This document shows positions 1 to 64,000 of a DNA stretch of 64,000 nt, piece by piece (position 1 is the stretch's first letter; each line of letters begins with the position of its first letter). The notes beneath the pieces were generated by a model. That model ran no database searches. It was not told where the DNA came from and was given only the letters and a program-made list of their open reading frames with translations. The position numbers were made by a program, and so were the translations under genes. This DNA is from an uncultured Spirochaetota bacterium (GTDB lineage: Bacteria > Spirochaetota > Spirochaetia > SZUA-6 > Fen-1364): positions 25,204 through 89,203 of the forward strand of contig CAWJRT010000017.1 of assembly GCA_963845325.1 (NCBI GenBank). Reading direction: 5' to 3'.

Positions 1-3000
1 GTCCTTCAGGCTTACTGACGCAGATGCCTTCAGGTCCGGGCCCCCCTGCCCGCCCTGCGGACCCTGCCCAAGGATGTACGGCGTCGAGCTTCCCGCCGCC
101 GCGGTCCAGCCCAGCACGTCCGGCGTCGAAGGAGAGGTGCCAACACCGTATTCATACCCCACGATTCCCGAGTCCAGGTCAACGGCGGGAGACCAGGTAA
201 AGTCCAGCTCGGAGGTGGTTGACGTGAAGTTCTGCGGACTGGTCACGACTGAGGGCGGCACAGGAGGCTTGGCACCCGCGTATGCCACGGTGATCGTCTT
301 TGTTGTGGTGGACTCGACCCCGGCGCCGCTGGCCGCCTTCACCTGGAGGGTCACCTGCAAGCCCTTGGACAACGGAAGATTCACTATGGTGGCGGAGGTT
401 CCTTGCGCAACGGTCCAGGGCCACGCCTTCTGATCCTTGTCGGAAAAGCCCAGCGCGAACGAGTGCCCGCTGATGCCGCTCACGGTGTCGGTCCCGGGGG
501 TGAAGGTGAAGGACAATGAGTTGGCGTGGCCGTCCGCCGAGGTCTGCTGGAACGCGGTGATCTGCGGCGGGTTGGGGGGAAGCGCGTCCACGATGACCGG
601 ATCGGACCGGCCGATGCTCGCCCGGCCCACGCCGTTTGTCGCCATGACCCACACGACGTAGCTCTTTCCCTGCTCCAGGGAAAGACCACGGATGTTGGCC
701 TCTGTACGGCCCTGAGCGTCGACCCACTTGTGGGATGCGGCTTCCTGCGCGGAGACGAAGGGGCCGGACTGGAAGAACTGAGCCGTGGTGGTGGTTGCTG
801 ACGGTGAGACGAGGAGCTTGCTCACCAGCTTTCCACCGCCTGGCGCCGGGGGCGTGCCCTGGACCGCGCCCGTTCCCGCCTTCGCGGTCTGATCCGTGTA
901 CTCCTCTACCGCGTACTGGTAGCCCTGGATTCCGGAATACTGGTCATCCGCGCTCCACTTCGCGTACAGGGTCTCCTTGTTCGAAGTCGCGGCGCCGCTC
1001 AGCGTCACCACCGGCGTCGTGGGAGGAGTGTTGTCGCTCGTATCCATTCCGCTGGTCACCGGCACCTTCTGCCCCGGCGTTGCATAGCCGACCTTGAACC
1101 GTCCCTCGCGGATGATGGTCTTGCCCCCGGCGCCTCGGACCTTCACGAAGAGTGCGTAGGTTCCTGCGTCCTGGATCTGGGGAATGAACAGGAAGTTGAC
1201 ATCGTGGAGGTCTCCCACCGACAGCCACGGCGTGGTGCTGAGGATGATTGCCTTCAGCGCGGGGGACATGACCATGGAGGCGCCTCCCGCACCCCCCTTG
1301 CCCTGGTTCAGGACCTGAGAGATGGAGGCAGACTTGCCGCCGAGCTTGACGGACGGGGATACGCTGTACAGAGAAGACGATGATGACATGACTGAGACTT
1401 GCGCCTTTTTGGCCGAGGGATTCGAGAAGCCGGTGGGGAGAACGCTCGCGGCGCTGGTATGGAAGAAGCTCTTGTACAAGCTCTCGGCTCCCGTCCCAGT
1501 GTCCGTGGAGATCGGCTCGATCCTGTATTCGTATTCCACAACCCCTACGGGGTGAGTGGCGTTGAAGCTTGCATGCAGGAGAGATTCCAGCTCGCTGGAG
1601 CTGGATGCGCTGCCGTTCATCAGCGTCACCTGGGGGATCACCAGGTAGGGAGCGATCTCGGAGCGCTTCGTGGCAAAGTATGTCATCACGGGAACCCACG
1701 CTACGGGCGCGGTAATGGCGGAAGGGATGCTGGCAATGGACCTGTCCAGGACTCCCCTGGATGGCATCCCAGAAGGCACTTCCTTGAGCTGAATGCTTGT
1801 GGAGGAGAGGCTGAAGCCGGCGCCAATCTCGGGAAGCGGAACCAGCTCCATGGCATGAGGCGCCGGGATGGCCGGCCCGCTGTTCGGGTTCGGCGGCTTG
1901 ATCTGCTTCAGCGGCCTGTTCGGCCCGAACGTGGGGGAGCTGGGAGCGCTCATCACGCGGGGCAGCGGCACGGATTTCGAGCTCACCGCCTTGGACAGCG
2001 CGCTGGCCCGGAAGGACAGGCCAGCCGCGGCAATGCCCTTGAATCCCGCCGCATTGCCGTCCCCGGCAACGCCGATATTGCCGGACCCGTAGACCGCGAG
2101 CTGGTCGTAGATCTCATAGAGCAGGCCGTACAGGTCCGCCTTGCGCTGAAAGACCTGGTCGGTGAAGTCGGTCGTGTCCCCCCAGTTCTTGAGAAGAGTT
2201 GCGGAGGACTTGGAAAAGGACTTGATGAGGTCCGGCATGTTTTTTTGGGACGCGTCAATCGATGCGGCAAAGCCGGCATCCGGCATGTGGAACCACAGCT
2301 CGTATCCGGTCACGTCAAAAAGCGCCTTGGCCGCGACACTGGTGTCGGGGGCATAGGGGGAACCGGAGGGATCGCCTGCCTGCACGAGCTGGGTGATCAG
2401 GCTGATCCTGCTGGTGTTCCAGCTCGTCAGCGCGCTCGCACCTGCCGCCTGGGCCTTGGCGTCCAGAGCGTTCTGGACGTCGCCCTCCAACCCGTCAATG
2501 GTCTGCTTGCCGCTGGTGGCGTAGGCAATGCTCTGGCCCTGGAACTGCACGAAGTCGTCGGTGAACTTGCTGAGCTCCGAGTGGATCTGCCCGAACCTCT
2601 GGTTGAGCGCCGTCAGGTTGGAGTCCCCCTGGAAGAGGATCTCGTCCAGCTTCTGCAGCCGGGCGTCGATTCCACCGGCCGCCTCGATGAACGCCTCCTG
2701 GTACTGGGCAAAGCTTTCCCGCGCGGTGGAAAGCGTCGTCTTCTGCGTGTCCGCCTTGGCGGAATCCAGCACGAACCCCGCGGTCACCGTCTTTGTCTTT
2801 CCGCCCACGGTCACCGTCTTCTGCTGCATCCCCTGGAAGGGGTTGCCCAGCTTTCCCACGTCCTGGATGCTGGGGAGCTTCTCCACAAGGATGTCCTGGT
2901 AGTCCGAGAGGCGCTTGGACACGTCCTTGCGAAGAGTGTCCAGGTCAGTGAGCAGGCCGTCCAGATCGGACTTCGTCTTCAGGAGCTGGGCTCGGGCCTG

Positions 3001-6000
3001 CACAAGGGCTTTCGCCTGCGGCCCGAAGAGGACGCCGTGGATGGTGACGAATGGCTGGGGCAGCGAGCCCCACTTGCCGCTTTCGTATTGGTCGAACGCT
3101 GTGTCCACCGGGAGGTTGCCAAACACCGCTTTCTGCTGCTCTGTCAGGACCAGGCCTGCCAGCCCGGCCTGCTCGTCGGTGAGCTGGGCCAGCTGAAGCT
3201 TGGCCGCATCGAGGCTTGCATTCAGCGCATCCTTTGCGGCTGTAAGCTGGTTGGCCATGTCCTTGGCCTGCGCGATCAGGGAATCGTACTGGGAGTTCCT
3301 GCCCGTGCCCCCGTCCAGGCCGTCGCCGCTCACGCTGAACCAGAGGCTCCCGTCGAACACGGTGACCCCCAACACGTCGACGGACAGCGACCCGACGCTG
3401 TAGAGCAGGAAGCTGGGCGTGACTATGAGCGCCCCTTCGAGCCCGGCTTCAGCGGAGAACAGCCCTGCAAGGAAGCTGCCCTTCAGGTCCACCGAGGCAT
3501 ACGCGCCAAGCGTGCCCGTCGGCCCGTAGTACCAGAACATTCCGGTGCAGGAAACCGACCCGGACACGATCCCCAGGTCGATGCCGGCGCCGACGGTCGC
3601 GTTCACCATGAAGCCGGGCGTCCCCACGAACATCTCGCCTTGCGCGATATTGATGCCCAGCACCTTCACGTTCATGTTGCCGTCAATGCCCCAGACTCCC
3701 GGATAAAAGTAGAAGTCAAGGTCTCCCGTGCCGCTCACGAGTGCGTCGTCACTCGTCGGGTAGGACATCTCCGCGGTTATCTTCCCCTCCGCGTACGCGG
3801 GGTTCCAGGAAACGGCAAGGTACACCTTCCCGTCGGCAAGCCCGTCGACTATTTTCACTTCCGCGTCCAGGTTGAAGTAGCTGGAGGTGATGGTCATGAG
3901 CGCACGGCCGCTCACGAGGTCCTTCTCCGCCACGGCAAACCCGGCCACCACCATGAGTGCAAAGGACTGGCTGTTGCTCGCTCCGCCGGGCCTCCTGGCG
4001 GAGATGGCGTCACCCATGTCAGGGCGCTGGAAATTGGCGATCTTGCGCACAAGGGCGATGTCATCGTCCGCGGGATTGACGAAGAACCCGCCGCCCAGCT
4101 CGTCCAGGAAGACACCGGGTCCGATGGGTATCCCCGGGCCGAAGCTCTGCAAGAACGAAAAGGCCGAACGATGGTTTCCCGTTCAGGGTCCCGACTTTCC
4201 CCACGGCCTCCGCATTCACTCCAACGCTGGGCAGGCTGAGGGAGCCGGCGAACAGGAAGCTCAGCGGAGACGGCGAATACTCCATGTCGACCGTCACGTC
4301 CAGCGCGTCCGACACGGAGAGCTTGGCGTTGCGGACTACAAAGCCGGTGCCGCCCCCGTCCTTCTTCGTCAAGGTGTAGACAGTGAGCTCGTCGAACCCG
4401 CCGCTCATGATCGAGTCAGAGCCGGACCCCAGCGTGATGCTGGCTCCCTTCATGGAGAAGTAGCTGTCGACGCTGATGGTGTTCGACTGCTTGTTCGGGG
4501 TCATGTTCTCCCCCGAACCGGTGCTGGCATTCGTGTTGAGGGTGATCGTGGTGGGGCTGCTGCTCCATCCGATGGAGTCCACCTCGATGGAAACGGCATC
4601 CATGACAGACAGCTTGCCGCCGCCCCCGGCGGCCACGGCCGCCGCGATGTCCGAGATGGTCCCGTCCAGGCCGATCTTGAGGTTGTCGAAGCTGATTCCC
4701 CCCGAGATCCCGTCCAGGTCCACGGCGATGGACCCGGTGATGACCAGGGCAAAGGGGTTCGGATTGATCGAAACCTTGTCAAAGGCAAGCTGGACTGGCC
4801 CGAAGGCCAGGCGCTCGTCCTTGAGCACTTCGATGTTGCCGGGCGTCGGCCAGGTGACATTGCCCGAGAAGTCGAAAACGATCCCGTTCTGGAGCTTCCC
4901 GCTTTTATCCAGGTCTCCAAAGCTGATGCGCCGGTTGTCGTCGCTGGGGCTGCCCCCGCCCTTGGTGGAAAGCTTGAGGTACAGGTCGACGGCCAGCGAA
5001 ACCTCGCTGTGATCCAGGTCGAGTGTGCCCCCCGTCATCGACAGGTCGAGGGAGAGGTATGTGAGGTTCAGCGTTGCCAGCCCCAGGTCCCACGCGGTGG
5101 GATCGGACTTGTCCGGGAGGGTGTGTCCCGTGCCTCCTGCTTTCAGCTTGTTGATTGCGGCAACGCTCAGGGAGCCGTTGCCGCCGGTGTCGATGCTGAA
5201 TGACACCGGGGAGGTCCCCGGTCTTGTCCAGCGGGGCCGGGCAGGTTCTTCAGCGTCCCGGAAAGCTTCATGCCGAGCTTGTTGGAGGACTCGCTGATCC
5301 CGATGGTGTCGAAGAGGAGGCTTTTTGGAATCAGCTCGAAGGGCTGGGAGAGCTTGATGTTCCCGTCCAGGCTCCCGTCGGTATAGAAGCGCAGGTCGGT
5401 ATTGCTGAAGCTGACGAGGTCCTTCGGCGTCGTGCTGGTGCCCTGCTTCTCCTCCATGCTGATGCCGCCCGAGATGCCGATGTAGTACTTGGTGCCGTCC
5501 TTCGTCTTTCCGAAGGCGATGGCCTTCTTGTCGTCCGTACTTCCCCCATCGATATCATGGACGGAGAAGGTCATCCCGAAGAGGGTGAAGGAAAGCGCGT
5601 GTGACGTATCCAGGGAAAGGACGACATTGGAGATCCCCGTCGAATCGAGGACCATGTCCTTGGCCGTGAATAGCTCCTGGGCGGCGGCGGGGAGCGTGAT
5701 CGATGCGTCCACGCTGAGGTGGCTCGCCGACTTGCCGAAATCGAACGAGATCTTCTTTATCTTGAGATAGCCCCCGGCAAAGTCCGTGAGCGACGAATCG
5801 CCGCTGGCATCGATCTCCGCCGAGCCGCCCATGATCTGCGGGGGGCTCAGGTTGTCGAACATGCGCACGACGATACTGGTGACCGTGAGGCCGGGAAGGT
5901 TGAGGCTGCCCAGGCTGGGCAGAGTCAGCGTAGCGCTGCCGGTCCAGGTGTAGTCGGTGTACCCCGCGCCGGAGACCGCGGTTGCTTTGCCGGTGAGTCC

Positions 6001-7477
6001 CGTGAGCTGCGCCACATCCTTGACAAGGTCCAGCGACGACGGCGGGAACGATGGCGCGGTGGAGCTCACCGAGTAGGCGGTTTTCGCGGAGAGGCTGGCG
6101 GGCGAGGAGAGGTCCACCTCGACGGTGTGGCTGCCTACTCCCGAGGTCGGGATGTTCCCCAGGACGTCGAAGACGGAGTTCCCCGAAATCGAAACGGAAA
6201 ATGCCGGGGTGCCGGACCACGACGTGGAGCCGTCGACGAGCACCTGCCCGATCACGGTCCCGCTGCCCGTAGCGGTGATGTGCACGCGGGCATTTTTCAC
6301 CGTGTCCCCGAGATTGTAGGGCGATGCGGGCAGCTCCACGGATACAGCGGTCACGGTGAGGGTGGAAGGGGGGGCACTGGCCACGTTTACGGGAACAGCG
6401 ACGGAACCTAGCACGTCGTTGCCGCCGCCGTCCTTGCCCCTGACGGTGAGAATGAGATCGAAGCTCCCGCTGGACCCGCCGTTCAGCGCCTTGCTGCGCT
6501 GGAGCACGGAAAGCAGGACCGAGCGCGCGGTGGTCTGGTCAGTTCCGCTGGACAGGCTCATGGGCAGGCTTTCCCACCCGCCGTCCTCCTCCGGCCACGC
6601 TGAGTACGTCCGGCTCTCGCGGATGTCCGTGACGTTTACCGAGCCTCCCCGTGCGCCGATATCAAGCGAGAGCGGCAACAGGCCGTCCGACCCGCTGAAG
6701 CTCAGGCTCGATGGGGACGCGGTGAGCGACAGCGAGGCGCCCAGGACGTTGATTGCCACGCTGGTCGTGGCAGTACCAGTGAGCCCTGCCGCATCCGTGG
6801 CAGTCACCTGGAAGACATACGTCGAGCCGTTGTTGCCCGTGAAGCTCGCGGAGGCAAGATTCGTCTTGGAGAGCCAGGGGTGGAGAGGACCGCCGTTGAT
6901 GCGGTACGCCACGTCGTAGTGGTCGATGGGAACGGCGAACGTGGATGACCAGGAAACCGTGAAGGTCGCCTTCGTGCTGACCGGGCCGCTCGGAGAGGTG
7001 AATACGACGGTTGGCCCAGAGTCGGCGATGAAGGGTCTGGAGTGCGTCGGAGGCGAAGAAAGTCCCGTTTGCGCGTTGACCGCGGTGACCCAGAAATAGT
7101 AAGTGTTGCCGTTCGTGAAGCCCGGAGAAATGGCGAGCGTCACGGAGGTCGCAGGCGCAGGGGCACCCGGTGTCGAGCCGATAGCCACAATGCCAGCGGC
7201 TTCATCCGTGGGGCTTTGATTCAACACGTACGAATACGAGTTCCCCGAATGTAAGGCCATAGAAATTCGATGCCCCCCAGTTCGCCTGAAATTGTGTGGG
7301 ATTGGTCCAATAAGCCTGGTTCGCGCCTGGCCCGATGTTGATAAACGAAGGAACGGTCGGAGTCTGCGCCATGGCGGGCGCGGCAACCACGACCAGGAAT
7401 GCCAGGAAAGGCAAGAGCCGCGAGAGCGGAGCGTTCGGCGTTCGGCGTTTGTCGCCAAACGCCTTGCCAGTATTCAT
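1..7477 (-). CDS. Giant secreted multidomain protein (signal peptide, FN3/Ig-like domains, long beta-rich core, helical region, C-terminal FN3-like repeats); frameshifted, 3' end outside window
   Basis: ATG at 7477 (MNTGK...LLPFLAFLVVVAAPAMA-Q signal peptide). Continues through the frames of ORFs 5167..7458 and 4061..5206, then an open frame from ~4143 to position 1 (GIPIGPGVFLDELGGGFFVN...DNTPPTTPVV...SGIVGYEYGVGT). Frame breaks at ~7245, ~5235, ~5210 and ~4143, mostly in G/C runs. Confidence 0.8.
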
Positions 7478-7535
7478 TGCGCTAGAATACGGACACTCGG
7501 GAAACAAGGAAAGATATTTCAGATTGTGAAGAAGG

Positions 7536-9038
7536 CTACTTCCCCGACTCGATCTGCACGGCCCGCGCCGAATGAACCGCGGCATCCTCCGCGAGGCCGA
7601 GAGAGCTCTCCAAGCCTGCCAGCTCCCGAAAGAGAAGAGCGTTCCGCGTGTCGCGGTAGCTGCGATCAAGCAGGACCTGGTGCAGCTCCTCCTCCCTTCC
7701 CGCATACAACCGCCTGAGGGCCGCGTAGAGGTCGGCAGACCGCGGGCTCGCTTCAAGTGCCCTGCGGTAGGCCATGATCGCCTGCTCAGGCTGGCCCAGC
7801 TTCTCCATCGCCAGCCCCGCCCCCTCCTGCGCTTCGGCATCAAGCGCGTGGTCGCGAAGGATCCACTCCCAGGCCGCAAGGCTGTCGTTCCACTTCTCTT
7901 TCTCCCGGTACAACCTTCCGAGCGCGGCAGAAAGGTCCACGCTTCCGGGGTACCACGAATGGAACCTCGCCAGGTCTTCCTCGAAGAGGGGATCACCGTC
8001 GATCTCCCGCAACAAGGCAAGAGATGACGCAAGCGTCGCCCTGACCTCTTCCACCCTGGTTGTGAGAAGTTTCGCTCCCTTCAGGTCTTCAGCCTTCCGG
8101 GCCTTGCCGAGGGCCTGGGATGCCTGGACCTGGAACGTTGCGATGAGCTGCACTGATTTCCCGATGGCATCATGGAGAATGTATCGGTCACGCTGGGCAG
8201 AGCCGACCCTCAGGTACGGAAGGGGGTCCTGGCTGCCTCTCTCGATTGCCCGGTCGTATTCCTCCAATGCGCCCGTCTGGTTGCCCTGCATTTCAAGCAG
8301 CCGCCCCTTCATCGCGTGCACCTCGGGGTCCCCGGGTTCCAGGGCAATGAGCCGGTCCAGGATCGGCAGCATTGCAACGGGATCCCCCTGGCGGTTCCTG
8401 CAGAGGAACAGGAGCTTGAGCAGCTCCACGTCGTTGGGCGATGCGGCGAGGGCCTGCTCGAGATACCCTGCCGCGGCACCGGGATCCCCTTTTTCCAGCT
8501 CGAGAATGCCCATGTTCCGCAGGGCAGGCACCGAGCCCGGGTCGAGCTTCAGCGCCTCCTGGAAATATCTCCGCGCCTCCTCCGCCCTGCCCTGGCCAAA
8601 GAGCTCGATCCCGGCGTTGGCCAGTGATGCCACCATGCCCTTGACGGCGTTCGTTTCCTGCGGGTCGAGCCGGTGCGCCTCCCGAAAGAGCGAAAGCGCA
8701 TCTTCATAGCGCTTGCGCGCGAAGGCCAGGTTCGCCCTCGCGTCCAGGAGCGGCACGCTCGAGGGCGTCATGAGGGCTGCGGCGTCCAGGACCGCGGCCG
8801 CCTTCTCCAACTCCTTGAGCTCGGTGTAGCAGATCCCCAGGAGGATGAGATCCGCGGGTGGCGCTTCCCCGCTGCGCTGGATTCTTTCGAGGACCAAGGC
8901 GGCTTCCGCGTACTTGTGCTGGTCAAAAAGCACCCGCGCCTGGGCCGCATCGCCTGCAAGGGACTGCGCGGCCAGGATGGAGAGGGGGAGCAGGAACAGG
9001 AACGCCGCGGCGGCGGGCTTCACCGGCTTAAAATACAC
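7536..9038 (-). CDS. Secreted tetratricopeptide-repeat protein
   Basis: Hydrophobic N-terminus (AAAAFLFLLPLSILAAQ) followed by many TPR motifs (e.g. EEARRYFQEALKLDPGSVPALRNMG). True start may be the in-frame GTG at 9023. Confidence 0.85.
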   Translation of the reverse strand: MYFKPVKPAAAAFLFLLPLSILAAQSLAGDAAQARVLFDQHKYAEAALVLERIQRSGEAPPADLILLGICYTELKELEKAAAVLDAAALMTPSSVPLLDARANLAFARKRYEDALSLFREAHRLDPQETNAVKGMVASLANAGIELFGQGRAEEARRYFQEALKLDPGSVPALRNMGILELEKGDPGAAAGYLEQALAASPNDVELLKLLFLCRNRQGDPVAMLPILDRLIALEPGDPEVHAMKGRLLEMQGNQTGALEEYDRAIERGSQDPLPYLRVGSAQRDRYILHDAIGKSVQLIATFQVQASQALGKARKAEDLKGAKLLTTRVEEVRATLASSLALLREIDGDPLFEEDLARFHSWYPGSVDLSAALGRLYREKEKWNDSLAAWEWILRDHALDAEAQEGAGLAMEKLGQPEQAIMAYRRALEASPRSADLYAALRRLYAGREEELHQVLLDRSYRDTRNALLFRELAGLESSLGLAEDAAVHSARAVQIESGK

Positions 9039-9134
9039 GCACCGGGGCGGGGCAGCAAGCTCGGACCCGGCAGGGGTGGTTCGTCCAGGTCACGGTATTT
9101 GTCGATGGCATTTGTCTATGGTAGGTTTCCCAAC

Positions 9135-10178
9135 GTGCTCGTGTACTTTGCCAAGCGGCTGCTCCTCATTGTTCCCACGTTTCTCGGCATCACCATGGTG
9201 CTCTTCCTGATCACGCGCATAGTTCCGGGCGGTCCCGTGGAAGAGGCAATCAATGCTCATGTCTTCAACGCGGGCCGCGGGGGAGAAACGGGCGGCCGCT
9301 CACAGGAAAACAGGCAAAGTGCGCAGAACCTGAGCAATGAGCAGCTTGCGGGCCTGAAGGTGTTCTACGGGCTGGACAAGCCGCTTGTGCCGGCCTACCT
9401 GGCGTGGCTGGGCAAGGTTGCCAGGCTCGACTTCGGAAAATCCACGAAATACGGGGATCCCGTGCTGCCCACCATCATGGAGAGGGTCCCCGTCTCCCTG
9501 TACTTCGGGCTCATCTCCCTGGTCCTGGCGTACCTGGTGTCCATCCCTCTGGGGATTGCAAAGGCGCTGCGGCACAAAAGGCTTTTCGACAACATGAGCT
9601 CGACGGTGGTCTTCATCGGATACGCCCTGCCCGGGTACGTCGTCGGGATTCTCCTTCTGTCCCTCTTCGCGTTCCGTCTCAACTGGCTGCCGCTCGGAGG
9701 AATGCAGTCACCGTTCTTCGACAGCCTCGGCCTCGGGGACAGGATCCTCGACCGGCTCGGCCACCTGGTCCTGCCGATCGTGTCATACGTCATCGGGGAC
9801 TTTGCCATGCTCACGATGATGACCAAGAACAATCTCATGGAGCAGATGGCGGCGGACTACGTCCGCACGGCCGTGGCCAAGGGCCTGGCTTTCCGGTCGG
9901 CCATGTGGCGCCACGCCCTGCGCAACAGCCTGATCCCCATTGTCTCGGGGTTCGGCGGCATCGTCACCGTGTTCCTGGCGGGATCCTTCCTGATCGAGAA
10001 CATCTTCAACATCCGGGGCATGGGCATGCTGGGCTACACGGCGCTGCTGGATCACGACTATCCCGTGGTGCTGGGGGTCGTTGCCATCAGCTCGTTCGCC
10101 TCGCTCGTGGGCAATATCCTGGGAGACTTTTTCGTGGCACTCGTGGACCCCCGTGTGCGGTTCGGGGCGCGCGCATGA
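9135..10178 (+). CDS. Peptide ABC transporter permease, YejB/OppB-like
   Basis: GTG 9135, LVYFAKRLLLIVPTFLGIT...PGGPVE; EAA-type loop DYVRTAVAKGL...HALRNS; ends VDPRVRF. Confidence 0.9.
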   Translation: MLVYFAKRLLLIVPTFLGITMVLFLITRIVPGGPVEEAINAHVFNAGRGGETGGRSQENRQSAQNLSNEQLAGLKVFYGLDKPLVPAYLAWLGKVARLDFGKSTKYGDPVLPTIMERVPVSLYFGLISLVLAYLVSIPLGIAKALRHKRLFDNMSSTVVFIGYALPGYVVGILLLSLFAFRLNWLPLGGMQSPFFDSLGLGDRILDRLGHLVLPIVSYVIGDFAMLTMMTKNNLMEQMAADYVRTAVAKGLAFRSAMWRHALRNSLIPIVSGFGGIVTVFLAGSFLIENIFNIRGMGMLGYTALLDHDYPVVLGVVAISSFASLVGNILGDFFVALVDPRVRFGARA

Positions 10179-11224
10179 GTTTTCGGCTGGACCCGCTGAC
10201 CCGCGAGAGATTCCGCCGGTTTCGCTCAATACGGCGCGCCTGGGCATCATTGTGGATCCTGATCGTCCTCGTGGCACTTTCCCTCGTCGCGGAGATCCTC
10301 GTCAACTCGCGCCCCATCGCGGTCTGGTACCAGGGCAGGCTGTCCCTGCCCACCTACGGCCGGGTCCGGTTCGGAGACGAGTTCGGCCTGGGCTATCACT
10401 ACGAGGCAAACTACCGCGAGCTTGCACAGAAGCTCGCCCGGGAAGGCACCGGATGGGTCCTGATGCCCCCGGTGCCGTACAATCCGCTCGAACAGGAGTT
10501 CCGTGACGGATCGTATCCGCCTTACCCGCCCTCGGCCTCGCTGCGGCATTTCCTGGGAACGGACAGGATCGGGCGGGACGTTTTGGCGCGCCTCCTGTAC
10601 GGCTTCAGGATCTCCATCCTCTTCTCCCTTGCTTTCGTGCTGGTGACGTTCGTCGTCGGGACGCTCGTGGGAATCCTCATGGGATACGTGGGCGGCAGGT
10701 TCGACCTCGTGGTCCAGCGGCTCATCGAGATCTGGGAGCAGATCCCCTTCCTGTACGTTGTCATGCTCGTGGTGTCGATATTCCAGCCGGAGTTCTTCCT
10801 GTTCCTGGCGATCTTCATCATCTTCGGGTGGACCTCCCGGACGTGGGGCGTGCGCGCCCTGACATACCGCGAGCGCGAGCGGGATTACGTGCTTGCCGCC
10901 CGCACGATGGGCGCCGGCACGTGGCGCATCATCAGCGTGCACATCCTTCCCAATGTCCTTGTCGTCGTGCTGACAAGCCTGCCCTTCGCAGTGGAAGGAG
11001 GGATCAGCTCGCTGACCGCGCTCGACTATCTCGGGTTCGGCCTGCGACCGCCGACTCCCAGCTGGGGAGAGCTCATCAGCCAGGGAATCTCCGCCTACCA
11101 GGCGGCCCCCTGGATCATCGCGTCGGTGGTTTCAGCGCTGACCTTCGTGCTGGTGCTCGTTGCCTTCGTCGGGGAAGGGCTCCGCGATGCCTTCGATCCC
11201 AGACGCTACACGGTTTATCAGTAG
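10175..11224 (+). CDS. Peptide ABC transporter permease, YejE/OppC-like
   Basis: ATGA overlap with upstream gene; RFRRFRSIRRAW, HFLGTDRIGRDVLARLLYGFRIS, GEGLRDAFDPR. Confidence 0.9.
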   Translation: MSFRLDPLTRERFRRFRSIRRAWASLWILIVLVALSLVAEILVNSRPIAVWYQGRLSLPTYGRVRFGDEFGLGYHYEANYRELAQKLAREGTGWVLMPPVPYNPLEQEFRDGSYPPYPPSASLRHFLGTDRIGRDVLARLLYGFRISILFSLAFVLVTFVVGTLVGILMGYVGGRFDLVVQRLIEIWEQIPFLYVVMLVVSIFQPEFFLFLAIFIIFGWTSRTWGVRALTYRERERDYVLAARTMGAGTWRIISVHILPNVLVVVLTSLPFAVEGGISSLTALDYLGFGLRPPTPSWGELISQGISAYQAAPWIIASVVSALTFVLVLVAFVGEGLRDAFDPRRYTVYQ

Positions 11225-11245
11225 ATTATCAGTGGGAGGACAGGG

Positions 11246-13180
11246 ATGACGACAATGCACCGACTGCGGCGAATCATGCTCGTGTCCCTGGCCGCAGTTC
11301 TGGTCGGCTCAGGCGCGTGGTCGCAGGGATTCACGTCGAAGGCCGTCGATGCTGATGAGAAGGCGATGGCGGCGGAAAAGCGGCCCGGATTTGCGAGCCC
11401 CGCCGTTCAAGACAAGGGCCTTGTCGTCCCCGGTCTGCCGGAAAAACTCGCCTGGTTCACCAGCCGGCCGGGCATCTTCGGCTCACCGCGCGCAAAGCAG
11501 GGAGGCACCTTCCGAGGGTACATCGCGGAGTTCCCGGACACGTTCCGCACTGTCGGCCCCAACGCCAACGGGGCCTACCGGCCGTATTTCACAACGAGCC
11601 CCGGCCTGGTTGACAACAACTCGGAGACCAAGGAATGGATGCCCGCCATGGCAACCGACTGGGCCTTCGGCGCCGATGGCCGGAGCGTCTACTTCAAGCT
11701 CAACGAAAAGGCGCGCTGGACGGACGGGACGCCCGTCACATCGGCGGACTATACCTTCATGTTCGCAATGATGCGAAGCCCCGACATCCAGGATCCATGG
11801 TACAACGAGTACTACACGAAGCAGGTCGTCGACGTGAAAGCATTCGGCGACTTCGTCATCAGGATCCAGGCCGGTGTTCCCATGGCGCGGGACGATCTCC
11901 TGATGAATGTGAACCTTTCACCGCGGCCGAGGCACTTCTACGGCGGAGTCATCAAGAAGGACTGGGTTGACGCATACCAGTGGACCTTCGAGCCCACCGC
12001 CGGGCCATACTACCTTGACACCTTCAAGAAGGGCGAGTCGATGATCTTCCGAAAAGTGAAGGACTGGTGGGGCTACCAGTACGACAACAACCGCTACCGT
12101 TTCAACGTCGAAACGCTCGAGTTCCGCGTGATCACGGGCGGAAACGACATCGTGCGGAACTACTTCTACAACGGAGAAATAGACTCCTACCCGCTCATCG
12201 TTCCCCAGGAGTGGGCTGATGCCGAGAGCCATGACCCGGTCAAGAGAGGACTCGTCGACCGCCAGTACAATTTTTACGTGCCTCTCACCGGCGTTTCCGG
12301 CATCGTCCTCAACGTCAAGGATCCCCTTTTTGCCGACATCAATGTCCGCAAGGGGTTGTACTACACAATCAACATGCAGAAGATGATCGACACGGCGCTG
12401 CGGGGCGAGTACAGCAGGTATCACAACATCGGCCTTGCGCATGTTTTTGCCGGCATTTCCTTCGACGATGACAGCATCAGGAAGCCCGAGTTCGACCCGG
12501 CAAAGGCCGGGGAGCTCTTTGCGGCTGCAGGGTACTCCGGCTTCGGCCCTGACGGGATCCGCCGCAATGCAAAGGGAGACCGTCTTTCCTTTGAGCTGCT
12601 CTACCAGTCGCCCAACCACACGGAGCGGCTCTCGGTTCTGAAGGAAGAGGCAAAGAAGTCGGGACTGGAGATCCAGCTCAAGCTCATGCAGCAGGGATCG
12701 TTCACCGCGGTCCGGGAGAAGAAGTTCCAGGCGTGGTGGGGCGGAATGTCCACGAGCCTCTACGACGACTACTGGGAGTATTTCCACTCAAAAAACGCCG
12801 CGGAGACGCAGACCAACAATTTCTGGGGCTACGCGGACAAGGACATGGACAAGCTCCTGGACTCCTTCAGGAGCGAGAGCAGCCTCGAGAGGAAGGCGGC
12901 GCTTGACCGGCAGATCCAGCGAAAAGTGGACCAGGCTGCGCTCGTCATCCCGAACTACTACGTGCCCTACTGGCGCGGTGCGGCATGGAAGTGGATCCGA
13001 TTCCCGTCGTGGCTTTCCCTGAAATACTTCGACGACTTCTACGACCCCTTCTCCGGCACCACGGGCTACACGGGCTACTTCTGGGTGGATAATGACATCA
13101 GGAAAGAAGTCATCGATGCGCAGCGCGGCGGCAAGTCATACGCGCCTCGCATCTTCAAGGACGAGACGAACAGGAAGTAG
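11246..13180 (+). CDS. Peptide ABC transporter substrate-binding protein (family 5, YejA-like)
   Basis: Signal peptide; AKQGGTF, ARWTDGTPVTSADYTF, GPYYLD motifs of family-5 solute-binding proteins. Confidence 0.9.
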   Translation: MTTMHRLRRIMLVSLAAVLVGSGAWSQGFTSKAVDADEKAMAAEKRPGFASPAVQDKGLVVPGLPEKLAWFTSRPGIFGSPRAKQGGTFRGYIAEFPDTFRTVGPNANGAYRPYFTTSPGLVDNNSETKEWMPAMATDWAFGADGRSVYFKLNEKARWTDGTPVTSADYTFMFAMMRSPDIQDPWYNEYYTKQVVDVKAFGDFVIRIQAGVPMARDDLLMNVNLSPRPRHFYGGVIKKDWVDAYQWTFEPTAGPYYLDTFKKGESMIFRKVKDWWGYQYDNNRYRFNVETLEFRVITGGNDIVRNYFYNGEIDSYPLIVPQEWADAESHDPVKRGLVDRQYNFYVPLTGVSGIVLNVKDPLFADINVRKGLYYTINMQKMIDTALRGEYSRYHNIGLAHVFAGISFDDDSIRKPEFDPAKAGELFAAAGYSGFGPDGIRRNAKGDRLSFELLYQSPNHTERLSVLKEEAKKSGLEIQLKLMQQGSFTAVREKKFQAWWGGMSTSLYDDYWEYFHSKNAAETQTNNFWGYADKDMDKLLDSFRSESSLERKAALDRQIQRKVDQAALVIPNYYVPYWRGAAWKWIRFPSWLSLKYFDDFYDPFSGTTGYTGYFWVDNDIRKEVIDAQRGGKSYAPRIFKDETNRK

Positions 13181-13185
13181 AGGGG

Positions 13186-14175
<990 letters not shown>

Positions 14176-14179
<4 letters not shown>

Positions 14180-14960
14180 TTCCGAATGCCCTGGTTGAAA
14201 CCAGCGGTCTTTCCGTGCGTTTTGCCCAGGCAAGATTCAGCGGCCGCTCGATTGTGCATGCATTGAAGGACGTGAGCCTGGCGGTCTCTCCGGGGGAAAC
14301 GCTGGGCGTCGTCGGGGAAACCGGCTGCGGCAAAAGTACCCTCTGCCGATGTGTCGTCCGTCTGTACCGGCCAAGCAGCGGAAAGGTGTTCTTCAATGGA
14401 ATGGATATCAGCGCGGTCCGGAGCGGAAGCTGGGCGGCCTGCGCCGCGCCGTGCAGATGATCTTCCAGGACCCCGCCGACTCCCTGAACCCGCGCCTGCC
14501 GGTGGGATCCATCATCGAGGAGCCTCTGCTCATCCAGCGCACGTTCGGGGCAGCCGAGCGCCGCCGGCGGACAGCCTCCCTGCTCGACGAGGTTGGTCTC
14601 CCCCGAAGCGCCGCGGAAAGGTACCCGCACGAGTTCTCCGGCGGCCAGCGCCAGAGGATCGCGATTGCCCGAGCCCTCGCGCTTAAGCCGTCGCTCCTGG
14701 TGTGCGACGAGCCGGTCAGCGCGCTGGACGTCTCCATCCAGGCCCAGATCCTGAACCTGCTCCTGGACCTTCAGCAGGAGTACGGGCTGGCCATGATCTT
14801 CGTCTCCCACGACCTTTCGATTGTCCGGCACATGTCCGATCGAGTAGCGGTGATGTACAGGGGCGAGGTCGTCGAGCTTGCCCCATCGGAAGAGATCTAC
14901 AGAAATCCGCAGCATGATTATACGCGCGCGCTGCTTGCTTCCATCCCGGGATCCGGATAA
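14176..14960 (+). CDS. Peptide ABC transporter ATP-binding protein, OppF/DppF-like (frameshift near 14420)
   Basis: GETGCGKST in ORF 14176..14460; [24 protein letters not shown] in ORF 14349..14960. Confidence 0.88.
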
Positions 14961-14980
14961 AAAAGGCTCTTTCACCAGGA

Positions 14981-15034
14981 TTGCTTCCAGTGCACGATAT
15001 GTGTTACACTTTCTAAATGAAATTACATTTCGTG
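14981..15034 (+). promoter_or_regulatory. Sigma-70-type promoter of the regulator overlapped by two CAC-N5-GTG operator-like boxes
   Basis: TTGCTT(14981)-18 nt-TACACT(15005) with extended TG; boxes CACGATATGTG 14993-15003 and TACATTTCGTG 15024-15034. Confidence 0.6.
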
Positions 15035-15041
15035 GTTGATA

Positions 15042-15968
15042 ATGGCTGACTTTTCGACAAGACTGCGACAGCTTCGAAAAGAGAGCGGGCTTCGACAAAA
15101 GGACCTGGCGGATGCCTTCGGCACCGCCCAGACTACCATCGCGAACTACGAGAACAAGCTGCGATTTCCCGACGAGCCGATGCTCGGCAGGTTTGCCGAG
15201 TACTTCGACGTATCCCTTGATTACCTGCTGGGGCGAAGTGACGCAAAGCGCAAAACGCGGGAGTGGGTGCCGGAAAACAGGGAGCCGCCGGAGACGCCGC
15301 TTCCGTCGTCAAGCGATGCCGCGCGGTACCTCGACCTGGTTCGTCAGGGCGGCAGCGACGAGGCAGCGCAGCTCATCGAGAGTCTTTCCCGGGGCGCGCT
15401 GGGGATCCGAAGGACGTACCTTGAAGTCCTCGAGCCAGCGTTGAAGGAAGTAGGCCGGTTGTGGGCTCACGGAAAAATCTCGGTGGGTGAGGAGCACATG
15501 GTCAGCCAGGCCACCGAACGAATCATGTCCCGGATCTATTCACAGGAAGGAACGCCTCGCGCAGCATCCGGCGAGGCCAGCTGCTGCGTCATGGCGGTTT
15601 CCAGCGAGCAGCACCTGATCGGTCCACGCATGGTGTCTGATTTCCTGCGACTTGACGGCTGGAGCGTCCAGTTCCTCGGCGGAAACCTGGGGATCAGGCA
15701 CCTCCTGGAGGTGCTGGCGGCACGGCCCGTGAACCTCCTGGCAGTTTCCGTCACTTCTCGGAACAACGTCACGGAGGCGGCTGATCTCATCGCGTCCGTC
15801 AGGGAGAAGGACTTCCTGAAAGAGACCCGCGTCATCGCGGGAGGCCAGGCCCTCCAATCCAGGCCCGACTTGTGGGAGGAGATCGGAGCGGACGGGACCG
15901 GCCGTGACGCGGAATCAGCGGTAGTGACCGCAGACGAGCTCATTCGAAAGCGGCTCCCCCTCCACTGA
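15042..15968 (+). CDS. XRE-family HTH regulator fused to a cobalamin-binding (CarH/LitR-type) domain
   Basis: N-terminal LRQLRKESGLRQKDLA...TIANYEN...VSLDYLLGRS (HTH_3); W-x9-EH motif (WAHGKISVGEEH); E-x-H-x-x-G motif (SEQHLIG); Rossmann strands LLAVSVT and VIAGGQA. Confidence 0.88.
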   Translation: MADFSTRLRQLRKESGLRQKDLADAFGTAQTTIANYENKLRFPDEPMLGRFAEYFDVSLDYLLGRSDAKRKTREWVPENREPPETPLPSSSDAARYLDLVRQGGSDEAAQLIESLSRGALGIRRTYLEVLEPALKEVGRLWAHGKISVGEEHMVSQATERIMSRIYSQEGTPRAASGEASCCVMAVSSEQHLIGPRMVSDFLRLDGWSVQFLGGNLGIRHLLEVLAARPVNLLAVSVTSRNNVTEAADLIASVREKDFLKETRVIAGGQALQSRPDLWEEIGADGTGRDAESAVVTADELIRKRLPLH

Positions 15969-16001
15969 GATGAGCCTGCGAGAGGCCGATTTATTGGCAA
16001 T

Positions 16002-16104
16002 CACATTATGTGTACAAAAGTAGTTGATACCGGGCCGGAGATTAATATTTTCAGTATATTTATTGACTTTTAAGAGACAATCCATGATCATAACACATAT
16101 CGTG
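16002..16104 (+). promoter_or_regulatory. AT-rich promoter of the ABC operon with two CAC-N5-GTG operator-like boxes
   Basis: Boxes CACATTATGTG 16002-16012 and CACATATCGTG 16094-16104; TTGACT at 16063 with a weak -10 (GATCAT) 17 nt downstream. Confidence 0.6.
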
Positions 16105-16121
16105 ATGCAAGGGGTTATGAA

Positions 16122-16811
16122 ATGAGCGTCGTGGAAATTGTCGATGTGAAGAAACATTACATGCTTGGCGATACCCGGGTGGACGCCCTCCGCGGGGTAT
16201 CCCTGAAAATCGAGAAGGGAGAGTTCGTTGCAATTGCCGGCCCCTCGGGCTCGGGCAAGAGCACGATCCTCAACATGATCGGCTGCATCGACAGCCCGTC
16301 GGACGGGCTGGTGATGATCGAAGGCACCGAGGTGGAACACCTCAGCGACACCGAGCTCACACGCTACCGCCGGAACAAGATCGGGTTCATCTTCCAGTCC
16401 TTCAACCTGATCCCCGTGCTGAATGTATACGAGAACATCGAGTTCCCGCTCCTGCTCAGGCGAAACCTCTCCCGCAAGGAACGGGAAAAGATCGTCACGC
16501 GCTTCGTGGAGGAGGTCGAGCTCTCCGACCGGCTGAAGAACAAGCCCAACGAGCTTTCCGGAGGCCAGCGGCAGCGTGTGGCAATCGCGCGGGCGCTCGT
16601 GACCAACCCCCTGATCATCCTCGCTGACGAGCCCACGGCGAACCTTGACAGCGCCACGGGGCACAGGATCATCGAGCTGATGAAGACGATCAACGAGGTG
16701 GAGAAGACGACCTTGATCTTCTCCACGCACGACACTCACATCATGGAGCACGCCCGTCGCGTGGTGAACCTCCGGGACGGGCTGGTCACCGGCGTCGAGT
16801 CCCGGGGGTAA
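16122..16811 (+). CDS. ABC transporter ATP-binding protein, LolD/MacB family
   Basis: [50 protein letters not shown]. Confidence 0.92.
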
Positions 16812-16814
16812 GCG

Positions 16815-18204
16815 ATGATCACGGTAAAGATCGCACTCCGGTCACTCGCCCGGCGCAAGGGCCGCATGGCCCTCATCGCGCTCCTTGTAGCCTTCGGGAC
16901 CCTCCTGCTGGTGTACGGCACTACGCTCACGCGCTCCGCGGCCACTGCTTCGCGCAACTCGATCATCCGCAACTTCACGGGAGACTTCATCGTCTACGCC
17001 GCGAAGTCGCGCGAAATTCCCTCGCCGTTCGCCTTCAACACGCCCCTGCCGGTCGTGCCGAACCTGGACAAGCTGACGGCGTACCTGTCGGCGCAGCCCG
17101 AGGTGCAGACCGTGGTTCCCTACGCACAGAACTACGCTCTTCTTTCCCTGGACCTGAAGGGCTCCAAGGTGGACGTGCCGTTCGTCTTCTACGCCGTGCC
17201 GCCGGCGGAGTACGCGAAGACCTTTCCCAACGTGAAGATGGTGGAGGGAGATTTTCTCACAAGCGGCGGCGGGATCCTCATCAGCCGCTACCAGAACGAC
17301 CACTACGAAAAGCGCTACGGCGTGCGGCTTTCCGTCGGCCAGGAGGTCACGGTCCTGGGGTTGAGCGACGGCGGCGGCGTGAACGCGTACCCCACGAAGG
17401 TGCGGGGGATCTTCGAGCCCCTCTACTACAAGAACGTCTTCGATTACATCAACTTCATGGACATGGCCTCCTACTCCCAGGTCTTCAACTTCACCGGGGT
17501 GGCCCGCGGCTCGCTTCCGGAGGCCCTGGACAAGGGGCTGGAGGCCGCGCAGCAGAGCGAGGACAACATCTTCGCGCTGGCAGGGCCGGCCGGCGCCGCC
17601 ATTGACACCTCGAAGCTGAAGTCGGAGTCCATCTCGGGATATACCATGGTCGCCGTGCTCCTGAAAGACCGCGCCGCGGCCCCCGCGCTCCGCGCACGGC
17701 TCGCCGCCCAGGGCCTGGAGGTGAAGACCTCGCCCTGGGACGAGGCCTCGGGGTTCTTCGCGCGCGTCGCCTCCGCCCTGCAGGCATTCATCTGGTTCGC
17801 CACCGGCCTGATCTTCCTCGTTGTGGCCTTCATCTTCATGAATACGCTCATCATCAGCATCATCGAGCGCACCGCCGAGATCGGCACCATGCGGGCTCTT
17901 GGCGGCGAGAAGAGCTTCATCCGGCGGATCTTTCTCTCAGAGACCCTCATCTTGAACCTTGCCGCCTGCCTGGTCGGCATGGCCGTCGGGCTCGTGCTCG
18001 TGCTGGTGACTCGCGTCCGGCCTGCCGCTGCCGGACACGATCTCGCAGTACCTTATCGGCGGCGGTCCGCTTCCCCTGGTCCTGAGCCTGGGCCCGTTCG
18101 TGACGGCCCTCGTCGTGGTGACCGCCGTTTCGGCGATCGCCACCATCCTCCCGATTCGCCTTGCCACGCGCATCACGCCGCTGGCCGCCATGAACGATCG
18201 ATAG
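16815..18204 (+). CDS. FtsX/LolE-like ABC permease 1 (frameshift near 18010)
   Basis: One N-terminal TM helix, large periplasmic domain, IIERTAEIGTMRALG motif; last TM and ITPLAAMNDR-stop in the shifted frame. Confidence 0.85.
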
Positions 18205-18214
18205 GAGCACGGCA

Positions 18215-19541
18215 ATGTGGTTCTACTTCTCCGTCGCCCTGAAAAACGTCTTCCGTCAGAAAAGGCGGTCTTTCACCCTCGGCATCAACTACGCGGTGGT
18301 CACCTTCATCCTGGTGCTGCTGTTCTCCTTCTCCCAGGGGGCGATCAGGAACATCTCCACCAACCTCGTGCGGTCCACGGCAGGTCACATCACCATCTCC
18401 GGCTCGTACACCGCTTCGGGGCGCGTGTTCCTCGGGGTCCGCCGCTCTGCCGAGATTGCCGCCGCGGTCCGGCAGGTCTTCGGAGGGACGGTGAAGATCA
18501 TCCCGCGGTACGTCGTGCGGTCCGCGCTGTACTACAAGGGCATCTCGAAAAGACTGGATTTCACGGGCATCAACACCACGCTGGACTCCGCCTTGAAGGG
18601 GCAGCTGCAGTTCGTGAAGGGCGGCTGGGAGGAGTTTGCCGCCGCTTCCAACGGGGTCATCCTGCCGAAGGACGTGGCGGACTACTTCAGCCTCTCCCTG
18701 GACGATGAGATCGTGGTGGCCGCCCGCGCGCGGCTCGGCGCGTTCAACACGGGCACGCTGAAGGTGAAGGCGATCTACGAATCGGTGAACTTTTTTGCCC
18801 AGGGTCTCGTCCTCTGCCAGCTGCCCTTCACCCGGGCCCTCGACCTGGGGGAGACAGGACACCTCCTCGGCCCTGTACCTGTACTTCCCCGACACCGGCA
18901 ACCTGAACCTCAAGCGCAGCCAGCTTTCGGCGGAGCTGGTGCGGCGGGGTTTCGAGGTGAACAAGCCCGCTGACGCCTCCGCGGCAATTGATGCGGTCAC
19001 ATCGGCCTCCCCCACGTACAAGGCGGACAGCTCGGGTGCGGATTCCAACCGGCTTACTCTCTCCACGATCGACGAGGCGGTGAGCATCGTGACGATCATC
19101 TCCTCCGTCGTGAACGCGGTCGGCGCAGTTGTCGCGCTCATCATGCTGTTCATCATCGCCGTGTCGATATTCATCAACCTCCGTATGACCATCAACGAGC
19201 GGCTGCGGGAGATCGGCACGATGCGCACTATCGGCCTGGGATCGGGCGGGATCACGCTGCTGTTCATGATCGAGAGTGTCCTCCTCGCGCTGCTCTTCAG
19301 CCTCATCGGTGTGGCCGCTGCGCTCGTGGTGGCGGGGATCCTGGTCACGCTGGTTCCAGTGCCGGCAATCGGGGCCATGGCGCTGTTCCTGGACAAGGGC
19401 CACGTGGTGCTCATCCCGCGGGCGGGCGACGTGGCGGGAGTCGTGCTGTTGATCGCCGTCTTCTCCGCTGTGTTCTCGTTCTTCCCCGCCCGTCGAGGAG
19501 GGAAGATCAGGCCGGTGGACGCGCTGACGCGGATATTCTGA
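18215..19541 (+). CDS. FtsX/LolE-like ABC permease 2 (frameshift near 18850)
   Basis: ALKNVFRQKRRS N-terminus; INERLREIGTMRTIG; ends PARRGGKIRPVDALTRIF. Confidence 0.85.
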
Positions 19542-19558
19542 AAAAGGGAGTCGCAACC

Positions 19559-20331
19559 ATGAGGAGCTCTGTTCGAAGGACGATGGTTCTCCTGTTCCTG
19601 GCGGCGGCCGCAGCGCTGGCGTTTTCGGCCGCGCCCCCCGCCGACCCGGCGGCCGAGAGGATTGCCCGGGGTGGGAATCGCAGCTGAACACGGAGGGGCT
19701 TGATGTCACCGCGACATTCACCCTCGTGCAGAAAAAGCCGGGGAGACTGACCGCGTGCTGCGCGTGCAGACTTACCGTCGCGACAGCGCGGACATGTATA
19801 CGATCATCTTCCAGTATCCCGACAGCGAGAAGGGAAAGGGGTACCTGCGACGGGGCGACGACTTGTACTTTTACCTTCCTTCGACCCGGGAGTTCGTGTA
19901 CAAGAACCGCAAGGACAACATCGGGTCCACGGATGCTCGCACGGACCTTTTCGGCCGCCAGAAAGTCCTGGAACAATACACCGCCTCCTCCGCCGGCGCG
20001 GCACAGGTCTCCAAGTGGGAGTGTTCAGGTAGTGAGGCTGGACGCGAAGGTGCCGGATGTCTCTTATCCGGTCCAGAAATGGTATGTACGCAAAACCGAC
20101 GGGCTGCCCGTGAAGGTGGAAAACTTCTCTGCTTCCGAAACGCTCCTCGTGACCTACTACTTCATAGAGTACAAGAGCCTGGGAAACGGCAAGTCCCTTT
20201 TTACCAAGCTCCTTGCGGTCAACAACCTGGAACTGGGCCAGCAGACGTTCCTGACCAACGACAACATTTCCACGGCCTTCATTCCCGATTACACCTTTAC
20301 CAAGGCGTACCTCGAGGAGAAATCCCGATGA
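19559..20331 (+). CDS. LolA-like 'outer membrane lipoprotein-sorting' protein (frameshifted)
   Basis: GGGAG RBS, signal peptide MRSSVRRTMVLLFLAAAAALAFS; FQYPDSEKGKGYLRRGDDLYFYLPS, IGSTDARTDLF, IPDYTFTKAYLE across three frames. Confidence 0.75.
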
Positions 20332-21625
20332 GGCGCGTTGTGCCTGCCGCAGGCGCGGCGCTCGGCACCTCGATCGCCTTCGCGCTGGGGCTCCTGCTCA
20401 CGACCATCCCCACCGCTCATGCGCAGGATTCGGGACAGGACATGTTCGACACCTCGGCGTTCGACCAGAACGTTCAACAGAGCAAGCAGCAGGAGCAGAA
20501 AACAAGGCTGGAAACGCAGTTCGGGGGAAACCTCCTGTGGGATACGTCGGTGACGACGACCACGGATTTCAGCGGCTACGGCGGAGGGGGTTCGTTCTCC
20601 GGAAAGGCCTTCGTCAAGGTGAGCGTTCCCGATTTCGGTGCCGCCTACCTCGCCTACAACTATTCCAAGAGTCTCTACCAGGGCGCCGCCGGCACGATCC
20701 CCGGCGCCCCGTTCGGTCCCGGCGGCTCCCTCCTCGCGCAGTCCGCTGGAGACCTGTTCGGAGCAAGCTATGAGCTCTGGCGGAGTTCTACACGAGCCTT
20801 GACATCGCGCAGAAAGTGTTCTTCCGCATCGGCAACCAGCTCCTGGCGTGGGGGCCATCCGTGATCTGGACCCCCGTGGACTTCGTCAACCTCCAGCGGG
20901 TGAACCCTCTTGCCGCCCTGGACCTGCGCGTGGGCAAGCCGGGCGTGCGGATCACCGTGCCGATGGGCGTCAGCAACCTTTTCATCTTCGCCGACTTGTC
21001 AGGCACGGTGACATCAGGCACGGTCAACGACCCTGTACGGTCGACGAACCTCGCCGAGCGCTGGGACCTCACGGTCCTCGGAGTGGAGCTCGCCGTCACG
21101 GGCATCACCGGCTTCGGGATCCAGAGCCAGGCCGGCTTCGACTTCTCCGGCAGGCTGCTTGGCTTCGACCTGTACGGCGAGCTCACCGCGGGCATTCCGA
21201 CCGGCAACGCGGCGTTCACCTGGGCATCGTCCCTGGGCTTCCAGAGGTCCTTCGGGGATCTGAGCTACTGGAGCGTTGCAGGGGAGCTCTTCTACAACGA
21301 CGCCGGAACCGCGGACATCTCCGGCTATCCTGCCCTGGCCGCGGCGCAGGCGTTCACTCCTTTCTACGTGGGCAAGGTGTATTCTTACGCCGCGCTGACA
21401 CGAAGCCACCTGCTCATCGACGGTGTGAGCGCGACGATCGCAGGCTTCGTCGACCTTTCGGACGTGTCGTTCCTCAGCCGGCTGTCAGCCTCGATCAACG
21501 TGCCCAAGGTCCCGCCGTTCACGTTCAGCCTCAGCTGGGCAGGAGGAGGCTCAAACAGGGCCTTCACGTACGTGACAGGCAACAATTCCCTGACCGCGGA
21601 GCTGCAGGTACGAGTGGAGTTCTGA
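20328..21625 (+). CDS. Probable outer-membrane beta-barrel protein (frameshift near 20780)
   Basis: Signal peptide ending AHA-Q; FRIGNQLLAWG...WTPVDFVN motif; amphipathic beta-strands; C-terminal LQVRVEF fits a BAM beta-signal. Confidence 0.7.
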
Positions 21626-21651
21626 TGCGGGGCGGTGTCACGGCGCGGTGA

Positions 21652-24046
21652 TCACGATGACGCCTCAACCGCCCCGAACGCCGCCTCGAGGATGCTGTCC
21701 ACGTCGATGTGCATGGATCGATAGAGGTCCTGGCGGCTGCCGGACTGCCCGAAAGCCTCCACGCCGAGCGGCGTCAGCGGCTGGCCAAAAACGCTGCCCA
21801 GCCAGGCAAGCGCACCCGCTGCGCCGTCTATCACGGTCACGATCGGCGCCGCTCGCTGATGAGGGGTGATAAGTCGGCCCAGCAGCCGGCCGCCGCCGGC
21901 GCCATGGGTGCGCCAGTCCCGGTAGGCGCGCCGCGGGCTGCAGAGATGGATGAGGTTTGCGCCGATCCCTTCATGCTCCAGGAACTCGGCGGCCTCGATG
22001 GCTTCCGGAACCATCGCGCCGCACGAGACAAGATGGACCAGGGGTTCCTGGCGCGCTTCGCGCAGCAGGTAGCCTCCCTCCAGGAAGTCCCTGCACAGCG
22101 CCTCGCCGCCCCGCCGCGCGAGTGCAGGCGCCATGAGGGATTGGTCCACGGGCTTCGTGGACAGGCGCAGGTAGGTGCTGCGGCCGCTGCTTCGATTGCA
22201 GCACTGCCGAAGACCTTCCAGGAGAGCCCATTCCACTTCGGCGGCAAAGCATGGTTCGTAATAGTCGAGCGCCGGGCAGCTCCATCCCGAGGGAGGCAGT
22301 GACCGAAGACTGGTGCGCCCCACCTTCAGGGGAAAGGGAGACGCCGCTTGGCGTGCCGACAAAGATGAAACGCGAACCGCTGTATAATCCGAAGATCAGG
22401 GCATCCAGGCCCCGGCAGACGAACGGGTCGTAGAGTGTTCCGACGGGAAAGAGGAGCTGCCCGTTCATCTCGTGTGACAACCCCAGCTGCCCAAGGAGGG
22501 AGAAGAGGTTCATTTCCGATATGCCCAGCTCGATGTGCCGCCCTCCGGGGGAAGCTTTCCAATTCACCAGGCAGGGGCGGCCCTGCTCGAAGTCGGCAAC
22601 GTCATGAAGCGAAAACTGTCCCACCTTGTTGATCCAGCCGGCAAGACCCGTGGAGACGGAGACGTCGGGAGACGATGTGACGATCCTTTCCCCGATCCCC
22701 GGCATGTCAGCCAGGCGCAGGAGTGCCCTGCCAAAGGCCTCCTGCGTAGACGTCACGTTCATCGGCTGATCCGATGCGCCGGGAAGCTCGAGAGGGATGT
22801 CCACCGCCCTCACGGGAACAGCGCGGAGATGTCGGCGCGGTCCGTGAGCGGGAGCGGTCGAATCGGCGGGAAGGAGCCCGAGCCGCTCGGCAGAAAGGCG
22901 GCACCACCGCCCCTCCTCGCTTTCGGGATCAAAGCTCGCCCATGGGTCGTGGGGGTCCGCCTGGAGGCGCACGGCAAGAGACTCCATGCGGGACGGGCTG
23001 AGCAGCACCGAATGATTGAATGGATCCGCAGCGATGGGGAGCCTCCAACCCTTGATCGTATAGGCAAAAATGACTGTCGGCCGGCCCGTGTCCGCTTCGG
23101 CCTGCGCAAACGCGCGCAGGAGTGCACGAAGGTCATGGCCCCCGAGATTGCTGAGGAGCCACGGAAGCGCAGCATCCGGCTGCTCGGAGAGACAGAGGGC
23201 AATGTCGGTTCCCCCGGGTCTGTTCCGAAGTCTCCCTCGAATCTCGGAACCACTCATGCGGATCAGGCTCTGGTACTCCTCATTGCACATCTCGTCGATG
23301 CACACCCGCAGCGCCTGGCCACCCTCCCGCGCGAAGGCTGCTTCGAGGGCGGTGCCGTACTTCGACTCGATGACCTGCCAGCCGCTGTCGGCGAACAAGG
23401 CCTTCAGCTGGGCCGCCCGGACGCCCGGGACGACACGGTCCAGGCTCTGGCGGTTCAGATCGATGACCCACAGGGAATTGCCCAGCTGCTGAAGCGAGCC
23501 GTCGATGATCGCCTCCCAAACGTTGCCCTCGTCCAGCTCCGCGTCGCCGCTGACCGCGATGAATCTCTTCGACGTTGTGTCTCCGAAATGCGCCTGCGCA
23601 TATCTCTGGACCAGGGCCGCGAACGAAGGCGCGACTGCGCCCAGTCCCACGGACCCCGTGGAAAAGTCCACGGCGTCCCCGTCCTTCGTGCGGCTGGGAT
23701 ACGCCTGGAGTCCGCCGTACTCTCGCAGCGTCGTCAACCTCTGGCGAGGCAGCACACCCAGGAGGTACATTGCGGCGTGCATCACGGGCGAAGCGTGCGG
23801 CTTGACCGCGATCCTGTCAGCGGCGGTCATGGAACGGAAATACAGGGCAGTCAGGATGGACACGGCAGATGCGCACGACGCAGGATGTCCCCCGATCTTG
23901 GTCTTCTCCAGGTTCGGACGCCCATGATTTGCGTGGTCGATGATCTTCATGGAAAGCCACAGGAGGCGGTCCTGGATCTTTTCCAGGATGCGGACTTCCG
24001 GCTCGAGATCGGCCTCCGAGTGTGCGCGGGTCGCTGTCTGGGGCAT
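21652..24046 (-). CDS. Pyruvate dehydrogenase E1 (AceE)/transketolase-like ThDP enzyme (frameshift near 22270)
   Basis: KIGGHPAS, LQAYPSRTKD, FSTGSVGLG, ThDP motif GDAELDEG...N, HIELGISEMN, EGGAHQS, LGVEAFGQSG. Confidence 0.85.
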
Positions 24047-24224
24047 TCCGGCAAGGATAGAAGCCGCCGATCACCCCGTCAAGTCTGGACTGCTTTCAAC
24101 GCGTCTTTGACCGTGCGCCAACCCAGGCGTGGCCGCGGGGCCGAAGTCATCGGCGAAGGGGCCGTCGAAAACCGTCGGTTTCCCGCGCCCTTCGAGCTGG
24201 CCCGGAGTCCTTCGCCGCCCGCGC

Positions 24225-24587
24225 TCAGCCCTTTGGATTGTCCATATCGACGCTGAGCACCATCGCCCCGCCGTACACGAAGAGACCGCCGGTGTTGACG
24301 TCGATGCTTCCATGGAGCGTCTCGTTCTGGTTGATGCTGAAATCCGGCGTCGACTGGGTGGCCGGGTAGGTGCCGTTTCCCTGGACGTCAACGCCCACCT
24401 TCAGGTTCACGCCGGTGAGATCGATCTTGCCGAGGTTCCTGACGGTGTAGTCGACGCGCGTATACATCCCATTCGGGCTCATTGCGTCGATGCTCCAGGC
24501 CACGTTGATGGCCTGGTACAGCTCGCAGCCCGTCAGCGCGGCAACCACGATCAAAACAACGATTGAAAACCTCACCCTGTTCTTCAT
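24225..24587 (-). CDS. Small lipoprotein with a single Ig-like beta-sandwich
   Basis: Lipobox LTG-C after a hydrophobic stretch; VDYTVRNLGKIDLTGVNLKV resembles CARDB/Ig-like strands. Confidence 0.75.
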   Translation of the reverse strand: MKNRVRFSIVVLIVVAALTGCELYQAINVAWSIDAMSPNGMYTRVDYTVRNLGKIDLTGVNLKVGVDVQGNGTYPATQSTPDFSINQNETLHGSIDVNTGGLFVYGGAMVLSVDMDNPKG

Positions 24588-24659
24588 CCGTGTTGCTCTC
24601 CTGAAAGATGCAACACATTCCGCAGGGGAATTCGCACCACACTTTCGAGCCAGTTGAAT

Positions 24660-25735
24660 CTACCCCATGATCGCTGCCGCGCCGATGAACGCGCCATACC
24701 GGCGGGCTGCCGCCTGGATTGCGCGCAGGTCGCGTTCGTTCTGATGGGAAAAGAAGCGCGGCACAACGGTCACCGCATCCCTCCCCCGGGTCCGGGTCCA
24801 CGTTCCGACGATCCTGCCCTGGACCGCGATCGTCGGGCTGAGCAGGTTCCCAAGATGCCGCGCGTGGGCCGGATCCAGGGAAGCACCACGGTCTCGGTAG
24901 GCAACAAGAAGCTCGTCGAAGGGCGGAAGAAGCAGGGCAGCGGGCTTCAGCGGCGAGGTCAGGGGTGCGGCCAGGGGCCCCCAGAAGCTGCGACCGTCGA
25001 AAACATCATGACCGAGCATGCCCGCCGCCGCCTCAAGGCCCGACCCGGCCTCTTTGAGAGTCAGTCCGGTCCACCAGGCGAAATCCTTGACCGTGGCCGG
25101 TCCGTGACTTCGAAAATACCGGAGTGCAAGCTCCGCGAGGGCCTCGTCGCGGGCGCGCGGCTTTGCGGCACCAGCCCATTCGTCAAGGAGCACAAAGGTC
25201 TGTTGCTTTCCCACTCGGGGGCCGAAACACAGCACCCCGTCCTGCGCGAGGCGCTGCAGGATGTGGATGCCCCTCTGGCCTTCGGGTGTGATGCCAGAAG
25301 AACGGAGCAGCCGGTACGCCTGGTCGCGGGTCAGTTGTCCACCGCCGCGCAGCGCCTTTTCGAGCGCCTTCCCGGCTCGGAGGAATGCATTGGGCTCGAG
25401 CTCGAGCTGCCTGTAGCGGCCGGCGAGGCTCGCGATCACGCGCGGTGCAAGGAGATGGAGCATCCAGCGGGCGTCTTCAGCGGCAACGAAGTGGAGAGTG
25501 CCCCGCATAGGCCACGTTCGAAGGATCGAGGCATCCGCGAGGGCTTTCTCCACCGTCGACTCAAGGGCACCCGCGGAGCGCAGCCCCACGGCCCACAGCG
25601 CGCCACGGTAATCCTGGGCCTGGACGGCGCCGAGATGGAGCACGACGTCGCGGGGGGTGAGCAGCGCTTCGCCGCAGGCGTGCTGGTTGAAGAGGCGCTG
25701 CCGGGCAACGCCCTGAGCCCTACCTCCAGACAGCG
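24660..25735 (-). CDS. AlkZ/YcaQ-family (HTH_42) winged-helix DNA glycosylase
   Basis: VARQRLFNQ, catalytic-type VQAQD, RTWPMRGTLHFV, YFRSHGPATVKDFAWWTGL, LLPPFDELLVAY, GRIVGTW. Start codon uncertain. Confidence 0.85.
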
Positions 25736-26130
25736 AAAACCACCCCGAGGCCGGCAAACAGGACCAGCTCGTACAGGGTGAAAAGTGCCCACAGGCTCTT
25801 GGGCCGGCTCTCGAAGATGCTGTTGGTGAGCTGTGTCGCCGAGCCGACCCCGACCCAGATGATGGCGCCGGTGATGAGACCCCTCCACCACTCGGTAATG
25901 CCAAGGCTGCGGATGAGAACGGCCAGCACGTAGGATGCGACCAGGGAGCACACAAGGGTCAGCAGGTACATGCCGGGGGACGGCTGCATCTGTCCCCTCT
26001 TCCATCCCGTTTTTTCCATCATCGCCATCCAGGGCTTTCCGAACAGCGGCCCGTACCAGAGCGTGCCGACACCCATGAAGGCAAGGGCGCCGAGCACCCA
26101 GGCGATCCAGTTGATCTGACCGAACTGCAT
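25720..26130 (-). CDS. DUF1761-like four-helix membrane protein
   Basis: AGGAGG RBS; INWIAWVLGALAFMGVGTLWYGPLFGKPWM matches the family pattern. Confidence 0.8.
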   Translation of the reverse strand: MQFGQINWIAWVLGALAFMGVGTLWYGPLFGKPWMAMMEKTGWKRGQMQPSPGMYLLTLVCSLVASYVLAVLIRSLGITEWWRGLITGAIIWVGVGSATQLTNSIFESRPKSLWALFTLYELVLFAGLGVVFAVWR

Positions 26131-26239
26131 AGAGCCTCCTTCGATTGCCCCCAATGTACGGAGCCGCCGAACGCCGAACAAGTGAAATCGGGAGAACGCG
26201 GCACTTGCGGACGGCGGAGACCGTGCGTACATTGCAGCC

Positions 26240-27523
26240 ATGAGCCGCGCCCCGGTGGTGATGCTCGCAAGCGGGACCCGCGGAGATGTCCAGCCCTTTC
26301 TCGCCCTCGCCCTGGGCCTGCAGCGCGCCGCCATACCCGTGGTGATCGCGGCGGCACCACGGTTCCGGGCGCTCGTTGAAGCGAGGGATGTCGGCTTTTC
26401 TCCCCTGGAAGGCAACCCGAGCGACCTCATGGCCGGCGCGTCAGGTTCCATGGCCGCATCCGTCAGCGGCGGAGCAGCACGTGGAATGACTTCGACGTTT
26501 CGTTTCCTCCGCGAAGGCCAGCCCGAGTTCCGCCGCATGCTCGAGTCTGCCGCGGCCGCCTGCCGGCCGGCGCGCGCGTTGATTGCCGGCCTGTCCTCGA
26601 CATGGGGCATGTCGATAGCGGAAGCCCTGGGCATCCCCTGCGTCCTGGGCATGCTGCAGCCCTTCGGCCGCACCGGGGCTTTCCCATCGGCGCTGATGCC
26701 GTTTCGGTCTTCCGCGGGACGCCGGTACAACGCCCTGAGCTATCGGGTCATCGAGCAGGCGATGTGGCAACCGTGGCGGCGGACGACAAACGAGTGGCGG
26801 CGCTCCACCCTAGGGCTGCCGCGCCTTCCCGCGGGCGGCCCGTGGAGAGCTTTATATGCAGCAAGTTTTCTCTGCCTCTACGGATTCAGCCCTTCCGTTG
26901 TGCAGCCTCCCGCAGACTGGCCGGCTGCCCACATCGTCACCGGCTATTGGTTCCTCGAAGACTCTCTGGACTGGACGCCGCGGCGCGGCCTCGAGGACTT
27001 CATGTCCTCGGGAGACCCGCCGTTGTATGTCGGGTTCGGGAGCATGGTCACAGGGTTCGGAAGGAACATTTTCCGGGTTCTGCAGAGCGCACTCGAATTG
27101 AGCGGACTGCGCGCTGTCGTGTCTGCCGGTGGCCAGCCCGGCCTGCTCCTGCCTTCACAGGCTTCACGGAGGACGTTTTTCGTGGAGGATGCTTCCCATG
27201 AATGGCTCTTCCCGCGGGTGACTGCCGTCGTGCATCATGGCGGTGCCGGCACGACGGCGCAGGGCCTGCGTGCGGGTGTCCCGTCGGTCATCTTCCCACG
27301 GGCAGTGGACCAGTATTTCTGGGCCGAGCGTGTTGCCCTGCTCGGGGCAGGGCCGCGCCCCGTTGGCAGGCATGACTTCAACCCCCGCACTCTTGCACAC
27401 CTCTTTCATCTCGCGGCAACGGACAACGGAATGCGGGAGCGGGCAAGGCTCATCGGCCAGCGCATCCGGGCGGAAAACGGAGTTGAAAAAGCGGTTGAGG
27501 CGCTGCTTCCGATACTGGCCTGA
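26240..27523 (+). CDS. GT1 glycosyltransferase, sterol 3-beta-glucosyltransferase-like
   Basis: GTRGDVQPFLALALGL, PADWP...VTGYWF, YVGFGSM, HEWLFPRVTAVVHHGGAGTT, DQYFWA. Confidence 0.88.
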   Translation: MSRAPVVMLASGTRGDVQPFLALALGLQRAAIPVVIAAAPRFRALVEARDVGFSPLEGNPSDLMAGASGSMAASVSGGAARGMTSTFRFLREGQPEFRRMLESAAAACRPARALIAGLSSTWGMSIAEALGIPCVLGMLQPFGRTGAFPSALMPFRSSAGRRYNALSYRVIEQAMWQPWRRTTNEWRRSTLGLPRLPAGGPWRALYAASFLCLYGFSPSVVQPPADWPAAHIVTGYWFLEDSLDWTPRRGLEDFMSSGDPPLYVGFGSMVTGFGRNIFRVLQSALELSGLRAVVSAGGQPGLLLPSQASRRTFFVEDASHEWLFPRVTAVVHHGGAGTTAQGLRAGVPSVIFPRAVDQYFWAERVALLGAGPRPVGRHDFNPRTLAHLFHLAATDNGMRERARLIGQRIRAENGVEKAVEALLPILA

Positions 27524-27534
27524 TCCCCGGCAGC

Positions 27535-28728
27535 CTACACGCTGCCATTCCGCGGCTGCCCTTTCCAGGGCGCGAGGACCAGGGAAGCGGCCAGCGCGAA
27601 ACAACCGCCCATCCAGTACGGCGCAGGCGGGCCAAAGACCTGGTGCGCCGCACCGGCCAGGGCCGGTCCCGCAATCATGCACCCGCTCAGTACTGATTGC
27701 ACTCCCCCCATGACGCGTCCGACCCCGGCCTCTGGTGCGCCGTGCACCACGAGGCTCATCAAAGACGGGATTGCAAGGCCGGTGCCGACGGCAACTGCGC
27801 CAAGAGCAGGATAGAGCATCCAACCGACACGCGCAGCGGCCGCCAGCGGGAACGCGGCCAGAACCATCGCCGCACCCGCCAGGGCCAGCCGTGCTTCACC
27901 TGCCCGCGGCGCCATGCGGCCCACCAGAAGGCCCTGCGTGAGCACTGCGCACGTCCCGATGAACGCGAAGAACAGCCCGTTGCCGGACGGGGTCCAGCCG
28001 AACCGCGACTGGCTGAAGAGAGCAAAAGTCGACGGAAGTCCGGAGAAGGAAAGGTTGAGCGCCGCAAGTGTCAGAAGAAACGTTCTGAGCTGAGGGTGAC
28101 CGAAGATATCGACCAATCCGCGGACCGGATTGATGCGGATTGTCTGCCGGCCGACAACAGTCCTGTCCGGTTTGTGGAAATCACGGATGGCCGCCAGTCC
28201 GAACAGCGCGTTCCCCAGCGCGACGCCGCTTGCGGCAAACGCAGGTATCCGCAGCCCCCGGGCCCCGAGGAGTCCCCCCACCAGCGAGCCGGCAGCGACC
28301 CCCAGCCCGACCGCTGCTCCCGCAAGACCCATCCACCGGGTGCGATCGGATGGGCGCGCGCCGTCGGCGATGTATGCCTGAGCAGTGACATAGCTTCCTC
28401 CGATCAAGCCGCCGAAGGCCACGACGGCGAAAAGTGCGGCCAGTGACCCGGCAAAAGCAAGACCCAGGTAGGCGACAATGCTGCCGAGCAGGCAGACAAC
28501 GAGGACCAGCCGCCTGCCGTACCGGTCGGCAAGTGATCCGATGACGGGAGCGCTGAGCGCCTGCATGAGGGCGTAGACCGAGCCGAGAGCGCCGGCCACC
28601 AGGGCGCCTCCGGCGCTGCGCTGGACGTACAGCGGCAGCAACGGAACCACCATTCCAAAACCGGTCATGTCCAGGAAGATCGTAACGAGGATGAACGCCA
28701 GGTGGGGCCGGCGCATCTTCTGCTGCAC
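27535..28728 (-). CDS. MFS efflux transporter, TetA/DHA1-like
   Basis: IFLDMTGFGMVVPLLP, motif A GSLADRYGRR, AQAYIAD, about 12 TM helices; GGAG RBS before GTG 28728. Confidence 0.88.
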   Translation of the reverse strand: MQQKMRRPHLAFILVTIFLDMTGFGMVVPLLPLYVQRSAGGALVAGALGSVYALMQALSAPVIGSLADRYGRRLVLVVCLLGSIVAYLGLAFAGSLAALFAVVAFGGLIGGSYVTAQAYIADGARPSDRTRWMGLAGAAVGLGVAAGSLVGGLLGARGLRIPAFAASGVALGNALFGLAAIRDFHKPDRTVVGRQTIRINPVRGLVDIFGHPQLRTFLLTLAALNLSFSGLPSTFALFSQSRFGWTPSGNGLFFAFIGTCAVLTQGLLVGRMAPRAGEARLALAGAAMVLAAFPLAAAARVGWMLYPALGAVAVGTGLAIPSLMSLVVHGAPEAGVGRVMGGVQSVLSGCMIAGPALAGAAHQVFGPPAPYWMGGCFALAASLVLAPWKGQPRNGSV

Positions 28729-28799
28729 GTCAGGACTCCGCATCCTCCCCATAAGTACATCGTCTTGCACCTATTCGCAACCGCCGGCACAATCGTGTC

Positions 28800-29796
28800 G
28801 TGAAAACCGAAGGTGATCACTCGGGCACGAACACTGCCGCTGCGGTCCGGGCGTACTACGACAGCAACACTCCCCTTTTCCTATGGATGGGGATCGGGCG
28901 GCGGACCCTGGCCATTCGGCGTGCCGTCTGGGCAAGGGGAGTCAGGACCCTCGAGGAAGCCGTGAATTACGTGAACGGTCTCATTGCCTCCGAGGCACAG
29001 GTTGTCGCCGCCGCACAGAAGAAGGACTTTCTGCGCATTCTCGATATCGGGTGCGGAGTCGGAGGCAGTCTGTTGTTCCTGGCGAGCGTTCTCAAGACAG
29101 GGTTCCGTGGGGTCGGAATCACGATCAGCCCGCGGCAGTCCCGGATAGCGAGCCGGCAGGCCGCGATTCGGGGGCTTTCTGCCACGTGCTCGTTCCTTGC
29201 GGGGGACTTCACGCTTGTATCCGGGCTGCGCCCTTTTGATCTCTCGTTCGCCATCGAGTCGTTCGTTCATTTCACCTCGCCGGCTGCGTTCTTTGCACCT
29301 GCCGCCGGTCTGTCTCGAGCCGGGGGGACGGTTGCTCGTTGCAGACGATTTCCTGTCAAGGAAAAGGTTTTCCCGCCCGGAAGGAAGAATGGTCGAGGCG
29401 TTCCGTCATGGGTGGATCCTGTCCTCCCTCGGCACGGTCGAGCATGCCGTGCATGTCGCCGGGGCGTTCGGACTGCGGCTGGTCGAGGACCGGGAGCTCA
29501 GCGCGTTTTTGTCACAACTTCCCGTGGGCGCTCGCATGGGACGATGGGTGGTGAGGCTCATGCGCGCCATTCCCAGCCCGTGGCCGTACTGGCGAAGCTC
29601 GGTCGGCAGCCTTGCGCAGGCGGCCTGCAGGCGGGCGGGGCTGGTGGAATATCACTTTCTTGTGTTCGAGAAGAAACGAACAGGATCAGGCCCGGCCAAA
29701 CGCCCCCGTCCAGAGGATCAACCCGAAGACCACCGAGGCGATTCCGCCGAAGATGTAGTACAGCGTGTGCTGGGTGAACCGCCCGACGAAGAATGA
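28800..29796 (+). CDS. Class I SAM-dependent methyltransferase (frameshift near 29315)
   Basis: VRAYYD, motif I ILDIGCGVGG, GITISPRQ, FAIESFVH, LEPGGRLLVADDF. 3' end uncertain because it overlaps the convergent gene. Confidence 0.8.
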
Positions 29797-29898
29797 GCTC
29801 AGTCCGTTCAACAGAGAACGGGACTCGACTACCCCGACAATGATCAAGACCACGCCGGCAATGAACAGAAGTGCCCCCAGGACCCTGGAAATACTCAT
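29686..29898 (-). CDS. Small two-helix membrane protein, DUF3185-like
   Basis: GGAGG RBS; RVLGALLFIAGVVLIIVG...LSSFFVGRFTQHTLYYIFGGIASVVFGL. Confidence 0.7.
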   Translation of the reverse strand: MSISRVLGALLFIAGVVLIIVGVVESRSLLNGLSSFFVGRFTQHTLYYIFGGIASVVFGLILWTGAFGRA

Positions 29899-30022
29899 GG
29901 ATGGAATCCTCCCCTTCTGAATGACTGCGGTCTCAAACATCGCGGATTTTCCGGGCGGCTTCCGTTCGGTAGCGCACAGTATTCGTCATGCTGCGGCGTT
30001 ACCTTGTCCTGAGGAGACCAAT

Positions 30023-30307
30023 ATGAAAAAGATGCTTCTTTTTGCCGCATTCGTTCTGGCCGTTTCAGTTTCCGCATCATTCGGTACGGCGCAGATCGAG
30101 CTCATTCACCGCCCGTACGATCAGCACAGGGATCAACAGTGGCAGCAATCGCAGCAGAATCAGCAGAGGGAGGATCAGCGGCGGACGGATTGGCAGCGGG
30201 AACAATGGCAGCTGCAACAGCGTCAGCGCCATGACCGGCACCAGGAGCCACAGGACTATGACATGTGGCTGCTTCTGCATAGGCACGACTACGACAGCAG
30301 GCGCTGA
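30023..30307 (+). CDS. Small secreted Gln/Arg/Asp-rich protein
   Basis: GAGGAG RBS; signal peptide MKKMLLFAAFVLAVSVSASFG; low-complexity mature part. Confidence 0.7.
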   Translation: MKKMLLFAAFVLAVSVSASFGTAQIELIHRPYDQHRDQQWQQSQQNQQREDQRRTDWQREQWQLQQRQRHDRHQEPQDYDMWLLLHRHDYDSRR

Positions 30308-30365
30308 GCCGGACCCCGTCATGGCGGCATCGCTGCCATGACTGCAGGACGTCTCCTGACCGCTG

Positions 30366-33300
30366 TCAACCGCCAAGAAGCGGGCGTTTCCTCAGTAAGC
30401 GCGCGACATCAGCCGTCCTGCCCAGTTTCTTCCAGATCCGCAGAGCCTGTGCGTATTCACCCCGCCACTCCCATGCGCGGGCAACCATCGCCTGGTCGCC
30501 GGACGCTTGTGCGCACCGAAGCGCCCCGTCCTTGTCCCGGGCGTCCCGGTAGTACCTGACCGCGTCCTTCAAGGAGCCGCGCTTCTCCGCCCAGGAACCG
30601 GCAAGGCCCGGATCGTGGTTGATTCTGCAGTACATTTCCGCATCCTCTACGGCCCCATGGGCCATCAACAGGTCCACCGCTTCGCGGTAGCGCTGACTGC
30701 TGCGGCCGAGGATTGCCGCGGTGTCCCTTTGGAGGGGAAGCAGCGCAGCGGCTGCTTCAAAGCCCGCTCGCGGCGCCCTGAAAGTGCGCATGTCCCGGAA
30801 ATACGCGTGGCAGGCCATGAGCCGCAGGTCCCTGGATTCAGCGGACGCCTGCGCCAGCCGCTCACCGAACTCCAGGATCGGCCGGGTCGGTTCACCCCGG
30901 ATCTGAAGCTCGAAATCCAGGAAGTTCATTATGGCGGCAGATGCCCGCGCCTCAAGCAGAAGGGAAAAGCCCTCACTCGTTATCAGGTCGGCCGATGCGA
31001 ACCGCCCGTAGGCCCTTTCGAAGAAAGTTTCAACCTTCTCCGTGAGCTCATGGGCGGGCAATCCTGGTGCTGATACGGCCAGAAGGCAAAAGAGCGTCTC
31101 GTGAAGCTCCGACCAGGAATCGACACTCCGCCGGCGATTCACCAGGTGCTTTCCTGTGAGGCGGTCGTACGATTCGATTGAGAAAGGGAAGCCACCCTTA
31201 CGGGCATACCGGAGGGCCGCGGCGGTATCGGAAGAAAGCATCCAGTCAATTGCTTCTTCGTGCCATCCCAGCCGGCGCGAGATGTCGGCCACCTCTTCGA
31301 CCTTCCCGCACAGGCGGAATCGCGCCAGGGCGGCGACAAGGTTTCCCTGCTCCACCTGCCGCTCTGCCTCCCGGAGCAAGGCAGCCGCCTCCCGCTCCCC
31401 GTTGCCGTGCAGGCGGGCTGTATCCAGGTGGTGGAAAAGCAGGCGCTGGATCTCCGCCGCCCGGCGCGGCTCCCCCTCCTCCATGGAAGGTGACAGGCCC
31501 AACTCACGCGCGGCCTCCAGCCACTGCCCGGCGAGTTCGTGGCATCGTGCCAGACCCCCGTGGTCCCCCACGCGCTCGTAGCGTCGGGCGGCCGCTTCCG
31601 CTTCCCCGGCGCGGACGAACAGGGGCGCTGCTTCAGCGTCGCGCCCCAGCGCGGCGAGCCGGATGGCCGCCTTGAGCGCCGAGCGTTTCGTCTTTGCGGC
31701 CGGGATCTCTGATTCGAGTCGCTGCCGGGCCTCCGGGGATTCCAAAGCGGCAGCGGCAAATGACTGCACCGCCTTCTCCATGTCCCCCCGTCTCTCGAAA
31801 AGCAGCGCTGCTTCGCGATGGTTTCCCAGATGCCGCAGGCATCTCAGCAGCTTCTCCGTGCTTCCGCTGCGACGAAACAGGCGGGCAGCCTCTGCATGAG
31901 ATCCGACGCGCAGCCACAGGTCCCCGGCATGTTCGAGATCGCCGGCGCGCTCCCATTCAGCGGCGGCCTCGCGGCTCATGCGGGCCCGTTCGAAGAGCTC
32001 GGCGGATTTCGCATGCTCTCCGCTGGCCTGCGCCGACCGGGCAAGCCGGTCGAAAGCTCCCGCCCGCCGCCACAGCGAATCCGCCTTCGCGGTCTCACCC
32101 AGCGCTTCCCAGGCGAGCGCCGCCGCCTCCAGCTTGCCGCGTGACTCCGCGAGATGCGCGCCGCAGGTCTGCGCCCGCCGCAGGTCGCCGGCCGAAAGCC
32201 ACGAGCGCTCCGCGTGTTCCCAGGCGCCCGCGCGCTCCCAGCAGGCGGCGGCCAGCGCCGTTTCCCCTCGCTGCTCGTAGAGCGGCGCTGCTGCGGCATG
32301 GTCCCCCTCGGCCTCCAGCGCGTGGGCGGTGGCAAGCTGCAGCTTTGCCTCGGTGCCGGCGTTGCGATAACACTCCTGCGCCGCGTGCCCAGCGTTCCCG
32401 CTCGAAGAAATAGTCCCCTTCGGCCTCCCACTCGGCGGGGGAGGAAGCGGTCTTCCACAGCTCGGAGAGCCTGTCCAGGTCCGCGGTCCTGAAGACCAGC
32501 GGGGCAATGCCCGGCCGTGTCCCAGACAGGAGCCGTGCGCTCCCCATCCCAGGCCAGCAGTGTGCTCCGCGTGCGCGTCACTGCCACATACAGCAGCGCC
32601 AGCTCATAGCGCACGTGCGGCAGCCGCTCCTCATCGACCCCGTCTCCTGACGCAATGGCGCGCCAGACCGCTTCCGCGCCCCCGGCATCGGCAAATCGCC
32701 ACAGCAGCACGGTGTCGAACTCCAGCCCCTTTGCCTCGGCGATGGTGAAGACCAGCTCGGTTCCCAGACGCTTTCGCAGCCGCCGGGCCTCGTCGGCACG
32801 GCGGGTGAGAATGACCTGGCCCGCGCCCCGCTCGGCCAGCCTGGAGAGGAGCGCCTCCTCGCCCACGTCCTCGAGCACGACAGGAGGGCGGCCGCCGAAC
32901 TTCCACTCCTCGCGCATCTCGGTGTCCGCCAGTCCGACAAGCGAGGCCTTGAGATCCAGCAGCGCGTTGGCCAGGCGAACGATCGGGCCAACGCACCGGA
33001 AATTGAGGCTGAGCCGCCGGACCTCGGGAGCCGCGAGGCCCCGCTCCCTGAAGCGGTACTTCACTTCCTCCCATCGAAATCCCGTCGGGATTTATTATCT
33101 GCCGGGGATCCCCCGTCAGGACGACGGATCTCGGGTCAGCCGCAAGTCGAAACAACAGCGCTATCTGCACATCGGCGAGATCCTGTACTTCGTCACAGAC
33201 GACAAGGTCCCAGAGCGGTTCGATCGCGGACCCTTCCAGCCGCCGGAGAGCTGCCCGGGCAAGGTCGATCTCGTCCCATCGACCCGACCGCTCCAGGCGC

Positions 33301-34622
33301 TCCTGGTAGAAGACGGCCACCGCGTGCACCGCCGAGCGGTCGTGGCGGAAGTTGGGGGCCCGCTTGCGGCCGAGGGAAAGGTAGTCTTCCAGCGCGAGAA
33401 GCGGGCGGGTGAAATCCGCCGGGTGCCTGGAGACGAGGTCGGTGATCGTCCGCAGGGCGGTGACGACGGCCGCGGAGTTTCTCATCGCCCGGCCTGGCCA
33501 GGATGGAGAGAAACTCGTCCCAGTCCCTGAAAAGCGAACGGCGCTCCAGGGCTGCCTCCGCCCTGCGGCCGATGCCGAGATTCCGGAGCCCCGCCATGTA
33601 TTCGATGACCTCGCGCCGCTCCGCGGAGGAGGCCGCCCCTCCCGCGTAGCGCTCGACCAGAAGCGAGCATCTCCGGGGATCCAGCGGTACCGTGGCCCCC
33701 TTGATGATGGAGCGGATCTCCTCCCACGCGAGCTCGGCGTCAATGCGGTTCCTGTCTCGGTGGTCATGCAGGATGGCCGCGAACTCGCGAAGCCCCACCT
33801 CCGCCTCCGGCGCAAAGGCTGATGCCGGGCCCCCGGCGGCCTCGAGGGCGATCTCGCGAAACAGCGCAAAGCGGGGCGGCACGGCTCCCGTGGACCTCCA
33901 CGCGTTTTTCCACGAGCCCCGCGTAGATGCGCTCAGCCATGCGCTTGAGAAGAGGATTGTATGTCAGGAACAGCCGCCTGCCGTCGTGGCGCGCGCCGCG
34001 GAGGAGGTAGTAGACTGACAGGGTCGTCTTGCCGCTTCCCGCAGTCCCGGATACGAGCACGGGTGGCGAAGTGGCAAGCAAAGCCTCCTGCTCCCCGGTG
34101 AGGTGCAGGTACCCCTCGAAAGACGCGGGGTCGGGAGAAGCAAGCAGGCGTCCCCACTCTTCGTCATCGAAGACCAGCCATCGCTGGGGGCCGTAGTCAT
34201 CCGGCACCCGCTCTTCCACGCTTTCCTGCGTGAAGTACGGCGCGGGCAGCGCGTCGAGGGCCAGCTCAGGGAGGTCCTCGTGCTCGAGCTCTTCGAAAGC
34301 CAGGAACGGCGCATTGGACGGCTCGATGCGACGCGCCTCCGCGGAGATCGAATCATGATCCACAAGGCCCCAGAGGTAGATCGCTACAGCGTCATGGTGA
34401 TGACCGAGCGTGAAGAGGAGCCGGTCACCCTTGCTCATCCTGGCTTCGAAGACTACCCGGGGAGTGCCCCGTAGTTTCTTCACTCGGACCCCCGCATCCC
34501 AAACGCCGTTTTCGAGAAACTCCAGCTTCTCCCGCAGTTGTTTTCTGCGTCCCTCAGGAAGCCGGGTCGAGATGAGATTTCAGCGCGTCGTTGACGAGCA
34601 GCAGGTAGCGTGGGTCTGCCAT
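30366..34622 (-). CDS. UvrD-like SF1 helicase with N-terminal RelE/ParE-like domain and C-terminal TPR-like repeats (several frameshifts)
   Basis: Motif I GTAGSGKTT, II CDEVQD, III TGDPRQII, IV LSLNFR, V TIAEAKGLEFDTV, VI LLYVAVTRTR spread over ORFs 33764..34483, 32631..33869 and 31976..33064; AA-x-WE-x-AG helical repeats in 30366..32507. Confidence 0.8.
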
Positions 34623-34774
34623 GGAGTAGTGGGGCCGAGCGTAACAGACGCCATGGCATGGTGCAACTGCTTGCCTGAGGCGGGCTGAGGCGGCGGCGGT
34701 GGAGGAGGCTCGCCCATTTTGGCGGTCCGCGGCTGTAGCCTTGTGACCCTGTGTTCGCGGCACCAGTGGAATCG

Positions 34775-34839
34775 CAGCATTGTGGAAATCGACAGAATTT
34801 ACGACTGGGCTGCAAAAAATGTCGAAAACCACAATGCTG
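34775..34839. repeat. 20-bp inverted repeat, each arm containing TGT-N8-ACA (possible enhancer-binding-protein sites)
   Basis: CAGCATTGTGGAAATCGACA (34775-34794) and TGTCGAAAACCACAATGCTG (34820-34839) are complementary at 17/20 positions. Confidence 0.65.
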
Positions 34840-35068
34840 GGCACACCAGACCGGCAGATAGGAGAGCAGGCGGGTGCGCATAGCCGCGCAGCAACCGGGC
34901 TTGCGAAGATGAGCTCTTTGGGCGTCCACATGCTCCGGAAGTTCCTTCGTCAGCCTGCAACCATACAGGACGGTCCGCAACCGAGGTTGCAGACGAGGAA
35001 TGCGTCAAAGTACCTGCACCTTTTCCCGTAGTTCTTGGTGGGGAAGGAAATACGCGAAAGATCTGGCC

Positions 35069-35084
35069 TGGCATAGCCATTGCA
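35069..35084 (+). promoter_or_regulatory. Sigma-54 (-24/-12) promoter
   Basis: TGGCATAGCCATTGCA with exact GG-N10-GC spacing, 28 nt before ATG 35112. Confidence 0.75.
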
Positions 35085-35111
35085 TGCTTCCCGGAAGTGA
35101 AGGAGCGTCAA

Positions 35112-35267
35112 ATGAAAGGCAGAAAACCAGTTCTCATATCCACCGCGGGCTTACTTCTTGCCGCACTTGTCTTTCTCGGCGGCTGCGTAACGGTACCCAA
35201 CTATTCGCCGACGAAGGAAAGCAGCGAAGAATACACCGTCAGCTATACCGACGAGGAACCCCAATGA
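35112..35267 (+). CDS. 51-aa mini-lipoprotein (absent from ORF track)
   Basis: AAGGAG RBS; MKGRKPVLISTAGLLLAALVFLGG-CVTVPNYSPTKESSEEYTVSYTDEEPQ; ATGA overlap with next gene. Confidence 0.75.
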   Translation: MKGRKPVLISTAGLLLAALVFLGGCVTVPNYSPTKESSEEYTVSYTDEEPQ

Positions 35268-36082
35268 AAGCTTTGGCGCTGCTGGCTCCCCTGGCGATCC
35301 TGTGCACCTCCTGCACCACCACCACGACCTACTGGGTGCCGGTTTACACCATGCAGACAAGTGAGACCCAGGAACGCTCGGGGTTTGACCCGGCCACCAG
35401 AACCATCACCAACCCGGAGGAAGGGGCCACCTTTGCCTGCTACGAGGGAGAGCACAAGCAGGCTATCGTTTACAGCGACCGCTGCTCACTGTCCCTGGCC
35501 AGGAAGATCGTGGCCCAGGACGCGGGGTTCAATGCCGCGGAATCCACCGCGGAGGCAATCAGCAACCTCGTGCTCACAAAGTCTTTCCTCACCGGCGGCA
35601 CGGATGGTACCGGGGTCAAACTCCCGGAGGACCCCGAAGGGACGCTCAAGTCGGCGGGCATTGACTACCGTGGAGGATTCTTGAGCCCGGCAGAGGTCTA
35701 CAGGAGGAATCTCTACCTTGAAAAAAGCGAAAACCTCCTGGTCTTCGACGAGAGGCTCCTGCAAGACGGGCAGGAACTGTCCTACGTCATATCGGGAAGA
35801 AACGCCGGAACCGACAACCTCGCGGAAATTGTGGTTCTCGATGTCCTTCCTCCGGGGTTCGACCCGGTAGAAACCCGCTGCTGGTTCTCCAACGAGGCGG
35901 ACGCGGTGCTTGCCCCGGAGCTCGCCAGTTTCTTTCAGCACAGCAAGGTGGCAAGCGGCGGCAGGACGTCGCTCGTTTTCAAGTCAACCCTGGGGACGCC
36001 CTTCAAGCCGGGGGACGAGTTTCGCATCAAGGTGACGGTCCGGCTCGACCGCAGCAGTCTGACCAGAGAGTTCGTCCGTTAG
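35264..36082 (+). CDS. Lipoprotein with C-terminal DUF11-like domain
   Basis: MKALALLAPLAILCTS-C; GQELSYVISGRNAGTDNLAEIVVLDVLPPGF...FKPGDEFRIKVTV. Confidence 0.75.
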   Translation: MKALALLAPLAILCTSCTTTTTYWVPVYTMQTSETQERSGFDPATRTITNPEEGATFACYEGEHKQAIVYSDRCSLSLARKIVAQDAGFNAAESTAEAISNLVLTKSFLTGGTDGTGVKLPEDPEGTLKSAGIDYRGGFLSPAEVYRRNLYLEKSENLLVFDERLLQDGQELSYVISGRNAGTDNLAEIVVLDVLPPGFDPVETRCWFSNEADAVLAPELASFFQHSKVASGGRTSLVFKSTLGTPFKPGDEFRIKVTVRLDRSSLTREFVR

Positions 36083-36091
36083 GTGGACATC

Positions 36092-36893
36092 ATGAAGAAG
36101 ACACGAACCGCAATCCTTTTGGCGTGCGCTGCGGCTGTGGCCAGCGGATGCGCCACCATCAAGCCACCGGAGAAGCCGTTCTACGTTCCCGTTCTCACCG
36201 CGGAAACCGAACCGGGTCCGTGGGCACTCTAGCGTTCGATCCGGTGGCTCGAGGTTTCACGGGAATCACAGGCTCGCCCACCGTGGCGTTCTACACCGGG
36301 GAAAAAATACCGCCCCCAGGAAAGTTGGAGCCGGCGGTGCGCTTCGGGTGGCATCCGCGCGCAAGGAGGCCGTCGGTCCCCGGCCGTCAACGGAAGATAT
36401 CCTGGTCATCAAGACGGCATTCACCCCCGGGTGGGACGCCACGATCCTCTTCTCGATGCTCATCGTGACGGTCTTGACCGAAACCTCCCAACCCGACCGA
36501 TATCAAAAGGACCTGGTCTTCGACATCGACAAGGTCCAGGGGGACTTCATCGAGAGCGAGTACATGCTGGCCGCTGTCAACCGCGGCAATCGCGCGGTTA
36601 AAGACCTGTACCTGGTCGATGTGCTGGCCTCGCCGGTCCAGTTCGTCAGCTCCCGTTTCACCACGGCCAATCTCTTCATCCCGCTGAACGTCAATCTCGC
36701 GGCGTTGGACGGGGTTGAGCAGAAGCTCGTGACCGAGGGCAACCGCAAGGTCCTTGTGTTCCACGTCCTGCCGAAAAAGGAAGGCATCAAGCCGGGAGAC
36801 ATGGTGCAGATCATCGTCAAGGTCCGTATCCACAAGGATGAGCTGATGAAGCCCGAATACCTGGCAAAGAACCGAAAGGAAAGCGGAGGATGA
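36092..36893 (+). CDS. Paralogous lipoprotein with DUF11-like domain (frameshifts ~36210-36370)
   Basis: MKKTRTAILLACAAAVASG-C; SEYMLAAVNRGNRAVKDLYLVDVLASPVQFVS...IKPGDMVQIIVKV. Confidence 0.7.
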
Positions 36894-37603
36894 AAAGGAT
36901 CGTGGTCCTGCTTTCTGTGTGCATCTGCCTGGCGGACTGCGCAATGTATGCCGGCATGGCAAGGTCGCGTTATGCGCCGTTGCGGATCGCCTTTTCCGAG
37001 GCCAGGGAAAGCTCGCAGGTTTTCCGAGAGTCAGGCTTCCGGTCGATTCTCTTCTACAAGACTTCCCGCAGCAGCAGCTTCAACGTCGACTATTTCCGGA
37101 GCATGTGGGGAGCAGACCTGGGCCCCCCTGGACCCGTGTTGTTTCCCCTCCTCTTTTCGAACGTCTCAATCGAAAGCTCCCTGGTTCGTCCGGGAGAGAG
37201 CTTCGTCAGCCTGGCAAACCTTTTCCCTGACGCAATGACGGAGGAGAACGGCGAGGTCAGCCTGGTTTTCTACTTGATCGAGAAAGAGCAGCTCCTTTCC
37301 AGGAAGCTCACCCTGACCATTTCCCTCGACAAGTCCCTCCTCTTTTCCCGGGGGACGCACCGCAGCGATGACACCAACCCCACTATCCGCATGGAGCTGA
37401 AGGATCGCACCGGCAAGATCAAGTACTCGACCGCCATGGGCAGCGACTGTTTCGTGGAGCTGGAAACCCGCCAGGTAGAGGGCGGCGTGCTCTCGGCCGC
37501 TGTTTCAGCAGCCCTGAAGAGCCGCACCGGCGATGACCACTACCGCATGTACGAAGGGGAGCTGTGGCTGAAGCTGCAGGCGCAGGGCCCTGGGCTGCAA
37601 TGA
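36890..37603 (+). CDS. Probable lipoprotein, unknown function
   Basis: ATGA overlap, GGAGG RBS; MKRIVVLLSVCICLAD-C. Confidence 0.7.
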   Translation: MKRIVVLLSVCICLADCAMYAGMARSRYAPLRIAFSEARESSQVFRESGFRSILFYKTSRSSSFNVDYFRSMWGADLGPPGPVLFPLLFSNVSIESSLVRPGESFVSLANLFPDAMTEENGEVSLVFYLIEKEQLLSRKLTLTISLDKSLLFSRGTHRSDDTNPTIRMELKDRTGKIKYSTAMGSDCFVELETRQVEGGVLSAAVSAALKSRTGDDHYRMYEGELWLKLQAQGPGLQ

Positions 37604-37687
37604 AAGTTGCAGGGGGCTTCGTCCTGGAATCCTCCTGCTCTTCTTCCAATTCATAGCTGCGGCTGGAATTAGCGACATCGGTCGTTC

Positions 37688-37703
37688 TGGCACGCCTATT
37701 GCT
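37688..37703 (+). promoter_or_regulatory. Sigma-54 (-24/-12) promoter
   Basis: TGGCACGCCTATTGCT is a full match to TGGCACG-N4-TTGCW. Confidence 0.8.
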
Positions 37704-37714
37704 TCGCTATAGGC

Positions 37715-38422
37715 ATGAAGTCGCACGCAGTATTCCATGGGATCCTTTTCCTGCTCCTGTTGATGCAGCCAGGGACGGTCCAGGGAGAGTTTGTCTTCAG
37801 CATCGGGGGCTGGACCGTTGTGGGCGGCAACTCGGCCCACCTCGAGGGAACGCGGAATCTGTTCTACGAGCCGCACCTGGTTGAAGGCTCGTCAGACGGA
37901 AACGCGCAGAGCCTGGGACTCGATTTGGGGCTCACCTGGTGGTTTGCCAGGTTTCCAATGTTCGGAGTGGGACTGGACATCGATCCCTCGAGCGTCATGT
38001 TCGGGAATTCCCGCATGAGCATGATTTCTCTCACTCCCTGCCTGATGCTGCGCTTTCCGCTTGGGAAAAGCCGGGCGTTCAGGTATGGGAGACTCTTTCC
38101 ATACGTGGGGATGGGGCTGGGCCTCGGGACCCTGGATGGGAAGGCAACAATCTTCCCCGAAACAGAAGAAGAATACCATCTCGGGTCCCCGGTATTACTG
38201 GGCAAGGTCGGCCTGGAGGCAATCATCGTCGGCGGACTCTCGGTGTTTGTCGAGGCACGCTATATGATGTACGCGTTCAAGCAGGACACTACTGACAAGA
38301 CCTACTGGACGTTGATTGGTTTGTTCGTGCCCTACGAGATTGGACGCGATGAAACGCACCTCTCGGCCAGCTTCGGTCATGGGCAGATTTCCATCGGGAT
38401 TGCCCTGCATCTTGGAAAGTAA
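37715..38422 (+). CDS. Small outer-membrane beta-barrel protein (OmpW/OmpA-membrane-domain-like)
   Basis: Signal peptide; RLFPYVGMGLGLG, GLSVFVEARY, terminal ISIGIALHL strand. Confidence 0.75.
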   Translation: MKSHAVFHGILFLLLLMQPGTVQGEFVFSIGGWTVVGGNSAHLEGTRNLFYEPHLVEGSSDGNAQSLGLDLGLTWWFARFPMFGVGLDIDPSSVMFGNSRMSMISLTPCLMLRFPLGKSRAFRYGRLFPYVGMGLGLGTLDGKATIFPETEEEYHLGSPVLLGKVGLEAIIVGGLSVFVEARYMMYAFKQDTTDKTYWTLIGLFVPYEIGRDETHLSASFGHGQISIGIALHLGK

Positions 38423-38465
38423 GTCGACCGCCTCGCGCGCAACTTGGTCGTGCCCATGAAAAAAA

Positions 38466-38580
<115 letters not shown>

Positions 38581-38704
38581 AATAATCTCTACTCGAGTCA
38601 GGAAGAAGAAGAGACGAAGAGCGTGTCAAGCTCGCCGGGCACCGCGCTTGCGCGTGGCCGTGCGCTCTTCCACGCTTGCCCGAGGGCAAGTGTGGGGGAA
38701 AATA

Positions 38705-41713
<3,009 letters not shown>

Positions 41714-41897
41714 ATATTTTCCCTTGCACGCGCTCACGCATCCCTGCATCCGCACGCGCGTCTGCTCCCGCAGGTACCCTGCTCAGGCACATGCCCCACG
41801 GTCGCTCACGCTTCGTCTTTCCGGTGCCAATGGACAGACCTCGCCTCTACCGCTGCCACGGTATTCCCGTGGCATGCTTCTTCTTCCTTCCCTCGAG

Positions 41898-41909
41898 TTG
41901 TCAAAGAAC
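41898..41909 (-). promoter_or_regulatory. boxA antitermination element in rRNA spacer (second copy in leader at 43945-43953)
   Basis: GTTCTTTGACAA upstream of 23S and ATCTTTGACA upstream of 16S on the transcribed strand. Confidence 0.65.
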
Positions 41910-41999
41910 CAAGTGTCACGCTCGGTGACCGTCACAATGCCACCAGCGGTGGCCGTCGAATGCCACCCGGTGGCAGTGGTTGCGGCGACGCGCCGCTCG

Positions 42000-42073
<74 letters not shown>

Positions 42074-42238
42074 AGGTGATGGGAAACATCGCCACGGGAT
42101 GCCACGGCATTTGTCGAGCCGTGGCATTCGTTGCTCCGGAGCCGCGGTACTTCCGTGCCGCGGTCTATATACAGAAAAGGGAGGAGAGTTTGAGAGAGAG
42201 CGAGCAGTGTACCCTCCCCCGAAGGGGAAGGCAGTACT

Positions 42239-43787
<1,549 letters not shown>

Positions 43788-44112
43788 GATATAAGGCCTG
43801 CCCTTGCGGGCAGGTTTTATACTTCGTTACACGCACTTCCCCGGCCTCGCTGACTTTGCGACCGGTTATAGTGCGCTTTCGCCTCCACTGCAGTCTCCCG
43901 CAGCGTCGACGGACCCGCTCTCTTCATTCTCCCCTTCCCTTGACTGTCAAAGATCAGGGCCACGGTATTCCGTGGCATTCGCGCGTGCACGGTACTCCGT
44001 GCCTAGCGCACTGCGCGCGGACTCTTCAGCCCCTCACGCAGCTTGCCCCAGAGACGGCACTTTCCCCCTCGCATCTCTGTCAGAGGTAAGTACTACCCTT
44101 GAGGCGAGTGTC

Positions 44113-44141
44113 GTTTTATACTTGTTTCAAAATGCTGTCAA
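44113..44141 (-). promoter_or_regulatory. rRNA operon sigma-70 promoter
   Basis: TTGACA (44141-44136) followed by TATAAAAC 15 nt downstream; divergent TTGACT-18-TACAAT promoter for ahcY at 44176-44205. Confidence 0.65.
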
Positions 44142-44234
44142 TAGGCTGCGGACCGAAATCTCACACTTCTTCAACTTGACTGCCCCCGGGAACGGATACT
44201 ACAATGGGGGGACATGACAATCAGAGGAGAGTGA

Positions 44235-45491
44235 ATGGAGAAGAGCAAGATCAAGGATCCCATGCTTGCGGCGGCAGGGAAAATGCGAATCGAGTGGGCC
44301 GAATCGCGCATGCCGGTCCTCATGGCCCTGCGGGAAAAGCACGGCCGGGAGAAAACGTTGAAGGGCATGCGCGTTGCCGGGTGCCTGCACGTCACAAAGG
44401 AAACTGCCGTCCTGGTGAAGACGATACTCGCGGCTGGTGCCGATGTTTCCTGGTCCGGCTGCAACCCGCTTTCCACCCAGGACGACGTGGCGGCTGCCCT
44501 GGCCGCGGACGACATCTCCGTCTACGCCTGGCATGGCCAGACGCGGGACGAGTTTTACTGGGCCATCGACAAGACCCTGGAGTTCAAGCCGACCCTCACG
44601 CTGGATGACGGCGCCGACCTGATCTTCCGAGTTCACAGCTCGCGCACGGATCTCGCACCGGGCATCCTCGGGGGAACCGAGGAGACGACCACAGGGGTTC
44701 ATCGCCTCCGGGCCATGGGAGACGCGGGAAAGCTCCTGTACCCCGTCATCGCAGTCAACGACGCGGAAACCAAGTGGGACTTCGACAACGTCTACGGCAC
44801 GGGCCAGTCATCAATTGACGGGATCCTCCGTGCCACCTCCATCCTGCTGGCTGGCAAGACCTTCGTCGTTGCCGGGTACGGCCACTGCGGGCGCGGAGTC
44901 GCGGCCCGGGCAAAGGGAATGGGCGCGCGGGTGGTCGTCTGCGAGGTCGACCCGATATTTGCCCTTCGGGCGATGATGGACGGCTTCGACGTCATGCCGA
45001 TGGACGAGGCAGCGGCGGTCGGGGACGTGTTCATCACGGCCACCGGCGTGAAAGACGTGATCGTGAAGCGCCACTTCGAGCGGATGAAGGATGGCGCAGT
45101 TGTCTGCAACACCGGCCACTACGACTGCGAGATCAACATCCCCGAGCTTTCCGAGCTCGCGAAATCAGTCCGCGAAGTGCGTGCGAACAACGAAGAATAC
45201 ACGATGAAAGACGGGCAGAGGATCTACCTGCTGGCCAAGGGCAGGCTTGTGAATCTCGCGGCCGCCGAAGGTCACCCGTCCGAGGTGATGGACATGTCGT
45301 TTGCCAACCAGTTCCTGTCCCTGGTGCGCCTGACGCGGGAGGGCAGGTCAATGGGAAAGAAGGTATACTCCATCGACCGGAAGCAGGACACGGAGATCGC
45401 GGCAGTGAAGCTTGCCACGATGGGCAGGAAGATCGACACCCTCACGCCGGCACAGGTCGCCTACCAGACCGATTTCGCGAGCGGAACGTGA
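44235..45491 (+). CDS. ahcY: Adenosylhomocysteinase
   Basis: GCLHVTKET, CNPLSTQDDVAAAL, LDDGADL, EETTTGV, FDNVYGTGQS, GYGHCGRG, GHPSEVMDMSFANQ. Confidence 0.97.
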   Translation: MEKSKIKDPMLAAAGKMRIEWAESRMPVLMALREKHGREKTLKGMRVAGCLHVTKETAVLVKTILAAGADVSWSGCNPLSTQDDVAAALAADDISVYAWHGQTRDEFYWAIDKTLEFKPTLTLDDGADLIFRVHSSRTDLAPGILGGTEETTTGVHRLRAMGDAGKLLYPVIAVNDAETKWDFDNVYGTGQSSIDGILRATSILLAGKTFVVAGYGHCGRGVAARAKGMGARVVVCEVDPIFALRAMMDGFDVMPMDEAAAVGDVFITATGVKDVIVKRHFERMKDGAVVCNTGHYDCEINIPELSELAKSVREVRANNEEYTMKDGQRIYLLAKGRLVNLAAAEGHPSEVMDMSFANQFLSLVRLTREGRSMGKKVYSIDRKQDTEIAAVKLATMGRKIDTLTPAQVAYQTDFASGT

Positions 45492-45727
45492 CCGGATACA
45501 TCGTCTGCCGCACCTGCGGCAAGTACGTGCCTGCCACGGAAGTCGTGAACCGCGCCTGGTGCTCGGAGGAATGCACCAGGGCGTTCTCCAGCTGCTCGAA
45601 CTGCGGGAAGTTCTTCCCGTCAGGCAAGGGCTTCGAAAAGGAATACTGTCAGAAGGAATGCACGGTGCACTACCAGATTCTGAGAAAATACGGTCCCCAG
45701 CCGGTGACCGTGGTGACAGAGGTGTAA
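45488..45727 (+). CDS. 79-aa protein with two CxxC...CxxxC zinc-finger-like repeats
   Basis: GTGA overlap with ahcY; CRTCGK...WCSEEC and CSNCGK...YCQKEC. Confidence 0.75.
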   Translation: MTGYIVCRTCGKYVPATEVVNRAWCSEECTRAFSSCSNCGKFFPSGKGFEKEYCQKECTVHYQILRKYGPQPVTVVTEV

Positions 45728-45731
45728 GAGA

Positions 45732-46367
45732 ATGAAGCTGATCTTTCTCGGCCCCCCGGGGGCTGGCAAGGGAACACTCGCAGGGCTTGTGAGCGCTGGC
45801 CACGGGATTCCCCAGATCTCGACAGGCGACATGTTCCGGGAGGCCATCAAGAAGGAAACGCCTCTGGGGAAAAAGGTGAAGGAAATCCTCGGACGGGGGG
45901 ACCTCGTGCCGGACGAGCTCACCGTGGACCTGGTCAGGGAGCGGCTCTCCCAGGCCGATGCCGGGAAGGGATACATCCTGGACGGTTTTCCCCGCACTAT
46001 CCCGCAAGCGGAGGCGCTGGGTAAATTCCAGACCCTCGACGCGGTGGTCAATTTCGCCATTGACGACGAGCTCGTCGTCAAAAGGCTTTCCGGCCGCGAG
46101 ATCTGCAAGAACTGCGGGGCCATCTATCACGTGACGAACATGCCCTCAAAGGTAAAGGGCGTCTGTGACAAGTGCGGCGGCCCTCTGTACACCCGGCCTG
46201 ACGATTCGCTTGAATCAATCACCAACCGGCTCGATGTCTATAGAAAACAGACTGAGCCGCTCATCGAGTTCTACCGGAAGAAGAAGCTCCTCAAGGACAT
46301 CGACTCCTCGAAGTCCCCCGAGGACACGCACCGCCAGATCGAGAAGGTCCTCGCGCCCTTCACGTAG
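45732..46367 (+). CDS. adk: Adenylate kinase (Zn-lid type)
   Basis: GPPGAGKGT, ISTGDMFR, GYILDGFPRT, lid CKNC...CDKC. Confidence 0.97.
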   Translation: MKLIFLGPPGAGKGTLAGLVSAGHGIPQISTGDMFREAIKKETPLGKKVKEILGRGDLVPDELTVDLVRERLSQADAGKGYILDGFPRTIPQAEALGKFQTLDAVVNFAIDDELVVKRLSGREICKNCGAIYHVTNMPSKVKGVCDKCGGPLYTRPDDSLESITNRLDVYRKQTEPLIEFYRKKKLLKDIDSSKSPEDTHRQIEKVLAPFT

Positions 46368-46393
46368 GACGGCCCCCCCCTTCAGCCCCGGCC

Positions 46394-47416
46394 TCAAGGC
46401 GTCGGCACAGCCTTGGGGGGAGGACCGGAGGCGGGCCCCGAAGTCGAGGGCTGGGGATTTCTGGCATCCGGCGAGCTGGTCGGTGACGGCGGGCTCGGCG
46501 GCGGACTTTCCTGCGATTCAGTCAGGACTCCATGATCCTTGATCGCGGCTTCCACCTTGTCGCGTTCCAGCAGGTCGCCGGAATCCAGGAGGGCTTTCAC
46601 CGCTTTCGTATCCTTGAAGCCCGCTCCCAGTGCCTTGCCCAGCGCTTCCAGTCCCCGTTGGGGATCCTCCACCACCGTGAGAAGAAGCCGCGTTTCGCCG
46701 AACCAGGCGTCACCCTGCGCGGGATCGATTGCCACGATTTTCTCGAACGCCTCAAGCGCCCGCCCGTACTTTTTCTGGCGTTCCGCACCCGCTGCCACGA
46801 GGTACCACCCCTCCGTGTCATCGGGTTTCTTGGCGAGATAGCGTGCCAGCATGTCACCCGATGCGGCCGGATCGTCCATGGACAGCAGGAGCGAGCCGGC
46901 CGCATAGAGTGCGTCCGTGTCGTCCGGGGATTTCGACAGAAGCGCGGTGAACTGGTCCATGGCCTCGTGCTGCCGGTTGAGCTTCCACAGGATGATGCCG
47001 CTGTTGTACAGCGCGTTCAGATCGGCGGGGGAAAGAGAGATCACCGACATGTATTCAGCCAGTGCATCCTCATCCTTGCCTGAAAGGTGGTAGGCCCAAC
47101 CCAGGGCGGAGAGAAGCTGGGTGTTCTGGGGATCCGCTGCCAGGAGCCGTTTCAGCACCGAAACGGCATCGCCCGTGCGCTTGACATGCACGTACGCGAG
47201 GGCGAGGTTGTAGTCGGCTTTGACGAAAGCAGGATCGAGATTGAGTGCGGCCTGGAATTCGCTTATGGCCTTCTCGTACTGCCCGAGCTCGGCATACGCA
47301 TTGCCAAGGTCGTAGTAGTCGGACGCCACCTGGCGGTCACGGGCAGAACTGACGCACCCTCCGAGGGCGAGAGCGCACACGAGGAGAACCAGGCAGCACA
47401 GAGACAGGGGCCTCAC
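46394..47416 (-). CDS. TPR lipoprotein
   Basis: GTG 47416; LVLLVCALALGG-C lipobox; multiple TPRs; Pro-rich tail. Confidence 0.82.
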   Translation of the reverse strand: MRPLSLCCLVLLVCALALGGCVSSARDRQVASDYYDLGNAYAELGQYEKAISEFQAALNLDPAFVKADYNLALAYVHVKRTGDAVSVLKRLLAADPQNTQLLSALGWAYHLSGKDEDALAEYMSVISLSPADLNALYNSGIILWKLNRQHEAMDQFTALLSKSPDDTDALYAAGSLLLSMDDPAASGDMLARYLAKKPDDTEGWYLVAAGAERQKKYGRALEAFEKIVAIDPAQGDAWFGETRLLLTVVEDPQRGLEALGKALGAGFKDTKAVKALLDSGDLLERDKVEAAIKDHGVLTESQESPPPSPPSPTSSPDARNPQPSTSGPASGPPPKAVPTP

Positions 47417-47509
47417 AAGCTCATAATAGGATGAGAGGTTTGAGGTTGACAAGGGAAATCCACCTTTGTAGTCTTAAGCAGACAGACGAAACGAGATAAA
47501 GAAAAAACA

Positions 47510-50500
47510 ATGGCTCAAAACCCGGTTCCGACGAATGCTCCGGCCACGTTGAGCAGGGAAGCCAAGATCACGGCACTCACCCTGCTGAAGAACTACTACG
47601 ATGAAGGGATCTTCACTCTGCTGGTCAAGGAGATCTACAACGCGGACCTCGGTATCAGCGAGGCTGCCATAAGGGCATCCGGTTCGCTGGGCAACGAGGT
47701 CGCCGTCCAGCACCTGTACCAGATGGTGGAACGAGGCAAGCAGCCGCAGCGCGTGGCCGCGGTGCAGGCCCTCATGGCCATCAGGGCCCCCTCGTCCACG
47801 GCAATGCTGGTCAAGTATTTCAACCATTTTCCCGAGGAAGAGCTGCGCACGGAGATCCTCCGGGCCATCAACGCCATCTCCCCCACCGCCCAGCAGGTTC
47901 TCGACCTGAATCATGCCGTATTTGCCGATCCCAAGCAGAGCGAAGCGGTGAAGAGCATCGCTGCCGAGGCCCTCGTGGAGGCGGAGCGCTACGCGACACT
48001 GAAGGACACGCTTCCCCGGGCCTTGCCGGGAGTCCAGCAGGCCGCTTTTACGAAAATGCTGCAGACCGGAAGCCAGGAGGTTCTCGACCTTCCCAGCGAG
48101 TCGCTTTCCCCGGCGGCGCTCGGCGTCTCGCTGTGCGTGTACGCGCTGAAGTCAAAAAATCCCCAGGCCAACTTTATCCTGGAGACTCTGCAGGGCGCGG
48201 AGCGGCAGACCATCCTGACCTTCCTGAACTCTCTTTCGCAGTTTCAGGGCCGGCTTCGCTACCCGACGAGGATATTCCGGCTCCTCCTCGTCACCCCATA
48301 CGCGGATGCGGAGACAGAGGCGCTCGTCGGAGACTTCCTGAAAAAAATCGTGGGCGAGGTAAAAAGCGCATCGCCCCACCTTCTCAGCGAGTTCTCCGTG
48401 ATCACCTCAGCGCACATCGACACGGTGTTCGCCAAGATCCGCAAGAATTACATATCCCTGCAGGGGATCACCAACAAGGATGTGCTCCTGTCCACCGTGC
48501 TGGCCACGCAGCTGGAAAGATATGCCACTCCGTCAGTTCTCGCCGACGTCCAGGCCTATTTCAAGGAAGACATGTACTCGGACAGGACACCCCCCATAGC
48601 GCAGATCAGGTCTCTCCTTTCCCACGCGCCGAAGGAAGACCAGAACCGGTTTGAGGCATGCATTCCCCTGTTCGCGCTGAAGGAAAAAAAGGAAAGGACA
48701 ACGGTGCTCCAGCAGGTCTCCCGCGTGGACCTGAACCGGCCGTTCTCCCTTCGGCGCCTGAACAGGCTCATCCGGGTCGCCGGCGCCCTGGAGCTCAAGA
48801 GCACCTCCAAGAAGATCCAGGAAATCCTCGATTTCGCGCGCGCAGAGCGGATCCACTACCTGGAAGAGACGAGCGTCGTCACCCTCTGCCAGCTGCTCAC
48901 GCGCTCCATCATCGAACAGTCCCGCGAGTACTTCAAGGAGCCGTCGCGGAACGTCCGGTCCTTGAACGGATACATCCGGGGAGCGCGCTTCATCCCGCCG
49001 AAGATTCTCGTCGGGCCGCTCATCCACATCGCCCAGCACCCCTCTCTCACGCCCCCTTCCCGCGCTCTGGCCATCGAGACCCTGGAGAGCATGAACCTTG
49101 CGGGGCTGCAGAAGTTTCTCACCCCGCTCCTGAAGATGCTCGATCTGCGGGAAGCCGCAGACGCCCTCAAGCTGAGAATGGGGAATCTGATTGCCAAGTG
49201 GGCAGACGCGTCTCTCAGCCACATCGCGCTGGACCTCACGGCGCACGCGTCCCCGGTCGGCCGCCGGGTGGCCGTCCGCATCCTGAAGGCCCTGGCCGCG
49301 CGCGGCGCGGGCGCTGGCACGGACATCGTGACCAACAAGCTCTACCTTCTCCTGGAGGACGCGGACCGCGGCGTGCGCGTCGACTCACTGCTGGCCCTTC
49401 TCTCCATGGGCGATGACTACGCGTCCCAGATCGTCAGCGACTATATCAAGGCGGGTGACAGCGAGATCGTTGCCGAGATCCTCGACGGCATCCAGAAGCC
49501 GTTGACACGGGAGGTCTTCGCGCTGGTCATGGAAATGATCCGCATTGACAGCCTTCCCGTCCAGAAGGCGCTGCGCGTCCTTCTCCCCGAGCTGAGCCAG
49601 GGAAGCTTTGCGGAGGAGCTCCGCCAGGGGCTGCTTGCCGCCATGGCGCAGCGCCCCGGTGCAGGACACGCCTCGGACGTACCGGCTCTCCGGGAGAAGG
49701 GGGGAGCAGAAACCGAGAGCGTCGTCGGCGAAGGGAAACTGCTGTTCAAGTTCCGGCGCGAGAGCATGGCCAACCTGACCGTCTTTTTCGTCGATATAGC
49801 CGGCTCCACTGAAAAATCGACAACGATGAACGAGACGGACTATCTCAAGCTCATCAAGGCATTTGAGGATATTGTTGTTGCCGCCATAGACGAATACCAG
49901 GGCCGGATGGTCAAGAAGATGGGGGATGGCATCCTGGCCTATTTCAAGTCCCCGGTGGCAGCGGTGGTCGCGGCGCTTGCCGTTCATAAAAAGGTCGACG
50001 AATACAGCGCCATGCGGGTGGCGCAGGAAAAGTTCCTGGTGCGGATCGGGTTGAACTCCGGTTCGGTCATCAAGAAAGGCAAGGACATCTTCGGCGAGGT
50101 AGTCAACGTCGCCTCCCGGATGCAGAGCAAGGCAAGCTCCGGGGAAACCATCGTGACAGAGGCGACGTTCCAGGAGATCAAGGATTACGTTCGCTGCAAT
50201 GACCTCGGCAAGCTTGAAGTAAAGGGGATCGGACGCAATGATGATGTATTCGCCCGTCGAGCTCATCGCTGACCCCGCGAAGATCATCGACGCGGCTCCA
50301 AAACCCGGCCTGGAGAGGCTGCAGGAGTCGATCTTCGTCCCGAATTTCAAGGTTCCCGCCGAGGCTGGAGAGAATCAACTTCCCGTCCTCCTGAAGGGAA
50401 TATTCTCCGAAATATCACGGGCAATAGAGGAACTGGCCTCCGACTACCACGACGAGTACGAGTTCAAGAAGTACCTGCAGGAGAAGTGGAACGAGTTGAT

Positions 50501-50513
50501 GGAGAGTCTGTAG
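47510..50513 (+). CDS. HEAT-repeat protein with class III adenylate cyclase domain (frameshift near 50230)
   Basis: HEAT-like repeats (RVAAVQALMAI, VRVDSLLALL); VFFVDIAGST, KKMGDGILA, VRIGLNSG, DIFGEVVNVASRMQ, LEVKG; tail continues in ORF 50238..50513. Confidence 0.85.
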
Positions 50514-50542
50514 GGACCGGTACTGCGGCACCGACCTGGCAT

Positions 50543-50571
50543 TTGACCTTTTCCTGAACGGATGCTATAGT
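50543..50571 (+). promoter_or_regulatory. Sigma-70 promoter of infC operon
   Basis: TTGACC-17 nt-TATAGT with extended TG. Confidence 0.75.
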
Positions 50572-50605
50572 GCGAAAAATCCCCACTCTGCGGGAAGGAG
50601 GTATA

Positions 50606-51136
50606 TTGGCCGAGAAGGATCTCAGGATCAATGAGGGCATTCGGGTCCGCGAGGTGCGACTGATTGACGCGGACGGGAATCAGAAGGGAATCGTGCCGAC
50701 CTTCGAAGCGTTGCAGCTGGCGCGGGAGTCCGGCGCTGACCTGGTGGAGATCGCTCCGCAGGCCCAGCCACCGGTGTGCAAGATCCTCAACTACGGGAAG
50801 TACAAGTTCGAGCTGGAAAAGAAGTCCCGTGAGGCGAAGAAGCACCAGAAGCAGATCCGGATCAAGGAGATCCGGATGCAGCCGAAGATCGACGGGCACG
50901 ACCTGGAGTTCAAAACCCGGCATGTCAGGGAGTTCCTTGACGAGGGCAACAAGGTCAAGGTCACCGTCCGTTTCCGCGGGCGTGAGCTTGCCCACACGGA
51001 GCTCGGCAAGGATGTCCTTGACAAGATCCTCGAGATGCTCGGAGATGCCTTTCTCGTGGAAAAGCCCGCCCAGATGGAAGGGCGGACGATGTCGATACTC
51101 CTCAATCCAAAGGGAAGCAAGGCCAAGAAAGGATAG
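50606..51136 (+). CDS. infC: Translation initiation factor IF-3 (non-AUG start)
   Basis: AGGAGG then TTG; [36 protein letters not shown]. Confidence 0.95.
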
Positions 51137-51139
51137 ACA

Positions 51140-51343
51140 ATGCCCAAGATGAAAACCAAGAAGGCAGCTGCGAAGCGCTACCACGTGACCGGCACGGGCA
51201 AGGTTCGCTACAAGAAGCAGGGCCTGCGGCATATCCTCACCAAGAAGAACGCAAAGAGAAAGCGGCGCCTGCGGCTGTCCGCCACCCTGAGTCCGGTAGA
51301 GACGAAAAGGGTGAAGCAGCTCCTGCCGTACTCGGGCAGGTAG
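51140..51343 (+). CDS. rpmI: 50S ribosomal protein L35
   Basis: [14 protein letters not shown]...RHILTKK. Confidence 0.96.
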
Positions 51344-51369
51344 CAATCCAGAGAAGGAGATTCTGACCA

Positions 51370-51744
51370 ATGCCGAGATCAAAAAACGGTACGCGGAGGC
51401 GGGAACGCCGCCGCAAGATAATGAAGCTTGCGAAGGGGTACTGGGGCGGCAGAAGCCGTCTCTTCAAGACCGCAAAAGAAGCGGTCATGAAGGGGCTCGC
51501 CGCGTCGTACCGGGACCGCCGGCGCAAAAAGGGCGAGTTCCGGCGCCTCTGGATTGCCCGCATATCAGCAGCGGTCCGCGCAGAGGGTGTGACATATTCG
51601 CAGTTCATGCACGGCCTGGCAACGGCGAGCGTTGAGCTTAACCGCAAGGCGCTTTCCAACATGGCAATCGAGGACCCGGTGGCGTTCAAGGCCATCGTGA
51701 CGAAGGCCAAGGAAGCCCTGGCTGCGGGTGTCGGCGCTGAATGA
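51370..51744 (+). CDS. rplT: 50S ribosomal protein L20
   Basis: KLAKGYWG, YRDRRRKKGEFRRLWIARI, LNRKALSNMA. Confidence 0.97.
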   Translation: MPRSKNGTRRRERRRKIMKLAKGYWGGRSRLFKTAKEAVMKGLAASYRDRRRKKGEFRRLWIARISAAVRAEGVTYSQFMHGLATASVELNRKALSNMAIEDPVAFKAIVTKAKEALAAGVGAE

Positions 51745-52247
51745 TCACCCTCGAGCAGATCCGGCTGCTGGAAAGCAAGATCACTCGAGCCCTGGAGCTC
51801 ATTCGCGTTCTCAAGGATGAAAATACGACGCTCCGCAAGGGTTTGGAGTCTGCCCAACGGCGCATGAGGGAGCTGGAAACGCTCGTGGAAGGTTTCAAGA
51901 CGGACCAGAAGGAAATCGAGTCCGTCATCGTGCGGACGCTCCACAACCTGGACGAGTTGGAAGAATCGGCGGCCACCACAGCCACTCCTGGTGGCATTCC
52001 GGCCGCCACTCCTGGTGGCATTCCGGCCGCCACTCCTGGTGGCATTCCGGCCGCCACTCCTGGTGGCATTCCGGCCGTCACTCCTGGTAGCATTCCGGCC
52101 GCCTCGGCAGCCCGCGGCGAGGGTGGCATCCAGCCGGGCGGTGGTCGTGCGTCCGCGGCGGCCCGCGTGGAGAATGCCGCGTCCCCCGGCGGGCTTCAGG
52201 CAGCCACCGATTCTCCTTCACCCAAGGAAGAGCTGGACATCTTTTAG
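51741..52247 (+). CDS. ZapB-like coiled-coil protein with repeat-expanded tail
   Basis: MITLEQIRLLESKITRALELIRVLKDEN coiled coil between rplT and zapA; ends ELDIF. Confidence 0.75.
   Translation: MITLEQIRLLESKITRALELIRVLKDENTTLRKGLESAQRRMRELETLVEGFKTDQKEIESVIVRTLHNLDELEESAATTATPGGIPAATPGGIPAATPGGIPAATPGGIPAVTPGSIPAASAARGEGGIQPGGGRASAAARVENAASPGGLQAATDSPSPKEELDIF
51981..52100 (+). repeat. Five tandem 24-bp palindrome-containing repeats (ATPGGIPA)
   Basis: GCCACTCCTGGTGGCATTCCGGCC x4 exact plus one copy with two substitutions. Confidence 0.95.
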
Positions 52248-52253
52248 GGATTC

Positions 52254-52550
52254 ATGGAGAAGCGCCAGCTCCGGATCGACGTCCTGGGAACCTCTTTCGT
52301 CATCCAATCCGATGAAAGCCCCGAGCACCTCGCACTCCTGTCCTCATTCGTGAAGGACAGGATCGAAGAGGTAAAGGGCCGCTACTCGTTCGCGGACCCT
52401 CTCACGGTTGCCGTCCTTGCAGCGCTGAACATCGCCGATGATCTCTTCAAGGCGCGCGATGGCAGGCTGCCCGCAACGCAGGCGTCGGAGATCGAGAACG
52501 TTGCTGAAAGGCTCATCAGCAGGATTGACGATGAGCTCATGCGGCCGTGA
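52254..52550 (+). CDS. zapA: Cell division protein ZapA
   Basis: IDVLGTSFVI...VAVLAALNIADDLFK. Confidence 0.85.
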   Translation: MEKRQLRIDVLGTSFVIQSDESPEHLALLSSFVKDRIEEVKGRYSFADPLTVAVLAALNIADDLFKARDGRLPATQASEIENVAERLISRIDDELMRP

Positions 52551-52563
52551 TGCGCGCCGGGGC

Positions 52564-53575
52564 CTACACTGAGTAGGTGCACCCCTCCACGCTGACAATC
52601 CGCGCCGCCACGGCGTTGGCAAGTCTCGCGCTCTGGATCGGTGAAATGCCGAGCAGCCTCCCGTAAAGGAATCCGGCGGCGAACGCATCTCCTGCGCCGG
52701 TTGTGTCCACCACTTTTACGGGCACGCCCGGCACGTGCTCATGTTTCCCGTCATGTCCAACCACACAGCCCTTGTCCCCCGTCTTCATCACAACAACCGG
52801 CGCGAGCCTCATGGCCTGGCCCACGCAGTCTTCGTCACAGGAGCTGCCGGTGAGCAGGGCAAGCTCATCCCGGTTTCCGAACAGCACATCGACGCGCCCC
52901 GGGATCCATGCAACGAGCTTCTCCGCGTAGCGGCGCACGGCGAAGGGATCGGCGAGATCGAAGGCAATCGTGATGCCGCGGCCCTCCGCGCGGGCAAACT
53001 CCGCGGCGCGGTCCGCGGCCCGGCGCTGGTTCTCCGTGTCCCACAGGTACCCGGTCAGGTAGAGCACCTGCGAGGCGGCCAGGCGTCCAAGGTCGAGATC
53101 GTCGACGTTGAAATCGCGGCAGGCGCCGAGGAAGGTGTTCATCTGTCCGCTCGCCGTCGGGAGTCACGAGGATGACGGAGGTGCCGGTGGGAGTATCCTT
53201 GCGGACGAGCGCCGCATGCACGCCGGCGTCCGCAATGCGGGAGGCAAACTCGTCTCCCCGCCCGTCGCGGCCGATTGCGCCGTTGAATACCGGGGCCGTC
53301 GGCGCCGCGGGAGGTTTTCCGGAACGACCGAGAACTTCATCGCGCAGCGCCTGGCCCGCCTCGCTGGACAGCCAGGCTATTCCTCGTGCGGTGTTTGCCG
53401 CGCTTCCTCCCGGCGAGGTGCGAAAGGTGCGGATTTCAGCGAGAAGCCGCGTGATCTCGGCGTACTCGACGAGATGCATCGTGCCGGGATTCTTGCCGAA
53501 CTTCTTGAGGAAGGCATAGTCAACGTGGGCAATCACGTCCATGAGGGGGTTTTCGACTCCGTAGAGAGAATGCAA
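52564..53575 (-). CDS. PfkB-family carbohydrate/adenosine kinase (frameshift near 53143)
   Basis: NPLMD, PGGSAANT, PTGTSVILVTPDGERT-MNTFLGA, VVDTTGAGDAFAAGFL. Confidence 0.9.
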
Positions 53576-53652
53576 ACCTGTCCTCCCTGATCTGAATTGA
53601 CACCCGCGATTCCCACGGGTAGAGTATTGGATAGTAAGGAAGCAGCGCGCGG

Positions 53653-54558
53653 ATGTCCATCATCACCAGCCAGCAGCTCACTCGGTACTACGAACAGTAC
53701 AAATCAACGGACGTCACTTTCAACAAGCAGGTGATCAGCGCCCTCGGGCTCGTCGCAAAAGGGGTGTATCTCAAGATCCAGGACCGGCAGCTCCCCTGCA
53801 TGGTATTCTCCAGCTCCATGTCCACGGCCCGGGTGATCGCCAACATGCCCGGTTCGGTGATGCTCACCCTGAAACGGGCGAACAACCGCCTGGCCCTGCG
53901 ATGGTGCTTCAAGCTGCCGGACAAAGTCGAGCCTATCACTTTTTTCGTTACATGCCGTCCGGCCGGCTTCACGCATTATGCCCCGCAGGGCCCTGACATG
54001 CATTTCGTGAGCCTCGAGTTTACCCAGAGGCCGCCGGATGACCTGATCCAGATCCTCGGCTCGCTCCTGGAGGCAAATGTCAACGCCCATAGACGAAAGG
54101 ACGAGCGGATTGTCCTCACTCCTGAGACCATGAAAAAGCTCGGCCTGGATTCCCGTGAAGCCGCGTTGTTGGTCGACACCCGGAGCTTCAAGTGCGTGCT
54201 CCGCGACCTCTCCTTCAGCGGCGCCAAGGTGGTGGTCTCGGGCAGAGATGAAACATTCAGGAACCAGGGCGTCAGCCTGAAGTTCTCGCGCAGCGAGGAG
54301 CTGCCCGAGATGACCATACCGGCCGCTGTGCGCCGCGTGGAGGAAATCGGTGGAAGAAAAGACATCCTTGCCGTCGGCATGGAGTATTCCTCCGATCCCC
54401 CGATGAGCTACAAGCTTCTCATCAATTCTTACGTCTCAACGGTGAGAAAAGCGGCACAGAACGCGCCGGATGAGCCGGAACCGCCTTCCTCGCTGCACGC
54501 CGCTGCCTCTTCCGAACCGGTGGATGGACCAGCCGGCCAAGATCCTTCGAATGCCTGA
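53653..54558 (+). CDS. Spirochaete PlzA-like PilZ-domain c-di-GMP receptor
   Basis: N-terminal PilZ-like domain, then RRKDER (RxxxR) and DLSFSG (DxSxxG). Confidence 0.82.
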   Translation: MSIITSQQLTRYYEQYKSTDVTFNKQVISALGLVAKGVYLKIQDRQLPCMVFSSSMSTARVIANMPGSVMLTLKRANNRLALRWCFKLPDKVEPITFFVTCRPAGFTHYAPQGPDMHFVSLEFTQRPPDDLIQILGSLLEANVNAHRRKDERIVLTPETMKKLGLDSREAALLVDTRSFKCVLRDLSFSGAKVVVSGRDETFRNQGVSLKFSRSEELPEMTIPAAVRRVEEIGGRKDILAVGMEYSSDPPMSYKLLINSYVSTVRKAAQNAPDEPEPPSSLHAAASSEPVDGPAGQDPSNA

Positions 54559-55654
54559 GTATTCCCGGCTTGCGAACGTCGTCTACGTTTCCATTGCGCA
54601 GACCACCCAGCGGAAGATCGGCGAGTTCACGCTGGACCCCGGCATCCTCCTGCCGGTCGAGCTGCCGCCGGGTGTTTCCTCGCTGGACGCCGGTGAGCTG
54701 AGCTGGGAGGCCATCGTGGCCGGCACCCTCAAGGTGCTTGCCTGGGACCAGACCAACGCGAACACTGAGTATTACCGCAGGTTTGTCATGGCGGTCAAAC
54801 CCGATATCAAGACCGAGTTCACGCACGTGGGTATTCTCAAGGCCCGCAATGGAGAATCGGAGGCGGCCATTGAGATATTCCAGGCCCTTGAAGGGCTTTT
54901 CCCCGATGACGCAGTGACACGGATGAATCTTGCCCTCGCCTACGAAGAGCGTGCCCGGCAGATGGAGAAGCTGGAGCGCACCGACCAGGTGGACGAGTTC
55001 CAGGCACTCGCGTTCGAGGCGTACAAGGCCGCCCTGGCCTCTGACCCCACGCTGCCCGCCATCCACTACAACATGGCTTACTTCTACCTGCACCAGCGCT
55101 CATTCGAAAAGGCCCGGGAGCACCTCCAGGTCTTTGCCAAGACCGGCACCGACGAAAAAAGAGTCCGTGAAGCGAAACGAATCATCCGTGAGATCGACGA
55201 ACAGGGGTTGATGGACGGGCTTTTCCAGAAGGCCTTCGACAACATCCGCATGGGGCATGAAGAAGAGGGGATCACCAGCATCACCTCGTTCCTCGCCTCG
55301 CGTCCCGGCGTTCCGAACGCATGGTTCCTGCTTGGCTGGGCCAACCGGCGCCTTGCCCGCTACGCGGAAGGCCGGGATGCGTTCATGAAGGCCCTTGAGC
55401 TCGGTTCTCCCCACGCGGACCTGTTGAACGAGCTTGCGATCTGCCTGATGGAGCTTGGCGAGATGACGGAGAGTCGCAAGCGGCTCGGCGAGGCGCTGAA
55501 ACTCGAACCCGAAAATACAAAAGTGATATCCAACCTCGGAATCCTTGCCTTGAAGTCGGGCAACAAGGCGGAAGCCCTCGGTTTTTTCCGCACCGTGCTG
55601 GAAATCGAGCCGAACGACAGTATTGCCGCCCGCTATAGAGAAGATCTTTCCTGA
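54551..55654 (+). CDS. TPR protein
   Basis: FTLDPGILLPVE N-terminus; TPRs such as NAWFLLGWANRRLARY and KVISNLGILAL. Confidence 0.85.
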   Translation: MPEYSRLANVVYVSIAQTTQRKIGEFTLDPGILLPVELPPGVSSLDAGELSWEAIVAGTLKVLAWDQTNANTEYYRRFVMAVKPDIKTEFTHVGILKARNGESEAAIEIFQALEGLFPDDAVTRMNLALAYEERARQMEKLERTDQVDEFQALAFEAYKAALASDPTLPAIHYNMAYFYLHQRSFEKAREHLQVFAKTGTDEKRVREAKRIIREIDEQGLMDGLFQKAFDNIRMGHEEEGITSITSFLASRPGVPNAWFLLGWANRRLARYAEGRDAFMKALELGSPHADLLNELAICLMELGEMTESRKRLGEALKLEPENTKVISNLGILALKSGNKAEALGFFRTVLEIEPNDSIAARYREDLS

Positions 55655-55673
55655 AATTCGTGAAAAATCCCCC

Positions 55674-55701
55674 TAATATTTAAACTCCCCCCTGTCGAAA
55701 A
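55674..55701 (+). promoter_or_regulatory. Probable sigma-28 promoter of flagellin
   Basis: TAAT-N16-GTCGAAAA in an AT-rich patch about 220 nt upstream of the flagellin start. Confidence 0.55.
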
Positions 55702-55920
55702 AAGGACTGAGGGTAGCTCCGGTCGGCAGCCGAGGGCCTTCTCCCTTCTTCCGCTACTCTGTGTATCGGCCCACCTGGAGGGCCCCTCAAGGGAAATCGG
55801 AAAAAGGAAAAAGGCCGGAAGCGCGATGGGTGCGCCGCCAGGACGCCGTGCCGGTGGCACGGCACAGAATTCCCCGGGCATGGATGCCCGGGGCGAGCTG
55901 CATTTTTCAGGGAGGATGAC

Positions 55921-56780
55921 ATGATCATCAATCACAACATGAGCGCGATCTTCGCTGACCGCCAGCTGAAGGTCAACAATCTGAGCCTGGACAAGAACAT
56001 GGAGAAGCTCTCGTCGGGCCTGCGAATCGTGCGCGCCGGCGACGACGCCTCGGGACTGGCCGTCTCGGAAAAGATGAGAAGCCAGATCCGCGGCCTGCGC
56101 CAGGCCAGCTCCAACGCGGCCAACGGCATCTCCTTCATCCAGACCTCCGAAGGCTACCTGCAGGAAAGCCAGGACATCCTGCAGCGGCTGCGGGAGCTTT
56201 CGGTGCAGTCGTCCAACGGCATCTACACCGACGAGGACCGCATGCAGATCCAGGTGGAGGTTTCCGCGCTGGTCAACGAGGTGGACCGCATCGCCAGCCA
56301 CGCGCAGTTCAACGGCATGAACATGCTCACGGGACGCTTCGCGCGGCCGGCGGGCAGAACGTGGTCACCGCCAGCATGTGGCTGCAGATCGGCGCAAACA
56401 TGGACCAGCGCACGCGGGTGTTCATCGGCACCATGACCGCCGAGGCGCTGGGCATCAGGAATCCGGGCAGCAAGCAGATCATCAGCCTTTCCAGCCCTGA
56501 CGGGGCCAACCGATCCATCGGGATGCTGGACTCGGCCCTTCGCACCATCAACAAGCAGAGGGCGGACCTGGGCGCCTACCAGAACCGCCTGGAGTACGCG
56601 GTGAAGGGCCTGGACATCGGGGCGGAAAACCTGCAGGCCGCGGAATCCAGGATCCGGGACGCCGACATGGCCTCCGAGATGGTGGAGTACACCAAGAACG
56701 CCATCCTCACGCAGGCGGCCACCGCCATGCTGGCCCAGGCAAACACCAAGACAAGGACGGTCTTGCAGCTGCTCCAGTAG
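55921..56780 (+). CDS. flaB: Flagellar filament core flagellin FlaB (frameshift near 56355)
   Basis: [62 protein letters not shown]. Confidence 0.93.
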
Positions 56781-57123
56781 TGCAGTATCATTGATGACAA
56801 AGTCCACGAATGCCGCCGCAGAGGGTGACATTCGTGGCCGCAGACCCAATAGGTCTTTGACAAAGCACCCTCCTGGGGTGTGCTGGGACAAAGGAAGCCG
56901 TGTCCGGAAGGCTGAAAAGCGCTGAGGGGCCGGTTTCCTTGTTGATCGGGAAAATGGGAACGGATGAAAGGCACGCGCGAGCGCTTTTCATGATACATCC
57001 CGACAGCACACAGGGCAGGATCGCCGCACTATGGCATGATCCGCGGGATTCCGCGGGGAGTGTCGGAACGGCGGCGCAAATGCCGGAGGCACGGATGCCT
57101 CCATTCACATCAAGGAGGGTCAC

Positions 57124-57966
57124 ATGGTCATTAACCACAACATGAGCGCCATGTTCGCGAACAGGCAGGTCAAGTTCAACGAGCTTGACCTGAACAAGGA
57201 CATCGAGAAGCTGTCCACGGGTATGCGGATCAACAGGGGCGGGGACGACGCGTCAGGACTGGCGGTGTCGGAGAAGCTCCGCTCGCAGATCCGCGGGCTC
57301 AACCAGGCGGGCAGGAACATCGAAAGTGCGGTGTCCTTCATCCAGACCACCGAAGGCTATCTGGCGGAGACGCAGGATATCATGCACCGGGTCCGGGAGC
57401 TGGCTGTCCAGTCGGCAAACGGCATCTACACGGATGAAGACCGGGCGCAGATACAGGTCGAAGTCTCCCAGCTGGTCGACGAGGTCAACAGGATCGCGTC
57501 CCATGCCCAGTTCAATGGACTGAACATGCTCACCGGCCGGTTCGGCAATCCCAATCGGGGAGGGACGGTCACCGCTGAGATGTTCTTCCAGGTCGGGGCA
57601 AACATGGACCAGCGGAAGCAAGTGTTCATCGGCACCATGACGGCACAGGCTCTTGGCATGCGGGGGATCTCGATCTCCACCCCGGACAAGGCCAACGCGG
57701 TCATCGGCACCGTGGACAACGCTTTGAGGCAGGTTTCCCGGCAGCGCGCCGATCTGGGCGCCTACCAGAACCGCTTCGAGATGGCGGCCAAGGGGGTCGC
57801 GGTGGCGGCGGAGAACATGCAGGCCGCCGAATCGCAGATTCGCGACACGGACATCGCCTCGCAAATGGTCACCTATACGAAGAACCAGATCCTGATGCAG
57901 TCGAGCACTGCAATGCTTGCACAGGCCAACCTGAAGCCAAGGTCGGTACTGCAGCTCCTGCAGTAG
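57124..57966 (+). CDS. flaB: Second flagellar filament core flagellin FlaB
   Basis: [44 protein letters not shown]. Confidence 0.95.
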
Positions 57967-58000
57967 CAGACGGCATACGGGACCAGCCGTTCCCAAGATG

Positions 58001-58024
58001 CGAATGCCACGGGGGTACCGTGGC
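58001..58024 (+). repeat. REP-like palindrome CGAATGCCACGG-loop-CCGTGGC (representative of a dispersed family)
   Basis: Related copies at 41854, 41936, 41958, 42099, 43959, 43987, 56804, 58138 and the 51981 array. Confidence 0.7.
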
Positions 58025-58264
58025 CGCGAAAGAAGCTTCTGGACGTCGCTTCTTTCAAGCACGTGGTGGGGCGGGGGGGTCGCGCACTCCCCTCCCTTTT
58101 TTGGGGTCTAGCGAGAAAAGGAAGCGTCCGTCATTGGTGCACGGAATACCGTGCAGCTGTTTCGCGGAATACCGCGAATGGGCCCAGGCAGCGGAGCTGC
58201 CGGCATCACCATCCCCGCGCGTTCCAGGCGTGCCGGGAGCAGGCGTACACGGAGGTACAGAAAC

Positions 58265-58615
58265 ATGGGTATGGAGATACCTGGGATTCTCAAATCGAAT
58301 CCCGTGCAGGACGTCCTCCTGAAAGAGGCGAGGATGCTGCCGGATCGGCAGCCGCGTCAGGTGGACCTGCCCGCAGAACCGCAGAAGCTTTCACGGCAGG
58401 AGATCGAGGCCCAGGCAAAGGCCTTGGAAAAGACTTTTCTCGCGTTCAACCGCAGGGTTGAGCTCTCTGTGAATGAAACGATCAACCAGGTGGTCATCAA
58501 GGTGGTCGACACGGACACCGATAAGGTAATCAAGGAGATCCCCGCCGAGGAAATTCAGCGTCTGATCGCCAGGATCAAGGAGACAATTGGCCTTCTGGTC
58601 GACGAAAAGATCTGA
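58265..58615 (+). CDS. flaG: Flagellar protein FlaG
   Basis: GGAGG RBS; VVIKVVDTDTDKVIKEIPAEEI...GLLVDEKI. Confidence 0.9.
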   Translation: MGMEIPGILKSNPVQDVLLKEARMLPDRQPRQVDLPAEPQKLSRQEIEAQAKALEKTFLAFNRRVELSVNETINQVVIKVVDTDTDKVIKEIPAEEIQRLIARIKETIGLLVDEKI

Positions 58616-58650
58616 GTGTGACACCTCGGGAGGGAACAAGGGCCGCCGCC

Positions 58651-60675
58651 ATGTCTGACCTGTCCGTCCCGGGCGTCACCGACAAGTACAACACCCAGAA
58701 AATCATCGACGCCCTGATGGCGGTGAAGAAAGAGCCCCTGACGCGCATGCAGAAGGAGCTCGACACCGAGCAGTTGAGAAAGACTGCCTGGCAGGACGTC
58801 ACCCGCAAGCTCACCGGTCTGCGCGATATTGCCCGCACGCTCTACGGCTTCCAGAATCCCTTCAACGACAGGGTTGCCGGGTCATCGGACGAGTCCACCC
58901 TCGTGGCCGCGGCCACGCGCCAGGCGGTCGAGGAAACCAAGCATATGCTGGTGAAACAGGTTGCGACGGCCGACCGTTTTCTCTCCCGCTCGCTTCCCCT
59001 GGACTTCACCGTTGACCCCGGGAAGTACACGTTCAAGGTCGGCGACAAGGAAGTGGGGCTGGCGTGGAAGGGTGGATCCCTCAAGGCTTTCGTTGACGCT
59101 CTGAACACAAAAGGCGGCTCCCTTCTCTCTGCCTCCGTGGTGAACGACACCACACGCTCCCAGGTGCTTTTGATTGAAGGAAAGCTCACCGGGAGCGCGA
59201 ACCGCCTCTCGTTCCAGGACGCATCGGTAGACCTGGGGGTGAAATCCGGCATGCTCACCCGGTCTCCCACCGCCGCGCGGGCCGTGCCGCTGGACAAGGG
59301 AGCTCTCTCAGCCTGGACGACTGCCCTGCCGGCCGGTGGCGTGCAGGTCAAGGACGGCATGCTGAGCATCACCCCGGGCCAGGAGATGAAGATTCCCCTG
59401 AACCCGCCCGTCACGCTGAACAAGAACATGGTCCTCGAGTTCTCGGTGAAGGTGGAAAAGCTGCCAGAAGCCGCGGCCACTGTCCCAAAGCCGCCGCCGG
59501 GCCCGACCGTCCCCCCGACGGGTGGGATTGATTTCAGCGGCATCCATGTCGAAAACGATCCGTCGCGGACGCCGCTTCCCGAGTGGACTCCCCCGAAACC
59601 TCCGGAAAACATCACGGACCTGAAAGCTCTCTTCGTGGAAAGCGGTGCGTCGGTGATCCCCCTGCCCGAGATCACCGATTCCCCGGACTTCCAGAAGGTC
59701 CAGGTCCCGATCGGAGAGCTTGCCTCCACGCTGGATTCAGTGGATGTGCGCAACCGCAACACCTACCGGACCATTGTTCTACGGGAGATCAGCGTCTATG
59801 ACAAGACGCAGCGAGGGGATTTCCTGCCCGCGAAATCCCTGTCCGAGGCCGGAGATGCGCTGGTGGAGATGGACGGGATCGAGGTCAGGCGGGGAACAAA
59901 CGTCATCAACGACCTGCTGCCCGGTGTCACCCTCACCCTGAAAGCGCCCAGCGCGACGCCCGTCGAGCTTTCCATCCATCACGACGTGGAGGGGATCAAG
60001 AAGCAGATCGTCAACCTGGTGGGTGCCTACGACGGCATCATCACCGATATCGACGTGCTCACGCGCAAGGACGAGACAGTCATCTCCGACGCCACGTACC
60101 TCAGTGAGGACGACAAGACGAAAGCAAAAGTGAACCTCGGGATTCTCTTCGGCGACCTGTCTCTCCAGCAGCTGAAAGGCTCCATGCAGAACGTGATGAT
60201 GAATCCCTACCCCACCTCCCTTGGAAGAGACCTGAGCCTCCTGGCGCAGGCGGGGATCTCCACGGACACGCGCGCCCCGGGCTCCGCGACAATTGACCGG
60301 ACGCGCCTCCGCGGCTATCTCGAGCTCGACGAGCCGAAGCTCACTGCCACAATCGCACAGCACGCGGAAGCCCTGAGACAACTCTTTGGCAACGACACCA
60401 CGGGGAGCCTGGTGGTGGATTCCGGGGCGGCCTTCAAGCTCGATGCTCTTCTTCGGCCCTACGTGCAGACGGGCGGGATCCTTCCGCTTCGCGTGAGCAC
60501 GCTGGATACGCAGATCGCGGCGTCCAACCGCAGCATTGCCGACTACAAGGTGAAGCTGGACGACTACCAGGCTGAGCTGAAGCGGAAGTACGCGCAGATG
60601 GGCGGCGCCCTGGACAACATGCAGCACAATTCCCAGTCCATCCAGAACTTCAACAAGCAGAACTCGACGCAGTGA
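58651..60675 (+). CDS. fliD: Flagellar filament cap protein FliD
   Basis: VPGVTDKYNTQKIIDALM, VKQVATADRFLS, INDLLPGVTLTL, LKRKYAQM; spirochaete-type central insertion. Confidence 0.92.
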   Translation: MSDLSVPGVTDKYNTQKIIDALMAVKKEPLTRMQKELDTEQLRKTAWQDVTRKLTGLRDIARTLYGFQNPFNDRVAGSSDESTLVAAATRQAVEETKHMLVKQVATADRFLSRSLPLDFTVDPGKYTFKVGDKEVGLAWKGGSLKAFVDALNTKGGSLLSASVVNDTTRSQVLLIEGKLTGSANRLSFQDASVDLGVKSGMLTRSPTAARAVPLDKGALSAWTTALPAGGVQVKDGMLSITPGQEMKIPLNPPVTLNKNMVLEFSVKVEKLPEAAATVPKPPPGPTVPPTGGIDFSGIHVENDPSRTPLPEWTPPKPPENITDLKALFVESGASVIPLPEITDSPDFQKVQVPIGELASTLDSVDVRNRNTYRTIVLREISVYDKTQRGDFLPAKSLSEAGDALVEMDGIEVRRGTNVINDLLPGVTLTLKAPSATPVELSIHHDVEGIKKQIVNLVGAYDGIITDIDVLTRKDETVISDATYLSEDDKTKAKVNLGILFGDLSLQQLKGSMQNVMMNPYPTSLGRDLSLLAQAGISTDTRAPGSATIDRTRLRGYLELDEPKLTATIAQHAEALRQLFGNDTTGSLVVDSGAAFKLDALLRPYVQTGGILPLRVSTLDTQIAASNRSIADYKVKLDDYQAELKRKYAQMGGALDNMQHNSQSIQNFNKQNSTQ

Positions 60676-60688
60676 GAGGGGAGCGAGG

Positions 60689-61600
60689 GTGCGCCTGAAG
60701 ATCAACGACGAGGAAGTGAGCTTTTCACTGGAGCACGAGCGGACGCTTGGCGAGGTTGTTCAAGGGGTCCGCGCGTGGCTTGCCGCGGCCGGCTTCATGA
60801 TCACGGATCTGAGGGCCGACGACCGCGATCTCCTCCAGTCGCCGGCCGGGGACTGGGGAGACGCCGAAGTCTCCCGGGTCACGGCCCTCGAGGTCACGGC
60901 AACACATACTGGCGACATGAAGATCGCGCACTGGCGGACCGTCGACAGGTGGCTCGGAATGCTCGCCGAGGAGATCGGCCGATCCCCGGCAGCCGCAAGC
61001 GGTGCACGGGACGCATCCGCCGACCCCCTGGCGGAGCTTCTGGAAGGCCTGGCGCAGACATTGGAAGGCTTCAAGGCAAATCCCTTTTTTCCGCCGGGTT
61101 CGGATGCGGGCCCGCGTTTCGCCGCAATGTTCGTCGGACGCCAGTCTTCCGACATCCGTGCCTGGTCACCTGACGCGCTGCAGGAAGCCGGCGATCTGGT
61201 CCGTCATCTGCGCGGCTTCGCGCAGGCCCGCATAGAGCAGGCGGTCCACCCCCAAGCCTCTCTCATGCGCTGCGCCGGGCTGCTCCGCGGCTGCATGGGG
61301 GAGCTGAAAGAAGTCTCGGTGCTCCTGCAGACCGGCCGGGACAGGCAGGCAATGGAGATTGTGATCCGGTTTGCCGATATCGTCCAGTCATTGATGGATC
61401 TGCTTCCGTTCCTCCCACCTGATGCCGAGCGCGGCCGCGTCCTGGTCGAGCTCACACCCGTCCTCCGCGAGCTTGTCGGCGCGTTCGGCTCGCATGATTC
61501 CGTGCTCATCGGTGACCTGCTGGAGTACGAGGTGGCGCCGCGCATGGAGAAGATCGCGCCGCTGCTGGAAAAGGCCGAGCCGGCACCGGAGGCGCGATGA
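60689..61600 (+). CDS. Conserved hypothetical helical protein downstream of fliD
   Basis: GAGGGGAG RBS; EVSVLLQTGRD and DSVLIGDLLEYEVAP motifs. Confidence 0.7.
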   Translation: MRLKINDEEVSFSLEHERTLGEVVQGVRAWLAAAGFMITDLRADDRDLLQSPAGDWGDAEVSRVTALEVTATHTGDMKIAHWRTVDRWLGMLAEEIGRSPAAASGARDASADPLAELLEGLAQTLEGFKANPFFPPGSDAGPRFAAMFVGRQSSDIRAWSPDALQEAGDLVRHLRGFAQARIEQAVHPQASLMRCAGLLRGCMGELKEVSVLLQTGRDRQAMEIVIRFADIVQSLMDLLPFLPPDAERGRVLVELTPVLRELVGAFGSHDSVLIGDLLEYEVAPRMEKIAPLLEKAEPAPEAR

Positions 61601-62858
61601 TCCTCCTGCAGGGCTACGTGGTCAATCTCGGAGCCGCGAACATCTCGCCGTCGACATTTCTCTACGTCGGAATCACGATCGTCGGCCTGACCCTTTTGAT
61701 TCTTTTCGGGACGTTCCTGGGGAGGCGTGCCCGCCCGTCGGCAACCGAAGCCGCGGAGAGAATCAGCAGCGCGATGTTCAAGCGCGAGGCACGGCGGGTC
61801 GGCCTGACAGGGCCCGCGAGCGAAGTCCTGGAGAACCTGGTCCGGATGTGCAAGCTGAAGCAGCCCCTGCTCGTTTTCACCAGCGCGAGCCTCCTGGACG
61901 ACACGCTGAAAAGAGGGCTGTACTCGGTGGACAGCATCGCGGGACATGCCCCGCGGAAGAGAAGGAAGGCCGCAAGGCCGTGATCTTCCAGATCAAGCAG
62001 ACAATCGAGCGCAACACGCGCAAGGACGTCGCCCTGCGCTCGACCGCGCTTCTTCGACCCGGACAGCTCCTGACCATCACGCCGGAGGGCTCGAGCGCTT
62101 TTTCCAGCAAGGTCATCTCCAACATGAAGGACTTCCTCACCGTTTCCACCCCCGCCCAGCCGGCAGGCGCCGACACGCGCTGGATGAGGGGAACAAAGCT
62201 CTCGGTGTACCTGTGGCGGGACAGCGATGCCGGGTACTCGTTCGTTTCGAAGGTTCTCGGCTACGACACGGTCAAGGGCGTCCCGAGCGTTCTGATCCAG
62301 CACTCCCGGACGCTGCGGAGGGAGCAGCGACGCCGCAACCGGCGGCGGGAGATCATGCGGCAGTGCTTCTTCTACCCCATCCGCATCGTGGAGACCGGGC
62401 AGGGCCGCAAGCTGGAGAGAAAGGCGTCCGTCGAGCAGAACCTGCGGGCCCTTGGCATCGTGGTGGACCTGTCCTCCGGGGGTTGCGCCATCCAGACCCT
62501 GAATCCATTCAACCGGGGCAGGCTCGTCATGGTGGAGTTCGACATCGACAGGCAGGCGCCGATCCGCGCGTTCGGCAAGGTCATTCATGTCCACCGCAAG
62601 CAGGGCCGCGGCGGAGTCATGCACATCATGTTCACCCGCGTGACGCGCCAGCACCTGAACAGGATCAGCGAGTTCGTCTATGACTTCAGCAGGCCGACCA
62701 CGACGGCCCAGGTCCGCCAGCAGGTGGAACGGGCCGTGCCCGGGCCGCGCAATGAGGCCGGGAAGGGCCCCCGGCGGCCCGGGCTTCCCCGCGGGCGGCA
62801 CCGGCACCTCCTCCTCGCGTTGACCCGCCACGCTCTTTCCACTACCCTGAAACCGTGA
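61597..62858 (+). CDS. Membrane-anchored YcgR-like PilZ protein (frameshift near 61950; 3' end uncertain)
   Basis: N-terminal TM helix; QRRRNRRR (RxxxR) and DLSSGG motifs. Confidence 0.78.
62820..62848 (+). promoter_or_regulatory. Sigma-70 promoter directly abutting tsaE start
   Basis: TTGACC-17 nt-TACCCT-6 nt-GTG(62855). Confidence 0.65.
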
Positions 62859-63318
62859 GCGCGCGTTCACCCTCCCCTGTCCACAGCACAAGCCCCGAGC
62901 AGACACTCGCTGCGGGTGAGAGACTGGGCGCCCGCCTGGCGTCCGAGTTCCCCGCGCGGCGCCGTCGTCCTGCTCGTCGGCCCTCTTGGTGCCGGGAAGA
63001 CAGTCCTGGCCCGGGGAATTGCGCGCGGCCTCGGCATCGAGGACCAGCTGGTCAGCCCCACCTACACCATCATCTCGGAGTACCGCGCAGGCGCGACGAT
63101 TCTTCACCACGTGGACCTGTACCGCATCGAGGGACGCGAGCAGATGGAGAACCTCGGCCTGGAGGACATCATGGCGGGCGACGGGTATGTCCTGGTGGAA
63201 TGGGGAGAGAAGATCGGAGAAGTCCTCGCCGCTTCCCGCGCGGAGCATCTCCGCGTGACCCTCTCGCTGGCCGCCCGACGGAGGACGGGACATCCTCGTG
63301 GAAGACGGGGCCGCATGA
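62855..63318 (+). CDS. tsaE: tRNA threonylcarbamoyladenosine biosynthesis ATPase TsaE (frameshifted)
   Basis: GPLGAGKT, VSPTYTII, HVDLYRI, LVEWGE. Confidence 0.9.
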
Positions 63319-63986
63319 CACGGAGCCCGTCAGCCATCGCCGCACTCGCCCTGGACACCTCCACGGAAGTTCTTTCCCTCTCCGCGGGCGAGGGGACTCG
63401 TGGGCGGCAATGAGCGTGGACCGGGGCCTGCATCACTCCCCTGCCCTCATCCCGCTGGCAGACCGCCTGCTTCACGACCTGGACATGACGGTGCAGGACC
63501 TGGAGCTTGTCGTCTGCTCCACGGGACCGGGCTCGTTCACGGGCATCCGCATCGGCATTGCCACCGCGCTGGGAATCGGGCATGGCCGCGGGATACCGGT
63601 CGTCGGTGTTTCCACGCTGGACGCGCTGGGCCGCGCATGGGAGGCCTGGGAAGGGGATGTGTTTCCCGTCGTCGATGCGCGGAGGGGCAACATCTACACG
63701 GCGCTGTACCGGGGCGGGTCGAGGCAGGGCGAGTACTGCGACCTCTCGCCGGCGGACCTTGCGCGGCTCCTCGCTGGGGCGCAGTCTCCGCTCCTTGCCG
63801 GGGCGGATGCCCCGCGCATCCACGAGCTCCTGGGACAGCCGCCGGTGCGGGTCGCGGACACGGTGGATCCCCGGGCGCTGCTGAGGCTGGGCATCGCAGA
63901 TGTACACCACCCGGGGCGCGGATGCGGCTTCCCTGCGGCCCCTGTACCTCCGCAAGAGCGAGGCCGAGAGAGTGAGCGGACGATGA
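63315..63986 (+). CDS. tsaB: tRNA threonylcarbamoyladenosine biosynthesis protein TsaB (frameshifted)
   Basis: LALDTST, then GPGSFTGIRIG, VSTLDALG, VDARRGNIY and PLYLRKSEAE in shifted frames. Confidence 0.88.
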
Positions 63987-64000
63987 GCACGAGCGACGAT

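Follow-up and report, generated by a model that had tools for sequence, protein, structure and literature searches.

An XRE-Headed Relative of the CarH Photoreceptors in Spirochaetota, Probably an AdoCbl-Dependent, Light-Released Repressor

Introduction

Can the cobalamin sensor of the CarH photoreceptors be read out through a DNA-binding domain other than a MerR head, and which genes would such a switch control? The question is raised by a regulator gene in a 64,000-nucleotide stretch of DNA (the window) from an uncultured Spirochaetota bacterium. The initial annotation proposed that the gene encodes a light- or B12-responsive repressor in which a CarH-type sensor sits on an XRE head. To our knowledge, all characterized B12 photoreceptor-repressors carry a MerR head. 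A full-text literature search, with subscription-journal reviews outside its scope, returned no paper on an XRE/HTH_3-cobalamin-domain regulator. In PMC11796333 (section 12, Fig. 9 legend), "HTH" is named among the output domains fused to such sensors, none of them characterized, and the word XRE is absent from that text; the XRE-headed family may be an "HTH" node in the network of that paper (Fig. 9, Fig. S9).

Results and Discussion

An XRE Head Joined to a Cobalamin Module

The regulator is encoded by an intact open reading frame that runs from the ATG at 15042 to the TGA at 15966-15968 and resolves into three domains:

15042..15968, + strand: XRE-head/B12-sensor regulator gene (P0001), 308 aa; an orthologue is 82% identical over residues 1-303
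15063..15227, + strand: HTH_3 (XRE/Cro-C1 type) DNA-binding domain, residues 8-62; Pfam E 1.3e-12
15321..15536, + strand: B12-binding_2 helical cap, residues 94-165; Pfam E 5.6e-12, helices 92-168 in the structural model
15597..15923, + strand: B12-binding Rossmann domain, residues 186-294; Pfam E 7.8e-12, and Foldseek

Translation is unlikely to begin at the TTG at 15036, two codons 5' of the ATG, since the aligned M-A/S-D-F forms the N terminus of 20 relatives. The claimed layout of an XRE helix-turn-helix, a four-helix cap, and a Rossmann domain is confirmed, with HTH_3, B12-binding_2, and B12-binding each matched at E~1e-12. The HTH_3 match scores 48 bits against the Pfam cutoff of 23 and spans profile positions 1-55 of 55. 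HTH_3, HTH_19, and HTH_31 are the sole significant N-terminal Pfam families, and no MerR-type family is among the nine Pfam families listed for the protein at E ≤ 1. The stretch A-Q-T-T-I-A-N-Y-E within the HTH is identical across all 21 family loci compared.

The regulator shares with CarH the layout of a one-component repressor with an N-terminal DNA-binding domain, but the CarH head is a MerR winged helix with an RxWERRY recognition helix (PMC9304148). The NCBIfam equivalog for CarH covers only residues 119-245, at 44 bits against a cutoff of 400. The HTH_3 head and palindromic, promoter-overlapping operators, here predicted, are held in common with the XRE repressors 434 cI, ImmR of ICEBs1 (7T8I), SinR, and DdrO, none of which, as far as we know, switches via a cobalamin domain.

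The Cobalamin Site Is Kept, the Bis-His Residue Is Not

Both motif strings quoted in the initial annotation, WAHGKISVGEEH and SEQHLIG, are found in the protein, and alignment to TtCarH places the corresponding codons as follows:

15462..15497, + strand: codons of W141-x9-E151-H152, the adenosyl-capping motif of CarH, aligned to TtCarH chain 8c35
15606..15623, + strand: codons of E189-x-H191-x-x-G194, the loop of the lower axial His, which aligns with the TtCarH loop carrying the cobalt-ligating His

The cap motif is GRLW-x9-EH (residues 138-152, G138-x-x-W141-x9-E151-H152), and the Rossmann motif is E189-x-H191-x-x-G194-x41-S236-x-T238-x28-G267-G268, in which the last spacer, x28, is one residue beyond the x22-27 of the published form, D/E-x-H-x2-G/P-x41-S-x-T/V-x22-27-GG. 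Cap and Rossmann motifs are common to the regulator and to CarH/class I LitR of Thermus thermophilus, Myxococcus xanthus, and Bacillus megaterium (PDB 5C8A-5C8F, 8C31). Conservation was read from an alignment of 114 full-length relatives among 120 listed, with the six shorter ones dropped. G138, W141, E151, H191, S236, G267, and G268 are invariant (114/114); G194 is present in 113 relatives and H152 in 110. The motif match is not due to chance, because it is near-invariant across this alignment. At the level of sequence, all residues known to hold AdoCbl, that is, the Trp/Glu/His cap and the lower axial His loop, are kept.

This conservation bears on the possibility that the regulator is a B12-independent repressor that has kept the fold and needs a separate antirepressor or signal. 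Myxococcus CarA is just such a CarH paralogue that lost B12 dependence (PMC9304148), and two or three paralogues occur in the source genome. However, CarA has lost the Trp of Wx9EH, according to the same source, whereas the regulator and its XRE-headed family retain that Trp along with the Glu, the His, and the lower His, and we regard a CarA-like repressor as very improbable. CarA and AerR have the two-subdomain B12 module in common with the regulator, but neither works as an AdoCbl photoreceptor in the way CarH does, and AerR has no DNA-binding domain.

The initial annotation had also ascribed the light-triggered bis-His state to the Wx9EH and ExHxxG motifs. This is not how TtCarH works: its bis-His light state uses His132, directly after the Trp, instead of the His of EH, and His132 is needed for tetramer break-up (PMC10442372). 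The residue after the Trp is Ala142 in the regulator and is His in none of the 114 relatives, which leaves a bis-His light state unsupported for this protein. The light-state chemistry must differ from that of TtCarH because the bis-His-forming His is absent. A His follows the Trp in many, but not all, CarH proteins.

The SignatureFinder signature for light response comprises GxxW, EH, GxxH, and GxxxP (PMC11796333), and the regulator has the first two of these four elements but is missing the others. Ser188 replaces the Gly of GxxH, which is present in 81 of 114 relatives, and GxxxP is represented by G213-x3-G217, with Pro in only 2 of 114 at the column where SasPcob and TtCarH have theirs. 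Gln190 and Asn215 occupy the positions aligned to what we take to be the residues of the Arg-Asp dimer salt bridge in TtCarH.

Fold and Nearest Solved Proteins

The AlphaFold2 model of the regulator (mean pLDDT 91.6) has a helical HTH head and, beyond a disordered linker (residues 73-80), a helical bundle followed by a Rossmann domain. Its best Foldseek matches are 8jbs, 5c8d, and 8j2w, all at probability 1.00, and 8j2w superimposes with an rmsd of 2.2 Å over 209 columns. The B12 domain of CarH matches at probability 1.00 with a TM score (target) of about 0.8, but the TtCarH domain is only about 22% identical and its salt-bridge positions are not conserved. A predicted complex of two copies of residues 88-308, without the cobalamin ligand, scored 0.16 against a mark of 0.42 and counts neither for nor against association.

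In a profile search of solved sequences, the photocobilin 8j2x (7.8e-29) came ahead of CtMerR 8jbs (8.6e-24), with TtCarH at 3.5e-10 and AerR 7te2 at 1.7e-9. A photocobilin was also nearest when the single protein was used (2.6e-12), a search in which ImmR 7t8i matched the HTH head at 4e-7. For 8j2x, AdoCbl binding and a green-light response have been published (PMC10979010). The photocobilins (SasPcob 8J2W/8J2X, AbDPcob 8J2Y), the closest solved sequences, differ in carrying a biliverdin-binding globin-like domain at the C terminus and in lacking a DNA-binding domain, whereas the regulator ends after its Rossmann domain. CtMerR of Chloracidobacterium thermophilum (8JBS/8JBT; SignatureFinder "group 2") is the best Foldseek match and the third-best distinct PDB sequence by both phmmer and profile. 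It likewise lacks the His after the Trp, and it binds AdoCbl, forms a tetramer, and responds to green light (PMC11796333), but its head is of the MerR type, and GxxH and GxxxP are both present.

The same search raises the reading that a corrinoid protein of the methyltransferase type has been joined to a regulator and senses methyl-corrinoid or redox state: the corrinoid proteins 1y80, 7xcn, and 3ezx match at 1e-21 to 1e-18 and so outscore TtCarH, and the automatic JGI name is "MtbC1". Yet the light-responsive domains 8j2x and 8jbs score better still, the Wx9EH cap is conserved, and the scan of 21 loci showed no methyltransferase gene alongside. We find this reading hard to credit.

A Spirochaete Family Linked to Pigment and Repair Genes

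A domain-architecture search, which the initial annotation had proposed, returned at least 115 database clusters sharing HTH_3 + B12-binding_2 + B12-binding. Among the matches listed, named sources are only Spirochaetia/Spirochaetota, and the statement that this phylum is without a characterized example is upheld. A search of genome contigs with the single protein as query gave 35 loci, of which one (L007) is a full-length relative. Nine of the 34 others were checked, from Planctomycetota, Anaerolineales, and Sulfurimonas, and were dropped as sensor part only (~240-380 aa); inspection by eye found no HTH-like stretch in the translated N-termini of these nine and no Wx9EH in the Planctomycetota proteins among them. 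In a phylum-wide sample of 401 genomes, full-length matches occurred only in the source genome and the others were sensor-domain-only; the relatives came from an order-level search.

In 9 of the 21 family loci, crtI-like, polyprenyl synthase, HMG-CoA/mevalonate, or DNA photolyase genes lie within 3-4 ORFs of the regulator, with photolyase in five; the ORFs scanned at the remaining 12 contain no carotenoid, isoprenoid, or photolyase gene. This family-level link is a further likeness to CarH. Within the two bacterial families that carry it, the regulator is present in 12 of 13 genomes with a phytoene/squalene synthase vs 9 of 33 without, counts that overstate independence as related genomes are kin. 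In the tree, the window copy clusters (97/94) with two copies divergent from crtI-photolyase operons. The earlier remark that no carotenoid genes are adjacent is correct within the window, but it does not hold as a sign of unrelatedness: a 44%-identical paralogue, with the same recognition helix as the window copy, lies inside a carotenoid/mevalonate operon of the same genome.

These linkages also weigh on the reading of a dark B12-availability sensor that acts by the cellular AdoCbl level, with light playing no physiological part. The module is predicted by all sequence criteria to bind B12, the bis-His residue is missing, the window copy lies between transporters and not light genes, and a strong single predicted site (19.9 bits) falls between an MttB/corrinoid-protein operon and a LacI gene. 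The source genome, however, contains three cobalamin riboswitches that already serve B12 homeostasis; genes for carotenoids, mevalonate, and photolyase recur beside members of the family and among their predicted targets, and these fit light and not B12 supply; and AdoCbl seated under a Wx9EH cap has proved photolabile whenever tested (PMC11796333). We consider such a sensor unlikely.

The Adjacent Lol-like Export Operon

In the window, the regulator is flanked upstream by an Opp-type ABC importer and downstream by a Lol-like ABC exporter, whose operon is a putative target:

16063..16091, + strand: promoter-like site TTGACT-17-GATCAT before the ABC operon, from the promoter scan
16122..16811, + strand: LolD/MacB-type ABC ATPase, the gene that opens the putative target operon; ABC_tran 1e-34
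16815..19541, + strand: two FtsX-type (LolC/E-like) permease genes, frames broken in this assembly
19755..20864, + strand: LolA_like protein, last recognizable gene of the operon; 9.3e-8

The scan found three promoter-like sites vs 0.6 expected in shuffles. The L007 orthologue of the ATPase matches the LolD model at 2e-68, below that model's cutoff, and the L007 LolA_like orthologue matches at 1.1e-29. An operon that exports carotenoids was considered; this candidate is weakened, as no phytoene synthase was found in two other genomes with the ABC linkage, G465 (89% complete) and G457 (70% complete).

The first permease gene loses frame near its end, and the second is split into ORFs 18215-18973 and 18795-19541. 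OppD and OppF, next to the regulator, show frame breaks as well, within 13186-14960. A degraded locus with a decaying or nonfunctional regulator would account for all of these. The regulator ORF, though, is full length, keeps every invariant residue, and shares 82% identity with an orthologue whose operon is intact, with permeases of 470 and 443 aa in L007, and we therefore think decay scarcely plausible. Sequencing indels are instead suggested as the source of the neighboring frame breaks, because the 4.94-Mb assembly is 69% complete yet consists of only 35 contigs.

Predicted Operators Occur in Phased Pairs

A 15-mer motif was learned de novo, with the 150-nt upstream regions of the 21 regulator genes as its sole training set; the two sites before the ABC operon are untrained:

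14992..15006, + strand: predicted operator O1 in the regulator's own promoter, 19.0 bits
15021..15035, − strand: predicted operator O2, an inverted copy just 5' of the start codon, 17.7 bits
15999..16013, − strand: predicted operator D1, on the 5' side of the promoter of the ABC operon, 18.0 bits, untrained
16091..16105, − strand: predicted operator D2, directly adjoining the -10-like hexamer in the promoter of the ABC operon, 20.8 bits, untrained

O1 occupies the spacer between hexamers that resemble a -35 element (14982-14987) and a -10 element (15005-15010), both read by eye and scoring below the promoter-scan threshold. The position of O1 (-53 from the ATG) and the position (-24) and orientation of O2 are the same in all five loci of the subclade. 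D2 is the fourth-best site in the 4.94-Mb genome, and D1 and D2 are both conserved in L007. In another genome (L088), an untrained pair of 23.2 and 21.0 bits, 41 bp apart, precedes an HMGS-crtI-regulator operon.

Genome-wide, 10 of the 16 motif matches of at least 16 bits fall in four paired promoter regions. The best-scoring pair (22.1 and 18.3 bits) lies in the divergent promoter (C15:285620-285700) between crtB/lycopene-cyclase and the HMGS-acyltransferase-crtI-idi2-paralogue operon, and a pair of 21.3 and 18.7 bits lies in a fasciclin/MFS promoter; the other two regions are the promoter of the window's ABC operon (D1, D2) and that of the regulator itself. No predicted operator of at least 10 bits was found within 5 kb of the photolyase of the source genome (C15:308417). 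Center-to-center spacings in nine promoter classes are 19, 31, 31, 32, 40.5, 41, 51, 52, and 92 bp, values that follow a 10.5-bp period (R 0.87, p about 3e-4 vs uniform spacing). Single sites number 11 vs 5.75 expected (i.i.d.) at ≥17.7 bits, a modest excess, and 4 vs 0.94 at ≥20 bits. The case for the operators rests on pairing and promoter location because single-site counts are only modestly above the i.i.d. expectation. Two predicted 15-bp pseudopalindromes, 19-92 bp apart, differ from the CarH operator, in which 3-4 tandem 11-bp direct repeats are found (PMC9304148), but like it they overlap promoters.

The most likely targets of repression by the window copy are its own gene and the Lol-like ABC export operon beside it. 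The operators of the two source-genome paralogues are indistinguishable, and the window copy and the carotenoid-operon paralogue probably share a regulon, the fasciclin/MFS pair included, because both have the same recognition helix.

Conclusions

The best explanation of the locus, at a probability of roughly 70%, is a repressor that depends on AdoCbl, is released by light, and differs from CarH in its swapped DNA-binding domain and in the layout of its operators. Motif conservation, fold, and nearest solved relatives support the original proposal of a light- or B12-responsive repressor with a CarH-type sensor on an XRE head, as do the family's carotenoid/mevalonate/photolyase linkage and the predicted operators in the genome's carotenoid promoter. 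A PduO-type adenosyltransferase and three cobalamin riboswitches in the source genome speak for a supply of the cofactor. A flexible linker joins the XRE-type head to the CarH-type cobalamin-binding module, and the protein would act as a one-component light switch. In the dark, AdoCbl-loaded sensor domains would associate, as in CarH, and place pairs of HTH heads on two 15-bp pseudopalindromic operators an integral number of helical turns apart; the occupied operators would overlap promoter elements and repress transcription. Cooperative two-site binding is classical for phage repressors. Green or near-UV light would break the Co-C bond, the oligomer would fall apart, and with cooperative binding lost the target genes would be expressed. 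In the light, the XRE-headed family appears to turn on genes for pigments, DNA repair, and envelope export.

More tentatively, at a little under even odds, the family may form a distinct class in which sensor domains that associate through AdoCbl until light separates them tie two operator-bound XRE-head dimers to each other, reach the light state with no bis-His adduct, and make Lol-like export and carotenoid synthesis light-inducible in spirochaetes. Two such dimers on helically phased operators would amount to a light-breakable DNA loop or clamp.

If correct, the light-released repressor would be a second natural pairing of the light module, now with an XRE head, and would point to portability of the AdoCbl switch; with the predicted operator in hand, it would also offer a compact green-light-controlled repressor/operator pair for optogenetics. 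Missing the His on which break-up of TtCarH depends, the family is a natural test of how a light signal is transmitted without a bis-His adduct. With a Lol-like exporter and a fasciclin/MFS pair among the genes predicted to answer to light, the targets would reach beyond the usual pigment and repair set, and a light-inducible Lol-like outer-membrane export machine, if real, would mean light-controlled remodeling of the cell envelope. For free-living Spirochaetota, this regulator would be the first handle on light sensing.

Domain Architecture and Family

The regulator gene is one intact ORF of 308 codons (amino acids), for which a Pfam scan returns HTH_3 (residues 8-62), B12-binding_2 (94-165), and B12-binding (186-294), each with E ~1e-12 and all above the curated cut-off, and no MerR-type family anywhere in the protein. 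These assignments bear out the initial annotation, which had described an XRE helix-turn-helix joined to a cap and a Rossmann domain. The two motifs that it had named, W-x9-EH and E-x-H-x-x-G, are indeed present at residues 138-152 and 189-194, the first as the capping motif G138-x-x-W141-x9-E151-H152 and the second within the lower-ligand motif E189-x-H191-x-x-G194-x41-S236-x-T238-x28-G267-G268. Together these match the adenosyl-capping and classic lower-ligand motifs in the form given for CarH (PMC9304148). The NCBI CarH equivalog covers the sensor part only (residues 119-245) and scores 44 bits where its cut-off is 400. In the confident AlphaFold2 model (mean pLDDT 91.6), built on 114 relatives, a head of five helices is joined through a disordered linker (residues 73-80) to a helical bundle, which is followed by a Rossmann domain.

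A large protein search gave 494 matches at E<=1e-3. Among the best 120 of these (41-81% identity), 115 combine an XRE-type HTH with both B12 domains, the other five being shorter; the regulator is thus a member of a family, not a single case. In the matches listed, the sole organism-identifying name is "Spirochaetia bacterium", with the product "cobalamin-dependent protein", and the JGI product names are mixed ("MtbC1", "XRE family", "MerR family, light-induced"). In a phylum sample of 401 genomes, full-length matches occur solely in the window's own genome; within the order, 21 of 92 genomes carry 23 full-length loci, restricted to two bacterial families. The window's genome encodes a second full-length copy on contig C15 (44% identity). 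It also encodes a head-less paralogue of 220 aa (37% identity; G000:C17:120920-121546, L103:6891-7553), ~32 kb past the window end, which contains only B12-binding_2 and B12-binding. The latter is flanked by genes for a GlgC-like nucleotidyl transferase and a PAS histidine kinase, with mfd (TRCF) adjoining.

The Cobalamin Sensor

Among solved chains, the photocobilin B12 domains 8j2w/8j2x are nearest in sequence (2.6e-12 when the single protein is searched, 7.8e-29 when the family profile is used), followed in the profile search by CtMerR (8jbs, 8.6e-24), methyltransferase corrinoid proteins (1e-21 to 1e-18), and TtCarH (3.5e-10). Foldseek ranks 8jbs, TtCarH (5c8d/5c8a), and 8j2w at the top, each with probability 1.00; for 8j2w the rmsd is 2.2 A over 209 columns. 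Binding of AdoCbl and a response to green light have been established experimentally for photocobilins and CtMerR (PMC10979010; PMC11796333). A residue-level alignment with the TtCarH B12 domain pairs W141, E151, and H152 with its Trp, Glu, and His, and H191 with its cobalt-ligating His. An alignment of 114 relatives (the best 120 of the 494 minus six short sequences) shows W141, E151, H191, S236, and G267-G268 to be invariant, with H152 conserved in 110 and G194 in 113.

The bis-His light state that had been proposed for this protein is not supported. TtCarH His132 is reported to be the upper ligand of that adduct and to be required for tetramer break-up (PMC10442372); the aligned residue here is Ala142, and His occurs at this position in 0/114 relatives. 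CtMerR and SasPcob likewise lack a His after the Trp, so its absence is no argument against photoreception. A signature proposed for light-responsive domains consists of GxxW, EH, GxxH, and GxxxP (PMC11796333). The regulator contains the first two; in GxxH, Ser replaces Gly (Gly in 81/114 relatives), and in GxxxP, Gly replaces Pro (Pro in 2/114).

Gene Neighborhoods

We compared 21 of the 23 full-length loci, leaving out two on very short contig ends, to a depth of three to four ORFs on either side. Carotenoid/isoprenoid genes or a DNA photolyase lie beside the regulator in nine.

Loci with carotenoid, isoprenoid, or photolyase neighbors
Both copies of genome G456 (sharing 59% and 53% identity with the window protein): crtI-like oxidases, photolyase, polyprenyl synthase
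L088: HMG-CoA synthase and crtI-like gene
L097: mevalonate pathway
L093, L095, L096, L100: photolyase
L102 (paralogue of the window's genome): carotenoid/mevalonate-type operon, regulator as last gene

The paralogue's operon runs HMG-CoA synthase, acyltransferase, crtI/HpnE-like oxidase, type-2 IPP isomerase (343.7 bits; cut-off 281.3), and regulator, and is divergent from a phytoene/squalene synthase and a lycopene-cyclase-domain gene. In a maximum-likelihood tree this paralogue belongs to a sister clade of operon-embedded copies, and the window copy, its 82% orthologue (L007), the two crtI/photolyase-linked G456 copies, and a 49% copy (L104) form one supported clade (97/94). Across the two carrier families, 12 of the 13 genomes that have a phytoene/squalene synthase also have the regulator, versus 9 of the 33 that lack the synthase, a co-occurrence that is supportive only, since the genomes are related and partly incomplete. 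A third family of the order (G401-G424) has the synthase in 24/24 genomes and the XRE-B12 regulator in 0/24, so pigments or hopanoids there must be controlled otherwise. Most second-family regulators (L091-L101) come after a trio of adenosine deaminase, ABM monooxygenase, and histidine phosphatase genes. At L089:6890-7050, a run of N directly 3' of the regulator masks its neighbors.

In contrast to the carotenoid- and photolyase-linked loci, the window copy has transporter neighbors, namely an Opp-type importer upstream and, downstream, a LolD-like ATPase, two FtsX/LolCE-like permeases, and a LolA_like protein.

Features of the window locus
13186-14960, importer genes: OppD with an odd low-complexity insert; OppF split into 14176-14460 and 14349-14960
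15042-15968 (+), regulator
15999-16013, predicted operator, 18.0 bits
16091-16105, predicted operator, 20.8 bits
16815-19541, permeases: Pfam match of the first ends after residue 398; second split into 18215-18973 and 18795-19541
21974-24046 (-), transketolase/DXP-synthase-like gene, lying several kb past the ABC operon
24663-25955 (-), AlkZ-like DNA glycosylase gene, likewise

With an estimated completeness of 69% in only 35 contigs, the frame breaks around the regulator are more suggestive of assembly indels than of gene decay. The same downstream operon stands intact behind the 82% orthologue (LolA_like, 1.1e-29), and an ABC ATPase gene also lies 3' of the 49% copy, ahead of the contig end (DNA read by eye). 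A carotenoid or glycolipid bound for the outer membrane would be an attractive cargo for this exporter; phytoene synthase was not found in the two other genomes with ABC-linked copies (89% and 70% complete), which weakens the case for a carotenoid.

Predicted Operators

The HTH stretch A-Q-T-T-I-A-N-Y-E is identical in 21/21 loci, so one DNA motif is expected. A de novo motif search restricted to the 150 nt upstream of each of these 21 genes converged on a 15-bp A/T-centered pseudo-palindrome; 15 loci contain two copies of it and two loci a single copy. In all five loci of the window subclade, one predicted site lies at -53 from the ATG, within the -35/-10 spacer assigned by eye, and an inverted second site lies at -24. 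The proximal site of the other bacterial family likewise fills the promoter spacer, with the second site upstream. In the L091-L101 promoters the -10-like element ends ~10 nt before the ATG, so these regulator mRNAs are probably leaderless or nearly so.

A scan of the whole 4.94-Mb genome gave 16 sites of at least 16 bits, 10 of them in four paired promoter regions; the window holds none beyond the four at the regulator and ABC promoters.

Paired promoter regions in the window's genome
Carotenoid cluster, divergent promoter: 22.1 (the genome's best) and 18.3 bits, 40 bp apart
Fasciclin-domain gene/MFS transporter, G000:C15:296576-296623 (L102:12577-12624): 21.3 and 18.7 bits
Regulator's own promoter: 19.0 and 17.7 bits; in the training set
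Regulator-ABC ATPase intergenic region: 18.0 and 20.8 bits; outside the training set

The two ABC-promoter sites constitute the sole inverted repeat that a repeat search reported in that spacer (14 nt, 86% complementary). They bracket a promoter-like TTGACT-17-GATCAT, the second site abutting the -10-like hexamer. Both are conserved at the locus of the 82% orthologue, where only 19 bp separate them and the promoter between them is much better, versus 92 bp in the window, where ~73 extra A/T-rich bases (16014-16090 versus L007:6956-6959) bring their own promoter-like hexamers. Another pair outside the training set precedes the HMGS-crtI-regulator operon of L088 (23.2 and 21.0 bits, 41 bp apart). 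The fasciclin-domain gene (L102:12645-13046, 9e-43), followed by the MFS transporter gene, is an unexpected candidate for membership in a light regulon.

Single sites exceed the i.i.d. expectation only modestly (11 versus 5.75 at >=17.7 bits; 4 versus 0.94 at >=20), and the operator case therefore rests on pairing and promoter location. Taking one center-to-center distance for each promoter class gives 19, 31, 31, 32, 40.5, 41, 51, 52, and 92 bp. These values follow the helical repeat of DNA (R 0.87 for a 10.5-bp period, p ~3e-4 versus uniform spacing, with several periods examined and the classes partly dependent). The head-less paralogue locus has no predicted operator of at least 15 bits. 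A lone 19.9-bit site (G000:C14:116401-116415, L113) coincides with the beginning of the ORF called for a LacI-type regulator, ~250 bp from a divergently oriented MttB-family methyltransferase/corrinoid-protein operon; it may be fortuitous or may point to corrinoid metabolism.

Proposed Mechanism and Regulon

Capped by Wx9EH and ligated by His, AdoCbl is a photolabile chromophore, and in CarH the assembly of head-to-tail dimers and tetramers is nucleated by its adenosyl group (PMC10442372; PMC9304148). By analogy, AdoCbl-loaded sensor domains would associate in the dark, keeping two pairs of XRE heads in place on a phased pair of predicted operators; as these overlap the -35/-10 spacer or start site, the promoters would be closed. 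Light would cleave the Co-C bond, loosen the assembly, and open the promoters. With a PduO-type adenosyltransferase, the window's genome can make the needed cofactor form, and its three cobalamin riboswitches indicate that it uses B12. The most likely targets of the window copy are its own gene and the Lol-like exporter; since the paralogue carries an identical recognition stretch, all four promoters may be common to both proteins.

The initial annotation's reading of a light- or B12-responsive repressor with a swapped DNA-binding domain is supported by architecture, cofactor-residue conservation, fold, neighborhoods, and motif positions. On the most likely reading, to which we assign a probability of about 0.7, the protein is a head-swapped repressor that depends on AdoCbl, is released by light, and binds in a phased, two-operator mode. 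It would work like CarH in this proposal, but it departs from the CarH/LitR family in three features: its head is not of the MerR type, its predicted operators are not tandem 11-bp direct repeats, and no His follows the Trp. It should therefore not be filed as CarH; judged from its sequence, the head makes it an XRE-family protein, and the sensor places it in the CarH-like light-responsive B12-domain group. A published sequence network notes in passing that light-responsive sensors occur fused to "HTH" domains (PMC11796333, section 12), and no pairing of XRE or HTH_3 with a cobalamin photoreceptor was found in the searchable full texts. No surprise in principle, an XRE-headed B12 regulator is of clear interest for B12 photobiology and optogenetics.

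Follow-up and report, generated by a model that had tools for sequence, protein, structure and literature searches.

The five-gene operon at positions 16122-21625 of the window, a stretch of 64,000 nucleotides from an uncultured Spirochaetota bacterium, appears on balance to encode an ABC-driven trans-envelope exporter of hydrophobic cargo, placed in this genus behind a cobalamin-dependent light switch, a view that we hold with moderate confidence. All five genes lie on the + strand at the positions originally predicted, and the barrel with terminal Phe and the tight gene coupling were also read correctly; what had been missed is that four of the five reading frames are broken in this assembly (Table 1).

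Table 1. Coordinates of the operon, its regulator and the candidate control sites
Feature	Position	Strand	Details
Operator-like site 1, CACGATATGTGTTA	14993..15006	+	upstream of regulator gene; 14/14 nt complementary to 16091-16104
Weaker inverted copy, ACATTTCGTGG	15025..15035	-	directly before regulator start; spotted by eye
Regulator, XRE-type HTH and CarH-type cobalamin-binding module	15042..15968	+	HTH_3 1.3e-12, B12-binding_2 5.7e-12, B12-binding 7.9e-12
Operator-like site 2, ATCACATTATGTGT	16000..16013	+	upstream of promoter-like hexamers at 16024-16051
Two sigma-70-like promoter matches, TTGATA-16-TATTTT and TTGACT-17-GATCAT	16024..16091	+	consensus only; AT-rich 153-nt spacer
Operator-like site 3, inverted copy	16091..16106	-	abuts second -10-like hexamer
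ABC ATPase, MacB/LolD/DevA type, intact	16122..16811	+	ABC_tran E 1e-34; 87% identity with orthologue
FtsX permease 1	16815..18204	+	FtsX; stop 18202-18204; frame broken by 1-nt insertion near 18015
FtsX permease 2	18215..19541	+	FtsX; frame broken by 1-nt insertion near 18855
Secreted LolA_like carrier	19559..20331	+	PF17131, halves in two frames; indels near 19666 (-1), 19738 (-1), 20027 (+1)
18-strand outer-membrane barrel, DUF1302-like short form	20328..21625	+	ends ...RVEF (terminal Phe); 2-nt insertion near 20778

The ATPase and permease 1 genes are separated by 3 nt and the two permease genes by 10 nt, while the carrier and barrel genes share an ATGA overlap. The FtsX profile match of permease 1 ends early (72/120) and its tblastn match falls in frames 3 and 1; the orthologues of permease 2 are single ORFs of 441-443 aa. 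The carrier N-terminus, MRSSVRRTMVLLFLAAAAALAFSAAP, looks by eye like a type-I signal peptide. A model of the barrel, made with an 88%-identical orthologue (pLDDT 82.7), has 18 strands, and its top Foldseek matches are AlgE, chitoporin and OprD/Occ. Barrel orthologues reach the Pfam cut-off of DUF1302 marginally or nearly, and alignment of the barrel with DUF1302-positive paralogous barrels is strong (hhalign 97.6%, E 2.6e-12). At about 430 aa vs 541 positions in the Pfam model, the barrel is a short, divergent relative of DUF1302, a family described in the available part of PMC13499233 as lacking a solved structure.

Structure prediction of the carrier and barrel pair, suggested in the original prediction, yielded a complex in which the carrier is placed over the periplasmic mouth of the barrel (ipSAE 0.66; best of 3 controls 0.01). 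Among solved complexes, 116 of 157 attain this ipSAE mark, as do 2 of 215 mismatched pairs; both counts are rough because our own alignments were used. Docking runs share at least 77% of contacts, with a partner pLDDT of at least 81. The modelled interface joins an invariant barrel motif (171-176) to an invariant carrier stretch (108-116) and takes in nearly all periplasmic turns of the barrel.

The gene order is kept in all 30 related Spirochaetota loci fetched, as far as the contigs extend, except at L053, where no LolA-like match was found between permease 2 and the barrel. All five genes are whole at 19 loci, the ATPase is cut by the contig end at 2, and 8 are cut further in with the order unchanged. 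This arrangement is far from chance. The regulator is distributed differently: it adjoins the operon in G000, G014, G004 and at both G020 loci and lies downstream of it in G002, and a search of 16 more distant loci, each with at least 2.7 kb of upstream flank, gave no homologue of the regulator. The linkage is therefore lineage-specific, restricted to the genus of the window, and the proposed co-occurrence of the five genes with B12 regulators across genomes was not borne out beyond it. Of the B12 and light control originally proposed, the regulator and operator-like sites stand at this locus; control of this kind is no property of the system as a whole.

Both the B12-type regulator and the operator-like repeat that had been claimed are present, the former with three Pfam domains. 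The regulator ORF opens at TTG 15036, and the orthologues begin at ATG 15042. It contains Wx9EH at W143 and ExHxxG-x41-SxT-x28-GG from E191 (spacings of 41 and 28 counted by hand), motifs defined in the available part of PMC9304148. The 12-nt motif CACRWTWTGTGT has 3 matches in the 4.94-Mb genome, each at this locus, vs 1.5 expected; the motif was defined from these same three sites, which leaves its conservation in G014 and the lack of further genomic copies as the only independent observations. In G014, the closest relative, sites 2 and 3 merge into one palindrome over TATAAT, directly before the ATPase gene. CACG..GTG-like elements precede the regulator genes at 5/5 loci read, and elements comparable to the weaker copy (ACAATTCGTG and others) were seen by eye at the corresponding position in G014, G020a, G020b and G004. 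Promoter-like sites number 5 in 14900-22000, vs 0.9 expected from shuffles.

Taken together, these features are consistent with the following mechanism. An ATPase dimer would power a heterodimer of the two FtsX permeases (MacB/LolCE-type), which, judging from the family, would pull cargo off the outer face of the inner membrane and hand it to the soluble LolA-fold protein. This protein would dock, as modelled, on the periplasmic mouth of the dedicated 18-strand DUF1302-like barrel, which may then insert the cargo into the outer membrane or pass it across. By analogy with CarH, the XRE-headed regulator with adenosylcobalamin would occupy paired CAC-N5-GTG sites at its own and the operon promoters in the dark, and light would release it. 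The position of a free-living spirochaete's operon behind a putative B12 light-sensor gene suggests export of a protective pigment or other lipid to the surface in times of light.

The genes around members of the regulator family provide indirect leads to the cargo. In the same genome, the cluster that contains a paralogous regulator also holds genes for SQS_PSY, HMG-CoA synthase, mevalonate kinase, a CrtI-like protein and a member of the FMN_dh family that we interpret as type-2 IPP isomerase. Next to each of the two operon copies in G020 lie genes for a polyprenyl synthase (divergently transcribed), the regulator, SQS_PSY and a CrtI-like desaturase; at the C281 copy these are joined by photolyase, Caroten_synth and another CrtI-like gene. 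In G014 the operon continues into a co-oriented photolyase gene. No SQS_PSY match was found in 6 of 11 relatives with a barrel orthologue (completeness: G014 89%, G002 96%, G009 89%, G004 70%, G024 99%, G035 93%), and no strong, orthologue-level barrel match in 6 of 11 SQS_PSY-bearing genomes, a phyletic pattern without coupling of the operon to the carotenoid synthase. The photoprotective lipid originally suggested as cargo thus draws on the carotenoid, mevalonate and photolyase neighbours but finds no such coupling. For this lineage we tentatively rank an isoprenoid pigment (a carotenoid or derivative) first, ahead of photosensitisers or photo-damaged lipids.

Alternatively, the operon could serve in general efflux of hydrophobic toxicants, as an AmeABCD/MacAB-like pump that was drawn into the light-stress regulon of the genus and expels photosensitisers (e.g. 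free tetrapyrroles) or photo-oxidised lipids, delivering no pigment. We consider this possible but rather unlikely. MacAB-TolC exports protoporphyrin, and the operon is present in genomes without an SQS_PSY match. Regulators beside the distant operons are of TetR type at 3 loci and MarR type at 1 (both directly upstream), a two-component pair at 1 and LuxR type at 2; the TetR and MarR types are typical of efflux operons. The photolyase co-oriented with the G014 operon is a damage-repair function, and AmeABCD, an RND-driven DUF1302/DUF1329 system, makes cells tolerant of monoterpenes, according to the available part of PMC6394551. Against efflux, both G020 copies lie within carotenoid clusters with the divergent polyprenyl synthase, and a soluble LolA-fold carrier with a dedicated barrel is better suited to membrane-lipid delivery than to a through-channel pump, although AmeABCD has the same parts.

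The best NCBIfam match of the ATPase is LolD (TIGR02211, 229.9 bits vs a cut-off of 307.75), and those of the permeases are LolE/lolCE, far under the curated cut-offs; intact orthologous permeases score 46-56 bits vs 362, and their Lol similarity is restricted to the generic FtsX transmembrane region. Stronger lolCE matches of the same genome sit on contig C27 and a canonical LolA (PF03548) on C16, so the operon is not the sole housekeeping LolCDE of the genome. By these matches it is a Lol-like system other than the housekeeping one, as originally predicted for the ABC, LolA-fold and barrel pathway. The top matches, the LolA superfamily fold of the carrier (PF17131; PDB 3BUU, 3BK5) and the absence of LolB from spirochaetes, as stated in the available part of PMC13078400, would also suit a second, specialised Lol pathway sorting a lipoprotein subset to the outer membrane or surface, with the barrel as an insertase replacing LolB, as in the Borrelia BBJ23-29 scheme. 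This seems improbable to us: besides the low scores and the better Lol candidates elsewhere, the barrel is DUF1302-like, not Omp85, and the adjoining genes are for lipids and pigments, with no lipoprotein genes among the neighbours.

The six small indels, which we placed by aligning the region with its closest relative (87% nt identity, every gene intact), are most likely consensus or assembly errors, because rpoB of the same genome is likewise frameshifted and spread over two frames, the operon genes are intact in every relative examined, and an independent contig (run X1) has the T after 19737 that the assembly lost at 19738. The read check reached this 1 of the 6 indels, the other five positions being without coverage. 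Six such indels in 5.5 kb, just one of them absent from other data, could mark a decaying pseudogene array without function, which we regard as very unlikely given rpoB, further split genes elsewhere in the window, the assembly (69% completeness, 4.94 Mb, 35 contigs), aligned frames with no other stops (tblastn) and 55-87% protein identity to orthologues, and the undamaged regulator, ATPase and operator-like sites.

The exporter that we favour resembles several known systems. It shares with E. coli LolCDE-LolA-LolB the type VII ABC layout (one ATPase gene, two different FtsX permeases) and a soluble LolA-fold periplasmic protein from inner to outer membrane. However, it misses the LolC/E and LolD equivalog cut-offs, is alike in the transmembrane part only, is not the best Lol candidate of its genome and terminates in a beta-barrel, not the lipoprotein LolB. 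The regulator shares with the CarH/LitR photoreceptor-repressors of Thermus, Myxococcus and Bacillus the Wx9EH and E/DxHxxG..SxT/V..GG motifs of the cobalamin module, carotenoid and photolyase neighbours, and (candidate) operator sites flanking the promoter. It differs in its XRE/HTH_3 rather than MerR head, its score of 44 bits on the CarH equivalog model (cut-off 400) and the transporter operon behind this copy in place of crt genes.

ApeL, ApeM and ApeN of aryl-polyene transport (PMC8253772) likewise pair the genes of a pigment-lipid pathway with one for a dedicated LolA-like carrier, and outer-membrane placement of the pigment has been proposed; they use an RND pump and a LolB-like acceptor, whereas here there are an ABC pump and a barrel, and their pigment is of polyketide type, in contrast to the isoprenoid neighbours here. 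For Borrelia burgdorferi BBJ23-29, a Lol-like ABC, LolA-like and barrel scheme has already been proposed from structure prediction (available part of PMC13078400). Its barrel is Omp85/BamA-like, it has one permease gene (homodimer) and TPR proteins where we find two permease genes and no TPR, and the cluster is plasmid-borne and host-regulated, whereas this operon is linked to a predicted light regulator.

The closest parallel to the barrel and carrier is a module already known with RND pumps (available part of PMC6394551; bioRxiv 10.1101/072470), comprising a DUF1302 barrel, DUF1329 (LolA superfamily), a BNR protein and HAE3-RND, as in AmeABCD of Castellaniella defragrans and co-fit genes of Shewanella, Kangiella and Pseudomonas. 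Since the barrel is a divergent DUF1302 relative, the operon is an ABC-driven form of this module, and, with the similar Borrelia proposal, the original suggestion of an undescribed system does not hold. In both, a DUF1302-lineage barrel gene adjoins those for an inner-membrane pump and a periplasmic protein of the LolA superfamily, both barrels are 18-stranded, AlgE and Occ being the nearest solved folds (for DUF1302, in the available part of PMC13499233), a confident barrel-carrier model is reported there (ipTM 0.84) and was likewise obtained here, and the cargo is hydrophobic or not established. The known cassettes run on an RND/MMPL pump, include a BNR gene and use a PF07044 carrier; this operon has an ABC ATPase with two FtsX permeases, no BNR gene seen, a PF17131 carrier and a shorter barrel that meets the Pfam cut-off only marginally. 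The MMPL-driven form also occurs in the same genome, as an MMPL-LolA_like-DUF1302 operon on contig C14, and contig C35 carries a second FtsX-FtsX-LolA_like-barrel cassette.

The forward strand from 15036 to 21625 carries six genes, a regulator followed by a five-gene transporter operon (table), and the ORFs and Pfam/NCBIfam matches in this interval bear out the gene list and coordinates of the original prediction. ATPase and permease 1 are separated by 3 nt and the two permeases by 10 nt, and the carrier stop and barrel start overlap as ATGA. Elsewhere in the window, a complete rRNA operon on the − strand (38466–43790) accounts for a 5.8-kb stretch without long ORFs, and genes of lipid-tailoring type occupy 26240–29777, 5–8 kb 3′ of the operon; they encode a GT28/EryCIII-like glycosyltransferase, an MFS transporter and a CMAS-like methyltransferase.

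Features of the transporter locus and of the rRNA operon, in window positions; indels are differences from the closest relative
Feature	Position	Strand	Detail
Operator-like 14-nt element	14993–15006		5′ of regulator gene; perfectly complementary to 16091–16104
Regulator ORF	15036–15968	+	HTH_3 1.3e-12, B12-binding_2 5.7e-12, B12-binding 7.9e-12
Operator-like element, third copy	16000–16013		
Operator-like element	16091–16104		just before ATPase gene
ABC ATPase	16122–16811	+	ABC_tran 1e-34; top NCBIfam match LolD, 229.9 bits
Two FtsX permeases	between ATPase and carrier	+	FtsX
Carrier	between permease 2 and barrel	+	LolA_like (PF17131)
Barrel	last operon gene, ends 21625	+	C-terminus ...RVEF; no family match in window sequence
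Indel	~18015		+1
Indel	~18855		+1
Indel	~19666		−1
Indel	~19738		−1
Indel	~20027		+1
Indel	~20778		+2
5S rRNA	38466–38579	−	
23S rRNA	38704–41713	−	
tRNA	42000–42073	−	
16S rRNA	42244–43790	−	

In this assembly the reading frame is interrupted in four of the five transporter genes. The match of permease 1 to the FtsX profile ends at position 72 of 120, permease 2 is spread over two overlapping ORFs, the carrier's PF17131 domain is divided between two frames, and the barrel is likewise split. Comparison by blastn with G014, which at 87% nucleotide identity is the closest relative, located six frame-breaking differences, and in G014 every operon gene is a single unbroken tblastn match. These indels are probably consensus errors rather than gene decay, because rpoB of the window's own genome, G000, is also split over two frames (C32:1581–4948), the assembly (4.94 Mb, 35 contigs) is 69% complete by marker genes, further window genes are split (two oligopeptide-type ABC ATPases at 13186–14960 and a transketolase/E1-like gene at 21652–24046), and a contig of a freshwater-sediment metagenome run has a T after 19737, the base present in G014 and absent from the window. 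That check covered 19737/19738, one of the six places; at the other five we infer consensus error. Frameshifts are pervasive in the G000 assembly, so gene calls anywhere in it need frameshift-aware handling.

Searched as a single sequence, the barrel has no Pfam or NCBIfam match, and the same is true of its pieces in the window. For the G014 orthologue, which is 88% identical to the C-terminal piece in the window, an AlphaFold2 model built on a 42-sequence alignment has 18 strands by DSSP, with a pLDDT of 82.7 and a pTM of 0.75. Among solved structures, the model comes closest in fold to AlgE, chitoporin and the OprD/Occ channels (TM about 0.5–0.56), the same structural neighbours reported for DUF1302, a family described in that report as being without any solved structure (PMC13499233). 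Scores of the orthologues on DUF1302 (PF06980, Pfam gathering score 23.2 bits) are 23.6 bits in G035, 23.1 (23.9 summed) in G002 and 16.5–21.5 in most others; one of five barrel members matched at E 3.2e-5, and a paralogue on contig C14 of G000 passes the cut-off with 31.1 bits. Alignment with hhalign of the 42 orthologues against four DUF1302-positive spirochaete barrels (47.6, 33.3, 31.1 and 23.8 bits) gave 97.6% probability (E 2.6e-12, 272 columns), and both sets contain the motif G-N-Q-x-x-A-W-G ... P-V-D-x-x-N. Because of the borderline Pfam scores, the hhalign match and the common motif, we assign the barrel, on sequence grounds, to the DUF1302 lineage, in which it would form a short and divergent branch. 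The overlap of the gene for this 18-strand barrel with a LolA-superfamily gene is a further DUF1302-type trait.

When 1.84 billion representative proteins were searched with a profile, 1099 relatives of the barrel scored E ≤ 1e-3, 707 of them ≤ 1e-10 and 108 ≤ 1e-30. Of 10 distant representatives looked up, a single one had a named cluster, from a Deltaproteobacteria MAG; a Pfam scan of 21 representatives gave one weak DUF1302 match and one unrelated YbeY domain. Ten of 41 genomes (G000 and 40 relatives) contain a barrel orthologue at E < 1e-40, and an eleventh has a broken copy. Scanning one genome per prokaryote species yielded 30 loci, every one of them in a Spirochaetota MAG. In 19 the full series of ATPase, permease 1, permease 2, carrier and barrel is present in that order, in 2 the ATPase is cut by a contig end, and 8 are cut further in with the order kept. 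The remaining locus, L053, has the ATPase, both permeases and the barrel, with no LolA-like match in the 122-nt gap before the barrel, which could reflect a real loss or an assembly problem.

Intact carrier orthologues score 107.2 and 110 bits on PF17131 (gathering score 30 bits) and the window halves 32.4 and 54.5 bits; the carrier profile also matches PDB entries 3BUU and 3BK5, both uncharacterised LolA-superfamily structures. Judged by eye, three of four orthologue N-termini (L009, L011 and L030) resemble type-I signal peptides without cysteine, the fourth (L032) has a cysteine close to the predicted cleavage site, and the N-terminus of the window carrier is also free of cysteine. Since most N-termini read as type-I signal peptides without cysteine, the carrier is more likely to be a soluble periplasmic protein than a lipoprotein.

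Modelling of the carrier–barrel complex gave an ipSAE of 0.66 (0.72, 0.66 and 0.57 in individual runs) vs. 0.01 for the best control; the ipSAE mark is reached by 116 of 157 solved complexes and 2 of 215 mismatched pairs, counts that are only rough, with our own alignments used. Contacts agree between runs by at least 77%, and partner pLDDT is at least 81. The lowest-error contacts join residues 171–176 of the G014 barrel, its AWGPS loop, to carrier residues 108–116, and both segments contain several invariant or nearly invariant alignment columns. Placed against the DSSP strands, the remaining barrel contacts involve almost all periplasmic turns as well as the C-terminal Phe, and the carrier is thus predicted to cap the periplasmic mouth of the barrel. 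The model thus supports, rather than shows, binding of the carrier to the barrel, one of the pairings for which complex modelling had originally been proposed. A memorised structure is unlikely to lie behind the score, because no such complex has been solved. A comparable AlphaFold-Multimer result has been reported for DUF1302–DUF1329 (ipTM 0.84, PMC13499233).

A secreted protein of ~175 aa, without Pfam or NCBIfam match, is encoded after the barrel gene in G014 (locus L033, 10296–10823), G002 and G018, and before the regulator in G009. The G000 copy lies away from the operon (C15:304932–305444), about 3 kb from a photolyase gene (C15:308360–309721). This protein may be a sixth component.

The AdoCbl signature described for CarH-type proteins consists of Wx9EH plus E/DxHxxG-x41-SxT/V-x22–27-GG (PMC9304148). 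The regulator contains W143-x9-EH, as well as E191-Q-H-L-I-G followed by 41 residues, SVT, 28 residues and GG (spacing by hand), the last spacer being one above the published 22–27; Wx9EH is present in 9 of 10 regulator homologues examined. Its DNA-binding head matches only XRE-type models (HTH_3, HTH_19 and HTH_31), with no MerR, and it scores 44.3 bits on the CarH equivalog NF052513 against a cut-off of 400 bits. Because CarH/LitR proteins have a MerR head whereas this one is XRE/HTH_3, the regulator, as far as its sequence indicates, falls outside the CarH/LitR family as strictly defined, although cobalamin signatures are common to both. Fusion of light-responsive B12 domains to HTH domains appears in PMC11796333 as a general remark only, and the protein described here would add an XRE-headed form to CarH-type light switches.

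Three operator-like elements accompany these genes. The pattern CACRWTWTGTGT has three matches in the 4.94-Mb genome, all at this locus, vs. 1.5 expected from base composition; as it was defined on these three sites, only its absence elsewhere in the genome is new information. The operon-side copies flank two promoter-like matches, the downstream copy abutting a −10-like hexamer, and in G014 they form one palindrome around TATAAT, directly 5′ of the ATPase start. Across 32 loci the strict pattern matched in G014 only; inspection by eye revealed looser relatives in G020, G018 and G004, and CACG...GTG-like elements 5′ of the regulator gene in five of five loci read. By analogy with CarH, the regulator would repress the operon in the dark and release it in the light, and we consider light control of the operon fairly probable within the window's genus. 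A cobalamin riboswitch or other RNA element was also sought in 12000–24000 and rejected, the single match being a chance snoRNA (E 0.23).

Relatives of the regulator keep characteristic company. G000 encodes a 44%-identical paralogue, clustered with the genome's only phytoene/squalene synthase-family gene and with genes for HMG-CoA synthase, an acyltransferase, a CrtI-like desaturase, a GHMP kinase and an FMN-dependent dehydrogenase that is probably IPP isomerase type 2. Other paralogues adjoin HMG-CoA synthase and CrtI-like genes (G017), the mevalonate pathway (G019) or a photolyase (G036). In both operon copies of G020, a divergently transcribed polyprenyl synthase sits between operon and regulator, and genes for a CrtI-like desaturase and SQS_PSY are found on the far side of each regulator; the C5 contig stops inside SQS_PSY, and the C281 copy additionally has a photolyase, a second CrtI-like gene and Caroten_synth (PF04240). 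The G014 operon continues on the same strand into the small secreted protein and then a photolyase. Carotenoid, mevalonate and photolyase genes are the classic content of CarH/LitR regulons, and because the neighbours of the regulator family are of this kind, we place the transporter in a light-response gene set. Within the cluster of the G000 paralogue, two direct copies of ACACRAAATGAGTT occur at about 1630–1690 of L028 (C15:284000–298000), where the phytoene/squalene-synthase-family and HMG-CoA synthase genes share a divergent promoter; they may serve as operator for the paralogous XRE-B12 regulator, whose gene lies 5 kb downstream within this carotenoid/mevalonate cluster.

The regulator lies directly 5′ of the operon in G000 and G014, across a contig break in G004, and 5′ with one gene between at the two G020 loci; it is 3′ of the barrel in G002 and probably also in G009, and was not found in G018 (72% complete). 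Outside the genus it is absent from all 16 loci whose upstream flank extends for at least 2.7 kb, and neighbours at the more distant loci include TetR (3), MarR (1), a two-component pair (1) and LuxR-type regulators (2, downstream). Because of this absence, light control is a lineage-specific addition and not a feature of the machine. B12 control had been put forward as part of the system, with co-occurrence across genomes as its test: the linkage is usual within the window's genus, but B12 control general to the cassette is rejected, other regulators being found beyond the genus. In two distant loci (L039 and L053) the gene immediately before the ATPase encodes a DOMON-domain protein, and in three (L042, L044 and L045) the one immediately after the barrel encodes an ankyrin-repeat protein.

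We hold with good confidence that the five genes encode a single machine and that its direction is outward. Genomic context favours an isoprenoid pigment as its cargo, a tentative assignment, and the operon could conceivably be a dedicated machine for carotenoid trafficking from the inner to the outer membrane. The ABC extractor, LolA-fold carrier and DUF1302-like barrel would then shift newly made pigment between the membranes, and transport would be switched on jointly with pigment synthesis and photolyase by the XRE-headed adenosylcobalamin photoreceptor family. Aryl-polyene clusters offer a precedent for a dedicated LolA-like route of a pigment lipid (PMC8253772), and free-living spirochaetes produce carotenoids, thought to protect their membranes (PMC4511686). 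One carotenoid producer, the cultured relative Salinispira pacifica (PMC4511686), encodes a barrel homologue with 47% identity. Among the 41 genomes, operon and SQS_PSY occur together in 5, the operon only in 6, SQS_PSY only in 6 and neither in 24. No SQS_PSY match was found in 6 of the 11 barrel-orthologue genomes, including G014 (89% complete) and G002 (96%), which keep regulator and operon, and the six SQS_PSY-only genomes have no strong (orthologue-level) barrel match. There is no clear coupling of operon and SQS_PSY, and carotenoid as a general cargo finds no support in this phyletic pattern. The pigment assignment stays tentative because of this pattern and because the TetR and MarR regulators that neighbour the operon in other lineages resemble ordinary efflux control. 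Such neighbours speak for efflux of photosensitisers or damaged lipids, a reading that ranks second, a little less likely than pigment.

Carriage of a subset of lipoproteins is improbable, and the operon is, as originally predicted, separate from housekeeping Lol: the best lolCE matches of G000 lie at C27:53010–56302, with the window permeases ranking 6th and 7th of 13, and a canonical LolA (PF03548, 35.5 bits, above the cut-off) lies at C16:200575–201030. On the LolC/E equivalog TIGR02212, intact orthologous permeases score 46.1 and 56.4 bits vs. a cut-off of 362.45, covering model positions 217–409 only, and the fragments in the window reach 46.6 and 40 bits. The ATPase, with 229.9 bits, falls below the 307.75 cut-off of the LolD equivalog TIGR02211, and the DarD, DevA and FtsE models score it nearly as high. 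The intact permeases contain the FtsX domain (PF02687, 4.3e-16 and 1.9e-10), and similarity to solved structures (YtrF, MacB, LolE, LolF and LolC; E 1e-10 to 1e-4) is confined to this membrane domain; the ~300 residues before it are consistent with a four-TM-helix layout with a large periplasmic Sabre/Porter domain between TM1 and TM2. Because of the sub-cut-off LolC/E scores, the similarity in the FtsX domain only, and the better lolCE and LolA matches elsewhere in G000, the pump is classed by sequence as a MacB/FtsX-superfamily (type VII) ABC transporter outside LolCDE.

The value of the system would lie in a testable cargo hypothesis for an orphan cassette and in the XRE-headed CarH-like photoreceptor. 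The cassette is linked, in a single spirochaete genus, with a putative B12 photoreceptor, and this photoreceptor and its paralogues are accompanied by carotenoid, mevalonate and photolyase genes; the locus is the first regulatory and genomic-context clue found for the ABC–carrier–barrel cassette, making the machine's cargo, and the path of hydrophobic pigments to the outer membrane, experimentally approachable. If pigment is the cargo, this would be the first described route for carotenoids into the outer membrane of a diderm bacterium, and the first cargo for this widespread cassette; for its RND-driven DUF1302/DUF1329 cousins, the functional record is limited to pleiotropic fitness data and monoterpene tolerance.

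G000 contains a carrier and barrel pair three times: in the window, at C35:32865–37408 with an ABC/FtsX pump, the second such cassette in the genome, and at C14:15043–18127 in an MMPL (RND), LolA_like and DUF1302 operon of AmeABCD-like architecture. Contigs C24 and C13 also carry FtsX and LolA_like sets, with no barrel detected. No MMPL gene occurs within the operon studied here; in G024 one lies divergently upstream of it. In Shewanella, Kangiella and Pseudomonas, co-fitness joins DUF1302 and DUF1329 with a BNR protein and an HAE3-RND pump, and export of an envelope component has been proposed for the set (bioRxiv 10.1101/072470); AmeABCD, which has the same components, is required for monoterpene tolerance in Castellaniella (PMC6394551). 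Whereas these proteobacterial sets use an RND pump, the window operon has an ABC/FtsX pump and no RND/MMPL, and it is best described as an ABC-driven variant of the DUF1302, LolA-superfamily and RND architecture. The outline of the original prediction therefore stands, while its novelty, for an ABC-driven form of a known architecture, and the generality of its B12 control were overstated. The idea of a MacB-like ABC transporter working with a LolA-like protein and a barrel has also been raised for the Borrelia plasmid genes BBJ23–29 (PMC13078400), where the barrel is of Omp85 type, whereas that of the window is DUF1302-like.
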